Source: an uncultured Acidobacteriaceae bacterium
GTDB lineage: Bacteria > Acidobacteriota > Terriglobia > Terriglobales > Acidobacteriaceae
DNA length: 64,000 nucleotides
Direction of reading: 5' to 3'
NCBI GenBank assembly: GCA_963826845.1
Contig: CAWGYS010000025.1
Location: 1,606 to 65,605, forward strand
The position numbers and the translations under genes are program-made. Shown piece after piece: positions 1-64,000 of the stretch (the first letter of the stretch is position 1; each line of letters opens with the position of its first letter). The notes below the pieces were generated by a model, which was not told the origin of the DNA, did not search any database, and was given only the letters and a program-made list of their open reading frames with translations.

Positions 1-226
1 CCACCCTCGAGGAATCGTAGAAATCGCCCGCCACGCGCTCGCCGGTATAAACCGCAGCAATCTCCGCGTAGCGGAGGACAGGAGCCTCGCAGCGCAGCGG
101 ATCGGCAGGAAGTGAAGCTTCGGGCTCGTCGAAATCGGAACGCCGGAACCCGGTATGACGGAAGAACGAACTCCAGAATCGCGTCGAGGGTGCCTTGCGA
201 CCCTCAACCTCAGCCCGCTGCCTCAT
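1..226 (-). CDS. PP2C/SpoIIE-type serine phosphatase, N-terminal part; the gene runs off the left edge
   Basis: Hand translation of the minus strand from ATG 226..224 gives MRQRAEVEG...LRYAEIAAVYTGERVAGDFYDSSRV with no stop before position 1. The (A/G)GDFYD motif preceded by ...AAxY is typical of the start of a SpoIIE/RsbU PP2C domain. The ORF is not in the supplied track because it is truncated. Confidence 0.45.
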   Translation of the reverse strand, partial: MRQRAEVEGRKAPSTRFWSSFFRHTGFRRSDFDEPEASLPADPLRCEAPVLRYAEIAAVYTGERVAGDFYDSSRV

Positions 227-286
227 AGCGGGAGTATCGGCAGATTATCTTCACGGCTTTAGAGCGAGCTCGGTGAAAACGGCCCG

Positions 287-733
287 TTAGTGCGGTAAAT
301 AGCCCGCTTCCATCGGCAGTTTACCATCCACCTTGACGACGCCCACGCGATCGGTGATCGATCGTTCCTCGACAAATCCGATCGCGCCCGGAGTCGACGC
401 GACTGCGTCGATCACATCCGCATCCGACGCCACCGTCCGGATCGCATCCTTGTGCGAGGCGAGCACCGCCTTCACTTCTGCCTCGGTCATCTTGGTCAGA
501 TGTTCCAGCGTGACCATCTCGTCCGGCGAAGAGTTGTGCAATACCAGCACCACATTCTTTCCCGTCCGGCCACTTCTTCACTTCGCCTTTGAAGATCTTG
601 GCCAAATGAGCCGAGCTAAAGTTCTGAGCGACGTTGTCCTTGTTGACCACGACCGCCATGTGATGCGCAAAACACGGTGTCGCCGACAACGCCACCCAGG
701 CGCACAGACAGAGAATCCGCTGGATACTTCATA
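287..733 (-). CDS. PstS/PBP-like periplasmic substrate-binding domain protein; frame interrupted twice as assembled
   Basis: ORFs 321..695 and 287..553 join into ...AVVVNKDNVAQNFSSAHLAKIFKGEVKKWPDGK|NVVLVLHNSSPDEM...STPGAIGFVEERS..., which looks like a phosphate-binding-protein domain. One break lies near 553-560 beside an AAA/GGG run. ATG 733 is one base out of frame with the signal-like IQRILCLCAWVALSATPCFA. Confidence 0.5.
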
Positions 734-831
734 GAAGCCAAGGCTTACCGCGTGCTATCCCCGAATTCTTGTCAAAAAATTGTCAAATGTGACGGGAGTA
801 ACCAGACTGGTAAGTAGAGGTCAGTAAGGTA

Positions 832-892
832 AGAGGTCAGATTGCAGAGGTAAGAGCCTCGGGCTAGGTTTCACCTCTGCAATCTGACCTCT
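832..892. repeat. Perfect 20-bp inverted repeat (hairpin) between the fabI 3' end and the PstS-like gene
   Basis: agaggtcagattgcagaggt (832..851) is the exact reverse complement of acctctgcaatctgacctct (873..892), with a 21-nt loop. It sits in heptad-like sequence (ggtaagt agaggtc agtaagg taagagg). No U-tract follows on either strand. Confidence 0.8.
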
Positions 893-908
893 GACTTCTA
901 CAATCTGC

Positions 909-1682
909 TCAAAATCCCATGATGTTGTATCCGCAATCCACGTAGATGACTTCGCCCGTAATCCCCGAGCTGGCATCGGAGGCAAGAAACACGCCCGTGC
1001 TGCCGACTTCGCCGACTTCCACATTCCGTTGCAGCGGCGCGCGCTCCGCGTGTAACTTGCAGCATGTCTCCGAGCCCCGAGATGCCGCGCGCCGCCAGCG
1101 TTTTGATCGGCCCCGCCGAGATCGCATTGACCCGAATCTTCCGCCGCCCCAGATCCTGCGCCAGATAGCGCACCGTGCATTCCAGCGCCGCCTTGGCCAC
1201 GCCCATGACGTTATAGTGCGGCACAACTTTTTCCGCGCCGTAATAAGTCATGGTGATGACGCTGCCGCCGTCTTCCATCAGCGGAGCCGCTGCCCGGCAC
1301 ACCGCGATCAGCGAATACACGCTGACGTCGTGCGCCACACGAAAGCCTTCGCGCGTAGTGTTCACGAAGTCAGCCCTTTCAATTCCTCCGCCGGAGCAAA
1401 CGCCACGCTGTGCACCAGCACATGCAATTTCCCGTAGCGAGCTTTGAGCTTTTCAAAAAGCTGCGCGATTTCTTCATCTCTCGAAACATCGCACATGAAA
1501 GCTTCCGCGCCCGGCAGCGAAAGAATCAGGTCTTTCGCTTCCAACTCCATGCGCTCGTTCTGATAAGTGATGGCAAGGTTAGCTCCCGCCGCGTGCAATC
1601 CCTGCGCAATCGCCCAAGCGATCGAGCGCTTGTTAGCCACTCCAAAAACAACCGCCGTCCGGCCCTTCAAGTCTTCAAACAT
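909..1682 (-). CDS. fabI: Enoyl-[acyl-carrier-protein] reductase (NADH) FabI; two frame breaks as assembled
   Basis: Three fragments stitch into a full FabI. They are [27 protein letters not shown]...[13 protein letters not shown], then [20 protein letters not shown]...[22 protein letters not shown]...[15 protein letters not shown], then [18 protein letters not shown]...[15 protein letters not shown]. Breaks lie near 1365 (a GGG run) and near 1072. A GGGAGA Shine-Dalgarno (SD) sequence sits 7 nt upstream of ATG 1682. Confidence 0.85.
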
Positions 1683-1733
1683 GAATAAATCTCCCGGGAA
1701 GAAAAGAAAGAATAACAGCAATCCGAGTGTAGG

Positions 1734-1843
1734 GCGGACACTCTTGTCCGCCGCTTTTGATCTTGGGGTTGATCTTGACTTGACGATCCGCATTCAAATT
1801 CAAAATCAACAGTCAACGGCAGCGGACAAGAGTGTCCACTCTT
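1734..1843. repeat. REP-like GC palindromes flanking a heptad-like spacer, upstream of fabI
   Basis: ggcggaca-ctct-tgtccgcc (1734..1753) is a perfect 8-bp-stem palindrome. Its core ggacactcttgtcc recurs inverted as ggacaagagtgtcc at 1823..1836, followed by cactcttg. Between them lies ttgatcttggggttgatcttgacttgac...attcaaattcaaaatcaacagtcaac. Confidence 0.6.
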
Positions 1844-1862
1844 GCACACAGACCCTAGTCCG

Positions 1863-3120
1863 TTACGGCGCCGCCGCAGCCACAGCCTTCGCCGCGCGAA
1901 CCGGCCAGCAGGCGCAGCCAAACGCGACCGCATACACCGCCGCGATCACGCCAAACCCCGCCGCCAGGCTGATTCGCGATGCGATCCACCCACCCCAGCC
2001 CCAGCCGACTTGCAGCAGCGTGCCAAAGAAATAAAAAGTGTTCTGCACGCGTCCCATGAACATGCGGCGGCACTTGCTCCATCAGACTGGTATTCATGGC
2101 CACGCCGCTGACGCCGCGCGCCGATCCCATCACCCCATAAAGCAGCACCGCGATCGCCAGCCACGGAGAAAACGGCGCAAACGCCATGGTCAGCGTCAGC
2201 AGCAGCATGGCAATCGCAATCGAGCCGCGTGATCCCACGCGCGCAATCAGCGCCGGAGCATAAAGCGCGCTCAGGAATGCGCCCACGCCCCAACCCGCCG
2301 TTCAGCCATCCATAGCCGGTAGCGCCCGGCATGAAAGACGCGATCGCTGAGCGGCGCCGTGACCACGACTCCCGTCATCATCGCGCCCAGAAACAGAGCC
2401 CAGCTCGTCCCCAGAAAAACCACGCTGGGATGCTCGCGCAGAAAGACCAGCCCCTCGCGCATCTCGCGCAGAAAGCGTCCCAGCCGCGGTTTCCGCCGCT
2501 TCCAGATCATGACGAAGTTCGACCGCCCGCGGCACCACATGCCGCCCCTGCCGCACCGCAAAGTAGCAGGAAAAAGAAACGACGTAAGTGCTCACGTCGA
2601 TCAGCAGCACTCCGCCCAGCCCAATATGCTCATAGACAAATCCAACAATCGCCCCGGCAATCAGCCATCCGCCCTGCATCCCGGCCAGCAGAAAAGTATT
2701 CGAATGCACGAACTCGCCCTCGGGCGTCAGTTCCTGAATCAGCGCCGTGATCGTAGGCCAGAACATCCAGAAGCCCGCCGCCACCAGCGTGTTCATCAGG
2801 TAGAGTTCCCACACCTGCACGCGGTGCAGAAACGCCAGCACCGTGACCGCAAGAATGATGGCGGCGCGCCCTGCATCCAGCCACATCACCAGCCGCCGCC
2901 GGTCTTCGCGATCGATGATGACGCCGGTGAAGGGAAGCATCAGCATGGCCGGAATCGTTTGCAGCGCCGCAAACGTGCCCAAAGCCATCTCGGAATGAGT
3001 GCGCTGCAAGATCGTCCAGGCCACGGCGGCGGAGTTCATCCCGCTGCCCAGCATGGAGATCACGTTCGCCGCAAAAACAAATCGCAGGGACCGAGACCGT
3101 TTTTGCAGAATCGAGCGCAT
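1863..3120 (-). CDS. MFS transporter (EntS/MFS_3-like); at least 3 frame breaks as assembled
   Basis: Fragments 2302..3120, 2271..2561, 1855..2286 and 1863..2063 form one 12-TM-like sequence: MRSILQKRSRSLRFVFAANVISMLGSGMNSAAVAWTIL...PFTGVIIDREDRRRL...LREHPSVVFLGTSWALFLG...VLLYGVMGSARGVSGVAMNTSLMEQVP...FYFFGTLLQVGWGWGGW. Breaks lie near 2540, 2290 and 2060. Confidence 0.75.
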
Positions 3121-3268
3121 AGTTCGAATCTAACATGGAGATTTGAGGGCAGCTGAATACCAGAGGTTTGTCTTCGCATCTCTCCGCCACCGCCAATATT
3201 CGGAATGTACTAACAAATAGCGGGAATTTATGATGCTCAGGTAAAGAAACGAACTGGAACTGAATCGT

Positions 3269-4642
3269 ATGACGGTGACTCAATCCACTAGGAATCTCGC
3301 CATTCCTTTGAAGGCGACCGGATGTTCTCCTGAAAACTTGTTTTCAAAACGGATCTTTATCAGGATCCTCACTATTGCATTCGGGGTCCTCTGCCTCGCG
3401 GCGGTGTCCGCTGGGCAACTCATCGCTCCTGCCATAACGGCCGACCATGGCCCGAATGCCCAGCAACAACTTTCGAAGCCGTACGTCATCCTCGTTTCGC
3501 TTGACGGCTTCCGTTTTGACTATGCGAAGCGATACCATGCCCGGCACCTGCTCGCCTTGGCGACTCGGGGCGCCAGCGCCCCCAAAGGAATGCTTCCAGC
3601 GTATCCTTCTATCACTTTTCCCAACCATTACACGATTGCTACCGGCCTTTATCCTGAACACCACGGCATCGTGGCCAACAATTTTTACGATCCGACCCGC
3701 AAAGAGAACTATAACTACCATGATCCGAAGTCTGTGGCGGATGGCACCTGGTACGGCGGAACTCCGCTCTGGGTGTTGGCTGAGCAGCAGGGCATGCGGT
3801 CCGCATGTCTGTTCTGGGTGGGATCGGAGGCAGATATTCAAGGGGTTCGCCCCACCTACTACTTGAAATTTGACTCAACTTTCCCCAATCGCAACCGTGT
3901 CGAGCAAGTTCTGGTCTGGCTCCATCTTCCCCCCGAGCAGAGGCCGCACATGATCACGCTTTATTTTTCCGATACTGATACTGCTGGACACCGCTATGGT
4001 CCCGATAGTCCGCAGGTCGCCGCCGCCGTACGCGAACTCGACTACCAGATAGGGAAGTTGGTGGACGGTATCAAGCGATCCAAACTACCGGTAGACCTGA
4101 TCGTTTTGGCCGACCATGGAATGGCGGAGGTCAAGGGCCCGGCAATTCAACTCGATCAGTACGGTTTGAATCCAGCCTGGTTTACTCGCCTCGTAGGTTC
4201 AAGCATGTATCCAAAATCCGAAGATGACGCACAAAGAGCCTATGAAACGCTGCGCGGGAAAAGTGATCAATTCGTCGTCTATCGTCGCCAAATGGTGCCC
4301 GCGTATCTTCACTTTGACAGCAACCCGCGCGAAGGTGATCCGGTTATCATTCCCACCGGCCCTTACTGGATCAGTGTCGCCACAGAATCCAACGTCCCAG
4401 AAAATCTACCTAAGGGAGCACACGGATACGACGCGACTCGAATGCCAGAGATGAAAGCAATTTTTTTTGCCTCTGGACCAGACATTCGGTCAGGAATCGC
4501 GCTCCAGCCATTTGAGAATGTCAACGTGTATCCGCTGATCGCCAGGATACTTGGCCTTGATATTACGGACCTGAAAACAGGGCCGATCGATGGCACACTA
4601 GGCGTGCTTGAGGGAATTCTGAAAACAAAGAGCAGACGATAA
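3269..4642 (+). CDS. Ectonucleotide pyrophosphatase/phosphodiesterase (NPP, alkaline-phosphatase superfamily), secreted
   Basis: Intact 457-aa ORF with an N-terminal hydrophobic segment. It carries NPP hallmarks: VILVSLDGFRFDY, YPSITFPNHYTIATGLYPEHHGIVANNFYDP, YFSDTDTAGHRYGPDS, LADHGM and GAHGYD. Confidence 0.85.
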   Translation: MTVTQSTRNLAIPLKATGCSPENLFSKRIFIRILTIAFGVLCLAAVSAGQLIAPAITADHGPNAQQQLSKPYVILVSLDGFRFDYAKRYHARHLLALATRGASAPKGMLPAYPSITFPNHYTIATGLYPEHHGIVANNFYDPTRKENYNYHDPKSVADGTWYGGTPLWVLAEQQGMRSACLFWVGSEADIQGVRPTYYLKFDSTFPNRNRVEQVLVWLHLPPEQRPHMITLYFSDTDTAGHRYGPDSPQVAAAVRELDYQIGKLVDGIKRSKLPVDLIVLADHGMAEVKGPAIQLDQYGLNPAWFTRLVGSSMYPKSEDDAQRAYETLRGKSDQFVVYRRQMVPAYLHFDSNPREGDPVIIPTGPYWISVATESNVPENLPKGAHGYDATRMPEMKAIFFASGPDIRSGIALQPFENVNVYPLIARILGLDITDLKTGPIDGTLGVLEGILKTKSRR

Positions 4643-4671
4643 TCCAGCGCAGAATCCGGACGCCGCCCGTC

Positions 4672-7282
4672 CTACTTCAGCCCCGTAACCACATACGCCT
4701 CCGACAGAATCCGCACGTAGAGATATGCGTACGCAGTCCCGTCGCTCGAAATATTCGGAGCAGCAACTACCGAGACTCCCGCGCCGGTCTCTTCTCCCAG
4801 GGTTTTCCACGGTTCCATTTTTCCGGTCTGAATATTCACCAGCGAGATCTTTGCGGCCTTCGCGCCTATCGTGCCCGCTCGTCGGTTGGGAACTACATAT
4901 ACCGACTCGCCATCCGCCGTCCAGCCAATAATGTTGTAACCGGATTCGATCCCCGGTATGGGGCGAAATCCGCCTCCTTCGAGCGTCCAAATTCCACGTT
5001 TACCGTCGGGTCCACGGACTGCCACACTCCGGCCGTCCGGCGAGGCGTTTACTCCAGCGACGCCCTCGGGAGTGACAGGCTTGGAGTCTCCATTGCTCAA
5101 ATCGATAATGTAATCTCGCCCGCCGTGTCCGGTTTCAATTCCGGCGGCGAGCAAGCGCTTGCCATCGGGAAGAAACCGCACGTCACCATAGCTCACGGCG
5201 TCGTGGGTGAGCGGTTTGGATTCGCCTGCTCCTGTCGGCACCAGAATCAGCGGTCCGCCCTTCGCCGATTTCGTGATCACCCATTTTCCATCCGCCGAGA
5301 TGGCCTTGGCGTCGCCCTCGCCAATGCGTGCCGGAGGCGATCCATCGGTATCCCGCACGAACACAGTATAGTTTGGTCCACCGCCGTCGCCTTCTTCATC
5401 GAACACGATCTTGTGCCCGTCCCGGCTGATGTCCCGTAGCTCCGACCATCCGAACCATCCCAATTCATGCTCCTCCTTGCCGCCCGGCGCCATCCCACGG
5501 ATACCCAGCCGTGTGTGATTCGCCACCGCCAGCACCGTGCCATTTCGGATGTCTTGCAGCCACATGCCGCCGGGCACGTTGGTGATGGTCCGCAGCTTGC
5601 CCGAGAGGGTCACCGCACGCGGGTTCGAGGCGCTGCCGGTATTGGTGCACGTAAACCAGATCTCATCGCCCGCTGGAGACCAGAGAATTCCCTGCAATGA
5701 ACTCCAGCCTGAAGAAAGTTTCCTTTCTTTTTCTTTGCCATCCGCGCCAATCACCGCCAGCGAACCTTCGTCGTCGCCGTCAGGATTTTCATGGTCGGCA
5801 AACGCGATCCACTTGCCATCCGGCGAGATCTTCGGATGACTCATCCAGTTGATGCCATCGATCAAAACCTTGCCGACGGGATATTCCAGACGCCAGTGAT
5901 TGTTCTCTGGCAGGTAACGAACAATCGCCAGGCTTTCCCCATTCGCCGACCAGTCGGCATCCCCAACGTTGTCGAGCACTTCTCGCGGCGTCCCCCCACT
6001 CAATGGAACCCGCGCCAGCGTGCCGCTGCGGGCGTAGCCGCCATGCCCTACGGTGTTGAGGCGAATCGCCATTTCTCCGCTCTTGGAGATGGAAAGCAGT
6101 TCAGCATCCTTGATTCCGAGTTCGCGCGACCCGGGATCGTCTGTGCGCGACATGTAGAGCTGGTTTTCGCCGCCCTCCCACGATGCGCTGTAAACCATGC
6201 TGCCGTCGGGTGTAAACCGGGCATTGCCGATCGATCCCGTGCGAAACGTGATCTGTTGGTACTCCGGCTGAGATGCATGCGCGCCCGCTCCGCCGCTCCA
6301 CCAACCGAGACCGTACACCACAGCCGCAAGCCCGAGACCAGCCGCGAGTCCGATCGCCAGTCGGCGACGCGACTGCGCGTTACCAGCGCCAACTCCCGCC
6401 GTCGCCAGTCGCGCCGCGCTGCCGGAAAGCCCGGAAAGATGTTCAAGATCAAACGCAATATCGCTGGCGGAATGGAAACGCGACTCAGGATTTTTCTCCA
6501 GGCAATGCTGCACAATCCGTTCCAGCGCCGGAGAAACATTGCGATTGGTTTCGCTCAGCTCCGGAGGCTCTTCTTTCAGAATCGAACTCATCGTGTCCGC
6601 CGGAGTGTCGCCATGAAACGCGCGCTTGCCCGAAAGCATCTCGTAGAGAATCGCGCCAAAACTAAAAATGTCAGAGCGCGGATCAAGCGCCATCCCGCGC
6701 ACCTGCTCGGGAGACATATATCCCGCCGTCCCCAATCACCACGCCCGCTTCGGTGGCGCCGTGGGTCACGGTGGCCATTGAGGGATGTGATCCCGGATCA
6801 GCCTGCGTCAGTTTGGCCAGTCCGAAGTCGAGGATCTTCAGCCGTCCATCTTTCGTGATGAACAGATTCTCCGGCTTAAGGTCGCGATGAATGATTCCTT
6901 TTTCGTGCGCCGCAGCCAGCCCGTGCGCAATCTGCAAGGCGTAGTCGAGAGTCTTGCGTACAGGGATCGACCCGGTACGCAAACGATCCCGCAGAGTCTC
7001 GCCCTCCAGCAGTTCAGAGACGACGTAAGGCGAGCCTTCACTCGTGCCAATGTCGAATACAGCCAGAATGTTGGGATGGTTCAGAGCGGCAGTGGCCAGC
7101 GCTTCCTGCTCGAAACGGCGCATGCGGTCGGCGTCAAGAGAAAGTGCCTGCGGCAAAACCTTGATGGCAACGTCGCGTCGAAGCCGCGAGTCCCGGGCGC
7201 GATAAACCTCGCCCATGCCGCCAGCGCCTAAGAGGGAGACAATTTCATACGGTCCAAGTTTGGTGCCCGAGGCCAGATTCAT
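4672..7282 (-). CDS. Ser/Thr protein kinase fused to a TolB-like beta-propeller; one frame break as assembled
   Basis: The N-terminus carries [26 protein letters not shown] and DFGLAK. After a break at the C4 run 6730..6733 (G4 on the coding strand), the sequence continues ...[10 protein letters not shown].... The C-terminal half has repeated SPDGKWIAF / SADGKWVI / LPDGKRLL / SPDGRSVAV motifs. Confidence 0.85.
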
Positions 7283-7303
7283 CAGTGGGCGAAATTATAA
7301 CCT

Positions 7304-7366
7304 AGCTCTCAGATGTCAGCCTTCAGCTCTCAGATGTCAGCCTTCAGCTCTCAGATGTCAGCCTTC
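7304..7366. repeat. Perfect 3 x 21-bp tandem repeat (3 heptads per unit) in the divergent kinase/phosphoesterase intergenic region
   Basis: agctctcagatgtcagccttc occurs at 7304..7324, 7325..7345 and 7346..7366, all identical. Read on the kinase coding strand it is ctgaagg ctgacat ctgagag, ending 22 nt upstream of kinase ATG 7282. Confidence 0.95.
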
Positions 7367-7387
7367 AGACAACCCCAAACCCCGCTC

Positions 7388-7416
7388 TTGACAACCGCTT
7401 CCGCCCGGCTCATTAT
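7388..7416 (+). promoter_or_regulatory. Candidate sigma70-type promoter for the phosphoesterase gene
   Basis: TTGACA (7388..7393), a 17-nt spacer, then CATTAT (7411..7416), about 90 nt upstream of ATG 7506. A 7-bp stem gttgctc/gagcaac lies in the putative 5' UTR. This is a pattern match only. Confidence 0.3.
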
Positions 7417-7505
7417 CGCCGATAGTAGATACGTAGTTCGGGGTTGCTCATCCCTGTGGAGCAACGCTTCCCGAAATAACGGCACACCCACAACAGGAGA
7501 ATCCG

Positions 7506-9007
7506 ATGAAACGCTCTGTCCGGTTTCTATTTGCTCAAGCTCTATTGCTCGTGGCTCTTTTGGGAGCCATAGCCCAAGCTCAGTTCCCATCGCAAATCCA
7601 GCACGTAGTCATCGTTTTCCAGGAGAACCGCACTCCCGACAACCTTTTTCAGGGACTCCACGGTCTCAAGGGATCGAACAATGTGAAGTACGACATCCAG
7701 AATTATTGGGTGGATTCCGCCGGCAAACACAAAACTGCTGGCGCCGGTCGGATTGGCAACCAACTTCGATCTCAGCCACGCTCATAATGCGTTCGTGTCG
7801 GAGTCAACCGCATCCAGCACGGCGCTGGTGCCCGGTTGCGGCGGCACCGCGACTGCCGAGATTTTCGGCTGCGCGGCCTCGACCTGGAATCAGTTTATGT
7901 ACGTCGATAACGCGCAGGCATTGAAATCCACCAATCTCTACGGCAAGAATATAACCACCCATATTCTCGATCCCTACATCACCATGGCGCAACGATGGGG
8001 ATGGGCGAATTACATGTACCAGACCAACCAGGGCCCGAGTTATCCAGCGCACCAGTTCATTTTTGGCGGAACTTCAGCTCCCAGTCAGGCGGACGATCAA
8101 ATCGGAACGTTCGTCTCGGAGAATTTTACGCCTTCGAGTGCTTTCGCCGGTTGTCTCGCAGATACCACCGCGATGAATTTCCTGATCGATGCCAACGGGA
8201 CGGAAACCGCGTACGGCGGCACTTTGGGCGACTTCTGTTACAGCCACAACACCATGGCAACGCTACTCGATCCCCCAGCGATTTCCTGGAAGTACTATGC
8301 TCCGGCGGCAGGCTCGATCTGGACCGCGCCTAATTCAATTGCAGCTATTTGCCAGCCCAATTCGAGCTACCACAGTTTGCAACGGCAGCGAGTGGGCGAC
8401 GAACGTGATTTTCCCATTCACCGGCAGTTATGGCGCGGTGCCTTTCCTGAACGATCTACAGAACTGCCAACTGCCGGCGGTCAGCTGGGTCATTCCTGAC
8501 GGGAAATGGTCCGATCATGCCAGCTCGAACAAAGGTTTGGGTCCGTCCTACGTAGCTGCCATTGTGAATGCCATCGGAGGCTTCAACAATACTTGCGGCT
8601 ACTGGGACAACACCGTGATCGTTCTGACCTGGGACGATTGGGGAGGCTGGTACGATCACGAAGCGCCCTGGAAGCTGGCTCCGCCCTACAGCAACTACAA
8701 CTATGGTTTCCGAGTGCCCTTGATCGTGATCTCGGCCTACACCACGCCGGGACTGGTGAGCAAGGTTCAGCCCGAAGACTTCGGCAGCATCCTCAACATG
8801 GTGCAAGGGATTTTCTTCGGTCCCACGCACGAGCAGCAGCTAGGATTTGCCGACGCTCGTTCGTCGAATGACCTGCGTGAGTTCTTCACCAGCGCGGCGC
8901 AACCTTACGGCGCAACCATTCCGGCGGTAGAGGACATCAACTACTTCCTCGATCTGCCCACCCCGAAAGGCGAAGCCGATGGACCGGTGCCTCCGGACAA
9001 TGATTAG
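7506..9007 (+). CDS. Phosphoesterase family protein (phospholipase C / acid phosphatase AcpA type), secreted; two frame breaks as assembled
   Basis: It has a signal peptide MKRSVRFLFAQALLLVALLGAIAQA followed by IQHVVIVFQENRTPDNLF. Fragments 7753..8499 and 8189..9007 add YPAHQFIFGGTS, WVIPDGKWSDHAS, NTVIVLTWDDWGGWYDHEAPW and YGFRVPLIVISAYT. Breaks lie near 7735 and 8365. An AGGAG SD precedes the ATG. Confidence 0.8.
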
Positions 9008-9041
9008 GGGACAACGATTAGGTAGGTATGTTGTTTTCTTG

Positions 9042-9071
9042 CGCGGGTGCTGAGACCTTGCAGCACCCGCG
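9042..9071. terminator. GC-rich hairpin between convergent genes (possible terminator; no U-tract)
   Basis: cgcgggtgctg (9042..9052) pairs perfectly with cagcacccgcg (9061..9071) around an 8-nt loop. It lies between the phosphoesterase stop (9007) and the DUF4097-like stop (9123). The flanks are T-rich upstream and A-rich downstream on the plus strand, so it is not a canonical intrinsic terminator. Confidence 0.35.
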
Positions 9072-9101
9072 AAAATCATCCGATGTCGTGTGAAGCGGCG
9101 A

Positions 9102-9136
9102 TCAAGACCTAAGACCTAACACCTAACACCTAAGAC
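9102..9136. repeat. Heptad tandem array, TAAGACC/TAACACC family (5 units)
   Basis: caagacc taagacc taacacc taacacc taagacc. It overlaps the last codons and stop of the minus-strand DUF4097-like ORF. Confidence 0.9.
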
Positions 9137-10584
9137 CTGCCCTTCCTAGTTCTCCGTAACCGCCGGCGCCGCCTTTGGAGCCGGCAAAGCCTTCAACGCC
9201 TTGCCCGGGTTCGGTGGCGTGAATGGCGGAGCTCGGCATAACCGGAGCCACGGTCGCAACCGTCCCTTTGCGGATCTCTATCTGTCCTTTGTCGCAGTTC
9301 ATCACCAGCTTCGGACCATTCGTTCCGATCGAACCGCTGGCACTCGATTCCCGTTCGTGACTCTCAATTTTGATCTCCTCGAAGTCGCTCTGGATCTCTC
9401 CCTCGCGGGTGCGCGCCTCAACCTTGATCGGCGTATTCGGAGGAATCGTAACCTGCACGTCGCCCTTGCGGTTATCAATCTGGATGTTCCCCGGCTTATG
9501 CAGCCCGACTTCGACCGATCCGTTTTCGTCTTCCAAGTCGAAGGTCGCCCGACAAACCTTCCAGTGAAATGTCCTTCGACCGCGTCTTCAGGTGCATCGG
9601 CCCGCTCAGCGAATCAGCGCGCAGGTCGCCCGAATCAAGATCCAGTCGTCCGTCGAGGTGCGCAAATTCCATGTCCGTGCGCGACGAATGGAAGCTGACC
9701 GTCTTGCTCACTCGAACCAACTGCACGCTTTCCTGAAACTCGCCGTTGAGATGCACTGCGCCATCCACATCTTCGATCGAGACTTCATTGGCGCGGCCTT
9801 GAATCGTGACATCGCCTTTCACATGTTCAGAGCGGGCGGAACTTTGCTCCAGTGTGAGCACGGCGTTTCCAGTGTGATCGTTGAGACTGACTTCGCCATG
9901 CTGATTGGTGACGTCGACCGAGCCCTGCATCCCGTTGATGGTGACGCCGCCGCGCCTGGAAACGATCACCAGATCGGTGTTGCGCGGCACATAAATATCC
10001 ATGTCGGTCGCGACGCTGTGGTCACCGGCAGCATGAGTCTGAGCGTCCAGCGTGACCACCTTGTCGGCGACGGTGATATGCGGCTTGGTCTTGGAGTTGT
10101 AGCTGTCGGCGTCCGCTTCTTTCTCCGCACGGACCTTCTTACGCACCGATACTTTCATCGTCTTGCCGTCGGCCACATTGATCGTGATCGCGCCACGGTC
10201 ATCGAGCACGTGCAAAGTAGCGCCTGCCGGAATTTCCTGGCTCAATTCGTCGCTGTAATCAAACGTGGGCCCGCTGAAGATCTCGTCCAGCCCTTCATCG
10301 TCGCCCATCTGGATGTGGTCCCCAAGGTTCTTCCAGTCCACCCGCGACGCCTGCGTCGCAATCAGTCCTGCCCCGATCAGGAACAGCATTAGAAAAACGC
10401 CGCCGACCCCAATGCCGCGCGTCGGCTGACCGTAGCGCTTGGCCTGTTCGTACTCGACCAACTTGAGCACGCCCCAGAGGATGAGCAGGGCGGGCCAGAA
10501 GCGCGCGAACAGAGAGCCGAGGTTGTGTATATCCAGGATCCCCATCGTCCCCAGCAGGAACAGCACTCCAATCAGGATCAGCAC
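9123..10584 (-). CDS. DUF4097-like (putative adhesin / LiaG-type beta-repeat) membrane protein; one frame break; true start unresolved
   Basis: The N-terminal TM hairpin is LILIGVLFLLGTMGIL...FWPALLILWGVLKLV. Repetitive beta units follow (GAITINV, VVTLDAQT, GGVTINGMQGSVDVTNQHGEVSL, GDVTIQGRANEVSIEDV, DISLEGLSGDLRL...). Fragment 9123..9536 then adds GNIQIDNRKGDVQVTIP...GEIQSDF. The break is near 9520. The track start is GTG 10584, but the conserved motif extends upstream to an in-frame TAG at 10642. Confidence 0.7.
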
Positions 10585-10641
10585 GACCGGCCCCGCGATC
10601 GAACGATGCGGACGCGCAGTGGAGCAGGTGGAACAATCGGG

Positions 10642-11637
10642 CTAGCCACGGTTCACCTCACTAGTCGGTGGAGTTGGTGGAACGGGCGGCGTCGGCGGTG
10701 GTGGAGGAATCGGCCCTCCCGGCGGACTCGCGACCGGAAGCGAGGCAACATGGCCCTCCGTCGATGCGCTGTTCTGCATCAACTTGATGACGCCAATCAC
10801 CAGCAGAATGACCGGCCACGTGCGATGAAAGCCGATGTTCGACTCGCGCATGTTATCCAGCAGGAACAAGACGCCGATGGTGAGAAGAATCGCTGGCCCC
10901 ATGATCCGGCGTGTCCGGCAGCGCGCACATTGGCAGCCTGGGTTACACATACCCATCACGCCCCAGTTTCGTGCGAACAGCCATCCGCCCAGGAAAATCA
11001 AAAGCAGCGGCCAGAAGCGATCGAGGCCAAATTCCGTCAGCCCCAGCGTATGCAGCAGAAAGAGAACGCCGATCAGGATGAGCACGATCGCGCCCATCGG
11101 AATCTTGCTGGTCTCGATCTTCGATCCGCCGCTAAAAGTTGCCGCCAGCCCAAACGGATCCGGTACCGGCTGCGACATCTGAATCGCCTTCGCCGACCGC
11201 ACCGCATCAATCAGCTGGTAGATAATGAAAAAGATCAATCCCACGATCGAGAACGCCAACAACGCGTCTTGGCCGTGGTTGCCCCCGACGCTGATGCCAA
11301 CGATCAGCATGGCAAAAATGCATAAATGGGCGAGCCCCTTGGCATATTGCCCGGTGTACACCGCGCCCACGCCGAAAGGAAAGAATCCGGCAAGAATTCC
11401 CGCCACTGTCGGATTAGGCCCCGAAGCCGGACCAGGCGCAACCTTCAGACCAAGCCCCTGCTCCATGACTTGCTGGTAAGGAGTCGGCGGAGTGGGAACG
11501 CCTTCCATCTTCGCTCCCAGGCAATCCTCGCAATAGATCACGCCCCGCACGGGACGTGTACAGTTCGCGCACAGCGCCTTCCCGCAAGTGCGGCAATAGG
11601 CCACTGCTGACGCGTCAGCATGATTGGCGCAGTTCAT
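10642..11637 (-). CDS. B-box zinc-finger membrane protein with proline-rich tail
   Basis: Intact 331 aa. The N-terminus is MNCANHADASAVAYCRTCGKALCANCTRPVRGVIYCEDCLG (Cys/His B-box pattern). Several TM segments follow, and the C-terminus is PPGGPIPPPPPTPPVPPTPP. Its ATG overlaps the anti-sigma stop (ATGA). Confidence 0.7.
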   Translation of the reverse strand: MNCANHADASAVAYCRTCGKALCANCTRPVRGVIYCEDCLGAKMEGVPTPPTPYQQVMEQGLGLKVAPGPASGPNPTVAGILAGFFPFGVGAVYTGQYAKGLAHLCIFAMLIVGISVGGNHGQDALLAFSIVGLIFFIIYQLIDAVRSAKAIQMSQPVPDPFGLAATFSGGSKIETSKIPMGAIVLILIGVLFLLHTLGLTEFGLDRFWPLLLIFLGGWLFARNWGVMGMCNPGCQCARCRTRRIMGPAILLTIGVLFLLDNMRESNIGFHRTWPVILLVIGVIKLMQNSASTEGHVASLPVASPPGGPIPPPPPTPPVPPTPPTSEVNRG

Positions 11638-12420
11638 ACAAACCTCCGATTCGTTTCCACCGTCACGGCAGGAGAATAATCCCGCAGCGCGGCTAGCACC
11701 GGCTGGTTGTATTCCTGGGAGTAGTTACGATCCTGTCGCTGATCTGGAGAACCATGGTCCGGTTGTCCACTGGTATTGTTCTTAGGGTTCTCTTTCTGTT
11801 GTTCGGTTGGCCCGGGCTCGGCGGGAGTGTTCGACCGCTTCAGCTCGCGCAGTTTCGATTCGATCTCGTACACGAAACGAATATTGTCGTAATACTTCAC
11901 CACTTTGATTTGCGCATCGTTGTAAGCATGACGCACAGCCGATGGCCGCAGATCAACTTTCGCCACGTCCGCCGGCTTCACCCCTGCTGCGCTCATAGCC
12001 AGCGAGAAGGAGAAGAAGATCATCCCAAACGACATCACAAACCGTGGCTGCCGCACAAACGCTGCCACCGGTCTGAAGAAAGAAGCTGAGAAGGAATCCC
12101 ACCGCTCCCGCAGCCGCTCCCCGAAACGGAGTGGCCCTGCCGCCCGCCGTCACCGCTTCCGACCGCGTGCTGAAGACTCCACTGGTCGCCGCCAAAATGT
12201 TGTGTACCAGATGCACCGGAGGCTCAACCTCCTCCAGCGATCGCAGCCACTGCTGCCCCGCCTGCACATCCGCAAACAGCGGACCGCAAACCGCGCAGAT
12301 GCGACGATGTGCATCGAAGCCCTGCTTGCGCGCCGGCGTCAACTGCCCTTCGAGCGCATCGCTAAGCAGCGCTTCGAATTCGGTGCACTCGATCCCGCCG
12401 TGTTTGATTTCGTCTGGCAT
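11634..12420 (-). CDS. Anti-sigma factor (zf-HC2 type); one frame break as assembled
   Basis: The N-terminus is MPDEIKHGGIECTEFEALLSDALEGQLTPARKQGFDAHRRICAVCGPLF (H-x3-C-x2-C). After a break near 12060 it continues into the TM segment FVMSFGMIFFSFSLAMSAAG and a periplasmic tail. The start overlaps the sigma gene stop (TGATG). Confidence 0.7.
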
Positions 12421-13019
12421 CAGATCACCTGCCTATATGTACGTTGTAGGAGGCGCGCAAGTTCCGCTCGTCCCCGGTTAATTCGTGACTTGACGGTCCC
12501 CTCCGGAACCCTCAAAGCCGTAGCAATCTCCCGATAGTCCATATCCTGTAAGTCCCTTAAAATCACCGCTTCCCGGAGCTCCGGAGACAGTTTTTGCAGC
12601 GCCGAATGCACCATTTCCCGGGTTTCCCGCGTCTGTACCGCGGCATCCGGAGGCAGCCCCCGATCAGCAATCTGCTCGCTAAGCGGCTGCGCATCCTCAT
12701 GCTCCGAGGGCGCCGAATCGAGCGAATCCGTAATCCGATCGCCTTTGCTCTTCCTGAAATGATCAACCAGCAGGTTACGGGTAATGGTGGTTACCCAGGT
12801 CATGAACGCGCCCTTACTCGAATCGTAGGTGTTCAAAGTCCGGTACATTTTGATGAAGACCTCTTGGGTGAGGTCCTGAGCGTTGTCGGCATCTCCGGCA
12901 AAGCGGTAGCAGACGTTGTAAATCCGACGGTGATAGCGCTGAACGATCTCCTCCCAAGCCGCGGCATCGCCCGAAACGCAGCGACGGACCAGCAACGCGA
13001 CAACCTGGGTATCATCCAA
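12420..13019 (-). CDS. RNA polymerase ECF (sigma-70 family group 4) sigma factor
   Basis: Intact 199 aa. Region 2 reads YHRRIYNVCYRFAGDADNAQDLTQEVFIKMY and FMTWVTTITRNLLVDHFR. Region 4 reads LSPELREAVILRDLQDMDYREIATALRVPEGTVKSRINRGRAEL. Confidence 0.9.
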   Translation of the reverse strand: MDDTQVVALLVRRCVSGDAAAWEEIVQRYHRRIYNVCYRFAGDADNAQDLTQEVFIKMYRTLNTYDSSKGAFMTWVTTITRNLLVDHFRKSKGDRITDSLDSAPSEHEDAQPLSEQIADRGLPPDAAVQTRETREMVHSALQKLSPELREAVILRDLQDMDYREIATALRVPEGTVKSRINRGRAELARLLQRTYRQVI

Positions 13020-13054
13020 GACCAGACTCCCGAAAACTGCGCTTAATCTACTCT

Positions 13055-13115
13055 GTCATCCGAAAATTGCTTCGTCATCCTGAATCGCGTTGTCATCCTG
13101 AGCGGAGCAAAGGAC
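13055..13115. repeat. Three direct GTCATCC repeats (19- and 18-nt spacing) upstream of the ECF sigma gene
   Basis: gtcatcc occurs at 13055, 13074 and 13092. The third extends to gtcatcctgagcggagcaaaggacc. On the sigma coding strand the repeats read GGATGAC and lie about 35-80 nt upstream of ATG 13019. Confidence 0.6.
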
Positions 13116-13645
13116 CTAATGTACTTGCCGCGAGCGGTCCAGAACTTTAACAGCACACAAGAACTACGTTTCTGTAGGGCAGGAAGTTCCCTTGAATCAT
13201 AAAGCTAGCGATTGTAGCAGGATCAGAAATCGAAGAATGGAGGGGGCAGCGCCGCTGCTTGCGTTCTTTTGCAAGGTGTCGGCTCCATCTAGCCGCTTCC
13301 ATATAGTTTGGGCGCGCCAACGGCCAAAAGTCAGTGGCTGCTCTGCGCGGGGTCATCAGACAGGGGCATTCCCAATAGAATGGTGGCCTCCACCCGACGG
13401 ATAGCTGTTGAAACATCCGATACCACTCATCGACCCCGTTCAGCGCCCATTCTCCAGGAGTGAAGTCGCCTGTTACAACAAAGATCCGTACATTTTTCTC
13501 ATTTCAGTGCGCCTATACCAAAGAAATATGGACCCTTTTTCGTGGCTTCTTCGCGTTACTAGATAGCGGCTGAGTTTGGATCGGAGAAAAAAATATCGGG
13601 TATCTATATCGCTTGGCCCACTTCAACTACGAATAAGGAGAATAT

Positions 13646-14116
13646 ATGAACAAGATCTTGACAGTAACCTCGCTGCTGGCTTTGGCCCTTGCATCGCTCA
13701 GCATCTATTCGGGCGCGCAACAATCGCCGGCGCTCGCCACCAAACACGTCCTCAAAGGGACGTACATCAATAACGGTAACTACAATAGCAGTGTCGCGGC
13801 CGCAAAGTTTACGCCGATTGACCCTGCGCTGTCGGTGTCCTGCCCGGGCTCGTCAACCTGTACGATTGAGGCCGACATGTGGATTCAGAACGTCAGTGAC
13901 GGCGGAGGGAATACAGTGTGCCTTTTCGTGGACGGCTCTGAATCCAGTGGTTGCCCATACGAAACGTCCGGGACGTCCGGGATCTATGACACCATTTCGG
14001 TTTCCTGGCCCGTCACGGTGGAACATGGCACCCATACGGTGCAGACCTACGTCTATTCGAACGATGGAGAGTTCGTGGGCTTCTACACCACGAACTACCG
14101 AGTCTATACCCCATAG
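13646..14116 (+). CDS. Small secreted hypothetical protein
   Basis: 156 aa with a strong SD (AAGGAGA) 6 nt upstream of the ATG. The signal peptide is MNKILTVTSLLALALASLSIYSGAQQ. The protein is Cys-containing and Ser/Thr/Gly-rich, with no motif I recognise. An AT-richer 5' flank precedes it. Confidence 0.6.
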   Translation: MNKILTVTSLLALALASLSIYSGAQQSPALATKHVLKGTYINNGNYNSSVAAAKFTPIDPALSVSCPGSSTCTIEADMWIQNVSDGGGNTVCLFVDGSESSGCPYETSGTSGIYDTISVSWPVTVEHGTHTVQTYVYSNDGEFVGFYTTNYRVYTP

Positions 14117-14212
14117 GCTCACCGGTCTTTAGGCCCTGCGAAGGCATACGGTGTGCGAGCACTGATTGCCTTCGTAAGTTTTTTGGGTTCGAGTTTCCCG
14201 TCTTATGTTCGC

Positions 14213-14578
14213 CTACGCTGGGGGGGTGGCATGCTCGCACACGTGCGCATCGAACAGCGACTGCAGTTTTCTAGTAGCATCCCCAACGCTGTGAAGGTCG
14301 CTGGTGGACGCCTTGAACTCGCGCCCGCAAAGCGTGCAAACCGCAACGCACGGAGACGCGCCAATATGCTTCACGATCCGCACCGCGCGCTTGGGACCAC
14401 CAACCTCCCGAGCCTTCTTAGCAGCGGAATCAATCGCAGCCGCAGCCTCGATCCGTTCGACGTGAACCACTTCAACCTGGCCCTCGAATATTTCGCAAAC
14501 GCGCCCGGGCGCAGCACCACACCGGGGACAAGCCAGTGTCACCGGACTGACCGCGATAAACGGAGGAAGCTTTTCCAC
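14213..14578 (-). CDS. Hypothetical small protein with two CxxC pairs (zinc-ribbon-like)
   Basis: 121 aa with a GTG start. It contains ACPRCGAAPGRVCE...VHVERI and CTLCGREF. I recognise no family, and the start is uncertain because an out-of-frame ATG lies 12 nt upstream. Confidence 0.4.
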   Translation of the reverse strand: MEKLPPFIAVSPVTLACPRCGAAPGRVCEIFEGQVEVVHVERIEAAAAIDSAAKKAREVGGPKRAVRIVKHIGASPCVAVCTLCGREFKASTSDLHSVGDATRKLQSLFDAHVCEHATPPA

Positions 14579-14653
14579 CAGCGGAGCATGACACAGCAGT
14601 AACGATTAAGCGAATCGAAGCCGGACAAAACCCAGAATCCACAGCGGCGTCCG

Positions 14654-14686
14654 AATAAGCAAACGCGGGTCAGAGAAAAGACCCGC
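14654..14686 (-). terminator. Candidate intrinsic terminator downstream of glpX
   Basis: On the minus strand, gcgggtc (14686..14680) pairs with gacccgc (14671..14665) around an 8-nt loop. It is followed by GUUUGCUUAUU, about 90 nt after the glpX stop. Confidence 0.45.
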
Positions 14687-14775
14687 TACGAGGAAATGCC
14701 GGGGGGGGGTACCAAAGCAAACGCATGCAGCTGGCCACCCATGCATATTTGTATGTACAAAAGCGCAGTACACAT

Positions 14776-15814
14776 TTACGAAAACCGCACCTTAACATCC
14801 GGCCCCTTATCCAGATGAATGCTCTCGATAAATCGCACCCGTCCCGTCTTCAAAGTCAGAATCACCGAAGACACCCGCGTGCCTTCGCCAAAGAAGCGGA
14901 CGCCTTTCAGCAACGCGCCTTCGGTCACGCCAGTCGCGGCGAAGATCATTTGCTTGCCGGGAGCCAGATCTTCGGCTTCATAGATTCTTTTCTTGTCCTT
15001 GATCCCCATCTTCGCAATGCGCTCTTCCAATTCTGGTTTGTCGATCACCAGGCGTCCCTGCATGTATCCATTGAGGCAGCGGATCGCTGCCGCTGTGATC
15101 ACGCCTTCCGGTGCGCCGCCCGATCCCATGACCGCGTGCACTCCAGTTCCAATCACGGCCGCGGCAATGCCCGCCGAGAGATCGCCGTCTCCAATCAGCT
15201 TGATGCGCGCACCCGCCTTCCGAATGTCGGAGATCAGTTGCTCGTGCCGCGGACGGTCAAGCACGACCACCACCAGATCCTCCACTCCGCGATGCAGACG
15301 TCGAGCGATGTTTTTCAGGTTGACGGCGACCGGAGCGTCCAATTCGACCGCGTTCTTGCACGATGGTCCGACTACGATTTTTTCCATGTAGCAGTCGGGA
15401 GCGTGCAGCAATCCGCCTTTTTCGGAAGCTGCCAGAACTGTGATTGCTCCCGGCGCGCCGGTGGCGCAGAGGTTCGTGCCTTCCAGCGGATCGACGGCGA
15501 TGTCAACGTGGGGGACGTCTCGCCCGTCCGCATAGGTGCCGCCCACTTGTTCGCCGATATAAAGCATGGGCGCTTCGTCGCGTTCGCCCTCGCCAATCAC
15601 GATGGTGCCATGCATCGGGACGGTGTCCATTGTCCTCCGCATGGATTCGGTTGCGACCTGGTCACTCCCTGGACGGTCGCCTTGGCCCATGGTGCGCGCC
15701 GACTCGATGGCCGCGTTCTCCACCACGCGCAAGAATTCCAGCGCCAGATCGCTTTCAAGATTCTCCCCAAAATTCTTTGCACGCGGCTGCGTGACGGACT
15801 TCGGTTGGCATCAT
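14776..15814 (-). CDS. glpX: Class II fructose-1,6-bisphosphatase GlpX; one frame break near the 5' end
   Basis: The 318-aa ORF carries ...[72 protein letters not shown] and [18 protein letters not shown]. The frame extends upstream ([15 protein letters not shown]) without a start codon. The ATGATG at 15814..15809, preceded by GGAG, is one base out of frame, so a break lies near 15800. Confidence 0.85.
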
Positions 15815-15911
15815 TAGCTCCTGAAGATAAATGCGACTAGGAAATATATTCCCTTCGGGGCAGAGATGGAAGTGGAAGTCTCAGCCGCATAGCGTCTGCT
15901 AATCTTTATTC

Positions 15912-16310
15912 ATGACCACCGACCGCAAAGAACCCGCCTATCTCTTCTCCGAAAAGCAGGTTGCCGAAAAAAGTGAACTGGCCCGGCGTTTTCTGGACAA
16001 TCGGTCCCGGCTGGATGAAAACGTCGAACAGGCCGACAACTTCCTCATCAAGCGCTTCTACAACCTGGATCACAATACTTACCTGGAAGGCGCTCTACCG
16101 GCGAAATACAAAGAGTTGATGGGTCTGGTTGCCTCCGCCTGCTTGCGTTGCGACGACTGCATCAACTACCACGTGATTCAGGCGTATCGGCTGGGTGCAA
16201 CTCGCGCCGAGCAGGAAGAAACGATCAATGTGGCGCTGGTGGTCGGTGGCAGCATCGTGGTTCCACACATGCGGCGAGCGTATGAGTTGCTGACCGAACT
16301 CTATTCCTGA
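15912..16310 (+). CDS. Carboxymuconolactone decarboxylase / AhpD-like family protein
   Basis: Intact 132 aa. It contains LPAKYKELMGLVASACLRCDDCINYHV, the CxxC-containing AhpD-core pattern. Confidence 0.75.
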   Translation: MTTDRKEPAYLFSEKQVAEKSELARRFLDNRSRLDENVEQADNFLIKRFYNLDHNTYLEGALPAKYKELMGLVASACLRCDDCINYHVIQAYRLGATRAEQEETINVALVVGGSIVVPHMRRAYELLTELYS

Positions 16311-16347
16311 GCGCGGAGCAGTTCACGCTATCAGCTGCGCAGGCGAT

Positions 16348-17531
16348 TTAGAATGCGTCGATCCCCGTCACGCTGGCCCCGATAATCAGCGTGTGGATGT
16401 CATGCGTGCCCTCATAGGTCTTCACGCTTTCGAGGTTCATCAGGTGTCGCATGATCGGGTAATCATCGGCCACGCCATTTGCTCCAAGAATGTCTCGCGA
16501 CAGCCGCGCGCACTCAAGCGCCATCCAGACGTTGTTTCGCTTGGCCATCGAGATGTGCTGGTGCTGCACTTTTCCGGCGTCTTTCAGGCGGCCGACTTGC
16601 AGCACTAGCAACTGCGCCTTCGTGATTTCGTTGATCATCCAGGCGAGTTTTTCCTGCACGAGTTGATGGGAGGCGATGGGCTGATTGCGAAATTGTTTTC
16701 GCAACAAGCGAATATTGCAGCGCGCAGTCGTAACATGACATCGCCGCGCCGATTGCTCCCCACGAGATGCCGTAGCGCGCCTGGTTCAGACACATCAGCG
16801 GAGACTTCAATCCACCCGATCCCGGGCAACAAGTTCGACTCTGGGATGCGCACATCCTGAAGGGACAACCCCGACGTCACCGACGCGCGCAGCGACCATT
16901 TCCCGTGAATGTCTTCGGCCTTGAATCCGGGGCGGTCGGTCTCGACCAGAAATCCGCGTACCTTATCTCCTTCATCTTCAACTTTCGCCCAGATCACCGC
17001 TACGTCGGCGATGGTGCCGGACGTGATCCACATTTTCTCGCCGTTCAGCACATATTCTTTGCCGACTTTTTTCGCGCGCGTTCTCATGCCGCCCGGGTTC
17101 GATCCGAAGTCCGGCTCGGTCAATCCGAAGCATCCCAGCTTTTCGCCTTTCTGCATCGCGGGCAGCCAGGTGTTTTTCTGCTCATCCGACCCGAAGGTAT
17201 AAATCGGATACATCACCAGCGCCGATTGCACGCTGACGAACGAGCGCACGCCGGAGTCTCCGCGTTCGAGTTCCTGCGTGACCAGGCCGTATTCCACATT
17301 TGACATGCCGGCGCATCCATATCCGTGCAATGACGCGCCGAAGAATCCCAAATCGGCCATGGGTTTGACCAGTTCGCGCGGAAAGCGGCCGGCGCGGTTG
17401 CATTCCTCAATGATGGGGACGAGATTGTCTTCGATGAACTTGCGCGCCGTGTCGCGCACCAGGCGCTCGTCGTCATTGAGCAACGTGTCGAACTCGATGA
17501 AGTCCACACCACGGAATTTGATGGCTGGCAT
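16348..17531 (-). CDS. Acyl-CoA dehydrogenase, glutaryl-CoA-dehydrogenase-like; two frame breaks as assembled
   Basis: The N-terminus is FDTLLNDDERLVRDTARKFIEDNLVPII...GCFGLTEPDFGSNPGGMRTRA...NGEKMWITSG. The middle fragment reads GLKSPLMCLNQARYGISWGAIGAAMSCYDCALQYS. The C-terminus reads QFRNQPIASHQLVQEKLAWM...YEGTHDIHTLIIG. Breaks lie near 16830 and 16710. Confidence 0.8.
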
Positions 17532-17730
17532 TGCGTCTCACCCCACAGAGTTAGCGGACAGCGAACGGGAAACATTCAAAAGTAGCAGAGCGGCGGGGAA
17601 GTCGGCAACGCGGGCGTACCTTCGTGCCCGGTGGTTCTCCAGGGGGTGACAACGGAACGCGTGACAAGAAGCACAACTCGGGATGACAATGATGTAGCCT
17701 AAGCAGAATGAAGAGAGAGGAGAGTACCTA

Positions 17731-18208
17731 GTGACCGAATCCCGCGCGTTTTTGCGCCACACTCTTGCTACCCTCGCCTATCGCGGAGCGAAAGCGATCC
17801 GCAATGCTGGGCCGGGCTTTGCCGACTACGGTGCCGCCGAAACTTCGCGCACACCGGCAAAAATTCTCGCGCACATCGGCGACCTGATGGACTGGGGCCT
17901 GGCCATGTCCGAAGGCCGCCGCGAGTGGAAGGATTCCTTGCCCCTGCCATGGGAAAAAGAATGCGAGCGCTTCTTCACCGCCTTGAAAAAGTTTGACGAC
18001 TACCTGGCTTCCGAGAAGCCACTCGCAAGTCTCCGCCGAGAAATTGTTTCAGGGTCCGATCGCCGACGCGCTCACGCACGTCGGCCAAATCGCAATGCTG
18101 CGGCGGATGGCGGGAGTGCCGATGAAAGGCGAAAATTATTTCGTTGCCGAAATCACCGTGGGCCGCGTCGGCGCGGATCAGGCGCCTCCACGCAAGGTGT
18201 TCGACTAG
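17731..18208 (+). CDS. DinB-superfamily-like hypothetical protein; one frame break
   Basis: It has a GTG start. The sequence MTESRAFLRHTLATLAYRGAKAI...AKILAHIGDLMDWG...FFTALKKFDDYLAS continues, after a break near 18030, as AEKLFQGPIADALTHVGQIAMLRRMAG. The helical-bundle pattern with conserved His is reminiscent of DinB. The assignment is weak. Confidence 0.45.
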
Positions 18209-18221
18209 CATCGATTAGCCG

Positions 18222-20125
18222 CTAGCTGTTTGTTCCCGTAATCTCTCGCACGGCGCGATAGCCCTGATCGATGGCGGTATTGGTGTAGGCATGGCCGTCG
18301 GCGTCCGAGTTCGCGATCTTGATTCTGCCAAAGGGCTGCCGGCCAATCACACACGGACGCTCCGACTCCGGGCGGTCAAGCGGCTCGAACAATTCGTTGT
18401 ATTCGTAGGCGTATCCGTGAGGCCAACGGTTGACCGTGATCGCCTGAATGTCGTTCGCGCGGATCGAATCCCCCGGCTGAGAGCATGCGGCCAAGTTGGT
18501 CCCGCACATTGCGTTCAAAGGTTTCGAACTTCGTAGTGACGAGTTCGTACCGACCTGCGCGGTACTGGTCCTTGCAATCGAGGCCCGGCTCGCAGGGAGT
18601 GCGCAGAAGGTGAAGCAGGCAGGATTCATCCGGCGAACTGGGAAAATGGTAGTCGCCCATGGAGACGGGGAAATCCAAAGTGACGTTGGTGAAGTACGAA
18701 CCCGGAGAGTAGATCGCGCTGAGACCGAGTTTCTGAAATGCCTTCCAGTTGCTGATTTGCACGTTGGTGTAAACCAGAGGCAGCTTCACGCCAGTACGCG
18801 AGGGCTTCTTTCTGCTTGTCTGACATCTCCGGACACAAATAGGGAATGATCATGTTGTAGCAGGCAAGGATGCAGTTCGCGCCGCGAACCCGGCGAGCCT
18901 GTCCGCCGCGCACGTAGGTGACTTCGACTTCTTTCGCGGCTGGCTGGATCTCCGACGTGGCTCGACTTTCACGGCGGTGCTGTTCAGGCGAATGCGGATT
19001 GGAGAAGATTCATCGTCGAGGCGAGCATAGTTCGCGCGGGCGGTGACGATGTCCTCCATGGTGTGGCCGGGAAGAGTGCCGGGCACGAGGGATCGCACCA
19101 GCATTCTGGCGATGGAAGCGTTGCCGTCGGGAAAATGGAAAATGTAAGGCTCGTCCAGTTCGGCGATTCTCCTCGTGACTCTTGGGGAGAGTCATTCCCT
19201 TGAAGCCGGGAAATCCTTCGCCGGCGCAGTCATGCGCCGAAACAGCATCGATCCCGACGCATATAGATCGTGGGTCGAGGTCTGAAAGACTTTGACCACA
19301 TCGGGGTGGACCTTGACGTATTGCAGCAGGAAATCTTTGTAGCTGGTCTTGGTCAGCTTGGCCTGTTTCTGCTCCGGAGTAAGGTCGGGCAAGTAATCGA
19401 CGCGGGCATGCTGCAGGCGCAGGAGATCCTTGCGAGCGGCTTCCGCGATGGGAATCTGCGAAACGTTCTCCATGGTGAAGTCGAGGCCGAAATAGTGGAG
19501 ACCTTTCTGCGGCACCAGGCGGTCGGCGCCAAAGGTTTCCTTGATCGAAGAAGACGGCCTTCGGTCAGGTGCATCGAGCTGAACAATTTCTGGTCGTAGT
19601 ATTTGAAGAAGCGCTTCACGTCGATTCCCAGTTCTTTCAAAAGCCCGATCGACACATTGCTGTAATTGCCGGGGGCTTCGATGGACTGGGTCCCGCCGTA
19701 TCCGAGCAGCAATCGCTTTCCCGCCTGAAATTCATTGCGCTTGGCGTGCCCGCCGAAATCATCGTGGTTGTCGAGGAGGAGAATTTTGGATTTTTGTCCG
19801 GCAAACTTGCGGTAAAAGTAGGCTGCGGCCAGGCCGCTGATGCCGGCGCCGACAATGACCAGATCGTAGGACTCGGCGTCATCACTGGATTCGGGCCACT
19901 TGTCCTTGCCATCGCGCAGTTCGTGCGCAACTTCCCACGAACCATCGTGAGCGCCGCGCATGCCGGTTTTGGCGGGCGGATAATAGCTGGGGTCTTTCTC
20001 CGGAGCGAAGGAGATTGCGGGATGCCGAAGGCGTTCAGCCAGGTGGAGTTCTTTGCAATTAGAGAGGATCCGACGGCGATGCTTACTCCATTCAGGAAAT
20101 CGCGACGGGTAATCTCGCGCCCCAT
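18222..20125 (-). CDS. TAT-signal NAD(P)/FAD-dependent oxidoreductase (spermidine-dehydrogenase-like); at least 7 frame breaks as assembled
   Basis: The N-terminus is MGREITRRDFLNGVSIAVGSS (twin-arginine signal). It is followed by YDLVIVGAGISGLAAAYFYRK (GxGxxG) and LLDNHDDFGGHAKRNEF. Seven further fragments in shifting frames reach ...ITVNRWPHGYAYEYNELFEP...IANSDADGHAYTNTAIDQGYRAV. The spermidine-dehydrogenase likeness is from memory of that family. Confidence 0.65.
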
Positions 20126-20376
20126 ACCCTAATTCACGATCATGATTCCTGTCGCTCATTTATTTTGCTCCCCAGGTTCGGTAGTTCTGGATTCATGCTC
20201 CCACTTGCCGCCAGCCATTGTGCACTGAACCCGCGACGGATGTCGATGCTCCAGAGCAACCTTCGTGGTTGCGTTCCCGTGCCAGGAACAGTAGAGGACG
20301 GCGTTGGCCTTGGTCCAAAGGCCAGGGCTGAGTAAAATAGCGGCAAGCGACCTTTTCAAGGCGCGCAGGAGACTGA

Positions 20377-20775
20377 ATGGCTTCCGGTGAAACGGCAACC
20401 GCTGACACGAGCACGATTCCGCAGCTTCCGAACCACAAAGTCAAACTCAAGAAGCCGGGCCAGCGTGCCTGCAATGAAAAAAACGAAAAGGGAAAGTTCT
20501 GTGGCGGACACCTGAAGCGCTGGTTCTACGCCGCCGACGTGCTCGAGCAGGAGTGCGGCTGCGTGGAGAAAGCCTGGGGAGCGGACGCCGAAGTGTATCG
20601 CTGCGAATTTTGCCAGACGCTCTACCTGCCCAATCCCGAAGATCCGCGCGGGATGAACGTTGCCGGGAAAGGCCAGTTTTCGGTATTCGGGCTGACGGTT
20701 CCGCCGAAGGAAGAGAAAGCCGAAGTGAAGGTCTTAGGTGTTAGGTCTCAGGTCTTAGGAAAATCAAATTCCTAA
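20377..20775 (+). CDS. Hypothetical Cys-rich small protein
   Basis: 132 aa with an AGGAG SD upstream. Cys clusters are CNEKNEKGKFCGGH...CGC...CEFC. The last ~15 codons (KVLGVRSQVLGKSNS) are encoded by the heptad repeat arm, so the true C-terminus is uncertain. Confidence 0.5.
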   Translation: MASGETATADTSTIPQLPNHKVKLKKPGQRACNEKNEKGKFCGGHLKRWFYAADVLEQECGCVEKAWGADAEVYRCEFCQTLYLPNPEDPRGMNVAGKGQFSVFGLTVPPKEEKAEVKVLGVRSQVLGKSNS

Positions 20776-20838
20776 GACCTAAGACCTAAGACCTAACACC
20801 GTGAACACCTAACACCTGATACCTGATACCTGAACCGT
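20729..20838. repeat. Heptad repeat locus, TAAGACC/TAACACC family: ~30-bp imperfect hairpin plus downstream array reaching the next start codon
   Basis: The left arm is ggtctta ggtgtta ggtctca ggtctta gg (20730..20759). The loop is aaaatcaaatt. The right arm is cc taagacc taagacc taagacc taacacc (20771..20800). It is followed by gtgaacacc taacacc tgatacc tgatacc tgaacc, and then GTG 20837 of the LeuA-family gene. Confidence 0.9.
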
Positions 20839-22075
20839 GAACATTTCTGAACTTATCTACGACTGGAATCTGCTGAACCCGCCGTCGCTGCATCCGCCAG
20901 GGCCGGTGCGCCTGACGGATGAAACGCTGCGCGACGGGTTGCAATCGCCTTCCGTCCGCGATCCTTCGATCGAGCAGAAGATCGAAATTCTCCACTTGAT
21001 GGAGGCGCTCGGGATCAACACGCTCGACCTCGGACTTCCCGGAGCCGGCCCGCGCGCGGTCGAGCACGTCACCGCGCTGGCGCGCGAAATCGTCTCCCAC
21101 AAAATGAAGATCACGGCGTACTGCGCCGCGCGTACGCACGAGAACGATATTCGCCCCATCGCTGAGATCGTCCAGAAAACCGGACTGCCCATCGAGGCTG
21201 CGCAGCTTTTATCGGATCGAGCCCTATCCGCCGCTACACCGAGAGCTGGGACGGCGACTTCCTGCTTCAAACCACCGAAAAGGCCGTCAAATATGCGGTC
21301 TCGCTCGGCCTCGACGTCATGTACGTCACCGAAGACACGACGCGCTGCGATCCGGCGACGGTCAAGCAGCTAAACTCGGCGGCCATCAACTGCGGAGCCC
21401 GCGCCCTGGTCGCTCTGCGACACCGCTGGACACGCCACGCCTGAGGGCGCGGGTGCGCTGGTCAAGTTTGTTCTCGAAGAAGTGGTCAAACCTTCCGGCG
21501 AGAAAATTCGCGTCGAGTGGCACGGCCACTGCGACCGCGGATTGGCGATCGCCAATTCGATGGCAGCTTTGGTGGCGGGAGCGGATTGCGTTCACGCGAC
21601 AGCGCTCGGCATCGGCGAGCGCGTCGGCAACACGCAGATGGATCAGATGCTGGTCAACCTCAAGCTCATGGGCATCGCGCCGTGGGATCGGCAGGACCTG
21701 ACCAAACTCAAGCAATACTGCGAGGCGGTTTCCGTTGCGACCGGCGTTCCGATTCCGGCGAACTATCCCGTGGTTGGAGAGGACGCATTCCGCACCGCGA
21801 CCGGCGTTCACGCCGCTGCCGTGATCAAAGCGTACAAGAAAAAAGATATTGAACTCGCGAACGCCGTGTATTCCGGAGTGCCGTCGCACTACTTCGGACT
21901 GGAACAGATCATCGACATCGGCCCGATGAGCGGGAAATCGAATGTTCTTTTCTGGCTGGAGCGGCGCGGCTTCCCGGTGAACGACGAGGTGGTCGAGCGC
22001 ATCTACAAGTGCGCCAAGGCTAGCGATCACACGCTTAGCGAGGCGGAGATTATGGAGTGCGTGCAGGGGGCGTGA
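20837..22075 (+). CDS. 2-isopropylmalate/homocitrate synthase family (HMGL-like aldolase, short form); two frame breaks as assembled
   Basis: It has a GTG start. Motifs include VRLTDETLRDGLQSPSV and, after breaks near 21200 and 21412, DVMYVTEDTTR...CDTAGHATPEGA...VEWHGHCDRGLAIANSMAALVAGADCVHATALGIGERVGNTQMDQ...FRTATGVHAAAVIK. At about 412 aa it lacks the long LeuA regulatory domain. Confidence 0.8.
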
Positions 22076-22134
22076 GTGCTGTGGGGATTCTTCACCAATT
22101 GTCGTCCCGATTGCTGGACAATGGGCAGTGAATC

Positions 22135-22866
22135 ATGCGGGTAACCATCTTTACGATCTTTGCAGTAGTCATCACCACCGCGGCAGCGGGTGGACAACAA
22201 TGTCCTCAAACCAGCACGACAGGGCCCAGTAGAGCCTCGGAAGTCCAGAAGTTGGAAGGCTCGCTCGTCTTTCACGATGCCATCCGAAAGTGGTACGAGT
22301 TGAAGCTGGACACACCGCAATGTGGGCAAGCTTCGATTGAACTGGTACGGACTACTCTCGACGATTGGAGACCTCTGGAGGTCCTGAGAGGCTGCCGTGT
22401 CAGGTCGAGCGGCACCATCGGTTTCTCCACTACCGGATACTACTCGCTGGAGATGTACCAGGACGTGGTAGAGATCGAGTCGGTCGGCGTGTGCGAAGAG
22501 CAGTTGCCGTTCCCTGATTACGCAGACGCAAAACCCGACGAATCGATTCGCCAGTATCGGGTCGACATGCATGTTAACTATGGGCCTGAAGACCATCCGA
22601 TCGTCTTTCGTGTGTCAAGCGGAGGTAAGGAATTGCGGCCGTGGCAGGCTTACGCGAGTTACACGCTAACGGGAGGTTTTGTTCTTTACGGGCAATGCGG
22701 CGAGGGCTTTGTCGTGGATAAGGTCTTTGGAACTTCACAGGCGAAGCCGTCGCACTTGGAGGAGCCGCGAACGCCGGATGACATGGCGGTGTTTGATCCT
22801 GAGAGTGCGGCCGCGTCCGGTATAAAGAACCTGCATCTCGGATACACGTGCGTGCGCATGCCGTAA
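22135..22866 (+). CDS. Hypothetical secreted protein
   Basis: Intact 243 aa. The N-terminus is hydrophobic (MRVTIFTIFAVVITTAAAGGQQ). Paired Cys are present. I recognise no family motif. Confidence 0.55.
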   Translation: MRVTIFTIFAVVITTAAAGGQQCPQTSTTGPSRASEVQKLEGSLVFHDAIRKWYELKLDTPQCGQASIELVRTTLDDWRPLEVLRGCRVRSSGTIGFSTTGYYSLEMYQDVVEIESVGVCEEQLPFPDYADAKPDESIRQYRVDMHVNYGPEDHPIVFRVSSGGKELRPWQAYASYTLTGGFVLYGQCGEGFVVDKVFGTSQAKPSHLEEPRTPDDMAVFDPESAAASGIKNLHLGYTCVRMP

Positions 22867-22937
22867 CTGCTGCAATCAGATGATAGTGCTGGTGAGCGGG
22901 ATCGGCTAGACGGAGTCTCCTCCGCTTACGGCGACCC

Positions 22938-24139
22938 TCATTGCGGTTCCCGCGCCAGTTCGGGACTGGCGACTGGCTCTCCCTCTAACTCCTTGTGCCG
23001 GGCGGCACGCTGCTCATTCAGCATCTTCGTCGCCACCGCCAGTTCCTCCCGGCCTTCTTTCTCGCGCCCCATGTGCAGCAGAACTTGTCCGCGAAGATAG
23101 CGGGCGCTGGCGTTGTCTTTTTCGAGGCGAATGATTTCGTTCAGTTGTGCCAGCGCCGCGGGATACTCTTTCTTTTGTTCTTCGATCTTGGCCAGCCCCA
23201 TGCGCGATTCCACCAGTTGTGGATCGAGCTTCACCGCGCGGCCAAAATCCTTCGCTGCTTCTGCTTCGTTTTGCAGCGTGGCTTCCACTTTCCCCAACTG
23301 CTCGTAGGTGAAAGCGGCGTCGGGCTCCTGTGCGAGGTCTTTCTGAAATTCCGCGCGAGCACGCTCATAGTCCTGCTTGCGGACGTAAGTCATGCCTAAG
23401 TAATAGTGCACCAGCGGAAGCTTCGGATCGGCTTGGGCCGCCGCTTCCAGTTCGCGCACGGCGTCGTCGTACTCTCCGCGATTCAAATGTGACTTGCCGA
23501 TGATCATGCGAAATTCCGGCGCGCCCTGCCCGATCTCAGCCATACGCGCGTAAGCTTTCTCTTCGAGTGCCGTGTTTTTCGAAAGCTCGGCAGCCCGACC
23601 CAGCACATACAGATAGTTGAGCTGGTCTGCGGCCGATACCTGCTCCCACAGCGGTTCCAGCGTGGCGACCGTGTCTGCCCAGCGGCTATCAAAAAAATAG
23701 CAAAAGCCAAGAAGGTATCTCGCTTGGTAAGAGCCCGGCGTCTGCCGCACCACCGACTCGAAGGGTTCGATCGCCGCCCGGAAGTTTTTCTGGCGGTAGT
23801 AAACCAGGCCGATGTTCAGCCGGATTCCCGCCACGTCCGGCGCAAGTTTTTCGGCCTGGTGCAGCATGGCCAGAGCCTTGCGGCCACTGCTTGCGACGCA
23901 TATCGATCACGCCGAGATTGGCGTATGCTCCAGCCACACCGGGGTTGATCGCAATCACCTGGCGGAACGCGCGCTCGGCTTCATCCAGCTTGCCCGCGTG
24001 CAGGGCGGCTTCTCCGGCTTCGAAATATCTCCTGCGGATCGTGCGCCGCCGCTGCGCTGCTTTGTGCGCCCGCCGCATTGCAAACGAAAATTAATAACAG
24101 GACAGCCAGGAGCAGGCGGAAACTTGACACTCGATTCAT
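22938..24139 (-). CDS. Secreted TPR-repeat protein; two frame breaks as assembled
   Basis: The 309-aa fragment is built of TPR-like units (AIEPFESVV..., YYLGMTYVRKQDYERARAEFQKDL, AAKDFGRAVKLDPQ...). Upstream fragment 23689..24078 adds GKLDEAERAFRQVIAINPGVAGAYANLGVI. The signal peptide MNRVSSFRLLLAVLLLIFVCNAAGAQ from ATG 24139 is in a third frame. Breaks lie near 23885 and 24070. Confidence 0.75.
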
Positions 24140-24198
24140 CGTCCTGTAGTGTCCGCCAGCAAGAGGGCTGAATTCAAGGATGTCATTTCAAGGAGTTC

Positions 24199-25349
24199 AT
24201 GGAATCTTCTGATTCGAAGCCTACGCGAAAAGCCTGCGGCGGCGAAATCCCGCCGGGCGTCAACCTCCGAGTCCTCGCGCAAGCGGTCGCAGGGGGGGGC
24301 GGTCACCATCCGCGATGTCGCCGAGCGCAGCGGATTTTCTTCGGCCACGGTTTCGATCGTCCTGAACAACGCGCCCCTGGCACGCTACATTCCTGACAGC
24401 ACCAAAGGACGCATCCAGCGCGCAGCTACGCGACTCGGGTACCGTCCCAATCTGTTTGCGCGCTCGCTGCGGGGCCGGCGCAGCCATACCGTCGGCGTCA
24501 TGGTCTTCGACATGACCGACCCTTACTGCACGCTGGTGTTGCGCGGCATCGAGAACACTCTTTACCAGTCGTCGTTTCTCCCTATTCTCACCGACTGCCA
24601 TAACGAGCGCAGCCGTTTCGAGCGCTATCTCGAAATGCTGCTGGACCGCCGCATCGAGGGACTCGTCGTTCTGGCCAACTGGCTGTTCGTTGACATCAAC
24701 GTGCTCGCCGATCTCGAGAAGAACAACATTCCGACTGCGATTGTGGGACGCGAATTGAAAAATGACAGTATCAGCTCCGTGATCGTCGACAATTATTTAG
24801 GCGCCCGCGCCGCTCTCGAACACCTGTATTCGCTCGGTCATCGCAAGATCGCCTTTATCCGCGGCCCGCGCCAACTGTCGGACACTGAACCTCGCTGGCG
24901 CGGCGTCCGGACGCTGGCCCGCGAGCACGGCCTCGAACTCGACTCGCGGCTGATCGTCGATCTGCCGGAATCCAGCGATCCGTTTTCAAGTTTTGAGCAA
25001 GGGTACAAGTTAACTGAAGAATTGCTGCACCGCCGTCGTCCCTTCACCGCGCTGATGGCGTTTGACGACATGACGGCATTCGGAGCGATTCGAGCGCTTG
25101 CGAAAGCAGGGATGCGCGTTCCCGAGCACTGCTCGGTCGTGGGCTTTGACGATGTCGCGCCCGCCGCCATCTATTCTCCTGCGCTGACTACTGTGCGCCA
25201 GCCCATGGAAGTTATGGGAACGGCCGCGGCCACGATTGTGCTCGAGGCGATCAGTGCCGGCGGACCTCGAAAAGAAACCCGTCCGCACCACTCACCGCCG
25301 AATCGTTCCCGAGCTCATCGTGCGCGATTCCACCCGCAGCGTAAAGTAG
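24199..25349 (+). CDS. LacI-family transcriptional regulator; frame breaks at a G8 tract and near the 3' end
   Basis: The HTH is VTIRDVAERSGFSSATVSIVLNN...GRIQRAATRLGYRPN. The sugar-binding core includes IAFIRGP and GFDD. ATG 24199 has a strong AAGGAG SD but is out of frame. Shortening the G8 run (24292..24299) to G7 joins it to ...AGGAVTIRDV. The C-terminal PELIVRDSTRSVK stop at 25349 is reached after a second break near 25280. Confidence 0.85.
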
Positions 25350-25499
25350 CGCCTGCGAGGCAGATGCGTGATTTTCTCTTGACAGATAGGAACACCTGAA
25401 GCAGTATTGATACGTTTTAATAAAGGCGTTTAGCGCTTTTGGGGTGAACGCCGAGGGGCCGTGAAAATGCACCGTGTCGAATCGGCGAGGGAGTCAGCT

Positions 25500-28400
25500 A
25501 TGAAAATCCGTCTGGTTTGTGGAATTGTGGTGCTGCTTGGAGTGTTGCCGGCAGCCATCCTGCATGCCCAGGACACAGCCTCGTTAACGGGCGCAGTTCG
25601 CGACACCACGGTGCGGCTGTGGCGGACGCCCAGGTCGTGGTCACGAATTCGGAGCACGGCATCAATCGGACTACCGTCACAAATTCTGATGGCGAATACG
25701 TCGTCCCGGCGCTCCCTGCTCCTAGCTCGTACAACGTCACGGTCACGGCAGAAGGCTTCAAGAAGTTCGAGGCCAAAGGCGTGGTCCTCGTGTTGCCCAG
25801 AAATCTCGTGTCGACGTGACCCTCCAGGTCGGCGCTTCCAATACCTTGGTGACCGTCGAGGGCACAACCGTGGCCCAGGTCGAAACCGAGTCATCCGATT
25901 TAAGCAATACGGTTACCGGGAAGGAGATCACTCAACTCGAACTGAACGGACGCGACTTCACTTCGCTGGTTGCGCTCTCCCCGGGCGTTACCAATCAATC
26001 CGGCTCAGACGAAGGCGGCGAAGGTGCGACGACGGTGGCCTTCAGCATCAACGGTGGCCGCACTGAATACAACAACTTCGAAATCGATGGCGGCGACATG
26101 ATGGATAACGGCAGCAACACCACGCTCAACGTCTATCCCAGCATCGATGCCATCGCGGAATTCAAGGTACTGACCTCCAACTACGGCGCGCAATATGGCA
26201 AGAACGGCTCAGGCACAGTTGAGATCGAACTCAAGCCTGGCACCAATCAATTCCACGGCGACTTGTACGAGTTTGTGCGCAACGACGATTTCAACGCCAC
26301 CCAATTCCCCGCTACCTCAGTTCCCGCATACAAGAAGAACGATTTCGGCTTTACTATCGGCGGTCCGGTCTACATTCCTAACCACTACAACACCAATAAG
26401 CAGAAGACGTTCTTCTTTTATTCCGAAGAATGGCGCCGCGACCTGATCCCCGCGTCGGGCTTCTTTTCTCAGACCATCGTTCCCACAATGGCCGACCGCA
26501 CCGGCGACTTCAGCGACCAATGCGCTGCCGGTCTGGAATGCCCGGTCGTTCCCGCGTTTATCAATGGTGTCCCCAGCACAAGGCAAAAGGCCGGGGGCGA
26601 GGCCGCCGTTCGTGAATATCAAGTGCCCATTGAGAACTCCGGCATCGCAAGCGCGCTCACCGCGTTGATTCCCGCGCCCAACGAATCAGAAATATCCGCA
26701 GCACGCTCGAGGACCAATGGGACGCGCAACCCACGCTTCCCACCAGCGCCAGGAATTATTCAGGATCGACCACAACATCACCGACAAAATTCGCGCCACC
26801 TTCCACTACATTCATGACTCCTGGGACCAGCATATCCAGTCCCTCTGTGGACCAACGGCACCACGTTCCCCACCATTCAGACGGGTCTCAAGAATCCGGG
26901 AATCAGCCTGGTGGCGCGGCTCACGGCCAGCGTCTCGCCTTCGCTGCTCAATGAGTTCGTCGCCAGCTATACCACCGATCACATCTCGACGACTCTGATC
27001 GGACCCTGGCAGCGGGCAGCGCCTTTCCGCCTGGGTCTCTACGACAACGGTTATGGAGGCCCAAAGTTCCCGGCATTCTGGTACGATTCGCAATATCATT
27101 TGCGGAAGATCCCGGCTACGTTCCCAAAGGCCCGCTGAACTCCAATCCGACCGTCACCTTTCGCGATAACGTGACCAAAATCGTCGGCCGCCATAATCTG
27201 CAGTTTGGCATGTATTTCGTCGACGCCCACAAGAACGAAATCCCGCAGCCCCCTTATGGCGTAAATGGTCATTAGGCTTCTCTAACTCTGGCAATCTCGA
27301 TTCCACCGGCAACGCATATGCCGATCTTCTTCTGGGCAACACCGGGACCTACACTCAGGAGGAAAGCGCTCTCAAGATGCACAACAATACCACATCTATG
27401 AGCCTTACGTGCAGGATGACTGGCACGTCACGAAGAGCCTCACGCTCAACATAGGCATGCGTTTTAGCGCATTCGGCCGGTATAGCGAAAAGAATAACCT
27501 GGCGTGGAATTTCGACCCCGCCCATTACGTTGCCGGCGCAAGCGGCGTCGATCCGTCTACGGGCTTAGTGACCGGAACCATCGCCAACCCCCAATTCAAC
27601 GGGTGGGTGGACTGCGGCGTTACAGCCGGCGTACCGGCGGGCTGCATGACCAATCATTGGTTCAATCCTGCGCCGCGTATCGGTTTTGCATGGGATCCAC
27701 GCGGCGACGGCAAGATGGCCATTCGCGGCGGCTATGGAATTTTCTTCGAGCACACTAACGGCAACGAGGGCAATACGGAATCGCTTGAGCAGTACAACAT
27801 CAATACCCAGACTACCGGCGTCGGTCCGGTCTCCGGATACGGCAACATCAATTCCGGCTTGCTGGGCGGGGGCACGCCGCCCCTGACTTTCGTTTCGATT
27901 CCTAACAAAGCCATCTGGCCCTACGTGCAACAGTGGCACCTCGACATCCAACGAGATCTTGGGCGCCGAACGATAGCGATCTTGGCATACGTCGGGAGCG
28001 CCGGCGTGCACCTCACCCGATATTATGAATACAACCAGATTCAGCCCGTTGCCCCCAGTGTGAATCCTTATCATCCCGGACAGGCAATTACAGTCGATGA
28101 CTGTAACTCCGTTACCACATCCAACCACCGGACTAGCAACGGGCACTGCTAACTCCGATACTGGTAGCCCTGTCACGACTACTGGTAGCTGGGCCAACAA
28201 TCTGGCAGTCGCGTGTGGAGCTTCCATAAGCGCCGGTCCTACCGCCAATCTGTACCGCCCTTTTCTCGGCATCGGAGACATCGAGCGGAAGGACCAGACG
28301 GGATCTTCAAACTACAACGCTTTCCAGGCTTCGGTGCGGCACGAGATCGGCGGATTGCAACTGAATGCTTCCTACACCTGGAGTCATTCGATTGATGACT

Positions 28401-29161
28401 CTTCCGATTACAATGACACTGGATTTGTAAACTCCTACAATTTGAACGCCTATCGAGCCAACTCCGACTTTGACCAACGGCACATCATCAACATCGCTTA
28501 CGTCTACGACATACCGCTCCTCAAAGGCGGCAAGCTGACCGACAAGCTCCTTGGGGGCTGGCAATGGTCCGGTATCACCACCATCCAGAGCGGATCGCCG
28601 TTCAGTGTTTACAATTTGAGTAATTCTAATCCAAACTCGGGGGTTCTCGCGCCCGTAGACAATGCAGGGGTGGGCAACGACTTCGCAACTGGAGGTTCTT
28701 ACCCTGATTTGATCGGCAACCCCAAGACAGGTGTGCAAAACACTCCTCAAGGCGGCTTTGGGCCTGTTCTTTACAACGCCGCCGCGTTCGCGGCTCCTCA
28801 GGGGCTGACATTTGGTGATGCCGGGAGGAACATTTTGACCAATCCATGGCGGACAAATTTCGACATGGGCCTCCTCAAGCATTTTGCCGTTACTGAGAGC
28901 AAGTATTTCGAATTTCGCGCGGAGGCATTCAACATATTCAACCATACCGAATATTCCTGGCTGGGAGGCGACGCGGGATCTGCGGCTGACAATGCCAACG
29001 GCGCAAAAACCTCGGCAAACCAGATTACCTGCTATGGCGGGGCAAATAACTCCGCGGGTGATTCCAGTTGCGTTACGTCGGGTGCAACCACAGCTTTGCT
29101 TCGTGCCAACTCGGCGCACAACGCGCGCATCCTGCAGTTCGCGGCGAAGTTTATCTTCTAA
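25500..29161 (+). CDS. TonB-dependent outer-membrane receptor with CarboxypepD_reg-like N-domain; at least 9 frame breaks as assembled
   Basis: The signal peptide MKIRLVCGIVVLLGVLPAAILHAQ is followed by SLTGAVRDTT|GAAVADAQVVVTN...NSDGEYVVPALPA..YNVTVTAEGFKKF. The plug region reads GKEITQLELNGRDFTSL...TVAFSINGGR. Many barrel fragments follow, up to ...FEFRAEAFNIFNHTEY...NARILQFAAKFIF, ending in the aromatic residue typical of outer-membrane proteins. Confidence 0.85.
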
Positions 29162-29197
29162 CAGGACAGCGACCGGCAGGAACTAACCTGCGCGATC

Positions 29198-30403
29198 TTA
29201 ATCGGCTACCACGGCCTGTTTCCTCTCATGGGTCAGTACGGTCAGGCCTTTCTCCAGATCGGCGATCAAGTCCTCGACGTGTTCAACGCCGACGGACAGG
29301 CGGATCATCTGGTCGGTCACGCCCATCTTTTTCCGCAATTCCGGAGCGATCATGGCGTGCGAGGTCAGCACCGGGATGGTCACCAGCGAATCCACTCCGC
29401 CGAGACTGGGCGCCAGGGTAAATAGATTCAACGCCTCGGCCACGCGGCAGGCGTCGGCACCGCTGCCTTTCACCTCGAAGCTCAAAACGCCGCCCGCGCC
29501 CGCCATTTGCTTCTTCGCGATCGCGAAGTCCGGATGATCTTTCAGCATCGGATAGTGCACCCGCGCCACCTGTGGATGGCGGCTCAGGAACTCGGCAATC
29601 CGCAGTGCGCTTTCGTTTTGGCGCTCGACTCGGACAGCCAGCGTCTTGATGCCGCGCAGCAGCAAAAACGCGGCGTGCGGATCCATACAGCAGCCAAGCG
29701 TAGTGCGCGTCTGATGGATTTGCTCGATCAAATCGTGTCGTCCGACCGCGATGCCGCAGATCAGGTCGGCGTGTCCGCCAAAATATTTTGTGCCGGAATG
29801 CAGCACCAAATCGATGCCCCACTCTGCGGGACGGCAGTTGATGGGTGTGGCGAAAGTCGAGTCAATAGTTGAGATCAGACCGTGCTTGCGCGCCAGCGTC
29901 GCAATCTTCTCCAGATCAACGACCCGCACGTTTGGATTGGTTGGTGACTCGATGTGAAGGATCTTTGTATTAGGCCGGATCGCACGCTCGTGCTGCTCGA
30001 TGTCATTGGTGTCAACAAATGTCGTTTCAATCCCCAGTTTCGGCAGCCAGTGCGAAAGAAACTTGATCACGCCGCCATAAATATCGCGCTGCGCCACGAT
30101 GTGGTCGCCCGCCTTGACCAGCGAAAGAATCGAAGTCGTAATTGCGGCCATGCCCGAAGAGAACAGCAGCGCCGCATCCGTGCCTTCCAGTTCGGCGATG
30201 GAGCTTTCTGCGACGGTGTGCGTCGGATTGCCGTAACGCGTGTAGAAGCGGTCGGTGGGAGTGGCGCGGACCTGCTCCTGCATGTCTGTGACCTCGAACG
30301 TCGAGGTCTGATAAATCGGCGTGGAGAGCGGACCGTTCTTCTTGTGCAGGCTGGTGCCGCCGCGAACGGCTTCGGTTTCCTGACGGAATCGATGTTTCTT
30401 CAT
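29198..30403 (-). CDS. PLP-dependent trans-sulfuration enzyme (cystathionine gamma-synthase / beta-lyase / methionine gamma-lyase family)
   Basis: Intact 401 aa. Motifs include TEAVRGG...PIYQTSTF, YTRYGNPT, SGMAAI, and HSGTKYFGGHADL (the PLP lysine context). Confidence 0.85.
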   Translation of the reverse strand: MKKHRFRQETEAVRGGTSLHKKNGPLSTPIYQTSTFEVTDMQEQVRATPTDRFYTRYGNPTHTVAESSIAELEGTDAALLFSSGMAAITTSILSLVKAGDHIVAQRDIYGGVIKFLSHWLPKLGIETTFVDTNDIEQHERAIRPNTKILHIESPTNPNVRVVDLEKIATLARKHGLISTIDSTFATPINCRPAEWGIDLVLHSGTKYFGGHADLICGIAVGRHDLIEQIHQTRTTLGCCMDPHAAFLLLRGIKTLAVRVERQNESALRIAEFLSRHPQVARVHYPMLKDHPDFAIAKKQMAGAGGVLSFEVKGSGADACRVAEALNLFTLAPSLGGVDSLVTIPVLTSHAMIAPELRKKMGVTDQMIRLSVGVEHVEDLIADLEKGLTVLTHERKQAVVAD

Positions 30404-30506
30404 ACCATCCTCAACAACGCTGGAATCTATTAAGATTACCTGCGCCGTCCGGTCGCGGCAAGATGCGAGACTTGTCTGGCCCAGTGAAAATACTATATTT
30501 ATTGAG

Positions 30507-31005
30507 TTGCATTATGAAAAAGAAGAAGCAAGAAACGACCGCTCGAAAACCTCCCGCCCGAAAAACATCCGTGCCAAGAAAGCCACGAAAACTTCGCGCC
30601 CGGCGAACAGAGTCGCCCTCAAAGCCACGGTCCTGAAAGGCGCGCCTCCGAAAGCCGAATTGCGCCACATCCCGTGGAGTTCGGTTGAAGTCGAAGCCCT
30701 GAATCCCTTGCTGGGCCGGCACTTCGTTGTCGGGCAAAACGTGATGCTGGCTCGCGTCCTACTCAAAAAAGGATGCATTGTTCCTGAACACAGCCATCAC
30801 AACGAGCAGGTCACCTATGTTCTCGAAGGCGCGCTGAAGTTCTGGATCGACGGCAAAGAAATTGTGGTGAATTCGGGCGAGGTTCTGACCATTCCTCCCA
30901 ACATGCCACACTCGCGTCGAGGCACTCGCGGATACTGTCGATCTCGATATTTTTCACCCGCCTCGCGCCGACTGGATCAATAAAACTGACGCTTACTTGC
31001 GCTAG
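30507..31005 (+). CDS. Cupin-domain protein with Lys/Arg-rich N-terminal tail; one frame break; start uncertain
   Basis: The cupin core is LARVLLKKGCIVPEHSHHNEQVTYVLEGALKFWIDGKEIVVNSGEVLTIPPNMPHS. After a break near 30915 it continues VEALADTVDLDIFHPPRADW...stop at 31005. The track start is TTG 30507. ATG 30513 in another frame is an alternative start if a further indel exists. Confidence 0.6.
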
Positions 31006-31086
31006 AGCCATATCAGGAAATGTAAGATTGGGGCATAGGCGACGCCTATGCTAACATCTCCAGTCGGTAAGTTCAGGAGATACTTC

Positions 31087-32262
31087 ATGCGCCGCCTGGC
31101 TGCTTGTTTCGCTCCAACTCTTACTGCTTGGTTCTCTCTCATTTTCGCAAGAAGCAGCGGTCGTAACTCACCATGTTTCTGGAGCTGTTCCCGTCGATTC
31201 GCCTCGACACGAGCTATCCGCCGAACGTCCGCAGGCACAGCATCGGACGATTGCCCAGCCAAACGCACCGGTCTCGCGGCCCAGGGGAATACCTGGAAGT
31301 TATTAGCCACTTTGCCCGGAATTATTATTCACGACATTTCTTTCCCCACCGCCAAGATTGGTTATGCCGTGGGTGAACTGGGTCAGGTTTGGAAGACGAC
31401 CGACGGCGGAAATAGCTGGGTGCAACAGGTGCTAAGCGAGCGGGGAAGCGATTATTTCTATGGCGTCGACGCCGTCACTGCGAAGAAGGTCATTATCTCA
31501 GGCTTCTACGATTCCAGCACGGCCTACGGCGTTTTCCGCTGGACTGAAGATGGCGGTAATACGTGGAGCAGCGACATGAGTCCCGGTCCGGAGTGGTTGC
31601 AACAAGTCCGCTTCGTGAAGAAACAGAATGGAATCATGTTGACATTTGGGCCCCGCCGGCGGCGATCCTGATACGACTCGCCGAGTACACGACCGATGGT
31701 GGCGCAGGCCTTTCCGATTGGGACAGCGCTGATGCCAATCCCGATGGCGGCTGGTTCGCTCCGCAATTTTCTTTCCTCAATAACCTGCACGCTCGCGCGT
31801 CCGGGCATCAATTTCTGCACCAGCCTAACCGGCGGCTCTGCGTGGACCTGCGGCCCTTCGGTCGATTCCGTCTTCGATGGTCCCGTCTTCTTCCTGAACG
31901 ATAAAAAAGGTTGGGTTGGCGGCGGTGAGATTTCTCCGAACGTTGAGGGCTGGATGCACGTGACCACCAACGGCGGCGAGACCTGGAGCGGCCGCACTCT
32001 GGACGGGCCGTGGCCGATCCGCTCGGTCTTATTCCTGACCAGCAAGATCGGCTGGGCTGGCGGCGGCAATGTTTATACCGACGTGGGTGGCATGTATTTT
32101 TCCACTGATGGCGGCAATACGTGGTCGGTCGATGTCACCACCAACTCTGAGATGGGTTCGTGCGCCGAACATTCGATCGGCGGAGGCCATCACCAGATCT
32201 GGTGCGCCGGCTTCAGCTATAACGGAAATTTTTCCAGCGTCATATACAGCACGCAGTATTAG
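31087..32262 (+). CDS. Secreted BNR/Asp-box beta-propeller protein (Ycf48/sialidase-like fold); at least 2 frame breaks as assembled
   Basis: An AGGAGA SD precedes ATG 31087. Repeated Asp-box motifs are TTDGGNSW, TEDGGNTW, TTDGGAG, TTNGGETW and STDGGNTW. Fragments 31048..31671 and 31696..32262 need stitching near 31650-31700. The N-terminal ~60 aa are frame-ambiguous. Confidence 0.65.
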
Positions 32263-32363
32263 GTGGGCCTGTGTGGCGCGGACACCCTCGTCCGCGTGGC
32301 AGCGCCTGAAAACTCAAGGGCAATGTCGGATTTAGCGGGTTGGCCATACGAGAGTGCCGTATC

Positions 32364-33797
32364 ATGTCTAGTGGCGAGCGTCTTTGTTCGCCACCTATAC
32401 CACCGGATCATTGCCCTTGTCGACCACTGGATCCTATCGAAACTCGCTGCCGCTTGCGCTGCATCGCGTGCGGCGCAACTCCCGAATCCGCCAGCCAGGA
32501 TTTCCGTTGCACCGCTTGCGGCGACCTGCTGGAATTCTTTTTCCCCGGATGGACCTCCGACGCGCCTGATCCGGCGGCACTGAAGGCTCTCTGGCTCAAC
32601 CGCCGGACGTCACGCGAACCCCTTGACCAGAGCGGAGTCTGGCGCTTCCGCGAACTTCTCCCGCATATTCCAGCTGAGCATGCGATCACGTTGCGCGAAG
32701 GCAACACGCCGCTGTATCACCTGCCCCGGTGCGCGCGTGCGACTGGAGTCGAGAATCTCCACGCCAAGCACCAGGGCATGAACCCGACCGCATCGTTCAA
32801 AGACACGGGCATGACGTTCGCAGCGTCGTCGGCGCATCAAGGTAAATTCCAGTGGGTGGCCTGTGCTTCCACCGGCAACACTTCGGCCTCCATGGCCGCA
32901 TATGCCGCGCGCGGCAACATGCACAGCCTGGTGCTCATCCCGGATGGCAAGATTTCCTGGGGCAAGCTCTCGCAATCGCTCGACTACGGAGCGCTCACCT
33001 GCCAGCTCCGCACCGATTTTGACGGATGCGTCCGCATCCTCAACGAGCTCGTCCGAAAGAAGCCGGTGTATCTGCTGAATTCGGTGAATCCTTACCGCAT
33101 CGAAGGGCAGAAAACCGCCGCCATTGAACTTATGGAGCAACTCGCGTGGGAGCCGCCGGATCACATCATTGTGCCCGGAGGGAACCTCGGGAACAGTTCG
33201 GCAATCGGCAAGGCGCTGCTCGAGATGCGCGAACTCAATTTGATCTCGCGCCTGCCAAAGGTGTCCATCATCCAGGCGCAAGGCGCGAATCCGTTCTATC
33301 GTTGCGTGCGAGAATTCGGCGGGAAGAAACTCGAACCTATGATTGCCGAGACGATGGCGACTGCCATCCGCATCGGCAACCCGGCATCGTGGAAGAAAGC
33401 ACTGCGCGTGCTGCGGGCGACTGGTGGAGAGGTCGAAGAAGTCACCGAAGTCGAGATCGCCATTGCCAAAGCGGAAATCGGCGCCGATGGCATCGGTTGC
33501 GAGCCGGCATCCGCAGTCACGCTGGCCGGGCTCAAGAAACTGCGCCGCAGTGGATTCGTCAAAGCGGGCGAGGCTGTCGTGCTGATCCTGACCGGGCATC
33601 TGCTCAAGGATCCCGACTTCACTATCAAGTTCCATCGCGGTGATCTTTTTTCAGAAGCACCCGTCGCTGGCATACTCGACGCTGCCGAGGCTGCAAAGGC
33701 AAAATATCTTCAGCGCGCCCCGGTTGTGCTCGATGCTAGTCTCGGAGCCGTCATCGGCGCACTCGACGCAGCCGAGAAGGATGCTGAGCTAAACTGA
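32364..33797 (+). CDS. thrC: Threonine synthase with N-terminal zinc-ribbon
   Basis: Intact ORF. Motifs are CRLRCIACG...FRCTACGDLLE, TPLYHL, NPTASFKDTGM (PLP lysine), ASTGNTSASMAAYAA and GNLGNSSA. ATG 32364 is preferred over the track start TTG 32340. Confidence 0.9.
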   Translation: MSSGERLCSPPIPPDHCPCRPLDPIETRCRLRCIACGATPESASQDFRCTACGDLLEFFFPGWTSDAPDPAALKALWLNRRTSREPLDQSGVWRFRELLPHIPAEHAITLREGNTPLYHLPRCARATGVENLHAKHQGMNPTASFKDTGMTFAASSAHQGKFQWVACASTGNTSASMAAYAARGNMHSLVLIPDGKISWGKLSQSLDYGALTCQLRTDFDGCVRILNELVRKKPVYLLNSVNPYRIEGQKTAAIELMEQLAWEPPDHIIVPGGNLGNSSAIGKALLEMRELNLISRLPKVSIIQAQGANPFYRCVREFGGKKLEPMIAETMATAIRIGNPASWKKALRVLRATGGEVEEVTEVEIAIAKAEIGADGIGCEPASAVTLAGLKKLRRSGFVKAGEAVVLILTGHLLKDPDFTIKFHRGDLFSEAPVAGILDAAEAAKAKYLQRAPVVLDASLGAVIGALDAAEKDAELN

Positions 33798-33834
33798 TGG
33801 CGTATGGCGGGGATTTTGTCCTTAGAGGAAGGTG

Positions 33835-34278
33835 ATGCGCCAAGCAATAGTGCCGATGCTGTTGATGATCGCAGCGTTTGCGCAAAGCGGAGATCAGCAA
33901 CCGCTTTGGGGGCCAGTTTGTCGCGGAGATGCCGGCGATTCCGCAGAATGCATCGCCCCGCCACGTGTCACGTACTCGCCAGATCCTGAATATGATGACG
34001 CGTCTCGCAAGGCAAGAATTGAAGGTACAGTTGTGTTGCGAATCATTGTGACCAGGGACGGGCTGGTGAAAGATCCAAGAATTAAGAGAGGTCTGTGCGA
34101 GGCTTTAGATAAGAAAGCTGTAGAGGCCGTTTCGCAATGGAAGTTTACCCCTGCAATGAAAAACGGGAAGCCGGTTTCCCTGTATCTAAACGTCGAGGTC
34201 ACGTTCAAACTCGCTCATTCGGCCCAAGCATCGTGGAATAGGGATTTGTCCAACGCACCATTCCGCAGAAATTCGTAG
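33835..34278 (+). CDS. TonB C-terminal-domain protein (small, secreted)
   Basis: The signal peptide is MRQAIVPMLLMIAAFAQS. It is followed by PPRVTYSPDPEYDDASRKARIEGTVVLRIIVTRDGLVKDPRI...AVEAVSQWKFTPAMKNGKPVSLYLNVEVTF, the TonB_C pattern. Confidence 0.7.
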   Translation: MRQAIVPMLLMIAAFAQSGDQQPLWGPVCRGDAGDSAECIAPPRVTYSPDPEYDDASRKARIEGTVVLRIIVTRDGLVKDPRIKRGLCEALDKKAVEAVSQWKFTPAMKNGKPVSLYLNVEVTFKLAHSAQASWNRDLSNAPFRRNS

Positions 34279-34422
34279 CACTCCGCCCCAAACTCGTGTA
34301 TAAAACACAGTTCGGCGTCCGTGCCGATTCTAAGGCACTCCGCTTAGGCCGGACCGAGCTAAAGCCTTTCATTCCTGTAGTTTCTGGAAATCTGGGCCGC
34401 CGAGGAGTTTGCTCTGTAATCT

Positions 34423-35388
34423 ATGCCTTCACGTCCTACATCTTTAAATCGCTCACTCCGGCTGGCGCTGCCCGCGACCTCTGCCAACCTGGGCCCCGCG
34501 TTTGACGCTGCCGCCCTTGCCCTGGATTTCCATCTCCGCTTGCGCGCCGAGCGCGCGCCTGACTTCTTTGTTACCGCCGAAGGCCGCGACGCGCAGATCT
34601 GCGCCCGCATGGAGAACCACCTCATCGTCACCACTTATTGCGAGGTGCTCGAGTCGGAGAATCGCAAGATTGCTCCCCTGCGCATCCACATCGAAAACGA
34701 GATTCCCATCGGCCGCGGTTGCGGATCGTCGGCTGCCGCGCGTCTGGCAGGCATCGCGCTGGCGGTACACTTCGGACATCTGCGCTGGAAAAATGACCGC
34801 ATCGTCGGAGAAGCTTCCATGCGCGAGCACCATCCCGACAACGCTTCCGCCTGCTGGATGGGCGCGCTTACGGTGGCGCGCATGGCCAATCAGGTCCAGG
34901 CGCAGGTCGTCGAAGTGAAGCCGAAAGGGAAGTGGCCGCTGCTGCTGGCTGTCCCCGATGCGCCGCTTTCGACTGAGCAAGCGCGCCGCGTGCTGCCCTT
35001 CCAATACTCGCGCGCCGACGCCGTCACCAACATTCAGAACTCGATGCTGCTGTTCGCGGCCTTCACGCAAGATCGTCAGGACCTGCTGCCTTCGGCGCTC
35101 GAAGACCGCATTCACCAGCCCTATCGCGCGCCGCTCTGTCCTCTGCTGCCCGCACTCAAGGAACTCACCGGAGAATCCGGCATACTCGGCGCCGCGCTCA
35201 GCGGAGCGGGGCCGTCGGTGCTGGTGTTTCTTGATCCGAAGGTTCCAGCAAAAAGGGCCAAGCAGAGAATCGCCGCCCACCTCACCAAGCGCCGGCTCAC
35301 CGCCGAACTTCTGCTCACTCAGATCGCGCTCCACGGCGGACGCGATGGAGTTGACTGGCGCAAGCATCATGCCAGCGCGAGAAAATAG
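34423..35388 (+). CDS. thrB: Homoserine kinase (GHMP kinase)
   Basis: Intact 321 aa. Motifs are LPATSANLGPAFDAAALAL, IENEIPIGRGCGSSAAARLAG (the GHMP ATP motif) and GAALSGAGPSV. Confidence 0.85.
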   Translation: MPSRPTSLNRSLRLALPATSANLGPAFDAAALALDFHLRLRAERAPDFFVTAEGRDAQICARMENHLIVTTYCEVLESENRKIAPLRIHIENEIPIGRGCGSSAAARLAGIALAVHFGHLRWKNDRIVGEASMREHHPDNASACWMGALTVARMANQVQAQVVEVKPKGKWPLLLAVPDAPLSTEQARRVLPFQYSRADAVTNIQNSMLLFAAFTQDRQDLLPSALEDRIHQPYRAPLCPLLPALKELTGESGILGAALSGAGPSVLVFLDPKVPAKRAKQRIAAHLTKRRLTAELLLTQIALHGGRDGVDWRKHHASARK

Positions 35389-35392
35389 TTTC

Positions 35393-35975
35393 CTACTGCC
35401 GGCTGGCCGGAGGCACGATGCCGTTCATGCGCAAATATTCCACCATTTGTCCGTAATGATCGAAACCGTGCCAGGAGAAGATCAAAGCCACGCTGAGTCG
35501 CGTAGTCGTTGACTTGCCGCCAGAGGCGGGAATCGGTTCCAGGGCATTCGCGTCGGTAATGCTTGCGACTGCTTTGTGGGCGTAGGCGAAGGAATCTTTC
35601 AGATACTTAAGGATGTCGGCCTTCGACTTCACGGTGTCGGGGCCCTTTCCGTCGTTGGCGTCGACGGGTGATTTTTCGCCGAGAATGTGGGCCCCAATCA
35701 GGTAGTTGCTGGCGGCAACATGCTTGACCTGCTCCGCAAATGTGCGGACGCCTTTGAAGTCGCCGTTTGTGGGCGCGAAGCCATATTTATCTTCGGGCAT
35801 TGCTTCGGCGGCGGGAACAAAATCGCCTTCCACATTCTTGATGCTGCTGTCGAGAACCTGACTGATGGTTTTCTTTTCGTCTTTCGTTTGCGGCTGTGCT
35901 TGCGCCAGGCCCAAAACTGCACAGGACCAGCATCGCTCCCAGGATCGCCGCGGCAGTAGCAGTGATCGTTTTCAT
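35393..35975 (-). CDS. DinB-family protein, secreted; one frame break in the signal-peptide region
   Basis: MKTITATAAAILGAMLVLCSFG joins LAQAQPQTKDEKKTISQ if the GGG run near 35913 is shortened by one base. The body carries FAEQVKHVAASNY...FSWHGFDHYGQMVEYLRMNG, the DinB His pattern. Confidence 0.75.
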
Positions 35976-36004
35976 CTTCCCTCCAAGTAGATTTAGAAAT
36001 CACA

Positions 36005-37279
36005 TCAATCTCTAACCACCACCGGCGTCAGGTCCAGTTCACTCGCTGTGATGCGATGCCCGCGCAGGGCGAATACTCCGAGCGCGAGTACTATCGCGGC
36101 CACGCCAAGCGCATCCGGGACACCAATTCTTTTCGCCAGTGCGCCCCATACCGTCGCTCCGACCGCCATGCCTCCCTGCAACACCAGCAGATAAAATGAC
36201 AGCGCCCGAGCGCGCACATATGCCGGACACATGGTCTGCGCGGCCACATTCAGGCAGGCCAGAATTCCGATCCAGGCAGCGCCCGCTATTAACATCACGG
36301 CGCACAACAAAGCAAAAATTTCCGCCCGTCCCGCAGCAAACGTCATTCCGGCAAAAATCACAATGGAGGTGCCAACCACCCCATCGACCGACAGTTTCTC
36401 CCGCAACCGCGGCAGCGCTAACGCTCCCAAAAGAGCGCCCAGACCGAAGCAGCCGAGAAGTACACCATATCCTGTCGCTCCATAGGGACGCGCGATGATC
36501 GGCAGCAGCGCCAGCATGGCCACGGCCGCCACGCTGAAGGTTCCGGTTCGCAGCAGCACCGACTTCGCCAGCCCGCTCTCGCGCACATAGGTGAAAGCCA
36601 TCGCAGATTGCCGGCCACACGCGCTGTGTCTTCGCTGGGGCCGCAATCGGCCGCTTCCAGCGATAGAGAAACAAAATCACGCCCAGAAAAGAGAATGCAT
36701 TGAGCAGGAAGGTGGTGCCGCTACCGACTGCTGCCACAACCACGCCGCCGAGTGCGGGGCCTACCGCTCGCGCCACGTTGAATCCTGCCGAGTTCAGAGA
36801 CACCGCCGAGGCATGTTGGTTCGCCGGAACCAGCTCCGGTGTAATCGCCTGCCACGCCGGATCATTCATCACCGCTCCGAGGCCAAGGAGAAACGTAAAC
36901 AGCAGCAAGACCCACGGTCCGACGCAACTGGTCAGCGTCATGATGCCAAGCGTTCCGGAAGCCAGCACCATCCATCCCTGTGTCAGCAGCAGAAAGCGGC
37001 GCCGGTCCACCATGTCCGCAAGCGCGCCAGCGGGCAAGATGACGAGGAACACCGGCAGCGCTCCGGCGGCTTGCACCAATCCGATCATCAGCGGATTCAT
37101 GGTCATCTGTGTCATCAGCCAGCCGGCGCCCACGTTCTGCATCCAGGTGCCGGTATAGGAAATGACCGAAGCAATCCAGAGCGATCGAAACAGTGGCTCG
37201 CCCGAGCGGAGCCCAGGCAGAAATTGGCCGAACGCTGCCCGCGATCGGATCGCCCCGGCATTTTGATCATTTCCGCCAT
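36005..37279 (-). CDS. MFS transporter (MFS_3/EntS-like); two frame breaks as assembled
   Basis: ...LFRSLWIASVISYTGTWMQNVGAGWLMTQMT...ALADMVDRRRFLLL... continues after a break near 36620 as AFTYVRESGLAKSVLL.... The start ATGs at 37279-37261 are out of frame. Lengthening the G4 run near 37255 by one base restores MPGAIRSRAAFGQFLPGL.... Confidence 0.75.
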
Positions 37280-37283
37280 GAAT

Positions 37284-37353
37284 AGCGAACGACGACTAGC
37301 GAACAACGACTAGCGAACGACGAATGGCGAACGACTAACGACCAGCGACCAGC
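37284..37353. repeat. Heptad tandem array, AGCGAAC/GACCAGC family (10 units)
   Basis: agcgaac gacgact agcgaac aacgact agcgaac gacgaat ggcgaac gactaac gaccagc gaccagc. It lies between MFS ATG 37279 and the permease 3' end, and it encodes the permease tail ...FAGASLVAGR. Confidence 0.85.
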
Positions 37354-38813
37354 GAAGCACCCGCAAACGGCCACTCCCGCCGCCGCCACGAGCGCACACA
37401 ATAGACGACGATTCCGACCACCAGAATCACCGCTGCATACCGAATCTCCCGCAAGAAGTCCGTGCGCGAAACTAAGATAAAAATAAAACTCCCCGCCGCC
37501 ACCAGCGCCGGCACGGGATAGAGCCACATCCGAAATGGACGATTCATCTCGGGACGGCGGATGCGCAGCACAATCACGCCGATGCTCTGCACCAGGAATT
37601 GCAGGATGATACGAATCACCACTAGCGCAGCAATCAAATCCGCCAGCCGCAGAAAACAGAACAGCGCGGCGACGCCCGCCAGCGCCAGCAAAGAAACATA
37701 AGGAAACTGATGCACCGGATGCACCCGGGCAAACGCCCGAAAATAATTTCCATCAACCGCCGCCGCGTAGGGCACGCGCGAATACCCCAGCGTCAACGAG
37801 AATACCGAAGCAAACGCCGTCCACATCACCAGAGCCGACACCACGGACGCCGCTCCATGCCCGTAGGCCGTCTGCATGAACGTAGAAACTACATACAGCT
37901 TGCTGTTCGACGCTCCCGACTGCGTCAGCTCCCGCCAGGGCACGACGCCGAGAATGCTGATGTTCATTACTACATATAGACAGGCCACAGCCAGAATGGA
38001 TAGCAATAAGGCCCGCGGAATATTCTTGCCCGGATTCTTGATTTCATCGCCGAGAAAACAGACGTTGTAATAACCCCAATAGTCATAAGCGGCGATCAAC
38101 ATCACTCCGCCCAGCCCATGAAAGAAGTCCCGCGAAAACGAAAACGCGCCCGGGAGGAAAATCAAACGCTTGCCGCGCATTGAAATGAGTGAGGCCGGCG
38201 AAGATGATCCATCCGATGGTCCCCATCACGCCGATCCAAAGCAGTGTCGAAAGTCTGGAGATGGCAGTGATTCGCCGGTAAAGCAGAAACGCCGTGAACA
38301 GGCAGACTCCAATGGCAAGCAAAGTCGCGGGCATTGCCACCCATGTCACCTGCAAGGGCCCAACAGCGGCACATTCAGGCTCAACGTGCGTGCTGCCCAA
38401 ACCCGCTCCAGTCCTGGCCAGAAGAAAGACGCATATTGCGAAAGCCCGACCGCTCCGGAAGCAATCGAGAGCGGAGCGCTGAACGAAAGCTGCCAGATAA
38501 AGAGGAAGGAAACAGCGCGCCCCAACTTTTGTGGACCGTAAATCTCTTTCAGATAGCGGTAAGACCCGCCCGACCCTGGCATAGCCGCGCCCAATTCCGC
38601 CCAAACTAGCCCATCGCAGACGGCGAGCACCGCACCCAGCACCCATCCCAACATCGCTTGCGGGCCGCCCATCACGGTCACGATCAGCGGGATCGTAATG
38701 AACGGTCCCACGCCGATCATGTCAATCATGTTCAGCGCGGTGGCCGAGCCGAGACCGATGCCGCGGACGAGTTGCGGCTTGGTGGCGGATTCGGCTTCGA
38801 GTGGGATTGTCAT
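37335..38813 (-). CDS. APC-family amino-acid permease; 2-3 frame breaks as assembled
   Basis: MTIPLEAESATKPQLVRGIGLGSATALNMIDMIGVGPFITIPLIV...GSGGSYRYLKE.... Fragments 38083..38646 and 37335..38180 add ...AAYDYWGYYNVCFLGDEIKNPGKNIPRAL... and further TM segments. Breaks lie near 38350-38380 and near 38170. Confidence 0.8.
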
Positions 38814-38820
38814 GAAATAG

Positions 38821-38848
38821 GTCGCTGATCGCTGGTCGTTGGCGATCA
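38821..38848. repeat. Heptad array, inverted copy of the GACCAGC family, 8 nt upstream of the permease start
   Basis: gtcgctg atcgctg gtcgttg gcgatca. The stretch tcgctgatcgctggtcgtt is the reverse complement, with one mismatch, of aacgaccagcgaccagcga at 37337..37355. Confidence 0.8.
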
Positions 38849-38926
38849 AATCTTTTCAGAATTAACGCGATCCGTCGTTCGCAACCGCTCCGCGAGCGAC
38901 TAACCCTATCGACCATCAACCGAACC

Positions 38927-41691
38927 CTAACGACTGCTGATCAAATTCACAAACAGTCGCACTGCCCCTGGCACGCCCGCCGGCAGCTGCCGGAAGAATG
39001 CATATCCCGTGTAGATATACGTGCCCTTGCCGTAGTGCGCGACCAGCAGTCCGCCTTTCTGCTCGCCTTCGCCCGGATCATGCGATTCGAGCAACGGCGT
39101 AAAGTTCGCGTCCCACTGGGTCATGAAAGTACAGCCCGCGCTCCTGCACCCATCCCTCGAAATCTTTCTGAGTAATTTCGTTGGGAAAATGAAAGATCGG
39201 GTTGCGACGGATCGAGAATCGTAACTGGCGCCTCTTCCACCGAAACCCGTGCCCGTCCGAGCGTTGCCGGATAAGGCGTGAACTTGCCGGAATTAAAATC
39301 GATCGGAACCCCGAACGAACCCAGCGTGTTGTATTGCACCACCAAGCGTCCACCCTTGTCGACGAAATCGAGCAGCCGCTTGTTGTTGTCAATCACGCCT
39401 TTCTGGGTATCATAGGCGCGGATGCCGAGCACGATTGTCTGGTACTGGTTCAGGTCCTCGCTTGCCAACTTGTCGGGCGGAATCATCGTGACATTCATCC
39501 CGATCTGCTCGAGAACCGTTGGAATGTCATCGCCCGCGCCCATGATGTAGCCGACCTTCAGATCCTTCGGGACCTTTACGTCGACGACGCTGACGAGCTG
39601 AACGGCGGGCTGATAATAATAGAACGTTCCAAGATCCTCGCGGGTAACGACTGAGTATCCTTCGCCGTAGCTTTTCTTGACGCTCGTTAGTTCCGCACGG
39701 ATATGAGTTTGACTCTCCTTCAATTCCGACGGAAACACCTGGAATGGTGCGTCCTTAGACCCATCTCTTGGAATCTCGATGGACTCGCGCACCGGTTCTG
39801 CAAGCCAGCCGCTGGGGACTTGAAGGGATATCACGGCTTGTGAAGCGCTGGCCTGATCTCGAGCTGTGCTTTTCAGGCTGGTGCTGCCGCGCAAGCTGGT
39901 CGGAATCACATTGCTCGATGGCGACACTGCGATCGAAAATTCTGGACCAATGGCCAGTGGCTGCTCTCCTGCGCTCCCGTCCGGCCACTTGAATCGCACC
40001 ATGACCGGAACGTCGATGGCGCCAGCGAGTCCCTGGTATTGGTATTCCATGCGCACGTGGAACGGTGGCGGAGGGAAGGGAAGCGTCTGATATTGCGGTT
40101 CGTCGATCGTGTTCAGCGCGTCTCGCTGCGGATCGTGCCTGTGCCAGTATGGCCGTGTATATCCCACTTTCTCGCACGGCGTCATACGGAAATCGAACCA
40201 AGCTGTCGACGGTTTGTCGGCCGATTTGGCTCCTTCTGCGATTCGCTGGCAACCCGGCGCGTCTAAGATTAGCTTTGCCGAGATGGCCTTTCCGCCGCTG
40301 GCAATTCCCAACGACTTCACAGCGACACTTTCTCCGGGAACGGACATCGTAGCCGATTCTGGAGAAGACGCGGGTGGGGCATCGAGAGTTGCTGTCAACT
40401 CGACTCCCAAGGCTATGTTTGCCGCGCGCTGGAACTGGTCGCGCTTCGTTTCGAGTTCAGTCGCCATCCACTGCTTCGTGTTTTCTGGCAGCGACGATTG
40501 CTGGACTTCCTTTTGCAGATCGTCAGCCTCTTTTCGGCCGCTCAATAACGCTGTGATGCCCGCTGCCGAGCCGACGTCTGCAGTTTTCTCCGCCGCAGAA
40601 ACTCTTTGCTGGATCTCGGCAAGCGAGGCCCGCAGCCACGGCACTTTTTTTTCTTCGTCACCCAACCGCGACGCCAACCCCGGCAGCGTCGCGTCAATCC
40701 CATCGAAGAAATCCTGTTCGTGCCCGTCTTTGTCTTTTGGCGACTCCACCACCGAGTCCACCAGTTTGTAGAATGCAAACCGGTCGCCCTTGGGAACCGA
40801 TACGCCTGCCAGCCCTTGCGATTCCTGATGGCGCAAGCCCTCTATGGCAAACTGCACATACGACATCCCCAGCAACGGGTCTTGTTGCCCGGTGTTTAGC
40901 TTGACGGTGTAATTGGCTGCGTCGCAGGTCGAAGCGCCGAAGCCGCATACATTTCCGATGTACAGCTTCTTCGGCTGCCACGGCTGCAAGCCTTCTTTGA
41001 TCTGTTCAGGAAAACGATTAGGGTCGGCTGCTGCGCGAAATGCTTCTTTCGTTAGGACCGCCGAAGCCTGATGGTGCCCGTGCCCGTCGCGGTCGGTTCC
41101 CGAGAAGCGTGCAATCAGCACATCGGGACGAAACGTGCGGACCACGCGCACGATATCTGCGAGCGCGATGTCATGTCCTTGCCATTTCTGAAACGTTTCT
41201 TCTGGAGTTTTGGAATATCCGAAGTCCGCGACTCGAGAGAACCGTTGTTCCACTCCGTAATAGCGATCAGCTGCCAGCACCTCCAGAGTCCGCACCACAC
41301 CCAGCACATCGAACAGATTGCTGCCCAGCTTATTCTGTCCACCTTCGCCGCGATTCAATGTCATCAGCAGGGTTGAAACGCCTTTGCCGCGCGCCTCCAG
41401 CGTCAACATGCCGCCGTCTTCGTCATCGGGATGGGCATCCACTTGCATCAGCCGCCCCGTCGTTTGCAATCGCCGCAACATCAGCTTCAGCCCCGCTGTG
41501 CCAGTGTCCTGAGGGAGGGGCTCATAGTAACCATCTACGACATGATTGGCGCTGTGATCGGCGTCGGGATTTCCCACCGTCTGCGACTGGGCGAGTAACG
41601 CGGTCGCGGCTAACGGGGCCAGCAGCATCGTTACCTGCCGCTTGCGCAGACATCGGCCGCCGAATTTTCTTAGTGTTGCAAACATGACCAT
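38927..41691 (-). CDS. PIG-L/LmbE-family deacetylase fused to a large C-terminal region (GATase1/ThuA-like end); two frame breaks near the 3' end
   Basis: MQVDAHPDDEDGGMLTLEARGKGVSTLLMTLNRGEGGQN and GHGHHQAS match the PIG-L zinc motif context. The 866-aa ORF continues, after breaks near 39220 and 39125, into IRRNPIFHFPNEITQKDFEGWVQERGLYF|MTQWDANFTPLLESHDPGE...TGYAFFRQLPAGVPGAVRLFVNL. The track start is TTG 41721. The first ATG, 41691, is used here. Confidence 0.8.
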
Positions 41692-41783
41692 CTGATGGAT
41701 TTTCCTCGAGGAAAGGATCAAATATATTACCTATCGATGTCGCCACGGGATGACCCCGCGAGCGAATTGTCGTCGCTCAGCTT

Positions 41784-44192
41784 TTAGTGACCCATGCCCT
41801 GCGCCGCCTCGAACTTGTGCTGGCATTCAGCGGCGGCTTGCACAATCTGGCGGAACTCCGGATCTCCGCGCACGCCCGCCAGCAGCGGATCGGACTCCAA
41901 TGCCTCGCGTGCGCAATAATTCCCGGCGACGGCTTGGCTCAAAAACGCGAATGCAATCTCTTTTTCGCCGCAAGCGGCCAGAATCGTGCCCTGGTGATAC
42001 TTCATCTCAGGATTCTGTTTGGCCAATAATTCGTTTTCTGCCTGCACCGCTAGCGGGTGGATATCCGTTGCCGGCGCCTTGGCCAGGCAGGCCTCGACCA
42101 ATCCCCGCATCCACATGGGATTGTCCGTCATCTGGGGCGCGGCTTGCTGCGCTTCCGCCGTCTTATCCTGCCGCATCAGCACGGATACTCGCACCGCATT
42201 CGACCACTCCGACCCCTCATCCTGTTCAAGAAATTTCATGGCGCGCGCCGTCTTTCCGGCCTCCGCAAAGGCAAGCGCGCACGTCCGCCAATTAAAGTTC
42301 GCGTCGATTGCCAGGGCTTTGTCGCACTCGCTCTGAGCCTCATCCAACTTCCCGGCATAGCGCAGCACATACGCCAGAGAAAAATGTGCAAACGCGCTGT
42401 CGGGACGCTTCTGCACCAGCACCCGTGCGTCGTCATAAGCCCGGTCGAGGTTTCCGCCCTCAGCTTCACTGGCCGCCAGCAGCCCCGCCGCGCTGACCCG
42501 TCCCGGTTCCAGCGCTAGGGCCTGCTTGTACGCTGCATTCGAACGCTGATATCCCGCCTCGCCACCGTCCGAGTAAATTGCATCGAAGTAATACCGGCGT
42601 CCCAGCACTTCCCATGCTGGCGCGTAACTCGGATCGAGGCTTACCACCTTCTCCAGGGTCGCAATCGCATCCTTGTTGGATTTGGCCTCGTGCGGGACGG
42701 ACAGCGTTTTCAAATATGCCTCATAGGCATCGCGGTTCGCCGGAGTGCTGCCCGTCTCCACCGGGCTACCCGTGATCCCCAAAGTCGGCACGAGTTCCTG
42801 GCGGACTTTTTTTGCCATCTGGTTCCGCAGGGCGAGCAAATTATCTGCCGGTGCGGTCAGTGCGCCCGTCCAGATCAGCCGATTGTCTTTTACCTCGATC
42901 GCCTCGAGCGTGACCTGCACCGTTTGGTCGTGACGCAGAAAGCGCCCTACCACCACAGTCCCCACGCCCAGTTCGCGTCCCGCTTTCGCTGGATCCACTC
43001 CCGCGGCGTATTTTTGTGTTGACGCCGAGGGCCGGACTTCCAGCGAATGCGCGTAAGTCAATGCGTTCGCAATCTCGTCTGCCAGTGCATAACCCAGGAA
43101 CTGACTCTCCGCGTCATTATTAATGTTCTGCAGCGGCAGCACCGCGATGGTTCGGTCGTCCGCCGTTACCGCCGGCACACGATGCCTGACGACCCATGTC
43201 CCCACCGCCGCCACCACCGTCACGAGCAATGCCGCCAATCCGAGAACGATCCACTTCAGCCTGGCACTCGAGGTCTGGAACGTCCTGGTCGTCGAGCGCA
43301 ATCCCGCGGCGTAAAGCAGCCCGCTATGCGCCGGCTCCGTTCCTTTCTGCAATCGAACCAGATCCGCTTTCATCTCGGTTGCGTTCTTGTAGCGCTGGTC
43401 GCGGTCCTTCTCCATCGCCTTGCCGATGATGGCTTCGAGCTCCGGCGGCACCGACGGGTTGATCGAGCGCGGCGATGCCGGCTTCGAGTTGATCACCGCA
43501 TGCAGCGTAGTCACCACGTTTGTTCCGGTGAACGGCTTCTTGCCCGTCGCCATTTCGAACAGCACCACGCCAAACGAAAATATGTCGCTGCGCACGTCCA
43601 GGTCTTCCGATTGCGCCTGCTCCGGCGACATATATACCGCCGTCCCGGGGATCACCCCTACCTGCGTCAAGGATTCATCCAGCGAAGAGTCCGTGGTCAT
43701 GCCCAGACTGTCGTCCTTGACCAGTTTTGCCAATCCAAAGTCCAGGATTTTCACCTGCCCGTCCGGCGTCAGAAAAATATTTGCCGGCTTGATGTCGCGA
43801 TGCACAATCCCTTTGGCGTGCGAAGCCGCGAGCGCGTCCGCAACCTGCACCGCAATATCGAGCAGGTCTTCAAGGTCGAGGGGCTGGCCATGTATCCGCT
43901 GCTTCAGGCTCTCGCCCTCAAGTTTCTCCATCACGATGAAGGGGTGACCGTCGTTCTCCTCGATATCGTGGATGGTGCAGATGTGCGGGTGGTTGAGCTG
44001 CGATGCGGCGCGAGCCTCGCGCGTGAATCGCTCCAGAGAAACCTTATTCTGCGCGAGGTGGTCGGGAATGAACTTCAGGGCGACATGCCGGCCCAGTCGG
44101 AGGTCTTCCGCCTCATAAACAATTCCCATTCCACCACCGCCAAGTTTTGACAGGACGCGGTAGTGGGAAATAGTTTGGCCGATCATGTCCAT
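41784..44192 (-). CDS. Ser/Thr protein kinase with periplasmic TolB-N-like and TPR domains
   Basis: Intact ORF. Kinase motifs are GGGGMGIVYEA, ALKFIP, HRDIKPANIFL, DFGLAK and GTAVYMSPEQ. A TM segment (WIVLGLAALLVTVVAAVGTWVV) follows. Next come IAVLPLQNINNDAESQFLGYALADEI and C-terminal TPR-like helices. The start is set at MDMIGQ (44192). The track ORF extends to 44285. Confidence 0.85.
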   Translation of the reverse strand: MDMIGQTISHYRVLSKLGGGGMGIVYEAEDLRLGRHVALKFIPDHLAQNKVSLERFTREARAASQLNHPHICTIHDIEENDGHPFIVMEKLEGESLKQRIHGQPLDLEDLLDIAVQVADALAASHAKGIVHRDIKPANIFLTPDGQVKILDFGLAKLVKDDSLGMTTDSSLDESLTQVGVIPGTAVYMSPEQAQSEDLDVRSDIFSFGVVLFEMATGKKPFTGTNVVTTLHAVINSKPASPRSINPSVPPELEAIIGKAMEKDRDQRYKNATEMKADLVRLQKGTEPAHSGLLYAAGLRSTTRTFQTSSARLKWIVLGLAALLVTVVAAVGTWVVRHRVPAVTADDRTIAVLPLQNINNDAESQFLGYALADEIANALTYAHSLEVRPSASTQKYAAGVDPAKAGRELGVGTVVVGRFLRHDQTVQVTLEAIEVKDNRLIWTGALTAPADNLLALRNQMAKKVRQELVPTLGITGSPVETGSTPANRDAYEAYLKTLSVPHEAKSNKDAIATLEKVVSLDPSYAPAWEVLGRRYYFDAIYSDGGEAGYQRSNAAYKQALALEPGRVSAAGLLAASEAEGGNLDRAYDDARVLVQKRPDSAFAHFSLAYVLRYAGKLDEAQSECDKALAIDANFNWRTCALAFAEAGKTARAMKFLEQDEGSEWSNAVRVSVLMRQDKTAEAQQAAPQMTDNPMWMRGLVEACLAKAPATDIHPLAVQAENELLAKQNPEMKYHQGTILAACGEKEIAFAFLSQAVAGNYCAREALESDPLLAGVRGDPEFRQIVQAAAECQHKFEAAQGMGH

Positions 44193-44309
44193 GTTTATCT
44201 GGGGGGGCGGAGATTCTTGTCCGCCTCCGTCGACTTTGATTCTAAACGCTGCGCCGGATGTTGGGCAGCGCTCGCGAAGGCGCAATGGTAGGCTGTCGTG
44301 CCGGTCGGG

Positions 44310-44954
44310 TCAACCGAGTACCTTGGGAAGGTTCCAGTGCCTCCAAACGCTGACGATGCGCAGCACAAAGCAGACAACGCCGCCCAATACCGCCGACCAT
44401 GTGGAAGAGAGTTTCAGCTTGCGACCTACGATCATTACTACCGCTCCGGCCATGGCGGCGGTGGCATAGATATCGGAGCGGAGGACTAAAGGCACACGCG
44501 CCAGGAAAATATCGCGGACAGTCCCGCCACCGACGGCTGTGACTGTGCCCAGCAAAACAGCGATGAAAGGGTTCATTTTATACAGCAGGGCTTTTTCGGT
44601 TCCAGCGACGGCGAACAGTGCCAGGCCGACAGCATCCAAAACCAGGATTACTTCGCCTGGGATTCCCTGAACGAATCGATACATGAAGAATACGATCGCG
44701 GCGCCCGTGAACGCCATTGCGGAGTATCGCCAATCACGCAGCGAACTAGGCGGGACGGCGCCGATCAGGAGGTCGCGAAAGATTCCTCCTGCTAACGCCG
44801 TGGAAAACGCCAGCACCATGAGCCCGAGGAGGTCGAGATCGCCATTGATCGCCGCCAGCGCACCCTCGATGCCAAAGAGGAGCGTTCCGGCCATATCGGC
44901 CGCGAATAATAGCGTGTTCGATGGGCGCTGCAAAGTTGAAGCTTCTGTTCGCAT
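44310..44954 (-). CDS. UPF0126 (YadS/TRIC-like) membrane protein
   Basis: It has two UPF0126 repeats. The first is DMAGTLLFGIEGALAAI...ALAGGIFRDLLIG. The second is LDAVGLALFAVAGTEKAL...TAVGGGTVRDIFL. The start is set at M59 of the track ORF (MRTEASTLQRP). Confidence 0.75.
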   Translation of the reverse strand: MRTEASTLQRPSNTLLFAADMAGTLLFGIEGALAAINGDLDLLGLMVLAFSTALAGGIFRDLLIGAVPPSSLRDWRYSAMAFTGAAIVFFMYRFVQGIPGEVILVLDAVGLALFAVAGTEKALLYKMNPFIAVLLGTVTAVGGGTVRDIFLARVPLVLRSDIYATAAMAGAVVMIVGRKLKLSSTWSAVLGGVVCFVLRIVSVWRHWNLPKVLG

Positions 44955-45004
44955 TTTCAGCCAGGAAATGAAATTAAAGTGACAGCCGGAGAAATCGCGA
45001 TCGT

Positions 45005-46192
45005 CTAAACACTCACCAGAGCCGCTGACGATCCCACCCACGCCATATTCTTGTTGTGATCCACGCCCATCATCAGTCCGCGGCCCATGCGCACGATCGT
45101 GAGCACCGGCAGCAGTTCGTCGAGCCACACATACATGATCCGCAATTCAACTTTAGTGAGCCCGTAAGGAGTCTCCACCACCGGCGTGAAGTTCAGACGC
45201 TCCTGCAAAATATATTCGCTACGCTTCGCCGCGGGAATCGCGTCGATGTCGGCGCGCGACGGCGCAATCACCACGCCCAGTCCGGCAAAAGAATAAAGCG
45301 GCTTGAGCACAAAATTCTCCAGATCAGCAGGCACTTCCGTCAGCTGATCCAGAAACCAGGTCCGCGGCACTGACGGATGCTTCAAATACGGAATCGAATA
45401 TTTACTGATCCGAAAATACCAGTTCGGATGCCCCGCCCACTCCACGTCCAGATCATCCCGCAAATCAAATGGCAGCTTGATTCCCTTGCGTTCCAGCTCA
45501 TCGACGATGGTGCGGTTATAAATTCGCTCAATCGGAACCCGCTTGCCGCCGTCATCATAAAAAAGCCGTCGCCCGTCTTTCTGAATCTTCGTGATGCACA
45601 CCGTCCGAATTCCAAGCAACTTCTCGGTCAGGAGAAAATCTGGACGCGTCTTCTGCTCTTCCGGGTGCACCTCCATCAATACGACATGCGCCGGATCATG
45701 TCCGGCAACAATCGCATCCTGCAGCACCCGCTTGTAAGAAGCCGAGTCCAGCCCGCTCAAGAAATAGCGAAGCGCCCGGTCGAGTCCAAAGACATCGATA
45801 TAAGCCTGTGCCAGAACCGGCTGGTAAGCGTAGAGGGAAGGGAAGGCCTGCAACTCAACCAACTTCGGCTGCAGTTCGCCCGTCGCATCCCGCACCAATC
45901 CAAAGTCCACCTGAATAAACATCGGATGCGGCGATTCATTCGGTACGCGAAACTCGGCCGGAATCGAAGCCTCTGAGCGCGCCCGATATTCGGGATTCTC
46001 CACTAACTGCTGGATCAGCGCTTTCCCATCCTCGCCCATGCGTTCGACCAGCGCATCAGGAAAGAAGCAAGGCGTCTCACAAAGTGCGAACGGAACTTCC
46101 ATCCCACAGCGCGCGGTCATCTCGCGCCGCAAGCGCTCGTATTTCTCAGAAGTGAATCGCGAGTTGAAGTCGTGGCGATAGGAGGGAATCAT
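45005..46192 (-). CDS. Conserved hypothetical, possibly a circularly permuted ATP-grasp-like amidoligase
   Basis: Intact 395 aa. The stretch FIQVDFGLVRDATGELQPKLVELQAFPSLYAY resembles the D-x-VRD-x-G...E-x-N/Q-x-x-PS..Y block of permuted ATP-grasp and glutathionylspermidine-synthase-type enzymes. Later come FVLKPLYSFAGLGVVI and RMGRGLMMGVDHN. The fold assignment is an inference from these motifs only. Confidence 0.45.
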   Translation of the reverse strand: MIPSYRHDFNSRFTSEKYERLRREMTARCGMEVPFALCETPCFFPDALVERMGEDGKALIQQLVENPEYRARSEASIPAEFRVPNESPHPMFIQVDFGLVRDATGELQPKLVELQAFPSLYAYQPVLAQAYIDVFGLDRALRYFLSGLDSASYKRVLQDAIVAGHDPAHVVLMEVHPEEQKTRPDFLLTEKLLGIRTVCITKIQKDGRRLFYDDGGKRVPIERIYNRTIVDELERKGIKLPFDLRDDLDVEWAGHPNWYFRISKYSIPYLKHPSVPRTWFLDQLTEVPADLENFVLKPLYSFAGLGVVIAPSRADIDAIPAAKRSEYILQERLNFTPVVETPYGLTKVELRIMYVWLDELLPVLTIVRMGRGLMMGVDHNKNMAWVGSSAALVSV

Positions 46193-46201
46193 TTGAGGCT
46201 C

Positions 46202-46789
46202 TTATTGGCAGTCACTAGGTTGGAGAGGAGAGTACATCCATGGCCAATAGTTCAACAACTCCGCCGCTTGTAGATCGAATTCCGGATTGTAGCGATGGAC
46301 GTGCGGGTCAGGTAAGCGGACTTCATCCATCTCGTCGAGACCGTTCTCATTTAAAACTGATCCGAAGGAATCGAGCGGGCCATATGCAAACAGGATCTGG
46401 TGACGATCGTAAACCAAGAGAAAAGACCTATCCGGCGCACCAATCCATAGATCATGGCGAGCGTCGCCTTCGAGAAAATCCCTAAATTTTCCAAGGAATT
46501 GGGTCAAATCATCACACGAAACAGGTTCGGGGCTTTGATATCTGCCCGCTGCCGCGTCGCTGCGAGGTGTATGCAGGACGTAGAGCAGAAAATGAGGTTC
46601 CGGCATCACAGCGGCAAGCTTCAATAGGACGTCGACTTGGCCAAAGGAAGGGGCAATGACGAGACGACTCGGGCCGGATGTCTTTTCCCGCGCCCAAATG
46701 TTTTTATGCCGGTACGGAAGTTCAGCTCCCGCTTCGTCGATGTACCCGAATTTGAAGAGGGCGGCCAAGATGCTAGAGAAGGGGCGCAC
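46202..46789 (-). CDS. Hypothetical protein (no recognisable motif)
   Basis: Intact 195 aa with a GTG start. It is packed 9 nt upstream of the next gene in the cluster. Confidence 0.5.
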   Translation of the reverse strand: MRPFSSILAALFKFGYIDEAGAELPYRHKNIWAREKTSGPSRLVIAPSFGQVDVLLKLAAVMPEPHFLLYVLHTPRSDAAAGRYQSPEPVSCDDLTQFLGKFRDFLEGDARHDLWIGAPDRSFLLVYDRHQILFAYGPLDSFGSVLNENGLDEMDEVRLPDPHVHRYNPEFDLQAAELLNYWPWMYSPLQPSDCQ

Positions 46790-46865
46790 CGAATCGTTCG
46801 TCCGCTGCTGTCCAATACGAGTTTAGCTTTTCTCGGCGCACTCCGCGTCTCGGCGGTGAAAAGCC

Positions 46866-47924
46866 CTACGCCTCAATCAGAAACTTCCCGTCGCGCATAA
46901 TCTGCTCGCCATCGACCCAGATGTCGAAATTCCGTCCCACGACATCAATGTGGGTCGACGAATACCACTCCGCTCCGGTGTGCGCGCCATAGGGATTTCC
47001 AAACGCAATATGCACGCCCGGGTACTTCTCGTCCTGCAATATCTGCCCGATCACGTCCTTCAATTCGATGTTTGTCCCGATGGCGAATTCGCCCACGCGG
47101 TTGCTGTTTTCATCGGTATGCGTGTAGGCCCAGAAATCGTCTTTCAATTCCTTGTTCGCCGAGTGCGCCTCGATCACGCGATTGCCCTTTACGTTGACAG
47201 TCAACGGATGCGCCTTCAAATCGCCAAACTTCGCGCACAAATAGTCGCCGACGACGCCGTCAATCACAAACGTGCCGTTCACCTCGCCCGGCGCTGTGAA
47301 CACTTCGCCGCCCGGAAGGTTCCCCCACTTTTCGGTGGTGATCATGCCGCTCGTCTTCACCCATCGGTAATTAGGATTCAAATCCGCCACCAGGTCGGTC
47401 CCGGACGGTGTCTTCGCTCGAATCTGTTTTGCTTTAAGAACCGTCTCCAGAACCTTGGCGCTGAGACGATCGACTTTCAGGAAGTCCGCGCGCATGCCTT
47501 CCATCATGATCTGCTTATTGATGTTGACCATGTGGGCGTGCCGGATTTTGTGCCGGTTGACCACGTCCGTCATCTGCATGCGCGACTTCAGTTCGTTGGC
47601 TTGCGCTTGCACCGCAAAGATGCTGACCTGGCTCGTTTCCAGATCCTCGGCGATCGCCAGCGGAAAGTCCGTCAACGGACGAGTCGCCACATCCTCCAGC
47701 ACCCACGTTTGATACCGGCAGCCGACTGCTTCCAGTTCGTGCACGATCGCAGCCGCGATCTCCAGAGTCACTTCATCGGTGATGACCGTGATTTTTTCCG
47801 AAGGGTGCACATGCAGGCAAACGCGCACCGCATTTCGCGCACCCGCCGTCAGTTCCGGATCAAATGCCAGCTTGTTCAGTTGTCGGTTGGATTGTTCTGC
47901 AGTATTCAAAGAAGTATTCATCAA
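46866..47924 (-). CDS. M29-family aminopeptidase (AmpS/PepS/aminopeptidase T-like)
   Basis: Intact 352 aa. Motifs are GNLPGGEVFTAP, GTFVIDGVVGD, RVGEFAIGTN, QILQDEKYPGVHIAFG and STHIDVV. Confidence 0.8.
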   Translation of the reverse strand: MMNTSLNTAEQSNRQLNKLAFDPELTAGARNAVRVCLHVHPSEKITVITDEVTLEIAAAIVHELEAVGCRYQTWVLEDVATRPLTDFPLAIAEDLETSQVSIFAVQAQANELKSRMQMTDVVNRHKIRHAHMVNINKQIMMEGMRADFLKVDRLSAKVLETVLKAKQIRAKTPSGTDLVADLNPNYRWVKTSGMITTEKWGNLPGGEVFTAPGEVNGTFVIDGVVGDYLCAKFGDLKAHPLTVNVKGNRVIEAHSANKELKDDFWAYTHTDENSNRVGEFAIGTNIELKDVIGQILQDEKYPGVHIAFGNPYGAHTGAEWYSSTHIDVVGRNFDIWVDGEQIMRDGKFLIEA

Positions 47925-47929
47925 ACTTA

Positions 47930-49069
47930 TTAGACGGCCCGTGCGGTGGGCAAACTATCCACCTCGTCCACGCCCACCTCAGTCTCCTCAATGATGTAGT
48001 CCACCACGGCTTTCATGTCGCCGGTCCTGCGATATACGTCCAGCTGCCGGTCAGCGCCCGTGCCCATCTTCATAATCTCACGGATGTACTCCACTTCCTG
48101 CCGGCTACCAAGTTCGTCCACCACGTCATCGACGAACTCCAGATATTCTTCGATCAGGTCGCGTTCCGAAACCTCGGTCTGCTTGCCGAAGTCGATCAGC
48201 TTCCCGTTGATCCCATAGCGCGCCGCCCGCCACTTGTTCTCCATCAGCAGCGACTTTCGGTACAGCCGGAATCCCTGGTTCTGAGTGTAGAGCTTGTAGA
48301 GCTTCGCCACCGTTGCCTGGATCAGCGCTGCCAGCGCGATCGTCTCGTCCAACCGCATCGGCAGATCGCAGACCCGGAACTCCAGTGTATTAAAGAATGG
48401 ATGCGGCCGGATGTCCCACCAGATTTTCTTCGCGTTATCGATCGAGTTCGTCTTAACCAGCAACTTGACGTAATTTTCGTACTCGCCCCAGCTGGGGAAA
48501 TAATCCGGCAGGTTGGTTCGCGGAAATTTGTCGAACACCTTGCAGCGATAAGATTTCAGCCCCGTATCCATGCCCAGCCAGAATGGCGAATTCGATGAAA
48601 GCGCCAGCAGGTGCGGCACAAAATAGCGCGCATGATTCATCATCTGGATCAGGAGCTCGCGATCCTCGATGCCGACGTGCACGTGTAGACCAAAAATCAG
48701 GTTTGCCCGCGCCACGAGCTGCATATCCTGCACAATATTCTTGTAACGCTCGCCCGGCGTCACTTCCTGCACCCGCCAATCCGCGAACGGATGGGTCGCC
48801 GCGGAAGCCAGCCGCAGACCATTTTCTCGCGACAGGCGGATCATGTGCCAGCGCAGCTTCTTCAGTTCTTCGCGGGCTTCTTTGATATTGGCGCAAACCG
48901 AAGTCCCCACCTCAACCACCGATTGGTGCATCTCGGTCTTGACCCGTTCCTGCAGGATCAATTTGCCCTTCTCGATGATCTCGGCATGAATATGCGACCG
49001 CAGATCCCGAGTTTCAGGATCGACGGTCTGATATTCTTCTTCGATTCCGAGCGTGAATGTAGGCTTCAT
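47930..49069 (-). CDS. Carboxylate-amine ligase, glutamate-cysteine ligase family 2 (YbdK/GCS2-like)
   Basis: MKPTFTLGIEEEYQTVD..., EMHQSVVEVGT, GLHVHVG, LLALSSNSPFW.G.DTGLKSYR and WWDIRPHPFFNTLEFRVCD. ATG 49069 is preferred. The track ORF starts at GTG 49180 with a low-complexity 37-aa extension. Confidence 0.85.
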   Translation of the reverse strand: MKPTFTLGIEEEYQTVDPETRDLRSHIHAEIIEKGKLILQERVKTEMHQSVVEVGTSVCANIKEAREELKKLRWHMIRLSRENGLRLASAATHPFADWRVQEVTPGERYKNIVQDMQLVARANLIFGLHVHVGIEDRELLIQMMNHARYFVPHLLALSSNSPFWLGMDTGLKSYRCKVFDKFPRTNLPDYFPSWGEYENYVKLLVKTNSIDNAKKIWWDIRPHPFFNTLEFRVCDLPMRLDETIALAALIQATVAKLYKLYTQNQGFRLYRKSLLMENKWRAARYGINGKLIDFGKQTEVSERDLIEEYLEFVDDVVDELGSRQEVEYIREIMKMGTGADRQLDVYRRTGDMKAVVDYIIEETEVGVDEVDSLPTARAV

Positions 49070-49187
49070 CGCGGCATCCAGAGCTGCCAGGCGGGACACG
49101 CTGGCAGAAGCCCTTCTAGTATAGCAATGAGAAGCCTGTGTGGGGACAGGCTTTGCGCCGTCCGGGCGGGGGTCCGCCACCGCAAGC

Positions 49188-50171
49188 CTATGCCTTCTTC
49201 CTCACCTTTGGAGCGCGGCTCTCCACTAACGTCGGCCCATTCAGAAATGCTGCCCAGCGCAATTCCTCGACTGGATTTACTCCGTCGAGCGCCTTCTTCA
49301 CCGCCATCTCTGCCACCGCGTCCACAATCCACTCGAAATTGTGTTGCCCGACCGATGTAACCTCTGCATCCGGAGCCGGATTCATGAAGTCGATCGCATA
49401 GGGCACGCCGCCCTCCACCGCAAACTCCACCGTATTCAGGTCGTAGCCCAGAGCGCGGCATAAGGCCAGCGCATCCTTCTCAATCCGTTCCTTCAACGCG
49501 GTTCCGGGCTGCGGGTTGCCCTTCACATAGCGCTCGTGATGTGGAGCCTTCGGGTCGTACTTCATGATGTGCACTTTCTCTTGCCCCACCACGTAGCAGC
49601 GGTAATAATCCTCAAACTCGACGCCATGCTGCAGCGTCATGCAGAGATCGCCCGTCCGGTTGTAGTTATGAAAAAATTCCTCCGGCGAATCCACCTTATA
49701 TACGTGCTTCCAACCGCCGCCCGAATACGGTTTCAAGAACGCCGGAAACCCGACATAGGCAAACAACTCTTCCCAGTTCAGCGGATACATCAAGTTCCGC
49801 ATCGACTGATCGGTGGTATCCGGCGGATGCTCGTGATGGGGCAAAATCACCGTAGGCGGAATCGCTACGCCCATTTTGTGTGCCAGTGCGTAATTGAAAA
49901 ACTTGTCATCTGCCGTCCACCAGAACGGATTGTTAATCACAATCGTCCCCTGCAGCATCGCGTTCTTCAAGTACGCCCGGTAAAAAGGAATGTCCTGCGA
50001 AATCCGGTCGATGATGACGGCGTACTTCTTGGGCTCATCCATACGGATGCCGCCAATCTTCACGAACTCGGCCGTGACGCCCTCGGTCTTCATCGAATTA
50101 ATCTTCTCGACCAATGCTGGCGGGAAGGTGTTCTCCATCCCGAAAAGAATCCCGATTTTCTTGTTTGCCAT
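49188..50171 (-). CDS. ATP-grasp domain ligase (RimK/GshB-like fold; unassigned subfamily)
   Basis: Intact 327 aa. Motifs are DKFFNYALAHKMGVAIPPTV, GFPAFLKPYSGGGWKHVYKVDSPEEF, YYRCYVVGQEKVHIMKYDP and NTVEFAVEGGVPYAIDFMNPAPDA. The layout matches an ATP-grasp P-loop, a central beta-sheet and a Mg-binding E/N block. Confidence 0.7.
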   Translation of the reverse strand: MANKKIGILFGMENTFPPALVEKINSMKTEGVTAEFVKIGGIRMDEPKKYAVIIDRISQDIPFYRAYLKNAMLQGTIVINNPFWWTADDKFFNYALAHKMGVAIPPTVILPHHEHPPDTTDQSMRNLMYPLNWEELFAYVGFPAFLKPYSGGGWKHVYKVDSPEEFFHNYNRTGDLCMTLQHGVEFEDYYRCYVVGQEKVHIMKYDPKAPHHERYVKGNPQPGTALKERIEKDALALCRALGYDLNTVEFAVEGGVPYAIDFMNPAPDAEVTSVGQHNFEWIVDAVAEMAVKKALDGVNPVEELRWAAFLNGPTLVESRAPKVRKKA

Positions 50172-50226
50172 AATTCAAATCCTTTTCTAAATCTTGCTAG
50201 TGGAGCACGGCGTCCCCGTCACCGCC

Positions 50227-50937
50227 CTAAAAATATTTCGCCGCCATCCGCTGCCACAGCGGCCAATCATGCTTGCTGTTGTCCCCGTAAATATCCAGCC
50301 AATGCGGAATTGCCTTCGCGTGCAGAATCGCCGACATCTTCACATTGGCGTCCAGGCACATGTCCCAATCCGATGTTCCCAGCACAATTTTCATCTGCCG
50401 GATGCGGCTGAGAAACCAATCGTCGCTCATGTTCGGCAAATAGTCCGTGGGACTGTTGAAGTAGACATTGTCGTCGTAGTAGCCGTCGAGGAAGCTCTTG
50501 ATCTCGAACGATCCGCTCATGGTTACGCAAGCCGAAACCACGTCAGGATGGCGCATGGAAAAATTCAGCGCGTGATAGCCGCCAAAGCTGCATCCCGTCA
50601 CCGCGATCTGTGGAGCCCAGTTCTTCCACTTCAAGTAACCCATAAATTCGTTGATCACGTAACGCTCATACTGCACATGCCGCCAGATGCGCGCTCCCGG
50701 ATGGACGCTCTTGTTGTACCAGCTCTCGCCGTCCACGCCATCCACGCAGAACACCTGAATAGACCCCGCTTCCAGTTTCCCCGCCAGCGCGCGGATCATC
50801 CCTGCGTCTTCGTACTCGAAATACCGTCCCATAGATGTAGGAAAAACGAGGATCGGTCGTCCGGCGTGTCCGAACACCAGCGACTCCATGTCGCGCCCTA
50901 ATTCCTGGCTGTATTCTTTGCGATATTCGCGATTCAT
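50227..50937 (-). CDS. Alpha/beta-hydrolase esterase (putative-esterase / esterase-D-like family)
   Basis: MNREYRKEYSQELGRDMESLVFGHAGRPILVFPTS..., the nucleophile elbow VTGCSFGGYHAL, and a late His in KHDWPLW. ATG 50937 is preferred over the track start GTG 50976. Confidence 0.75.
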   Translation of the reverse strand: MNREYRKEYSQELGRDMESLVFGHAGRPILVFPTSMGRYFEYEDAGMIRALAGKLEAGSIQVFCVDGVDGESWYNKSVHPGARIWRHVQYERYVINEFMGYLKWKNWAPQIAVTGCSFGGYHALNFSMRHPDVVSACVTMSGSFEIKSFLDGYYDDNVYFNSPTDYLPNMSDDWFLSRIRQMKIVLGTSDWDMCLDANVKMSAILHAKAIPHWLDIYGDNSKHDWPLWQRMAAKYF

Positions 50938-51077
50938 GTGCGCGAGGATTGTAACCGATTGGCACGTCTTCGGCACCCGTTCGGAAAGGCACTTCTCGGC
51001 CGCAGGGCTTAGCCAAGCGAAGCAGTGCGTTTAACATTCGGCCCGAAGGACCACTTAGAATGTGTTGCGAGAATACT

Positions 51078-53729
51078 CTAAGGATGTCCTGACCGCGGAT
51101 TGATTCCCAAATGTTTAATCTTGGATTGCAGCGTAGTCCGCTTCAGCCCCAAGCGCGTGGCTGCACCTCTCAGCCCGCCAATCTGGCCGTGGCTGTCCCT
51201 TAGAGCGCGCAGAATATGCTCGCGTTCCGTTGCCTCCAGAGTTTCATCCACGAACTTACGCTCCACCGCGTTCGGGCCCATCTCGCTTAACGGCGACACC
51301 AGCACCGAACCCTGCGTCAGGATCACCGACCGCTCGACAAAATTCTCCAGCTCCCGCACATTCCCCGGCCACTCCCACCCTATTAGTGCATCCATAGTTT
51401 TCCTGGGAATGCTAGTAATCTGCTTGTTCATCCGCCGGGAAAACTTCTGCACAAAATGTTCCACCAGCAATGGGATGTCCTCCCGCCGTTCGCGCAACGG
51501 CGGCACGCGAATCGGGAACACGTTCAGCCGGTAATACAAATCGCTGCGAAACTCATTTTGCCGTACGACATCTGCCAGATCGCGGTTCGTCGCCGCAATC
51601 AAGCGAAAGTCCACTTTCAACGTCTGCGTCCCGCCTAGGCGTTCGAATTCCTGATCCTGTAGCACCCGCAGCAGCTTAGGCTGCAGCGCCAGCGAAATTT
51701 CCCCGATTTCGTCTAGAAACAGCGTGCCCTTGTCCGCCAGTTCGAGTCGTCCAATCTTCCTGCTCACCGCTCCCGTAAACGCGCCCTTTTCATTGCCGAA
51801 CAGCTCACTCTCCAGCAGGCCCGACGGAATCGCCGCGCAATTCAGTTTGACGAAGCTGTTGTTAACACGCTGGCTTAGGCGGTGGATCGCCCGTGCCACC
51901 AGTTCCTTCCCTGTCCCCGTTTCGCCGAGCAGCAGCACTGTGGCATCGCTGGCCGCCACTTTCCCCACCTGCTCCATAACCGATTGCAGGGCTTTACTCT
52001 GCCCTACGATCTCGCCAAATCCCAGTTCTGTATCGATCTCCTGCTCCAGATAAAGTTTCTCTTCCGTAAGCTTTTTCTTTGCTTCGCACAGTTCTTGCAT
52101 CAGGCCCACGATGGCCTCTTCTGACTGTCTCCGCTCGGTGACATCCTGCGCCAGACCCATGTGCCACCGGTGCGTATCCCCTTTATCCCACATCGGCACC
52201 ACCAGAATCTTTACCCAGCGCACCGATCCATCCGGTCGAAGATACCTTTTTTCCATTTCGTAATTTGCCAGCTTTTCCTCCGCCAAATCGTGGAAGTATT
52301 CATTTCCCTGCCGAACATCGTCGGGGTGGGTAATGCTCCCGACGTCGATCTGCAGCAGTTCATCTTCGCTGCGCCCGGTGATTTCGCAATATTTCGGATT
52401 GACTTGCAGGAAGCGCCCGGTGCGGGAATCGACCAGAGCGATGCCAATCGGAGAGCGCTCGTACACCGTCCGGAACCGCAATTCGCTTTCTCGCAACGCA
52501 TCCTCTGACCGTTTCTGCTCCGTGATGTCGCGCATGACGCATGCCACGCGATCGATTCCTGTCGCACCTTCTACCGGCAGATACGTGACTGCTATATCCC
52601 TCACGCCCACCCCTGGATATTGATACTTGACCTCGTAGTTGACGACTTTTCCACGGAAACACTCATTCAGTTTTTCCTTGACCACGGTTTCATAGACCTC
52701 GGGGATTATTAACTCCGCTAAGGAGTGTCCTACAACCTGTTCTTTCGTCATTCCCCGATGCCTAAATAACGCCTGGTTCGCGAGTACGTACCGATGTTCC
52801 CGGTCCACCACTACGATCATTTCTTCCAGATGCTCCACTACTCTTTCGAACTCTCGAAGCCGCTCCTCCGCCCGCTTCCGCTCGGTGATGTCTCGCGATA
52901 TGGACACGCTATATTCCCGGTCCAGTTGTACTCGCCGCATATTTACTTCCACTGGGAACGTTGTCCCATCTCTTCGACGGTGCACCGTTTCCATGATCGC
53001 GAATCCTGACTCCTGCAAGTGCTGCCGAACCCGCGCGACCAAGATGTCGTCGGCGTTCGGGTCGATGTCACGAACCGTCAGGGATAGAAGTTCGTTGCGG
53101 GTATAACCCAGTTCCGCGCATGCCTTCTCATTTACATCGAGAAAACGCAGGGTTTCCGGATCAATTACCTTGATGGCATCGTTCGATTGGTCCAGCAACG
53201 TCCGGAACAGCGTCAACTCGCGTACCGTCCGCTCTCGGTCTTCAGCCGTCCTTACCAGTTGTTCGTTGGTCACGCGCAGCGCCTTCTCTGCCCGCATCCG
53301 CTCCGTGACGTCGTGCGCGATCCCCCGCACTATCGCTGTCCCCACTCCCTCGGTGCGCAGCGTGTTGTGATACTCCCAGACGCGCTGCTCGCCCGATCGC
53401 GTGATTACCGCCAAGAGGCCGCGAGCTTCCCCCGCGCGCGCGATCTCGCCCAGATAGGCATCGAATTGCGCGCGGAATTGCGGGTCGACAAAATCCCGCA
53501 TCGGCTTCTCCATCATTTCTTCTACGCTGTAACCCAGCAGACGCGCTGGAACGGGATTGACCGACAGGAATCGGCCTTCAAGATCGTGGGCACACAACAA
53601 GTCTTGGCTGTGCTGAACTAAATCGCGATACCAGTCTCCGTCTTGTTCCAGGTCCCGCCGGATCGGGTCCCACGTGACTGGCAATTCTTCCGGAAAGCGG
53701 CGCTTTTGTTCCCCAGGGTGCAATGCCAT
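51078..53729 (-). CDS. Sigma54-dependent transcriptional activator with four PAS domains, an AAA+ domain and a Fis-type HTH
   Basis: Intact 883 aa. Repeated PAS blocks end in ...DVTERMRAE, DITERKRAE, DITEQKRSE and DVTERRQSE. The AAA+ sigma54-interaction domain carries LLLGETGTGKELVARAIH, ESELFGNEKGAFTGA and RFRSDLYYRLNVFPI. The C-terminal HTH reads AATRLGLKRTTLQSKIKHLGI. Confidence 0.9.
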   Translation of the reverse strand: MALHPGEQKRRFPEELPVTWDPIRRDLEQDGDWYRDLVQHSQDLLCAHDLEGRFLSVNPVPARLLGYSVEEMMEKPMRDFVDPQFRAQFDAYLGEIARAGEARGLLAVITRSGEQRVWEYHNTLRTEGVGTAIVRGIAHDVTERMRAEKALRVTNEQLVRTAEDRERTVRELTLFRTLLDQSNDAIKVIDPETLRFLDVNEKACAELGYTRNELLSLTVRDIDPNADDILVARVRQHLQESGFAIMETVHRRRDGTTFPVEVNMRRVQLDREYSVSISRDITERKRAEERLREFERVVEHLEEMIVVVDREHRYVLANQALFRHRGMTKEQVVGHSLAELIIPEVYETVVKEKLNECFRGKVVNYEVKYQYPGVGVRDIAVTYLPVEGATGIDRVACVMRDITEQKRSEDALRESELRFRTVYERSPIGIALVDSRTGRFLQVNPKYCEITGRSEDELLQIDVGSITHPDDVRQGNEYFHDLAEEKLANYEMEKRYLRPDGSVRWVKILVVPMWDKGDTHRWHMGLAQDVTERRQSEEAIVGLMQELCEAKKKLTEEKLYLEQEIDTELGFGEIVGQSKALQSVMEQVGKVAASDATVLLLGETGTGKELVARAIHRLSQRVNNSFVKLNCAAIPSGLLESELFGNEKGAFTGAVSRKIGRLELADKGTLFLDEIGEISLALQPKLLRVLQDQEFERLGGTQTLKVDFRLIAATNRDLADVVRQNEFRSDLYYRLNVFPIRVPPLRERREDIPLLVEHFVQKFSRRMNKQITSIPRKTMDALIGWEWPGNVRELENFVERSVILTQGSVLVSPLSEMGPNAVERKFVDETLEATEREHILRALRDSHGQIGGLRGAATRLGLKRTTLQSKIKHLGINPRSGHP

Positions 53730-54004
53730 GGCTCACCCCACAGCGAGCCGCGTGGAACGCTCGATTCCAACTGGCCAGATCTGTTCCAGCAGTCGCCCAA
53801 TTTTTGTAGCGCCTAGAAGCCCCTCGATCATGCCCTCTAAGCTTCGCCTGTTTGTGACTTATGCCTTTTTGAACTTGTCCGAGTTACCTCGGTCTTATAG
53901 CTCTTTAGCGGGAAAGTCTAACACAGTATAGTTTTGCCGCAATTTTTGCGAAATACCACTTTAGTGCTCGGATGCCACCGGGCTGGCAATCCTACTCACG
54001 ACGC

Positions 54005-54274
54005 CTAAGTGCCAAATCTTTCGGCGGCACGAGCTTTGGCCTTGGCTGCCTCTTCTTCTCGATTCTTCGGCGGCGCATTGGTGTCGAGCACGTGGAGAAG
54101 GCGGGCGGAGATATCGGCGATTTCGTCGATGGCAGCCAGGAACGCGGCTTCGTTGGCCTTCGACGGTTTATTAAAGCCGGTGATTTTCCTAACGAATTGC
54201 AGCGAAGCGGCTCGGACCTCATCGTCGGTGACGGGCGGGTCGAAGTTAAAGAGGGTTTTTATGTTCCGGCACAT
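54005..54274 (-). CDS. DUF2277-like small protein
   Basis: 89 aa: MCRNIKTLFNFDPPVTDDEVRAASLQFVRKITGFNKPSKANEAAF.... This matches my memory of the conserved DUF2277 N-terminus (MCRNI..L.NF.PPAT..E..AAALQ.VRK.SG). Confidence 0.65.
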   Translation of the reverse strand: MCRNIKTLFNFDPPVTDDEVRAASLQFVRKITGFNKPSKANEAAFLAAIDEIADISARLLHVLDTNAPPKNREEEAAKAKARAAERFGT

Positions 54275-54493
54275 TCGGTTGTTACCTCTCAGTGCGCCTC
54301 GACAGATCGGAACTCCCAGGGACGTGAGAGCGTTTCGTCCGGTCAGACTCGAGGGGCTAACTATCCACGATATTTTCTCATTTTTCCTCGTTAATAAGCA
54401 CTTCGCGATTGGGGGAGGGCCGGTTTTGACGACGTCGGGCTCGGGAGCTGCCTCAATTGGCGCCGACCAGCCTCTCGCGCTTTGCGAGGATAG

Positions 54494-54517
54494 TGGTACC
54501 GTGGTACATTTGTACCA
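54494..54517. promoter_or_regulatory. Candidate operator: TGGTACC + TGGTACA-tt-TGTACCA overlapping the start codon of the RHH-like gene
   Basis: tggtacc lies at 54494..54500. tggtaca (54502..54508) and tgtacca (54511..54517) form a perfect 7-bp inverted repeat with a 2-nt spacer. The final A is the A of ATG 54517. Confidence 0.4.
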
Positions 54518-54834
54518 TGATCCATGAATCGCAACTCCTGATCGAGCGCGTGCAGACTGGCGTCCGTATGGAAAAGCGCCTCCTCAAGGTTCTCAAGGCT
54601 CTTGCCGAATATCACGACATGTCTCTCGGCGACTTGCTCGAAGGCATCGTACTCCACGCCTTCGACGGAAAAGTGCCCTTCAGCTCCGAATCGCTCAAAC
54701 GCATTCGCGACCTGAAGAAGTTCTACGCCCTCGATCTCGACTCCAGCGCCAGCCACCGCCTGACCGAAAGGCGACGACTGGCAGCAAAAACCAAGGCTGT
54801 TTCAGCGAAGCGAAACTTGGGTGGCCGAAAATGA
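54517..54834 (+). CDS. Hypothetical small protein, possibly ribbon-helix-helix DNA-binding
   Basis: 105 aa from ATG 54517. TGVRMEKRLLKVLKALAEYHDMSLGDLLEGIVLHAF has the beta-strand/helix/helix spacing of CopG/Arc-type RHH domains. This is inference only. A basic tail follows. Confidence 0.5.
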   Translation: MIHESQLLIERVQTGVRMEKRLLKVLKALAEYHDMSLGDLLEGIVLHAFDGKVPFSSESLKRIRDLKKFYALDLDSSASHRLTERRRLAAKTKAVSAKRNLGGRK

Positions 54835-55223
54835 CCGGCGAGGATCTGATCCGAGAATTCGAGCAAGGCGCCACTCCGGCGAACACGTTCCACCACGCCG
54901 ACCACGTCCGGCTGGCCTTTGAGTATCTGTGCCGATATTCGGCGCTCGAAGCGCTGCAACGATTCTCGGATGCGTTGCAGCGGTTTGCCGCAGCGCAGGG
55001 CAAAGCGCAGCGTTACCACGAGACGATAACTTGGGCCTACCTGCTTCTGATCCGTGAGCGCATCGCCCGAGCCGGCAGCGCCCAGTCGTGGGAAGAATTC
55101 GCTGAGCGCAACCCTGACCTGCTCGTCTGGAAAGGCGGCATGCTGACGACCCTCTATCGTCAAGAGACACTCGACTCCGACCTCGCCCGCCAAACCTTCG
55201 TTCTCCCTGATCGGATCCTCTAG
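54831..55223 (+). CDS. Hypothetical helical protein, translationally coupled to the preceding gene
   Basis: Intact 130 aa. Its ATG overlaps the upstream stop (ATGA at 54831..54834). I recognise no motif (FHHADHVRLAFEYL...YHETITWAYLLLIRERI). Confidence 0.55.
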   Translation: MTGEDLIREFEQGATPANTFHHADHVRLAFEYLCRYSALEALQRFSDALQRFAAAQGKAQRYHETITWAYLLLIRERIARAGSAQSWEEFAERNPDLLVWKGGMLTTLYRQETLDSDLARQTFVLPDRIL

Positions 55224-55262
55224 TACTTTTCACGGCACGAGTCTCCAAGCTTTGGAATTTCC

Positions 55263-55290
55263 TAAGACCTAAGACCTATGACCTATGACC
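55263..55290. repeat. Heptad tandem array, TAAGACC/TATGACC family (4 units), upstream of nuoA
   Basis: taagacc taagacc tatgacc tatgacc, ending 73 nt upstream of nuoA ATG 55364. Confidence 0.9.
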
Positions 55291-55363
55291 TGCCAGCTTG
55301 ATGCCAAACCACTTCGGCGTTAGTATTTCGAGTTCGCTTGAATCGCGACTTTTTTGAGGGCTC

Positions 55364-55720
55364 ATGCCGCAGAATTACGTTCCCATCTTCATCTTCCTCG
55401 CCGTCGTCGGCATCTTGATCCCGGTCACGCTGCTGATCACCAAAATCATCCGCACGCAGAGCCCCAACCGCGTCAAGCTGATGCCTTACGAGTGCGGCAT
55501 CGATCCCTACGACGACGCCCGCGGACGCTACACCGTCCGCTATTACATCATCGCCATACTTTTCGTGATCTTTGACGTGGAGACAATCTTCTTGTTTCCG
55601 TGGGCGGTGAAGTTCAAAGCGCTCGGCCGCTTCGGACTGATCGAAATACTGGTATTTCTCGTCATTCTGATCGTCGGCTACGTGTGGGTCTGGAAGAAGG
55701 GCGCGCTCGAATGGGTGTAA
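55364..55720 (+). CDS. nuoA: NADH-quinone oxidoreductase subunit A
   Basis: Intact 118 aa. Motifs are YECGIDP, YYIIAILFVIFDVETIFLFPWA and WKKGALEW. Confidence 0.9.
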   Translation: MPQNYVPIFIFLAVVGILIPVTLLITKIIRTQSPNRVKLMPYECGIDPYDDARGRYTVRYYIIAILFVIFDVETIFLFPWAVKFKALGRFGLIEILVFLVILIVGYVWVWKKGALEWV

Positions 55721-56043
55721 GCCCGACGGTCCCCAATACGGCCGTTTCCGAGGAAACCTTCAGCGCCAGCCGCTGGACCAAGGGGAACCTGTGGTTTCCG
55801 ACACTCATCGTGGTCAGCCCGCTGCGCGTGAGCCGCGTGAAGAAGCGTCTGTTCGGCAGCAACGAGGAGAGCATTTCAATCTCCCAGGTAGCTTCGGTGA
55901 AGATTTCGACGGGAATGGTTTGGTCAAACATTGTGATTGAGTCCAGCGGAGGCACCGATCCGATCACCAGCCACGGCCATCGCAAAGCCGATGCGTTGCG
56001 CATCCGCGACCTGGTCGAAGGTTTTCAGGCGGCCCGGCGGTAG
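55711..56043 (+). CDS. Small PH-like (bacterial pleckstrin-homology-type) domain protein in the position normally held by nuoB
   Basis: 110 aa. The ATG overlaps the nuoA stop by 10 nt. FSASRWTKGNLWFPTLIVVSP...ISISQVASVKISTGMVWSNIVIESSGG...GHRKADALRIRDLVE resembles bPH-type domains. It has no cysteine at all, so it is not a NuoB. Confidence 0.55.
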   Translation: MGVSPTVPNTAVSEETFSASRWTKGNLWFPTLIVVSPLRVSRVKKRLFGSNEESISISQVASVKISTGMVWSNIVIESSGGTDPITSHGHRKADALRIRDLVEGFQAARR

Positions 56044-56184
56044 CGTTGCACGTGGATAAATGCGGCGTCCCGCGAGTCGTGACAGGTTTTGCATTGACGC
56101 TGACTGCAATCAACTGTTAGAAGTGAAGGTTCCGAAATGCGTGCGCGGCTTTTGTAGCAGTCTCTAGAGACGACAGACCCCAGC

Positions 56185-56850
56185 ATGGCCGAGGAAGTCA
56201 AATCGCCCGCTCCACCACCGCCGGAAGGCGAGAACAAGCCGACGGCGGAAAAGCCATCGTTCCGCACCGCCCCCGCCGCACCGCCTGCCGCCGCTGCGCC
56301 GCCTGCCGCGCCGGCAAAGCCCGCCGCTCCCGCCAAGCCCGCCGGTCCGGTCCCGATGCCGTGGACCTCGCCGTTGGTGGAAAAGTACCGCAGCCAGTAC
56401 GGCTCGGCTCTCGACGCGCAGACTTATCTGGGACAGAACTATCTTGCCGTAGACCGCTCGCTCATTCCCGACATCCTGCGCCTGCTGCGCGACGAAGAGC
56501 AATTCGACTACTGCGTCGATATCACCGCCGTGCATTATCCGAAGCGCGAAAAGCAATTCGACGTAGTCTGGATCCTTTATTCTTTCGCGCGCAATGAGCG
56601 CATGCGCGTGAAAACGCAAATCGCCGACGGCGCGTCCATCGCCTCCAGCGTCTCAATCTGGGCGACCGCCAACTGGCTGGAGCGCGAAGTTTACGATATG
56701 TTCGGGATCCAGTTCGACGGCCATCCCAACATGACGCGCATCCTTCTGCCCGACGGCTGGAAAGGCCATCCGCTGCGCAAGGATTACGGCATTCTGCAGC
56801 AGGACAAAGAGTGGGTGCAGATCAACCTCGGAATCGAGAGCGGACAATGA
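56185..56850 (+). CDS. nuoC: NADH-quinone oxidoreductase subunit C with Pro/Ala-rich N-terminal extension
   Basis: Intact 221 aa. After ~55 aa of PAPPPPEG...APPAAAAPPAAPAKPAAPAKPAGP comes the 30-kDa subunit core: DITAVHYPKREKQFDVVWILYS, ANWLEREVYDMFGIQFDGHPN and ILLPDGWKGHPLRKDY. Confidence 0.9.
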   Translation: MAEEVKSPAPPPPEGENKPTAEKPSFRTAPAAPPAAAAPPAAPAKPAAPAKPAGPVPMPWTSPLVEKYRSQYGSALDAQTYLGQNYLAVDRSLIPDILRLLRDEEQFDYCVDITAVHYPKREKQFDVVWILYSFARNERMRVKTQIADGASIASSVSIWATANWLEREVYDMFGIQFDGHPNMTRILLPDGWKGHPLRKDYGILQQDKEWVQINLGIESGQ

Positions 56851-58029
56851 CCGTCTACAACGACGACACCGCGAACGACGTCTCCGTCCGCACGCCTTCG
56901 CGCCTCGATCCTGGAAACTCCCGAGAAGCCTTATCTCGATTCGAACGAACTCATCATCAACATGGGCCCGCAGCATCCGGCGACCCACGGCGTGTTGCGC
57001 GTCATCCTGAAGCTTGACGGCGAAAAAGTTCTCGGCACCGAATGCATCATCGGATACCTGCACCGCGGCGTGGAGAAAATCGCCGAGAACCGCACCTACA
57101 CGATGTTCAATCCGTACGTCGATCGTATGGATTACGTCGCCGCCGTCTCGAATGGCCTCGGCTACTGCGAAGCGGTCGAGAAGTTGATGAACGTGGAAGC
57201 GCCGCCGCGCGCCAAATATATTCGCGTCATCCTCACTGAACTGAACCGCATCGCCAGCCACCAGCTTTGGCTGGGCACGCACGCGCTCGATATCGGAGCC
57301 ATGACGCCGCTGTTTTACACGTTCCGCGATCGGGAAGAGATCCTCAAGATTTTCGAAAAGTATTGCGGCGCTCGCCTGACCACGCATGCTTTTCGCATCG
57401 GCGGCTGCCAGTATGAAACATATGCCGGCTTCGAAAAAGACGTAAAGAATTTTCTGACCTTCGTCGCGCCGAAAATCGACGAATACGAAGAGCTGCTCAC
57501 CACCAACCGCATCTGGCTGGAGCGGACCAAGAACGTCGGCGTAATTTCCGCCGAGGATGCCATCGCGCTCGGCGTGACCGGGCCGGTGCTGCGCGCCAGC
57601 GGCGTGAAGTGGGACCTCCGCAAAGCCCAGCCCTACGCGGCGTATTCCGACTTCGATTTCGAAATTCCGATCGGCGAAAACGGCGACACCTACGACCGGT
57701 ACCTGGTTCGCATGGCCGAAATGCGCCAGTCGCTGCGCATCATCGAGCAGGCGGTGAACAGAATTCCCGAAGGCCCGATCATGGGCAAAGTGCCCAAGGT
57801 GATCAAGCCCCCGGTGGGCGAAATTTATCATTCGATCGAAGCGCCGAAAGGCGAGCTCGGATACTTCATCGTCAGTGACGGCTCCACGCAGCCCTATCGC
57901 CTGCGCGTGCGCCCGCCATCGTTTGTCAATTTGCAGGCGCTCGACATCATGGTGCGCGGACTGCTCGTCGCCGACGTGGTTGCCGTCATCGGCACGATTG
58001 ACATCGTGCTCGGCGAGGTGGACCGCTGA
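56847..58029 (+). CDS. nuoD: NADH-quinone oxidoreductase subunit D; one frame break near the 5' end
   Basis: ATG 56847 overlaps the nuoC stop (ATGA). [20 protein letters not shown] shifts frame near 56905-56915 into [38 protein letters not shown]...GYLHRGVEK...[18 protein letters not shown]...DRYLVRM.E..QS...[13 protein letters not shown]...VRPPSF.NLQAL. Confidence 0.9.
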
Positions 58030-59317
58030 TGCCCAATTTTGTCATGTCGTACCTCGGCAGCACGGTGACGCCCGGCGAAGCGGGCAACCAGTTCTGGGCG
58101 CTGATTTACGTGCTCATCATTTTCACGGGAGTGTCGGTGGCCGTAATGGCCATGAACTGGCTCGAGCGCAAGGCGCTCGCCCACTTCCAGATTCGCCTCG
58201 GCCCCATGCGCGTGGGCCCGCACGGATTGCTGCAGCCCATCGCCGACGCCATCAAGTTGGTGCTCAAAGAAGACATCATTCCCGCCGAAGCCGACCAGTT
58301 CGTTTTCTGGGTCGCGCCGCTCATCGGACTGCTCGCCGCATTCACGGTTTATATCGTGATTCCGTTCGGCCCTTCGCAGGCGGTCAGCGACATGAACATC
58401 GGCATCCTGTTTATGCTCGGCGTCTCGTCGCTTGGCGTGCTCGGCATCGTGGTCGCGGGATGGGCCTCGAACTCGCACTATCCGCTGATCGGCGCGCTGC
58501 GCTCGAGCGCGCAGATGGTGTCCTATGAAGTCGCCATGGGACTGGCGGTGGTCTCGGCGATCCTGATGACCAGCATGAACGCCAGCGGCACCGGCACGCT
58601 GAGCATGATCGGGATCGTCCAGGCGCAGCAGCAGCAGGGCATCTGGTTCGTCTTCAAATTCTTTCCGCTCGGCTTTATCGCCTTCGTGATTTTCGCCATC
58701 GCCATGGTTGCCGAGACCAACCGCGCGCCCTTTGACATGGCCGAAGCGGAATCGGAACTGACCGCCGGATATCACACCGAATACAGCGGGCTGCGCTGGT
58801 CGCTCTTCATGCTGGCCGAATATGCGGCCATGATTGCTGTTTCCTCGATCGCGGTCACGCTCTGGCTCGGCGGATGGATGCGTCCGTTCCCCAACCTGCT
58901 GCACGCCCCGGCGTGGGACTTTATCTTCTCGCTCTTCCCCGGCCTCACTTTCCTCGGACTGGCGGCGATTGCCTTCATCGGCACGGCGCGCATGCCGGCG
59001 CATTCTTTCTTCAGGATTCAGCGCGCCGGCCTTGCGGTTTTCGCGGCGCTGCTCGGCTTCATCGCGCTGCTGCTGCTGGTGATTGCGGTTGCCGGCCGGT
59101 CGGCGGATACAAGCCTCGCCGCCAGATTCCGCGAAGGCATCGATTACGTATATTGGTTCGTCCTCAAAGTCGCGGTCTTCATGTATCTGTTCATCTGGTA
59201 TCGCGCGACGTGGCCGCGTTACCGTTTCGACCAGTTGATGAGGATCGGATGGAAAGTGATGCTGCCGATCTCGCTCGGCGTGCTGATGTTGACTGCCATC
59301 GTGGGGGTGCTGGTTTC

Positions 59318-59321
<4 letters not shown>
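58029..59321 (+). CDS. nuoH: NADH-quinone oxidoreductase subunit H (long form, 430 aa)
   Basis: Intact. Motifs are ERKALAHFQIRLGPMRVGPHGLLQPIADAIKL, GWASNSHYPLIGALRSSAQMVSYEV, ETNRAPFDMAEAESELTAGYHTEYSG and WPRYRFDQLMRIGWK. About 90 extra residues, predicted as two TM segments, sit between LGGWMRPFP and YWFVLKV. Confidence 0.9.
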
Positions 59322-59885
<564 letters not shown>

Positions 59886-59890
59886 GTTCG

Positions 59891-59925
59891 CTGATCGCTG
59901 TTCGTCGCTCGCAAGACTGAGGCGA
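59891..59925. repeat. Heptad array, TCGCTGA/CGCTGTT family, between nuoJ and nuoK
   Basis: catcgtt cgctgat cgctgtt cgtcgct cgcaaga. The stretch tcgctgatcgctgttcgt matches 38822..38839 (tcgctgatcgctggtcgt) at 17 of 18 positions. Confidence 0.7.
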
Positions 59926-59956
59926 TGCGAATAGCTGAAGGACCAACGACGGTCTT

Positions 59957-60265
59957 ATGGTTCCAATAACCACATTTCACTATCTCGTCGTAGCGGCGGC
60001 ACTGTTCGTGCTGGGCGTGATCGGCGTGCTCACCCGCCGCAACGTGGTGATCGTGCTGATGTCGATCGAACTGATCCTGAACGCGGTGAACCTGAACCTG
60101 GTGGCGTTCTCGCGCATGTGGGGAAACCTGCACGGACAGGTGTTTACAATCTTTATCGTAGTGGACGCCGCCGCCGAAGCCGCAGTAGGCCTCGGAATTT
60201 TGATCGCCTTCTTCCGTAATAAAGAGACGATCAACGTGGATGAAATTGATTTGTTGAAATGGTAG
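59957..60265 (+). CDS. nuoK: NADH-quinone oxidoreductase subunit K
   Basis: Intact 102 aa. Motifs are [37 protein letters not shown] and [17 protein letters not shown]. Confidence 0.9.
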
Positions 60266-60313
60266 AAGACAGTTGTCAGTCGCTCTAGTTTTCAGTTAGA
60301 GCCTCTAAATGCG

Positions 60314-60360
60314 AACTGAAAGCCGTAACTGAAAACTGATAACTGAGAACTGAGAACTAA
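60314..60360. repeat. Heptad tandem array, ACTGAGA family, abutting the nuoL start codon
   Basis: aactgaa agccgta actgaaa actgata actgaga actgaga actaa, then ATG 60361. Confidence 0.85.
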
Positions 60361-62491
60361 ATGCTATTTCTAAACCACATCTACCTGATCCCGCTCTTCC
60401 CGGCCTTCGGGGCCGCGATGATGTTTTTTTCGGGCGGCGACTGCAGAAGGCCACCGTCAGCGCGGTTTGCGTTGGCGCGGTCGTGATCGCGTTCCTGTTT
60501 GCCTGCTTCGCGGTCTGGCAGTACACGCAGTTCGGCGACGCCCGATCACTACCACCAGCCATTCCAAAAAATTGTCTATACCTGGCTGGGCAGCGGCGAC
60601 GGGCAGCTGAACTTTACGAAGAAGGACGGCACCCCCGCCGCGTTCAACGTCGATGCCGGTTTCCTGCTCGACCCGCTTTCCTGCATCTGGCTGCTTTTCG
60701 TCACCGGCGTAGGCATGCTGATTCACATTTACTCCACCGGATACATGGCGCACGAAGGCGGTTACTACCGCTTCTTCGGATACATGAACCTGTTCATGTT
60801 CTCCATGCTCACGCTCATCCTGGCGAATAACTACATGCTGTTGTTTGTGGGCTGGGAGGGCGTCGGCTTGTGTTCGTATCTGCTGATCGGTTTTTATTTT
60901 CATCGCAAGTCCGCTTCGACCGCGGCCAACAAGGCGTTCATCGTCAACCGCATCGGCGATGCCGGATTCATTCTCGGCGCGCTCACTCTTGTCTGGTATC
61001 TGGGCTCGTTTCGCTTCACCGACATCAACACGCTGGCGCACAGCGGACACTTCGCAATCGGCGATCCCGTCCTCACGGCCGCCGCGCTGCTGCTCTTCGT
61101 CGGAGCTTGCGGCAAGTCGGCGCAGCTTCCTCTTTATGTCTGGCTGCCCGATGCCATGGAAGGCCCCACGCCGGTCTCCGCGCTGATCCACGCCGCGACC
61201 ATGGTGACGGCGGGCGTGTACATGGTGGCGCGTTCGAATGCCATATTCGTGCTCGCGCCCAAGGCGATGTAGTAGTGGCCATCGTCGGCGCGCTCACCGC
61301 CGTGTTCGCCGCGTCGATCGGCCTGGTGCAGAACGACATCAAGCGCGTGCTCGCCTACTCCACCGTCTCGCAACTCGGATACATGTTCCTCGCGCTCGGC
61401 GTCGGCGCTTTCGCGGCCGGCGTCTTCCACGTCTTTACGCATGCGTTCTTCAAAGCGCTGCTCTTCCTCGGATCCGGCTCCGTGATCCACGCCATGAGCG
61501 GCGAGCAGGACATGCGCAACATGGGCGACCTGCGAAAGCGCATCCCCACTACCTACAAGACGATGTTGATCGCCACGCTGGCGATTGCCGGCATCTTCCC
61601 GTTTGCCGGTTTCTTCTCGAAAGACGAAATTCTGTGGCAGACGTGGACCAAGGAAAGCGACGCGTATCGCCTCCTATGGTTTATCGGTTATGCCACCGCG
61701 CTAATGACCGCGTTTTACATGTTCCGGCTGATGTATCTGACCTTCTACAGTCCATCGCGCATGAGCCATGAGGTCGAGCATCACGTGCACGAGTCGCCGA
61801 AGTCGATGACCGTGCCGCTGGTGATCCTCGCGATCTGCTCGATTGGCGCGGGCTGGCTGAGCTGGCCGCATAGCCTGGGCGGATCGGCTCGCTTCGAGAA
61901 ATTTCTGGAGCCGGTGTTCGCGCGCGAGGCGGCCGTCTTTCGGAGGAAGGGAAGTCGGCGCAGTTAGCCGCGGGCGAAAAAGAAGCCGAGCACACGGACA
62001 AGACCGAGTATGTGCTGATGTTCCTGTCGCTGGCGGCGGCAGGCGTAGGTTGGGGCATGGCGCGCCGCTCCTATCTGCACGCCGGCAAAGATTACACCGA
62101 GCCCATTGCCGTGAAGGCCCCGCCGCTCTACCACTTGCTCTACAACAAGTGGTTCGTGGACGAGGGCTACGACTACGTTTTCACCGGACGCCGCAAGATC
62201 GGCAAGATTCGCCTCGGCGCCATGGGCGCGGGCGAAGCGTCGTCGTGGTTCGATGCCAAAATCATCGACGGAGCCGTCAACGATGTCGGCTGGGCCACGC
62301 GCGCCGTGGCTACGCTTTCAACCTGGTGGGATAAGTGGATCATCGACGGCGTCGGTGTGAACGGTCCGGCCATTCTTGCGCGGATGATTTCTTATCCGGC
62401 GCGGCTGTTTGAATGGGGACTGGTGCAGTGGTACGCGCTGGTCATGGTCGCGGGACTGCTGGGATTTGGCGTGTATTACGTGTGGAAGTGA
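60361..62491 (+). CDS. nuoL: NADH-quinone oxidoreductase subunit L; at least 4 frame breaks as assembled
   Basis: [23 protein letters not shown] breaks at the T7 run 60424..60430. Lengthening it to T8 gives [24 protein letters not shown].... A second break lies at the CCC run 60541..60543. The sequence continues ...[21 protein letters not shown]...[38 protein letters not shown].... Further breaks lie near 61265 and near 61950. The C-terminus is ...[22 protein letters not shown]. Confidence 0.9.
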
Positions 62492-62548
62492 AATGTCGTG
62501 CTCGCGCTAGGTGAACGAGTTATTCAGCATGCTCAGCTACCGATAGTC

Positions 62549-62583
62549 ACTGAGAACTGAGAACTGACAGCTGAGAACTGTTC
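62549..62583. repeat. Heptad tandem array, ACTGAGA family, ending 3 nt before the nuoM start codon
   Basis: actgaga actgaga actgaca gctgaga actgttc, then tt and ATG 62586. Confidence 0.85.
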
Positions 62584-62585
62584 TT

Positions 62586-64000
62586 ATGCAGAGTCACATA
62601 CTTTCGATCATCCTCTTCACGCCGCTGGTGGGCGCGTTCGTTCTCCTGTTCGTTCCCAAGGAGAACAAGGACGCGATCCGCTGGATTGCGAACATCTTCG
62701 CTCTCGGCGGATTCCTGATCTCGCTGCCGCTGGTGCCGATGTTCTGGGCGCAGCGTCAAGACCCCGGCGCAATTCAAGTTCCTCGAGGGCACGCCCAACA
62801 ACTGGATTCCCTCGATTGGCGCGGGTTACAACCTCGGCATCGACGGCATCTCGTTCCTGCTGATCATGCTCACCACGCTGCTCGGATGGATCTCGATTCT
62901 CTCTTCCTGGACCGCCATCGAGAACCGCGTGAAGGAATATTACGTCTGGTTCCTGGTGTTGCAGACGGGAATGCTCGGCGTCTTCATGGCGCTCGACTTC
63001 TTCCTCTTCTTCGTTTTCTGGGAAGCGATGCTGGTGCCGATGTATCTGCTGATCGGCATCTGGGGCGGCCCGCGCAAACTTTATGCGGCCATCAAGTTCT
63101 TTCTCTATACCCTGCTCGGCTCCGTGCTGATGCTGCTTGGCATCCTGTTCCTCTACTTCCATCACCACACGCTCACCGGAATATTCACCTTCAGCATTCC
63201 CGAACTATATAAGACCGCGCCGCTGATTCCATTCAACACCGCCATCTGGCTGTTCGTCGCCTTCTTCATCGGATTCGCCATCAAGGTTCCGATGTTTCCG
63301 TTCCACACCTGGCTGCCGGACGCGCACGTGGAAGCGCCCACCGCCGGCTCCGTCATTCTGGCGGGCGTTTTGCTGAAGATGGGAACGTATGGATTCGTGC
63401 GCTTCTCGCTGCCGTTCTTCCCGTCAGTCGTGTCGCACCCCAAAGTGCAAGGCTGGGTGATTGGGCTCTCGCTGATCGGCATCATCTATGGCGCGCTGGT
63501 TTCGCTCATGCAGAAGGACATGAAAAAGCTGGTGGCGTACTCCTCCGTCAGCCACCTGGGCTTCTGCACGCTCGGAATCTTCGCGTTGAATTCGGCTGGC
63601 TTGACCGGCTCAGTTCTGCAGCAGATCAATCACGGCATCTCGACCGGCGCGCTGTTCTTGATCGTCGGCATTCTGTATGAGCGACGACACACGCGCGAGA
63701 TCGCCGAGTACGGCGGCATCTCGAACGTGATGCCCGCTCTACGCGACCATCACCATGATCATGTTCCTTTCTTCGATGGGATTGCCGCTGCTGAATGGCT
63801 TCGTCGGCGAGTTCACGATTCTGCAAGGAGCATTCACCGCCAACTGGAGGTGGGCGGCGTGGGCCGCGCCGGGCGTGGTTCTGGCCGCGGCTTATTTGCT
63901 CTGGCTCTATCAGCGCGTCTTCTTTGGAACAGTGACGAATCCCAAGAACGAAAAGCTGCACGATCTTACGCCGCGCGAGGTTCTGACTTTTGTGCCGCTG
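62586..64000 (+). CDS. nuoM: NADH-quinone oxidoreductase subunit M (3' end beyond the window); two frame breaks as assembled
   Basis: [28 protein letters not shown].... After a break near 62765 it continues ...[16 protein letters not shown]...[24 protein letters not shown]...[40 protein letters not shown]...[15 protein letters not shown].... After a second break near 63735 it continues ...[22 protein letters not shown]... to the window edge. Confidence 0.9.

Follow-up and report, generated by a model that had tools for sequence, protein, structure and literature searches.

A conserved set of five genes, encoding an esterase (EST), a classical ATP-grasp ligase (AG), a GCS2/YbdK-type carboxylate-amine ligase (GCS2), an M29-type metallohydrolase (M29), and a predicted circularly permuted ATP-grasp ligase (G6), probably makes and trims a small peptide-like compound. 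We interpret the locus as a conserved, operon-like, two-module pathway in which a small molecule undergoes amide-bond chemistry independently of the ribosome, and we place the probability of this reading at about 0.55. The gene content, the folds, the intact catalytic motifs, and the cross-phylum conservation were established for the locus. The gene cluster observed in an earlier note on this DNA is confirmed, and the accompanying interpretation, the synthesis and turnover of a small gamma-glutamyl-type peptide or low-molecular-weight thiol, is partly supported.

Gene Content of the Locus

The window is the whole stretch of DNA that was analyzed, 64,000 nucleotides in length, and its source is a soil bacterium. 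The ORF list of the window contains seven minus-strand ORFs, all co-oriented, at the coordinates reported previously. With the start codons used here the intergenic gaps are 55, 118, 5, 76, 9, and 50 nt, in agreement with the 5–118 nt originally described. The features are as follows.

51078..53729, minus strand: activator, four PAS domains plus sigma54 AAA+ and HTH domains
50227..50937, minus strand: EST, PF00756-type alpha/beta-hydrolase (esterase), core gene 1
49188..50171, minus strand: AG, classical (non-permuted) ATP-grasp ligase from a family that has no Pfam model, core gene 2
47930..49069, minus strand: GCS2, GCS2/YbdK-type carboxylate-amine ligase, glutamine-synthetase fold, NF010039, core gene 3
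46866..47924, minus strand: M29, M29-type metallohydrolase, aminopeptidase-like, core gene 4
46202..46789, minus strand: orphan ORF, 195 aa, accessory gene
45005..46192, minus strand: G6, predicted circularly permuted ATP-grasp ligase of the eukaryotic glutathione-synthetase/GspS/YgiC structural class, core gene 5
44310..44954, minus strand: UPF0126 (PF03458) membrane protein, downstream neighbor outside the core

The EST reading frame is open as far as 50976, and an alignment with 17 orthologues places the conserved start at the internal ATG at 50937, for a protein of 236 aa. The start of the UPF0126 gene was corrected to 44954 (214 aa). All of the genes in the proposed seven-gene cluster are real, but the conserved unit is composed of the five genes EST, AG, GCS2, M29, and G6; of 80 loci, the orphan is found in 3 and the UPF0126 gene in the nearest 6.

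Conservation across Phyla

The clustering of these genes is well above chance expectation, and the order recurs in 80 Terriglobia species genomes and in other phyla. Among the 69 Terriglobia genome loci with enough flanking sequence (80 loci overall), the order EST-AG-GCS2-M29-G6 is kept, with GCS2 and M29 each present in 69/69, AG in 67/69, and EST in 66/69. Conservation of the neighborhood had been suggested as a check, and it was found to extend across the Acidobacteriota and two further phyla, with the five-gene set recurring in the Verrucomicrobiota and in many Bacteroidota. A Verrucomicrobiota MAG (locus L162) has an M29-type cluster. In Cyclobacteriaceae, Chitinophaga, Hymenobacter, and Arenibacter the core order is kept with a GATase-like gene replacing M29, and a Saprospiraceae locus (L091) has AG, the GATase-like gene, and G6.

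In a diverse metagenome set, a hydrolase gene is located directly 5' of G6 in 45 of the 57 loci with flanking sequence, and AG, GCS2, and a hydrolase co-occur in 17/35. The modules can be rearranged, being convergent in L135 and several kb apart in L151 and L154, which argues for a functional link rather than mere inherited order. The genes of the compact cluster L086 overlap or abut, and neither this operon nor L169 has space for a precursor or tag ORF, which argues against a cis-encoded peptide substrate.

Ligases GCS2 and AG

The GCS2 protein was found to match PF04107 at 225 bits (Pfam) and the NCBIfam model NF010039, "carboxylate-amine ligase", at 555 bits (cut-off 371), and the orthologue from the Bacteroidota cluster reaches 526 bits with the latter. 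The GhExE motif is GIEEE at residue 8. The score against NF010043, "glutamate--cysteine ligase", is 378 bits, under the cut-off of 409, and the protein belongs to NF010039, a subfamily that has no assigned substrate, rather than to NF010043.

No match for AG was obtained in the Pfam search, GshB (GSH-S) models included, and the match to the RimK-family model TIGR00768 is weak (23 bits; cut-off 143). The AF2 model is moderately confident (pLDDT 70), and in a fold search it matches Ddl, ArgX/LysX, and RimK at E values of about 1e-11 with 13–17% identity. The loop K147-P-x-x-GGGW precedes a D261/N264 motif. The description of two adjacent ligases of different folds stands, with GCS2 assigned by NF010039 and AG by the fold search. 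None of the ligases was placed in the RimK, cyanophycin, or any other characterized pathway; such a placement had been named as one that would refute the hypothesis.

The AG proteins from Terriglobia and Cyclobacteriaceae are 53–55% identical, with more than 120 invariant columns, and cross-phylum conservation of this unusual degree is also compatible with a macromolecular substrate that is itself conserved. The ligases would then modify a protein with amino acids or a peptide, as in RimK/S6, tubulin-tyrosine-ligase-type, or PafA/Dop pupylation systems, and the hydrolases would remove them. The presence of RimK and the LysW-dependent ArgX/LysX among the nearest AG structures is consistent with this explanation, as is the fold common to GCS2 and the Pup ligase PafA (PMC2588565). 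It is nevertheless unlikely: AG scores low with the RimK model, the compact operons neither contain nor adjoin a conserved small ORF or a gene for a carrier or tag, and small molecules are the substrates of every characterized G6-fold relative.

Permuted ATP-Grasp G6

The AF2 model of G6 has a pLDDT of 95.6 and a pTM of 0.93. A Foldseek search of the PDB with this model returned 8fbz, 1m0w, 2hgs, 3n6x, 7uk8, 9cjn, and 2io7 with E values from 1e-15 to 4e-10, whereas classical ATP-grasps reach only E > 0.01. At E ≤ 0.001, 21 of 21 matches are eukaryotic-type glutathione synthetases, GspS, YgiC/YjfC, 3n6x, or Cp1B, the last of which has the same fold and couples an amino acid to a small diacid. 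The D96...E113-x-Q115 motif of the Mg site is located N-terminal to the K297-P...G304-x-G306 loop, and the DFGLV...VELQAFPSL block corresponds to residues 96–120. G6 has no family match in Pfam or NCBIfam searches; its large family, 1301 clusters at 50% identity, falls below every cut-off in both collections, and some homologues already carry the UniRef name "Circularly permuted type 2 ATP-grasp protein". On the basis of the structural model, G6 is predicted to be a ligase whose ATP-grasp fold is circularly permuted, as anticipated when this gene was put forward as a possible third ligase, and the large family to which it belongs is unmodelled. Its homologues are often found with no GCS2 or AG nearby, so G6 does not strictly require these partners.

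Hydrolases

EST matches PF00756 (Esterase) at 25.5 bits (cut-off 22) and Abhydrolase_1 at 28.3 bits. The nucleophile motif GCSFGG is found at residue 128, and across 18 orthologues drawn from different phyla S130, D205, and H236 do not vary. The profile matches the PF00756 esterases 5vol and 6vh9 in the PDB. The esterase assignment and the motif reported earlier are upheld, but the suggested link to S-formylglutathione hydrolases is a PF00756-family resemblance only.

M29 matches Peptidase_M29 (PF02073) at 61 bits, a match confined to the C-terminal half, and residues E207, E279, H305, H325, and D327 are invariant in the alignment. The profile matches AmpS (1zjc, 6e-7) and NicX (7cn3, 5e-4). 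The median gap from GCS2 to M29 across loci is -1 nt, and no locus has one longer than 300 nt. In the Bacteroidota, the M29 slot immediately upstream of G6 is occupied by a class-I-GATase-type Cys-His-Glu hydrolase, and we infer from this common position that the two proteins have an equal function.

The GATase-like protein could instead be an ammonia-supplying glutaminase subunit, with G6 amidating a carboxylate as in MurT/GatD and the Terriglobia M29 being an unrelated replacement. The triad Cys110-His213-Glu215 is invariant in 46/46 sequences, and at 42 loci the gene adjoins G6 directly, both of which would suit a glutaminase. However, no named amidotransferase family is matched above its cut-off, and M29, which cannot supply ammonia, fills the identical slot in the Terriglobia, the Verrucomicrobiota, and certain other lineages, so that this assignment is very improbable.

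Proposed Pathway

In the two-module pathway that we favor, module 1 would consist of the esterase, the classical ATP-grasp ligase, and the GCS2 ligase, and module 2 of the hydrolase followed directly by G6. In the first step, GCS2 would convert a carboxylate to an acyl-phosphate, by family precedent the gamma-carboxylate of glutamate, and join it to an amino compound. A further residue would be added by AG. G6 would then phosphorylate the terminal carboxylate of the peptide and couple another amine, which could be a polyamine or an amino acid. The structural relatives of G6 do likewise, with glutathione synthetase extending gamma-Glu-Cys by a Gly, and GspS and YgiC coupling spermidine to a peptide. 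In the fourth step, the hydrolase encoded just upstream of G6, M29 here and the Cys-His-Glu GATase-type enzyme in Bacteroidota, may reverse or trim the product, a pairing that would parallel the synthetase and amidase fused in E. coli GspSA. The triad of the esterase is intact, but no substrate can be assigned to this enzyme, and it has no role in a simple peptide-assembly scheme, which counts against our best explanation.

Comparison with Known Systems

The proposed pathway shares with GshA/GshB/GspS three successive ATP-dependent carboxylate-amine ligations, a first enzyme with a glutamine-synthetase-like fold, a second that is a classical ATP-grasp, a third in the structural class of G6 (2io7, E 4e-10), and a dedicated amidase for the last ligase. 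The analogy to glutathione synthesis drawn in the earlier note gains strength from the third ligase, which resembles the post-GshA enzymes glutathione synthetase and GspS. In contrast, AG is not GshB, the G6 homologues score 11–15 bits on GSP_synth (cut-off 29.3), the amidase is a stand-alone protein of M29 or GATase type rather than a fused CHAP domain, and there is an extra esterase.

If the product were a glutathione-like low-molecular-weight thiol, as initially proposed, GCS2 would be a gamma-Glu-Cys ligase and AG a GshB analogue, while G6 would attach either a polyamine or the third residue, with the esterase acting on thiol thioesters. Proven gamma-Glu-Cys ligases do fall within Pfam GCS2, esterase D-type enzymes fall within PF00756, and glutathione synthetases and GspS are the best structural matches of G6. 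The gshA-B genes are also reported missing from these phyla (PMC6282198). We nevertheless consider a thiol distinctly unlikely: GCS2 falls below the NF010043 cut-off, AG matches no GshB model, and the cluster has no linked cysteine or sulfur gene. The idea is further weakened, and less needed, because Acidobacteria and Bacteroidetes are predicted bacillithiol makers, and Polaribacter, one Bacteroidetes strain, was shown to make bacillithiol or N-methyl-bacillithiol (PMC6282198).

E. coli YgiC and YjfC are peptide-spermidine ligases according to the RefSeq product name and to Pederick 2023 (cited in PMC12568646). Among solved proteins, they alone are picked up at the sequence level with the G6 profile (7uk8, E 1.6e-4; hhalign probability 92%), and they share the permuted ATP-grasp fold and a similar size (386 vs 395 aa). 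The detectable homology is limited, however, to a stretch of about 70 residues at the Lys-Gly loop, and the gene context is different: ygiC comes after ygiB, a DUF1190 gene, and lacks GCS2, ATP-grasp, and hydrolase partners. The top structural matches, the eukaryotic-type glutathione and homoglutathione synthetases (8fbz, 1m0w, and 2hgs; E 1e-15 to 1e-14, TM about 0.6), have the circular permutation in common with G6 and extend a gamma-glutamyl dipeptide with an amino acid at its C-terminal carboxylate. The sequence identity is only 12–16%, G6 is about 80 residues shorter, and there is no sign that G6 uses gamma-Glu-Cys or glycine. The Pfam families CP_ATPgrasp_1 and CP_ATPgrasp_2, which are bacterial circularly permuted ATP-grasps, share the fold class (3n6x, E 2e-14; profile E 0.008), but the scores are under the cut-offs (17.7 vs 32 and 11.7 vs 23.1). 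These families pair with alpha-E and transglutaminase genes, and no transglutaminase or similar partner gene was found in the Pfam-annotated G6 neighborhoods.

PuuA and PuuD act on putrescine by gamma-glutamylation followed by release, and the combination of a glutamine-synthetase-fold ligase with a class-I-GATase-fold hydrolase is common to that system and the Bacteroidota clusters. A catabolic or salvage role, in which an environmental amine or peptide is gamma-glutamylated or ligated and later freed by the hydrolases, would also account for the Na+/solute symporter fused to one G6 homologue and the secreted amidase, amidohydrolase, and GDSL genes that adjoin some G6 loci. We regard such a role as quite unlikely. 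The cluster has two more ligases than PuuA/PuuD and no oxidase or dehydrogenase genes, and the Terriglobia form has M29 instead of the GATase-type enzyme. There is no conserved oxidoreductase or aminotransferase to convert a tagged amine and no conserved transporter, the UPF0126 gene being limited to the nearest relatives, and three ATP-consuming ligations are hard to reconcile with degradation.

Lineage-Specific Neighbors

The activator, the UPF0126 gene, and the orphan are lineage-specific neighbors of the five-gene pathway. The sigma54 activator with four PAS domains is on the same strand and adjacent, as stated previously, but it has partial matches only (cover 0.5–1.0) in 13 of the 16 closest loci, and no -24/-12 promoter was found upstream of the esterase gene. 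The UPF0126 protein matches PF03458 at 145 bits in two repeats. Its gene had been counted as closing the cluster, a placement that is not sustained: of the 80 loci, only L001, L003, L004, L012, and L016 have it downstream of G6, and neither the Bacteroidota nor the Verrucomicrobiota clusters contain it.

The orphan, in which no motif had been recognized, has no match in Pfam, NCBIfam, PADLOC, PHROGs, or the PDB. Its orthologues, in L001, L024, and L069 only, are each located between M29 and G6 and are 48–58% identical with 62 invariant columns. The orphan is a real gene but an accessory one, and its junction tolerates a variety of small passenger genes; DUF1801, SnoaL_2, or small membrane genes occupy the junctions in other loci.

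Organization of the Gene Cluster

The ORF list of the window was found to contain seven co-oriented minus-strand ORFs exactly where an earlier note had placed a seven-gene amidoligase cluster (44310-50976), and the family calls made in that note were confirmed by profile scans against Pfam and NCBIfam.

Genes of the cluster and its flanks
50227..50976 (minus strand; ORF, with the conserved start at ATG 50937): EST, an alpha/beta-hydrolase; narrow pass on PF00756 "Esterase"
49188..50171 (minus strand): AG, an ATP-grasp enzyme; no Pfam match, weak RimK-family signal
47930..49069 (minus strand): GCS2/YbdK ligase; PF04107 and NCBIfam NF010039 "carboxylate-amine ligase"
46866..47924 (minus strand): M29-type protein; 61 bits, C-terminal half matched
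46202..46789 (minus strand): orphan; no family match
45005..46192 (minus strand): G6; no family match in the profile scans
44310..44954 (minus strand): UPF0126 gene; two PF03458 repeats
Upstream of the cluster: four-PAS sigma54 activator, from the profile scans
41784-44285 (minus strand), downstream of the cluster: TPR-repeat Ser/Thr kinase

The start of the esterase gene was moved to ATG 50937 by alignment with orthologues, and the UPF0126 gene starts at 44954. With the revised starts, the intergenic gaps are 55, 118, 5, 76, 9, and 50 nt. No riboswitch or other RNA was found in 43800..51400 (Rfam, E ≤ 1), and scans for sigma70-type promoters and terminators returned counts at or below chance. 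A defense-system or phage origin was rejected because PADLOC and PHROGs matched none of the cluster proteins tested. Long antisense ORFs lie opposite real genes on both strands of 41750-55250, for example 46950..47933 (plus strand, 327 aa) against the M29 gene and 49536..50411 (plus strand, 291 aa) against the AG gene. These are interpreted as shadow ORFs that reflect the GC-richness of the genome; for the M29 and ATP-grasp genes it is the minus-strand readings, not the antisense ORFs, that match protein families.

Five Genes Form the Conserved Unit

A scan with G6, using one genome per species, returned 80 loci from the Terriglobia (L001-L080) with G6 identities of 64-92%. Gene content was determined by tblastn and ORF clustering, and presence was counted at the 69 loci having at least 5 kb of upstream sequence. 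The order in the Terriglobia is EST, AG, GCS2, M29, and G6 on one strand. Both GCS2 and M29 are present at 69 of the 69 loci counted, AG at 67, and EST at 66. The junction between GCS2 and M29 has a median gap of -1 nt, never exceeds 300 nt, and is never interrupted in the Terriglobia loci. The AG-GCS2 and M29-G6 junctions of L001-L080 (49070-49187 and 46790-46865 in the window) are hot spots for unrelated small genes. The passengers include DUF1801 at the first junction (14 loci), SnoaL_2 at the second (10 loci), a small membrane protein (5 loci), and an M48 peptidase.

The conserved unit is composed of five genes, since the orphan, the UPF0126 gene, and the activator are restricted to few or close loci, and the seven-gene unit of the earlier note was rejected on synteny. 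Orthologues of the orphan were limited to L001, L024, and L069, where in each case they separate M29 from G6. They are 48-58% identical with 62 invariant columns, and thus the orphan is a real gene; it is one of the varied small passenger genes. Searches of Pfam, NCBIfam, PADLOC, PHROGs, and the PDB yielded no relative of the orphan, and comparison with the additional domain of the longer G6 homologues revealed no relation. The UPF0126 gene belongs to PF03458 (UPF0126/"Gly_transporter"; 144.6 bits against a cutoff of 23.5, in two matched stretches). Among the 80 Terriglobia loci, its position downstream of G6 is confined to the window and five close relatives, and the gene is not a member of the conserved cluster.

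The sigma54 activator gave partial matches only (cover 0.5-1.0), at 13 of the 16 closest loci. No minus-strand match to a -24/-12 promoter (TGGCAC-N5-TTGCW, up to two mismatches) lies between 50937 and 51078, and the 28 sigma54 promoter matches found across the window, against 32.6 expected, are at the level of chance. A sigma54-dependent operon is not supported, with no -24/-12 promoter before EST and partial matches to the activator.

The GCS2 and Classical ATP-Grasp Ligases

The GCS2 protein is a member of the GCS2/YbdK family, with 225 bits on PF04107 (cutoff 21; profile positions 1-290 of 291) and 555 bits on NF010039 (cutoff 371). The GhExE Mg/ATP-site signature, as defined in PMC2588565, is found as G-I-E-E-E at residues 8-12. 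Assignment as a glutamate-cysteine ligase equivalog was rejected, with 378 bits on NF010043 against a cutoff of 409 and lower scores on the other Glu-Cys equivalogs. The GCS2 protein of the Bacteroidota clusters also scores on NF010039 (526 bits), and so this model is in effect a marker for the GCS2 ligase of the five-gene cluster.

AG has no Pfam match at E ≤ 0.01, and a search of 90%-identity clusters returned at least 8000 scored matches. The Terriglobia and Cyclobacteriaceae proteins are 53-55% identical, with more than 120 invariant columns. The AlphaFold2 model of AG (pLDDT 70) shows similar levels of resemblance to Ddl, ArgX/LysX, RimK, and microviridin-type macrocyclases (Foldseek, E about 1e-11, 13-17% identity), and the AG profile matches Ddl 3r23 at 1e-4. 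The motif order is K147-P...GGGW followed by D261/N264. The fold, from a model with a pLDDT of only 70, and the position of the K/Gly-rich loop before the C-terminal Mg motif place AG among the classical ATP-grasp ligases, outside every named subfamily. AG was rejected as a member of the RimK family (TIGR00768, 23.3 bits against a cutoff of 143.4; 16-17% identity to RimK structures) and as a GshB (no match to GSH-S_N or GSH-S_ATP at E ≤ 0.01).

These assignments bear on the proposal that the product is specifically a thiol, which we consider quite unlikely. The GCS2 protein misses the Glu-Cys ligase cutoff and AG is not a GshB. In addition, bacillithiol or N-methyl-bacillithiol has been predicted in the Acidobacteria and Bacteroidetes and shown for one Bacteroidetes strain (PMC6282198).

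G6 Belongs to the Circularly Permuted ATP-Grasp Class

The search of 90%-identity clusters with G6 returned at least 8000 scored matches. The best 120 of these are at least 89% identical to G6, come from the Terriglobales wherever the organism is stated, and carry without exception the source name "hypothetical protein." An exhaustive search of the 50%-identity representatives identified 1301 G6 clusters, in which full-length relatives extend to identities as low as 31%. When 53 diverse members were aligned, 13 columns proved invariant; the invariant residues include D96, E113, Q180, R227, K264, K297, E349, R351, and R368, and Q115 is nearly invariant.

The AlphaFold2 model built from this alignment has a pLDDT of 95.6 and a pTM of 0.93. 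A Foldseek comparison with the PDB returned 21 matches with E ≤ 0.001, all from one class: the glutathione(-like) synthetases from human, yeast, soybean, and nematode, 3n6x ("putative glutathionylspermidine synthase"), YgiC, YjfC, and GspS from E. coli, and the E-64 ligase Cp1B. Classical ATP-grasp enzymes were matched only with E > 0.01. By sequence, the G6 family profile finds YgiC (E 1.6e-4) and 3n6x (E 0.008), and hhalign aligns G6 with YgiC at 92% probability over 70 residues around the VLKPLxSxxGxGV loop; YgiC and YjfC are the closest relatives detectable in this way. The Mg-site block of G6 (D96...E113-L-Q115-x-x-P) is N-terminal to the K/Gly loop (K297-P...G304-x-G306), and the permutation is therefore directly visible.

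The fold and motif order place G6 in the circularly permuted ATP-grasp class (eukaryotic GS/GspS/YgiC/CP_ATPgrasp). The suggestion that 45005..46192 might encode a third ligase of this type was right, since the fold matches, the sequence matches, and the motif order agree. The structure prediction and Foldseek search recovered the ATP-grasp-like fold, and G6 is predicted from its model to be a third ligase, circularly permuted. Membership in GSP_synth (PF03738), CP_ATPgrasp_1 (PF04174), and CP_ATPgrasp_2 (PF14403) was rejected, with all scores below the gathering cutoffs. The window protein does not match any of the three at E ≤ 10, and its homologues reach 11-15 bits (cutoff 29.3), 11.7 bits (23.1), and 17.7 bits (32), respectively. 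Some UniRef homologues are machine-named "Circularly permuted type 2 ATP-grasp protein" or "Glutathionylspermidine synthase." G6 is a new family in the glutathione-synthetase/GspS class of permuted ATP-grasp enzymes, adding to that class a large family for which there is no Pfam model. The view that no pathway is assigned to these ligases also held, with AG outside RimK and GshB and G6 outside GSP_synth and CP_ATPgrasp_1/2.

Four G6 homologues (P0121, P0122, P0133, and P0135; 47-54% identical to the window protein) have N-terminal extensions of 157-189 aa that are mutually homologous and have a signal-peptide-like start, which is odd for an ATP-dependent ligase. The genomic context recovered for the N-extended homologues is one short contig (L171). 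In another homologue, P0132 (L172, 9001-11613), the G6 domain is preceded by a fused Na+/solute symporter (PF00474). None of the other cluster genes accompanies this gene, and the fusion hints that G6 acts on an imported solute in that lineage.

The Hydrolases

The protein from 46866..47924 belongs to Peptidase M29 (PF02073; 61 bits against a cutoff of 27), with only profile positions 202-370 of 406 matched. Residues E207, E279, H305, H325, and D327 (H325-x-D327) are invariant. The first three of these align with the Glu/Glu/His positions of the aminopeptidase AmpS (1zjc) and are presumably metal ligands. The NicX dioxygenase is a weaker relative, and the protein is a putative M29-type hydrolase. 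At many loci outside the Terriglobia, the M29 slot is occupied by c9, a protein of ~280 aa with the class-I glutamine-amidotransferase fold (PF00117, 31 bits); Cys110, His213, and Glu215 are present without exception in the 46 sequences compared. A glutamine-dependent amidation by this GATase-like protein together with G6 is one reading of the fold, which we regard as highly improbable. The exchange of an M29 metallohydrolase for a Cys-His-Glu hydrolase at a single position hints at the type of bond in the product.

EST is a marginal member of the PF00756 "putative esterase" family (25.5 bits against a cutoff of 22). The triad of S130 (in the GCSFGG elbow), D205, and H236 is invariant, and the related PDB entries, 5vol and 6vh9 among them, are esterases of PF00756. 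The link to S-formylglutathione hydrolases drawn earlier was not supported, as no NCBIfam model of that enzyme was matched; the NCBIfam matches are weak and limited to MetX and enterochelin esterase (17-21 bits). All five core proteins look catalytically intact, because the folds match and the catalytic residues are invariant.

Distribution beyond the Terriglobia

Conservation of the neighborhood, which the earlier note had left to be checked, was found in the Acidobacteriota and with the same gene order in the Bacteroidota and Verrucomicrobiota. Chance adjacency was rejected because the order is kept across phyla. In L086 the cluster is compact, its genes abut or overlap, and its G6 shares 52% identity with the window protein. 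When the diverse G6 alignment was used to search metagenomes, 80 loci were obtained, with G6 proteins 37-46% identical to that of the window. The dominant layout is EST, AG, GCS2, c9, and G6. A hydrolase is directly upstream of G6 at 45 of the 57 metagenome loci with at least 1 kb of upstream sequence (42 GATase-like and 3 M29). Where the upstream flank reaches 5 kb or more (35 loci), AG and GCS2 are each present at 20, and AG, GCS2, and a hydrolase occur together at 17.

Variants without GCS2 or without AG were seen among the metagenome loci, the two halves of the cluster are convergent in L135, and they are several kb apart in L151 and L154. The cluster is composed of two modules, [EST, AG, GCS2] and [hydrolase, G6], since the layouts vary by halves that are missing, convergent, or separated. 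Because the modules stay together through rearrangement, the case for a functional link is stronger than gene order kept by descent would make it.

Taxonomy was assigned by exact-sequence and homology look-ups. The carriers in the Cyclobacteriaceae are Cecembia, Fontibacter, Aquiflexum, Algoriphagus, Belliella, and Rhodonellum, and L169 from this family is a clean five-gene operon. Other carriers are Chitinophaga, Hymenobacter, Arenibacter, and the Saprospiraceae. The M29-type locus L162 is from a Verrucomicrobiota MAG. The presence of the cluster in culturable genera (Chitinophaga, Algoriphagus, Hymenobacter, and Arenibacter) makes it open to direct experiment.

Proposed Pathway and Relation to Known Systems

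Classical ATP-grasp enzymes extend peptides, and to our knowledge every characterized enzyme with the G6 fold joins the carboxylate of a small acid or peptide to an amine. For glutathione synthetase the amine is Gly, GspS links spermidine to a peptide, and Cp1B joins epoxysuccinate to an amino acid. YgiC and YjfC add spermidine to a peptide, according to the RefSeq product name and to Pederick 2023 as cited in PMC12568646. The GCS2-type enzymes phosphorylate a carboxylate, typically the gamma-carboxylate of glutamate, and couple it to an amine (PMC2588565).

We favor, with a probability of roughly 55%, a pathway in which three ligation steps, independent of the ribosome, build a small gamma-glutamyl-type peptide and cap it with a further amine; a cognate hydrolase would reverse the assembly or trim the product. 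From the family precedents, GCS2 would activate a carboxylate as the phosphate and couple it to an amine, AG would extend the peptide, and G6 would join the peptide carboxylate to a further amine. The hydrolase directly upstream of G6, M29 or GATase-like, would be the enzyme that reverses or trims the product. In its logic the cluster most resembles, among known systems, the succession of GshA, GshB, and the GspS synthetase/amidase. In E. coli GspSA, synthetase and amidase are fused, and the separate hydrolase and G6 of the cluster may be likened to that pair. This reading is favored because a hydrolase from either of two unrelated folds beside G6 recalls the GspSA pair, and because of the precedents for the ligase families.

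Tagging of proteins in the manner of RimK or Pup would also employ such ligases, and we judge it unlikely; the compact operons of the L086 and L169 type have no space for a cis-encoded precursor or tag peptide. A catabolic or salvage route resembling Puu is rather unlikely. Under the favored assembly of a capped peptide, the product could be an undiscovered metabolite, a gamma-glutamyl peptide with an amine or polyamine cap that is a bacterial counterpart of glutathionylspermidine or trypanothione, possibly thiol-bearing, widespread in the Acidobacteriota, Bacteroidota, and Verrucomicrobiota, and held at a level set by G6 and the M29 or GATase-like enzyme. So specific a product is doubtful.

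No description of the five-gene cluster was found in the literature searched (GCS2/YbdK, ATP-grasp, GATase, esterase, and Acidobacteria), and an earlier in silico mention is possible. We rate the system, which is abundant and spans three phyla, as an NRPS-independent amidoligase pathway; among its enzymes is a large new family of permuted ATP-grasps. The Terriglobia rank with the most abundant bacteria in soil, and nearly all of the 90%-identity clusters of G6 and AG, at least 8000 for each, are annotated as "hypothetical." That three amide ligases, which differ in architecture, each span phyla and are linked to two hydrolases points to conserved metabolism of a small molecule; candidate roles for the product are those of a cofactor, a stress protectant, or a buffer of redox state or nitrogen.

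Additional Genes near the Cluster

A same-strand best match to the TPR Ser/Thr kinase lies 1-7 kb downstream of G6 at most Terriglobia loci (53-80% identity; cover 0.7-1.0 in nearly all), and a kinase of other architecture is also nearby in L086. This position could reflect conserved synteny or paralogue noise. A second PF00756 esterase, better-scoring at 88 bits, is divergently upstream of the Bacteroidota-type clusters at 13 loci (including L090, L092, L104, L132, L138, L147, L153, L165, and L166).

A small cupin_2 gene follows G6 at 14 metagenome loci (L103, L106, L107, L115, L126, L130, L131, L136, L137, L140, L143, L144, L152, and L154). At most of these, G6 and the GATase-like gene are flanked not by ligases but by genes for predicted secreted amidohydrolases, amidases, or GDSL proteins. 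The order in L084 is GCS2, G6, cupin. A further ATP-grasp gene (ATP-grasp_4, 36 bits) is convergent with and just downstream of G6 in L093, L094, L100, L108, and L127, and it could encode a fourth ligase in some lineages.
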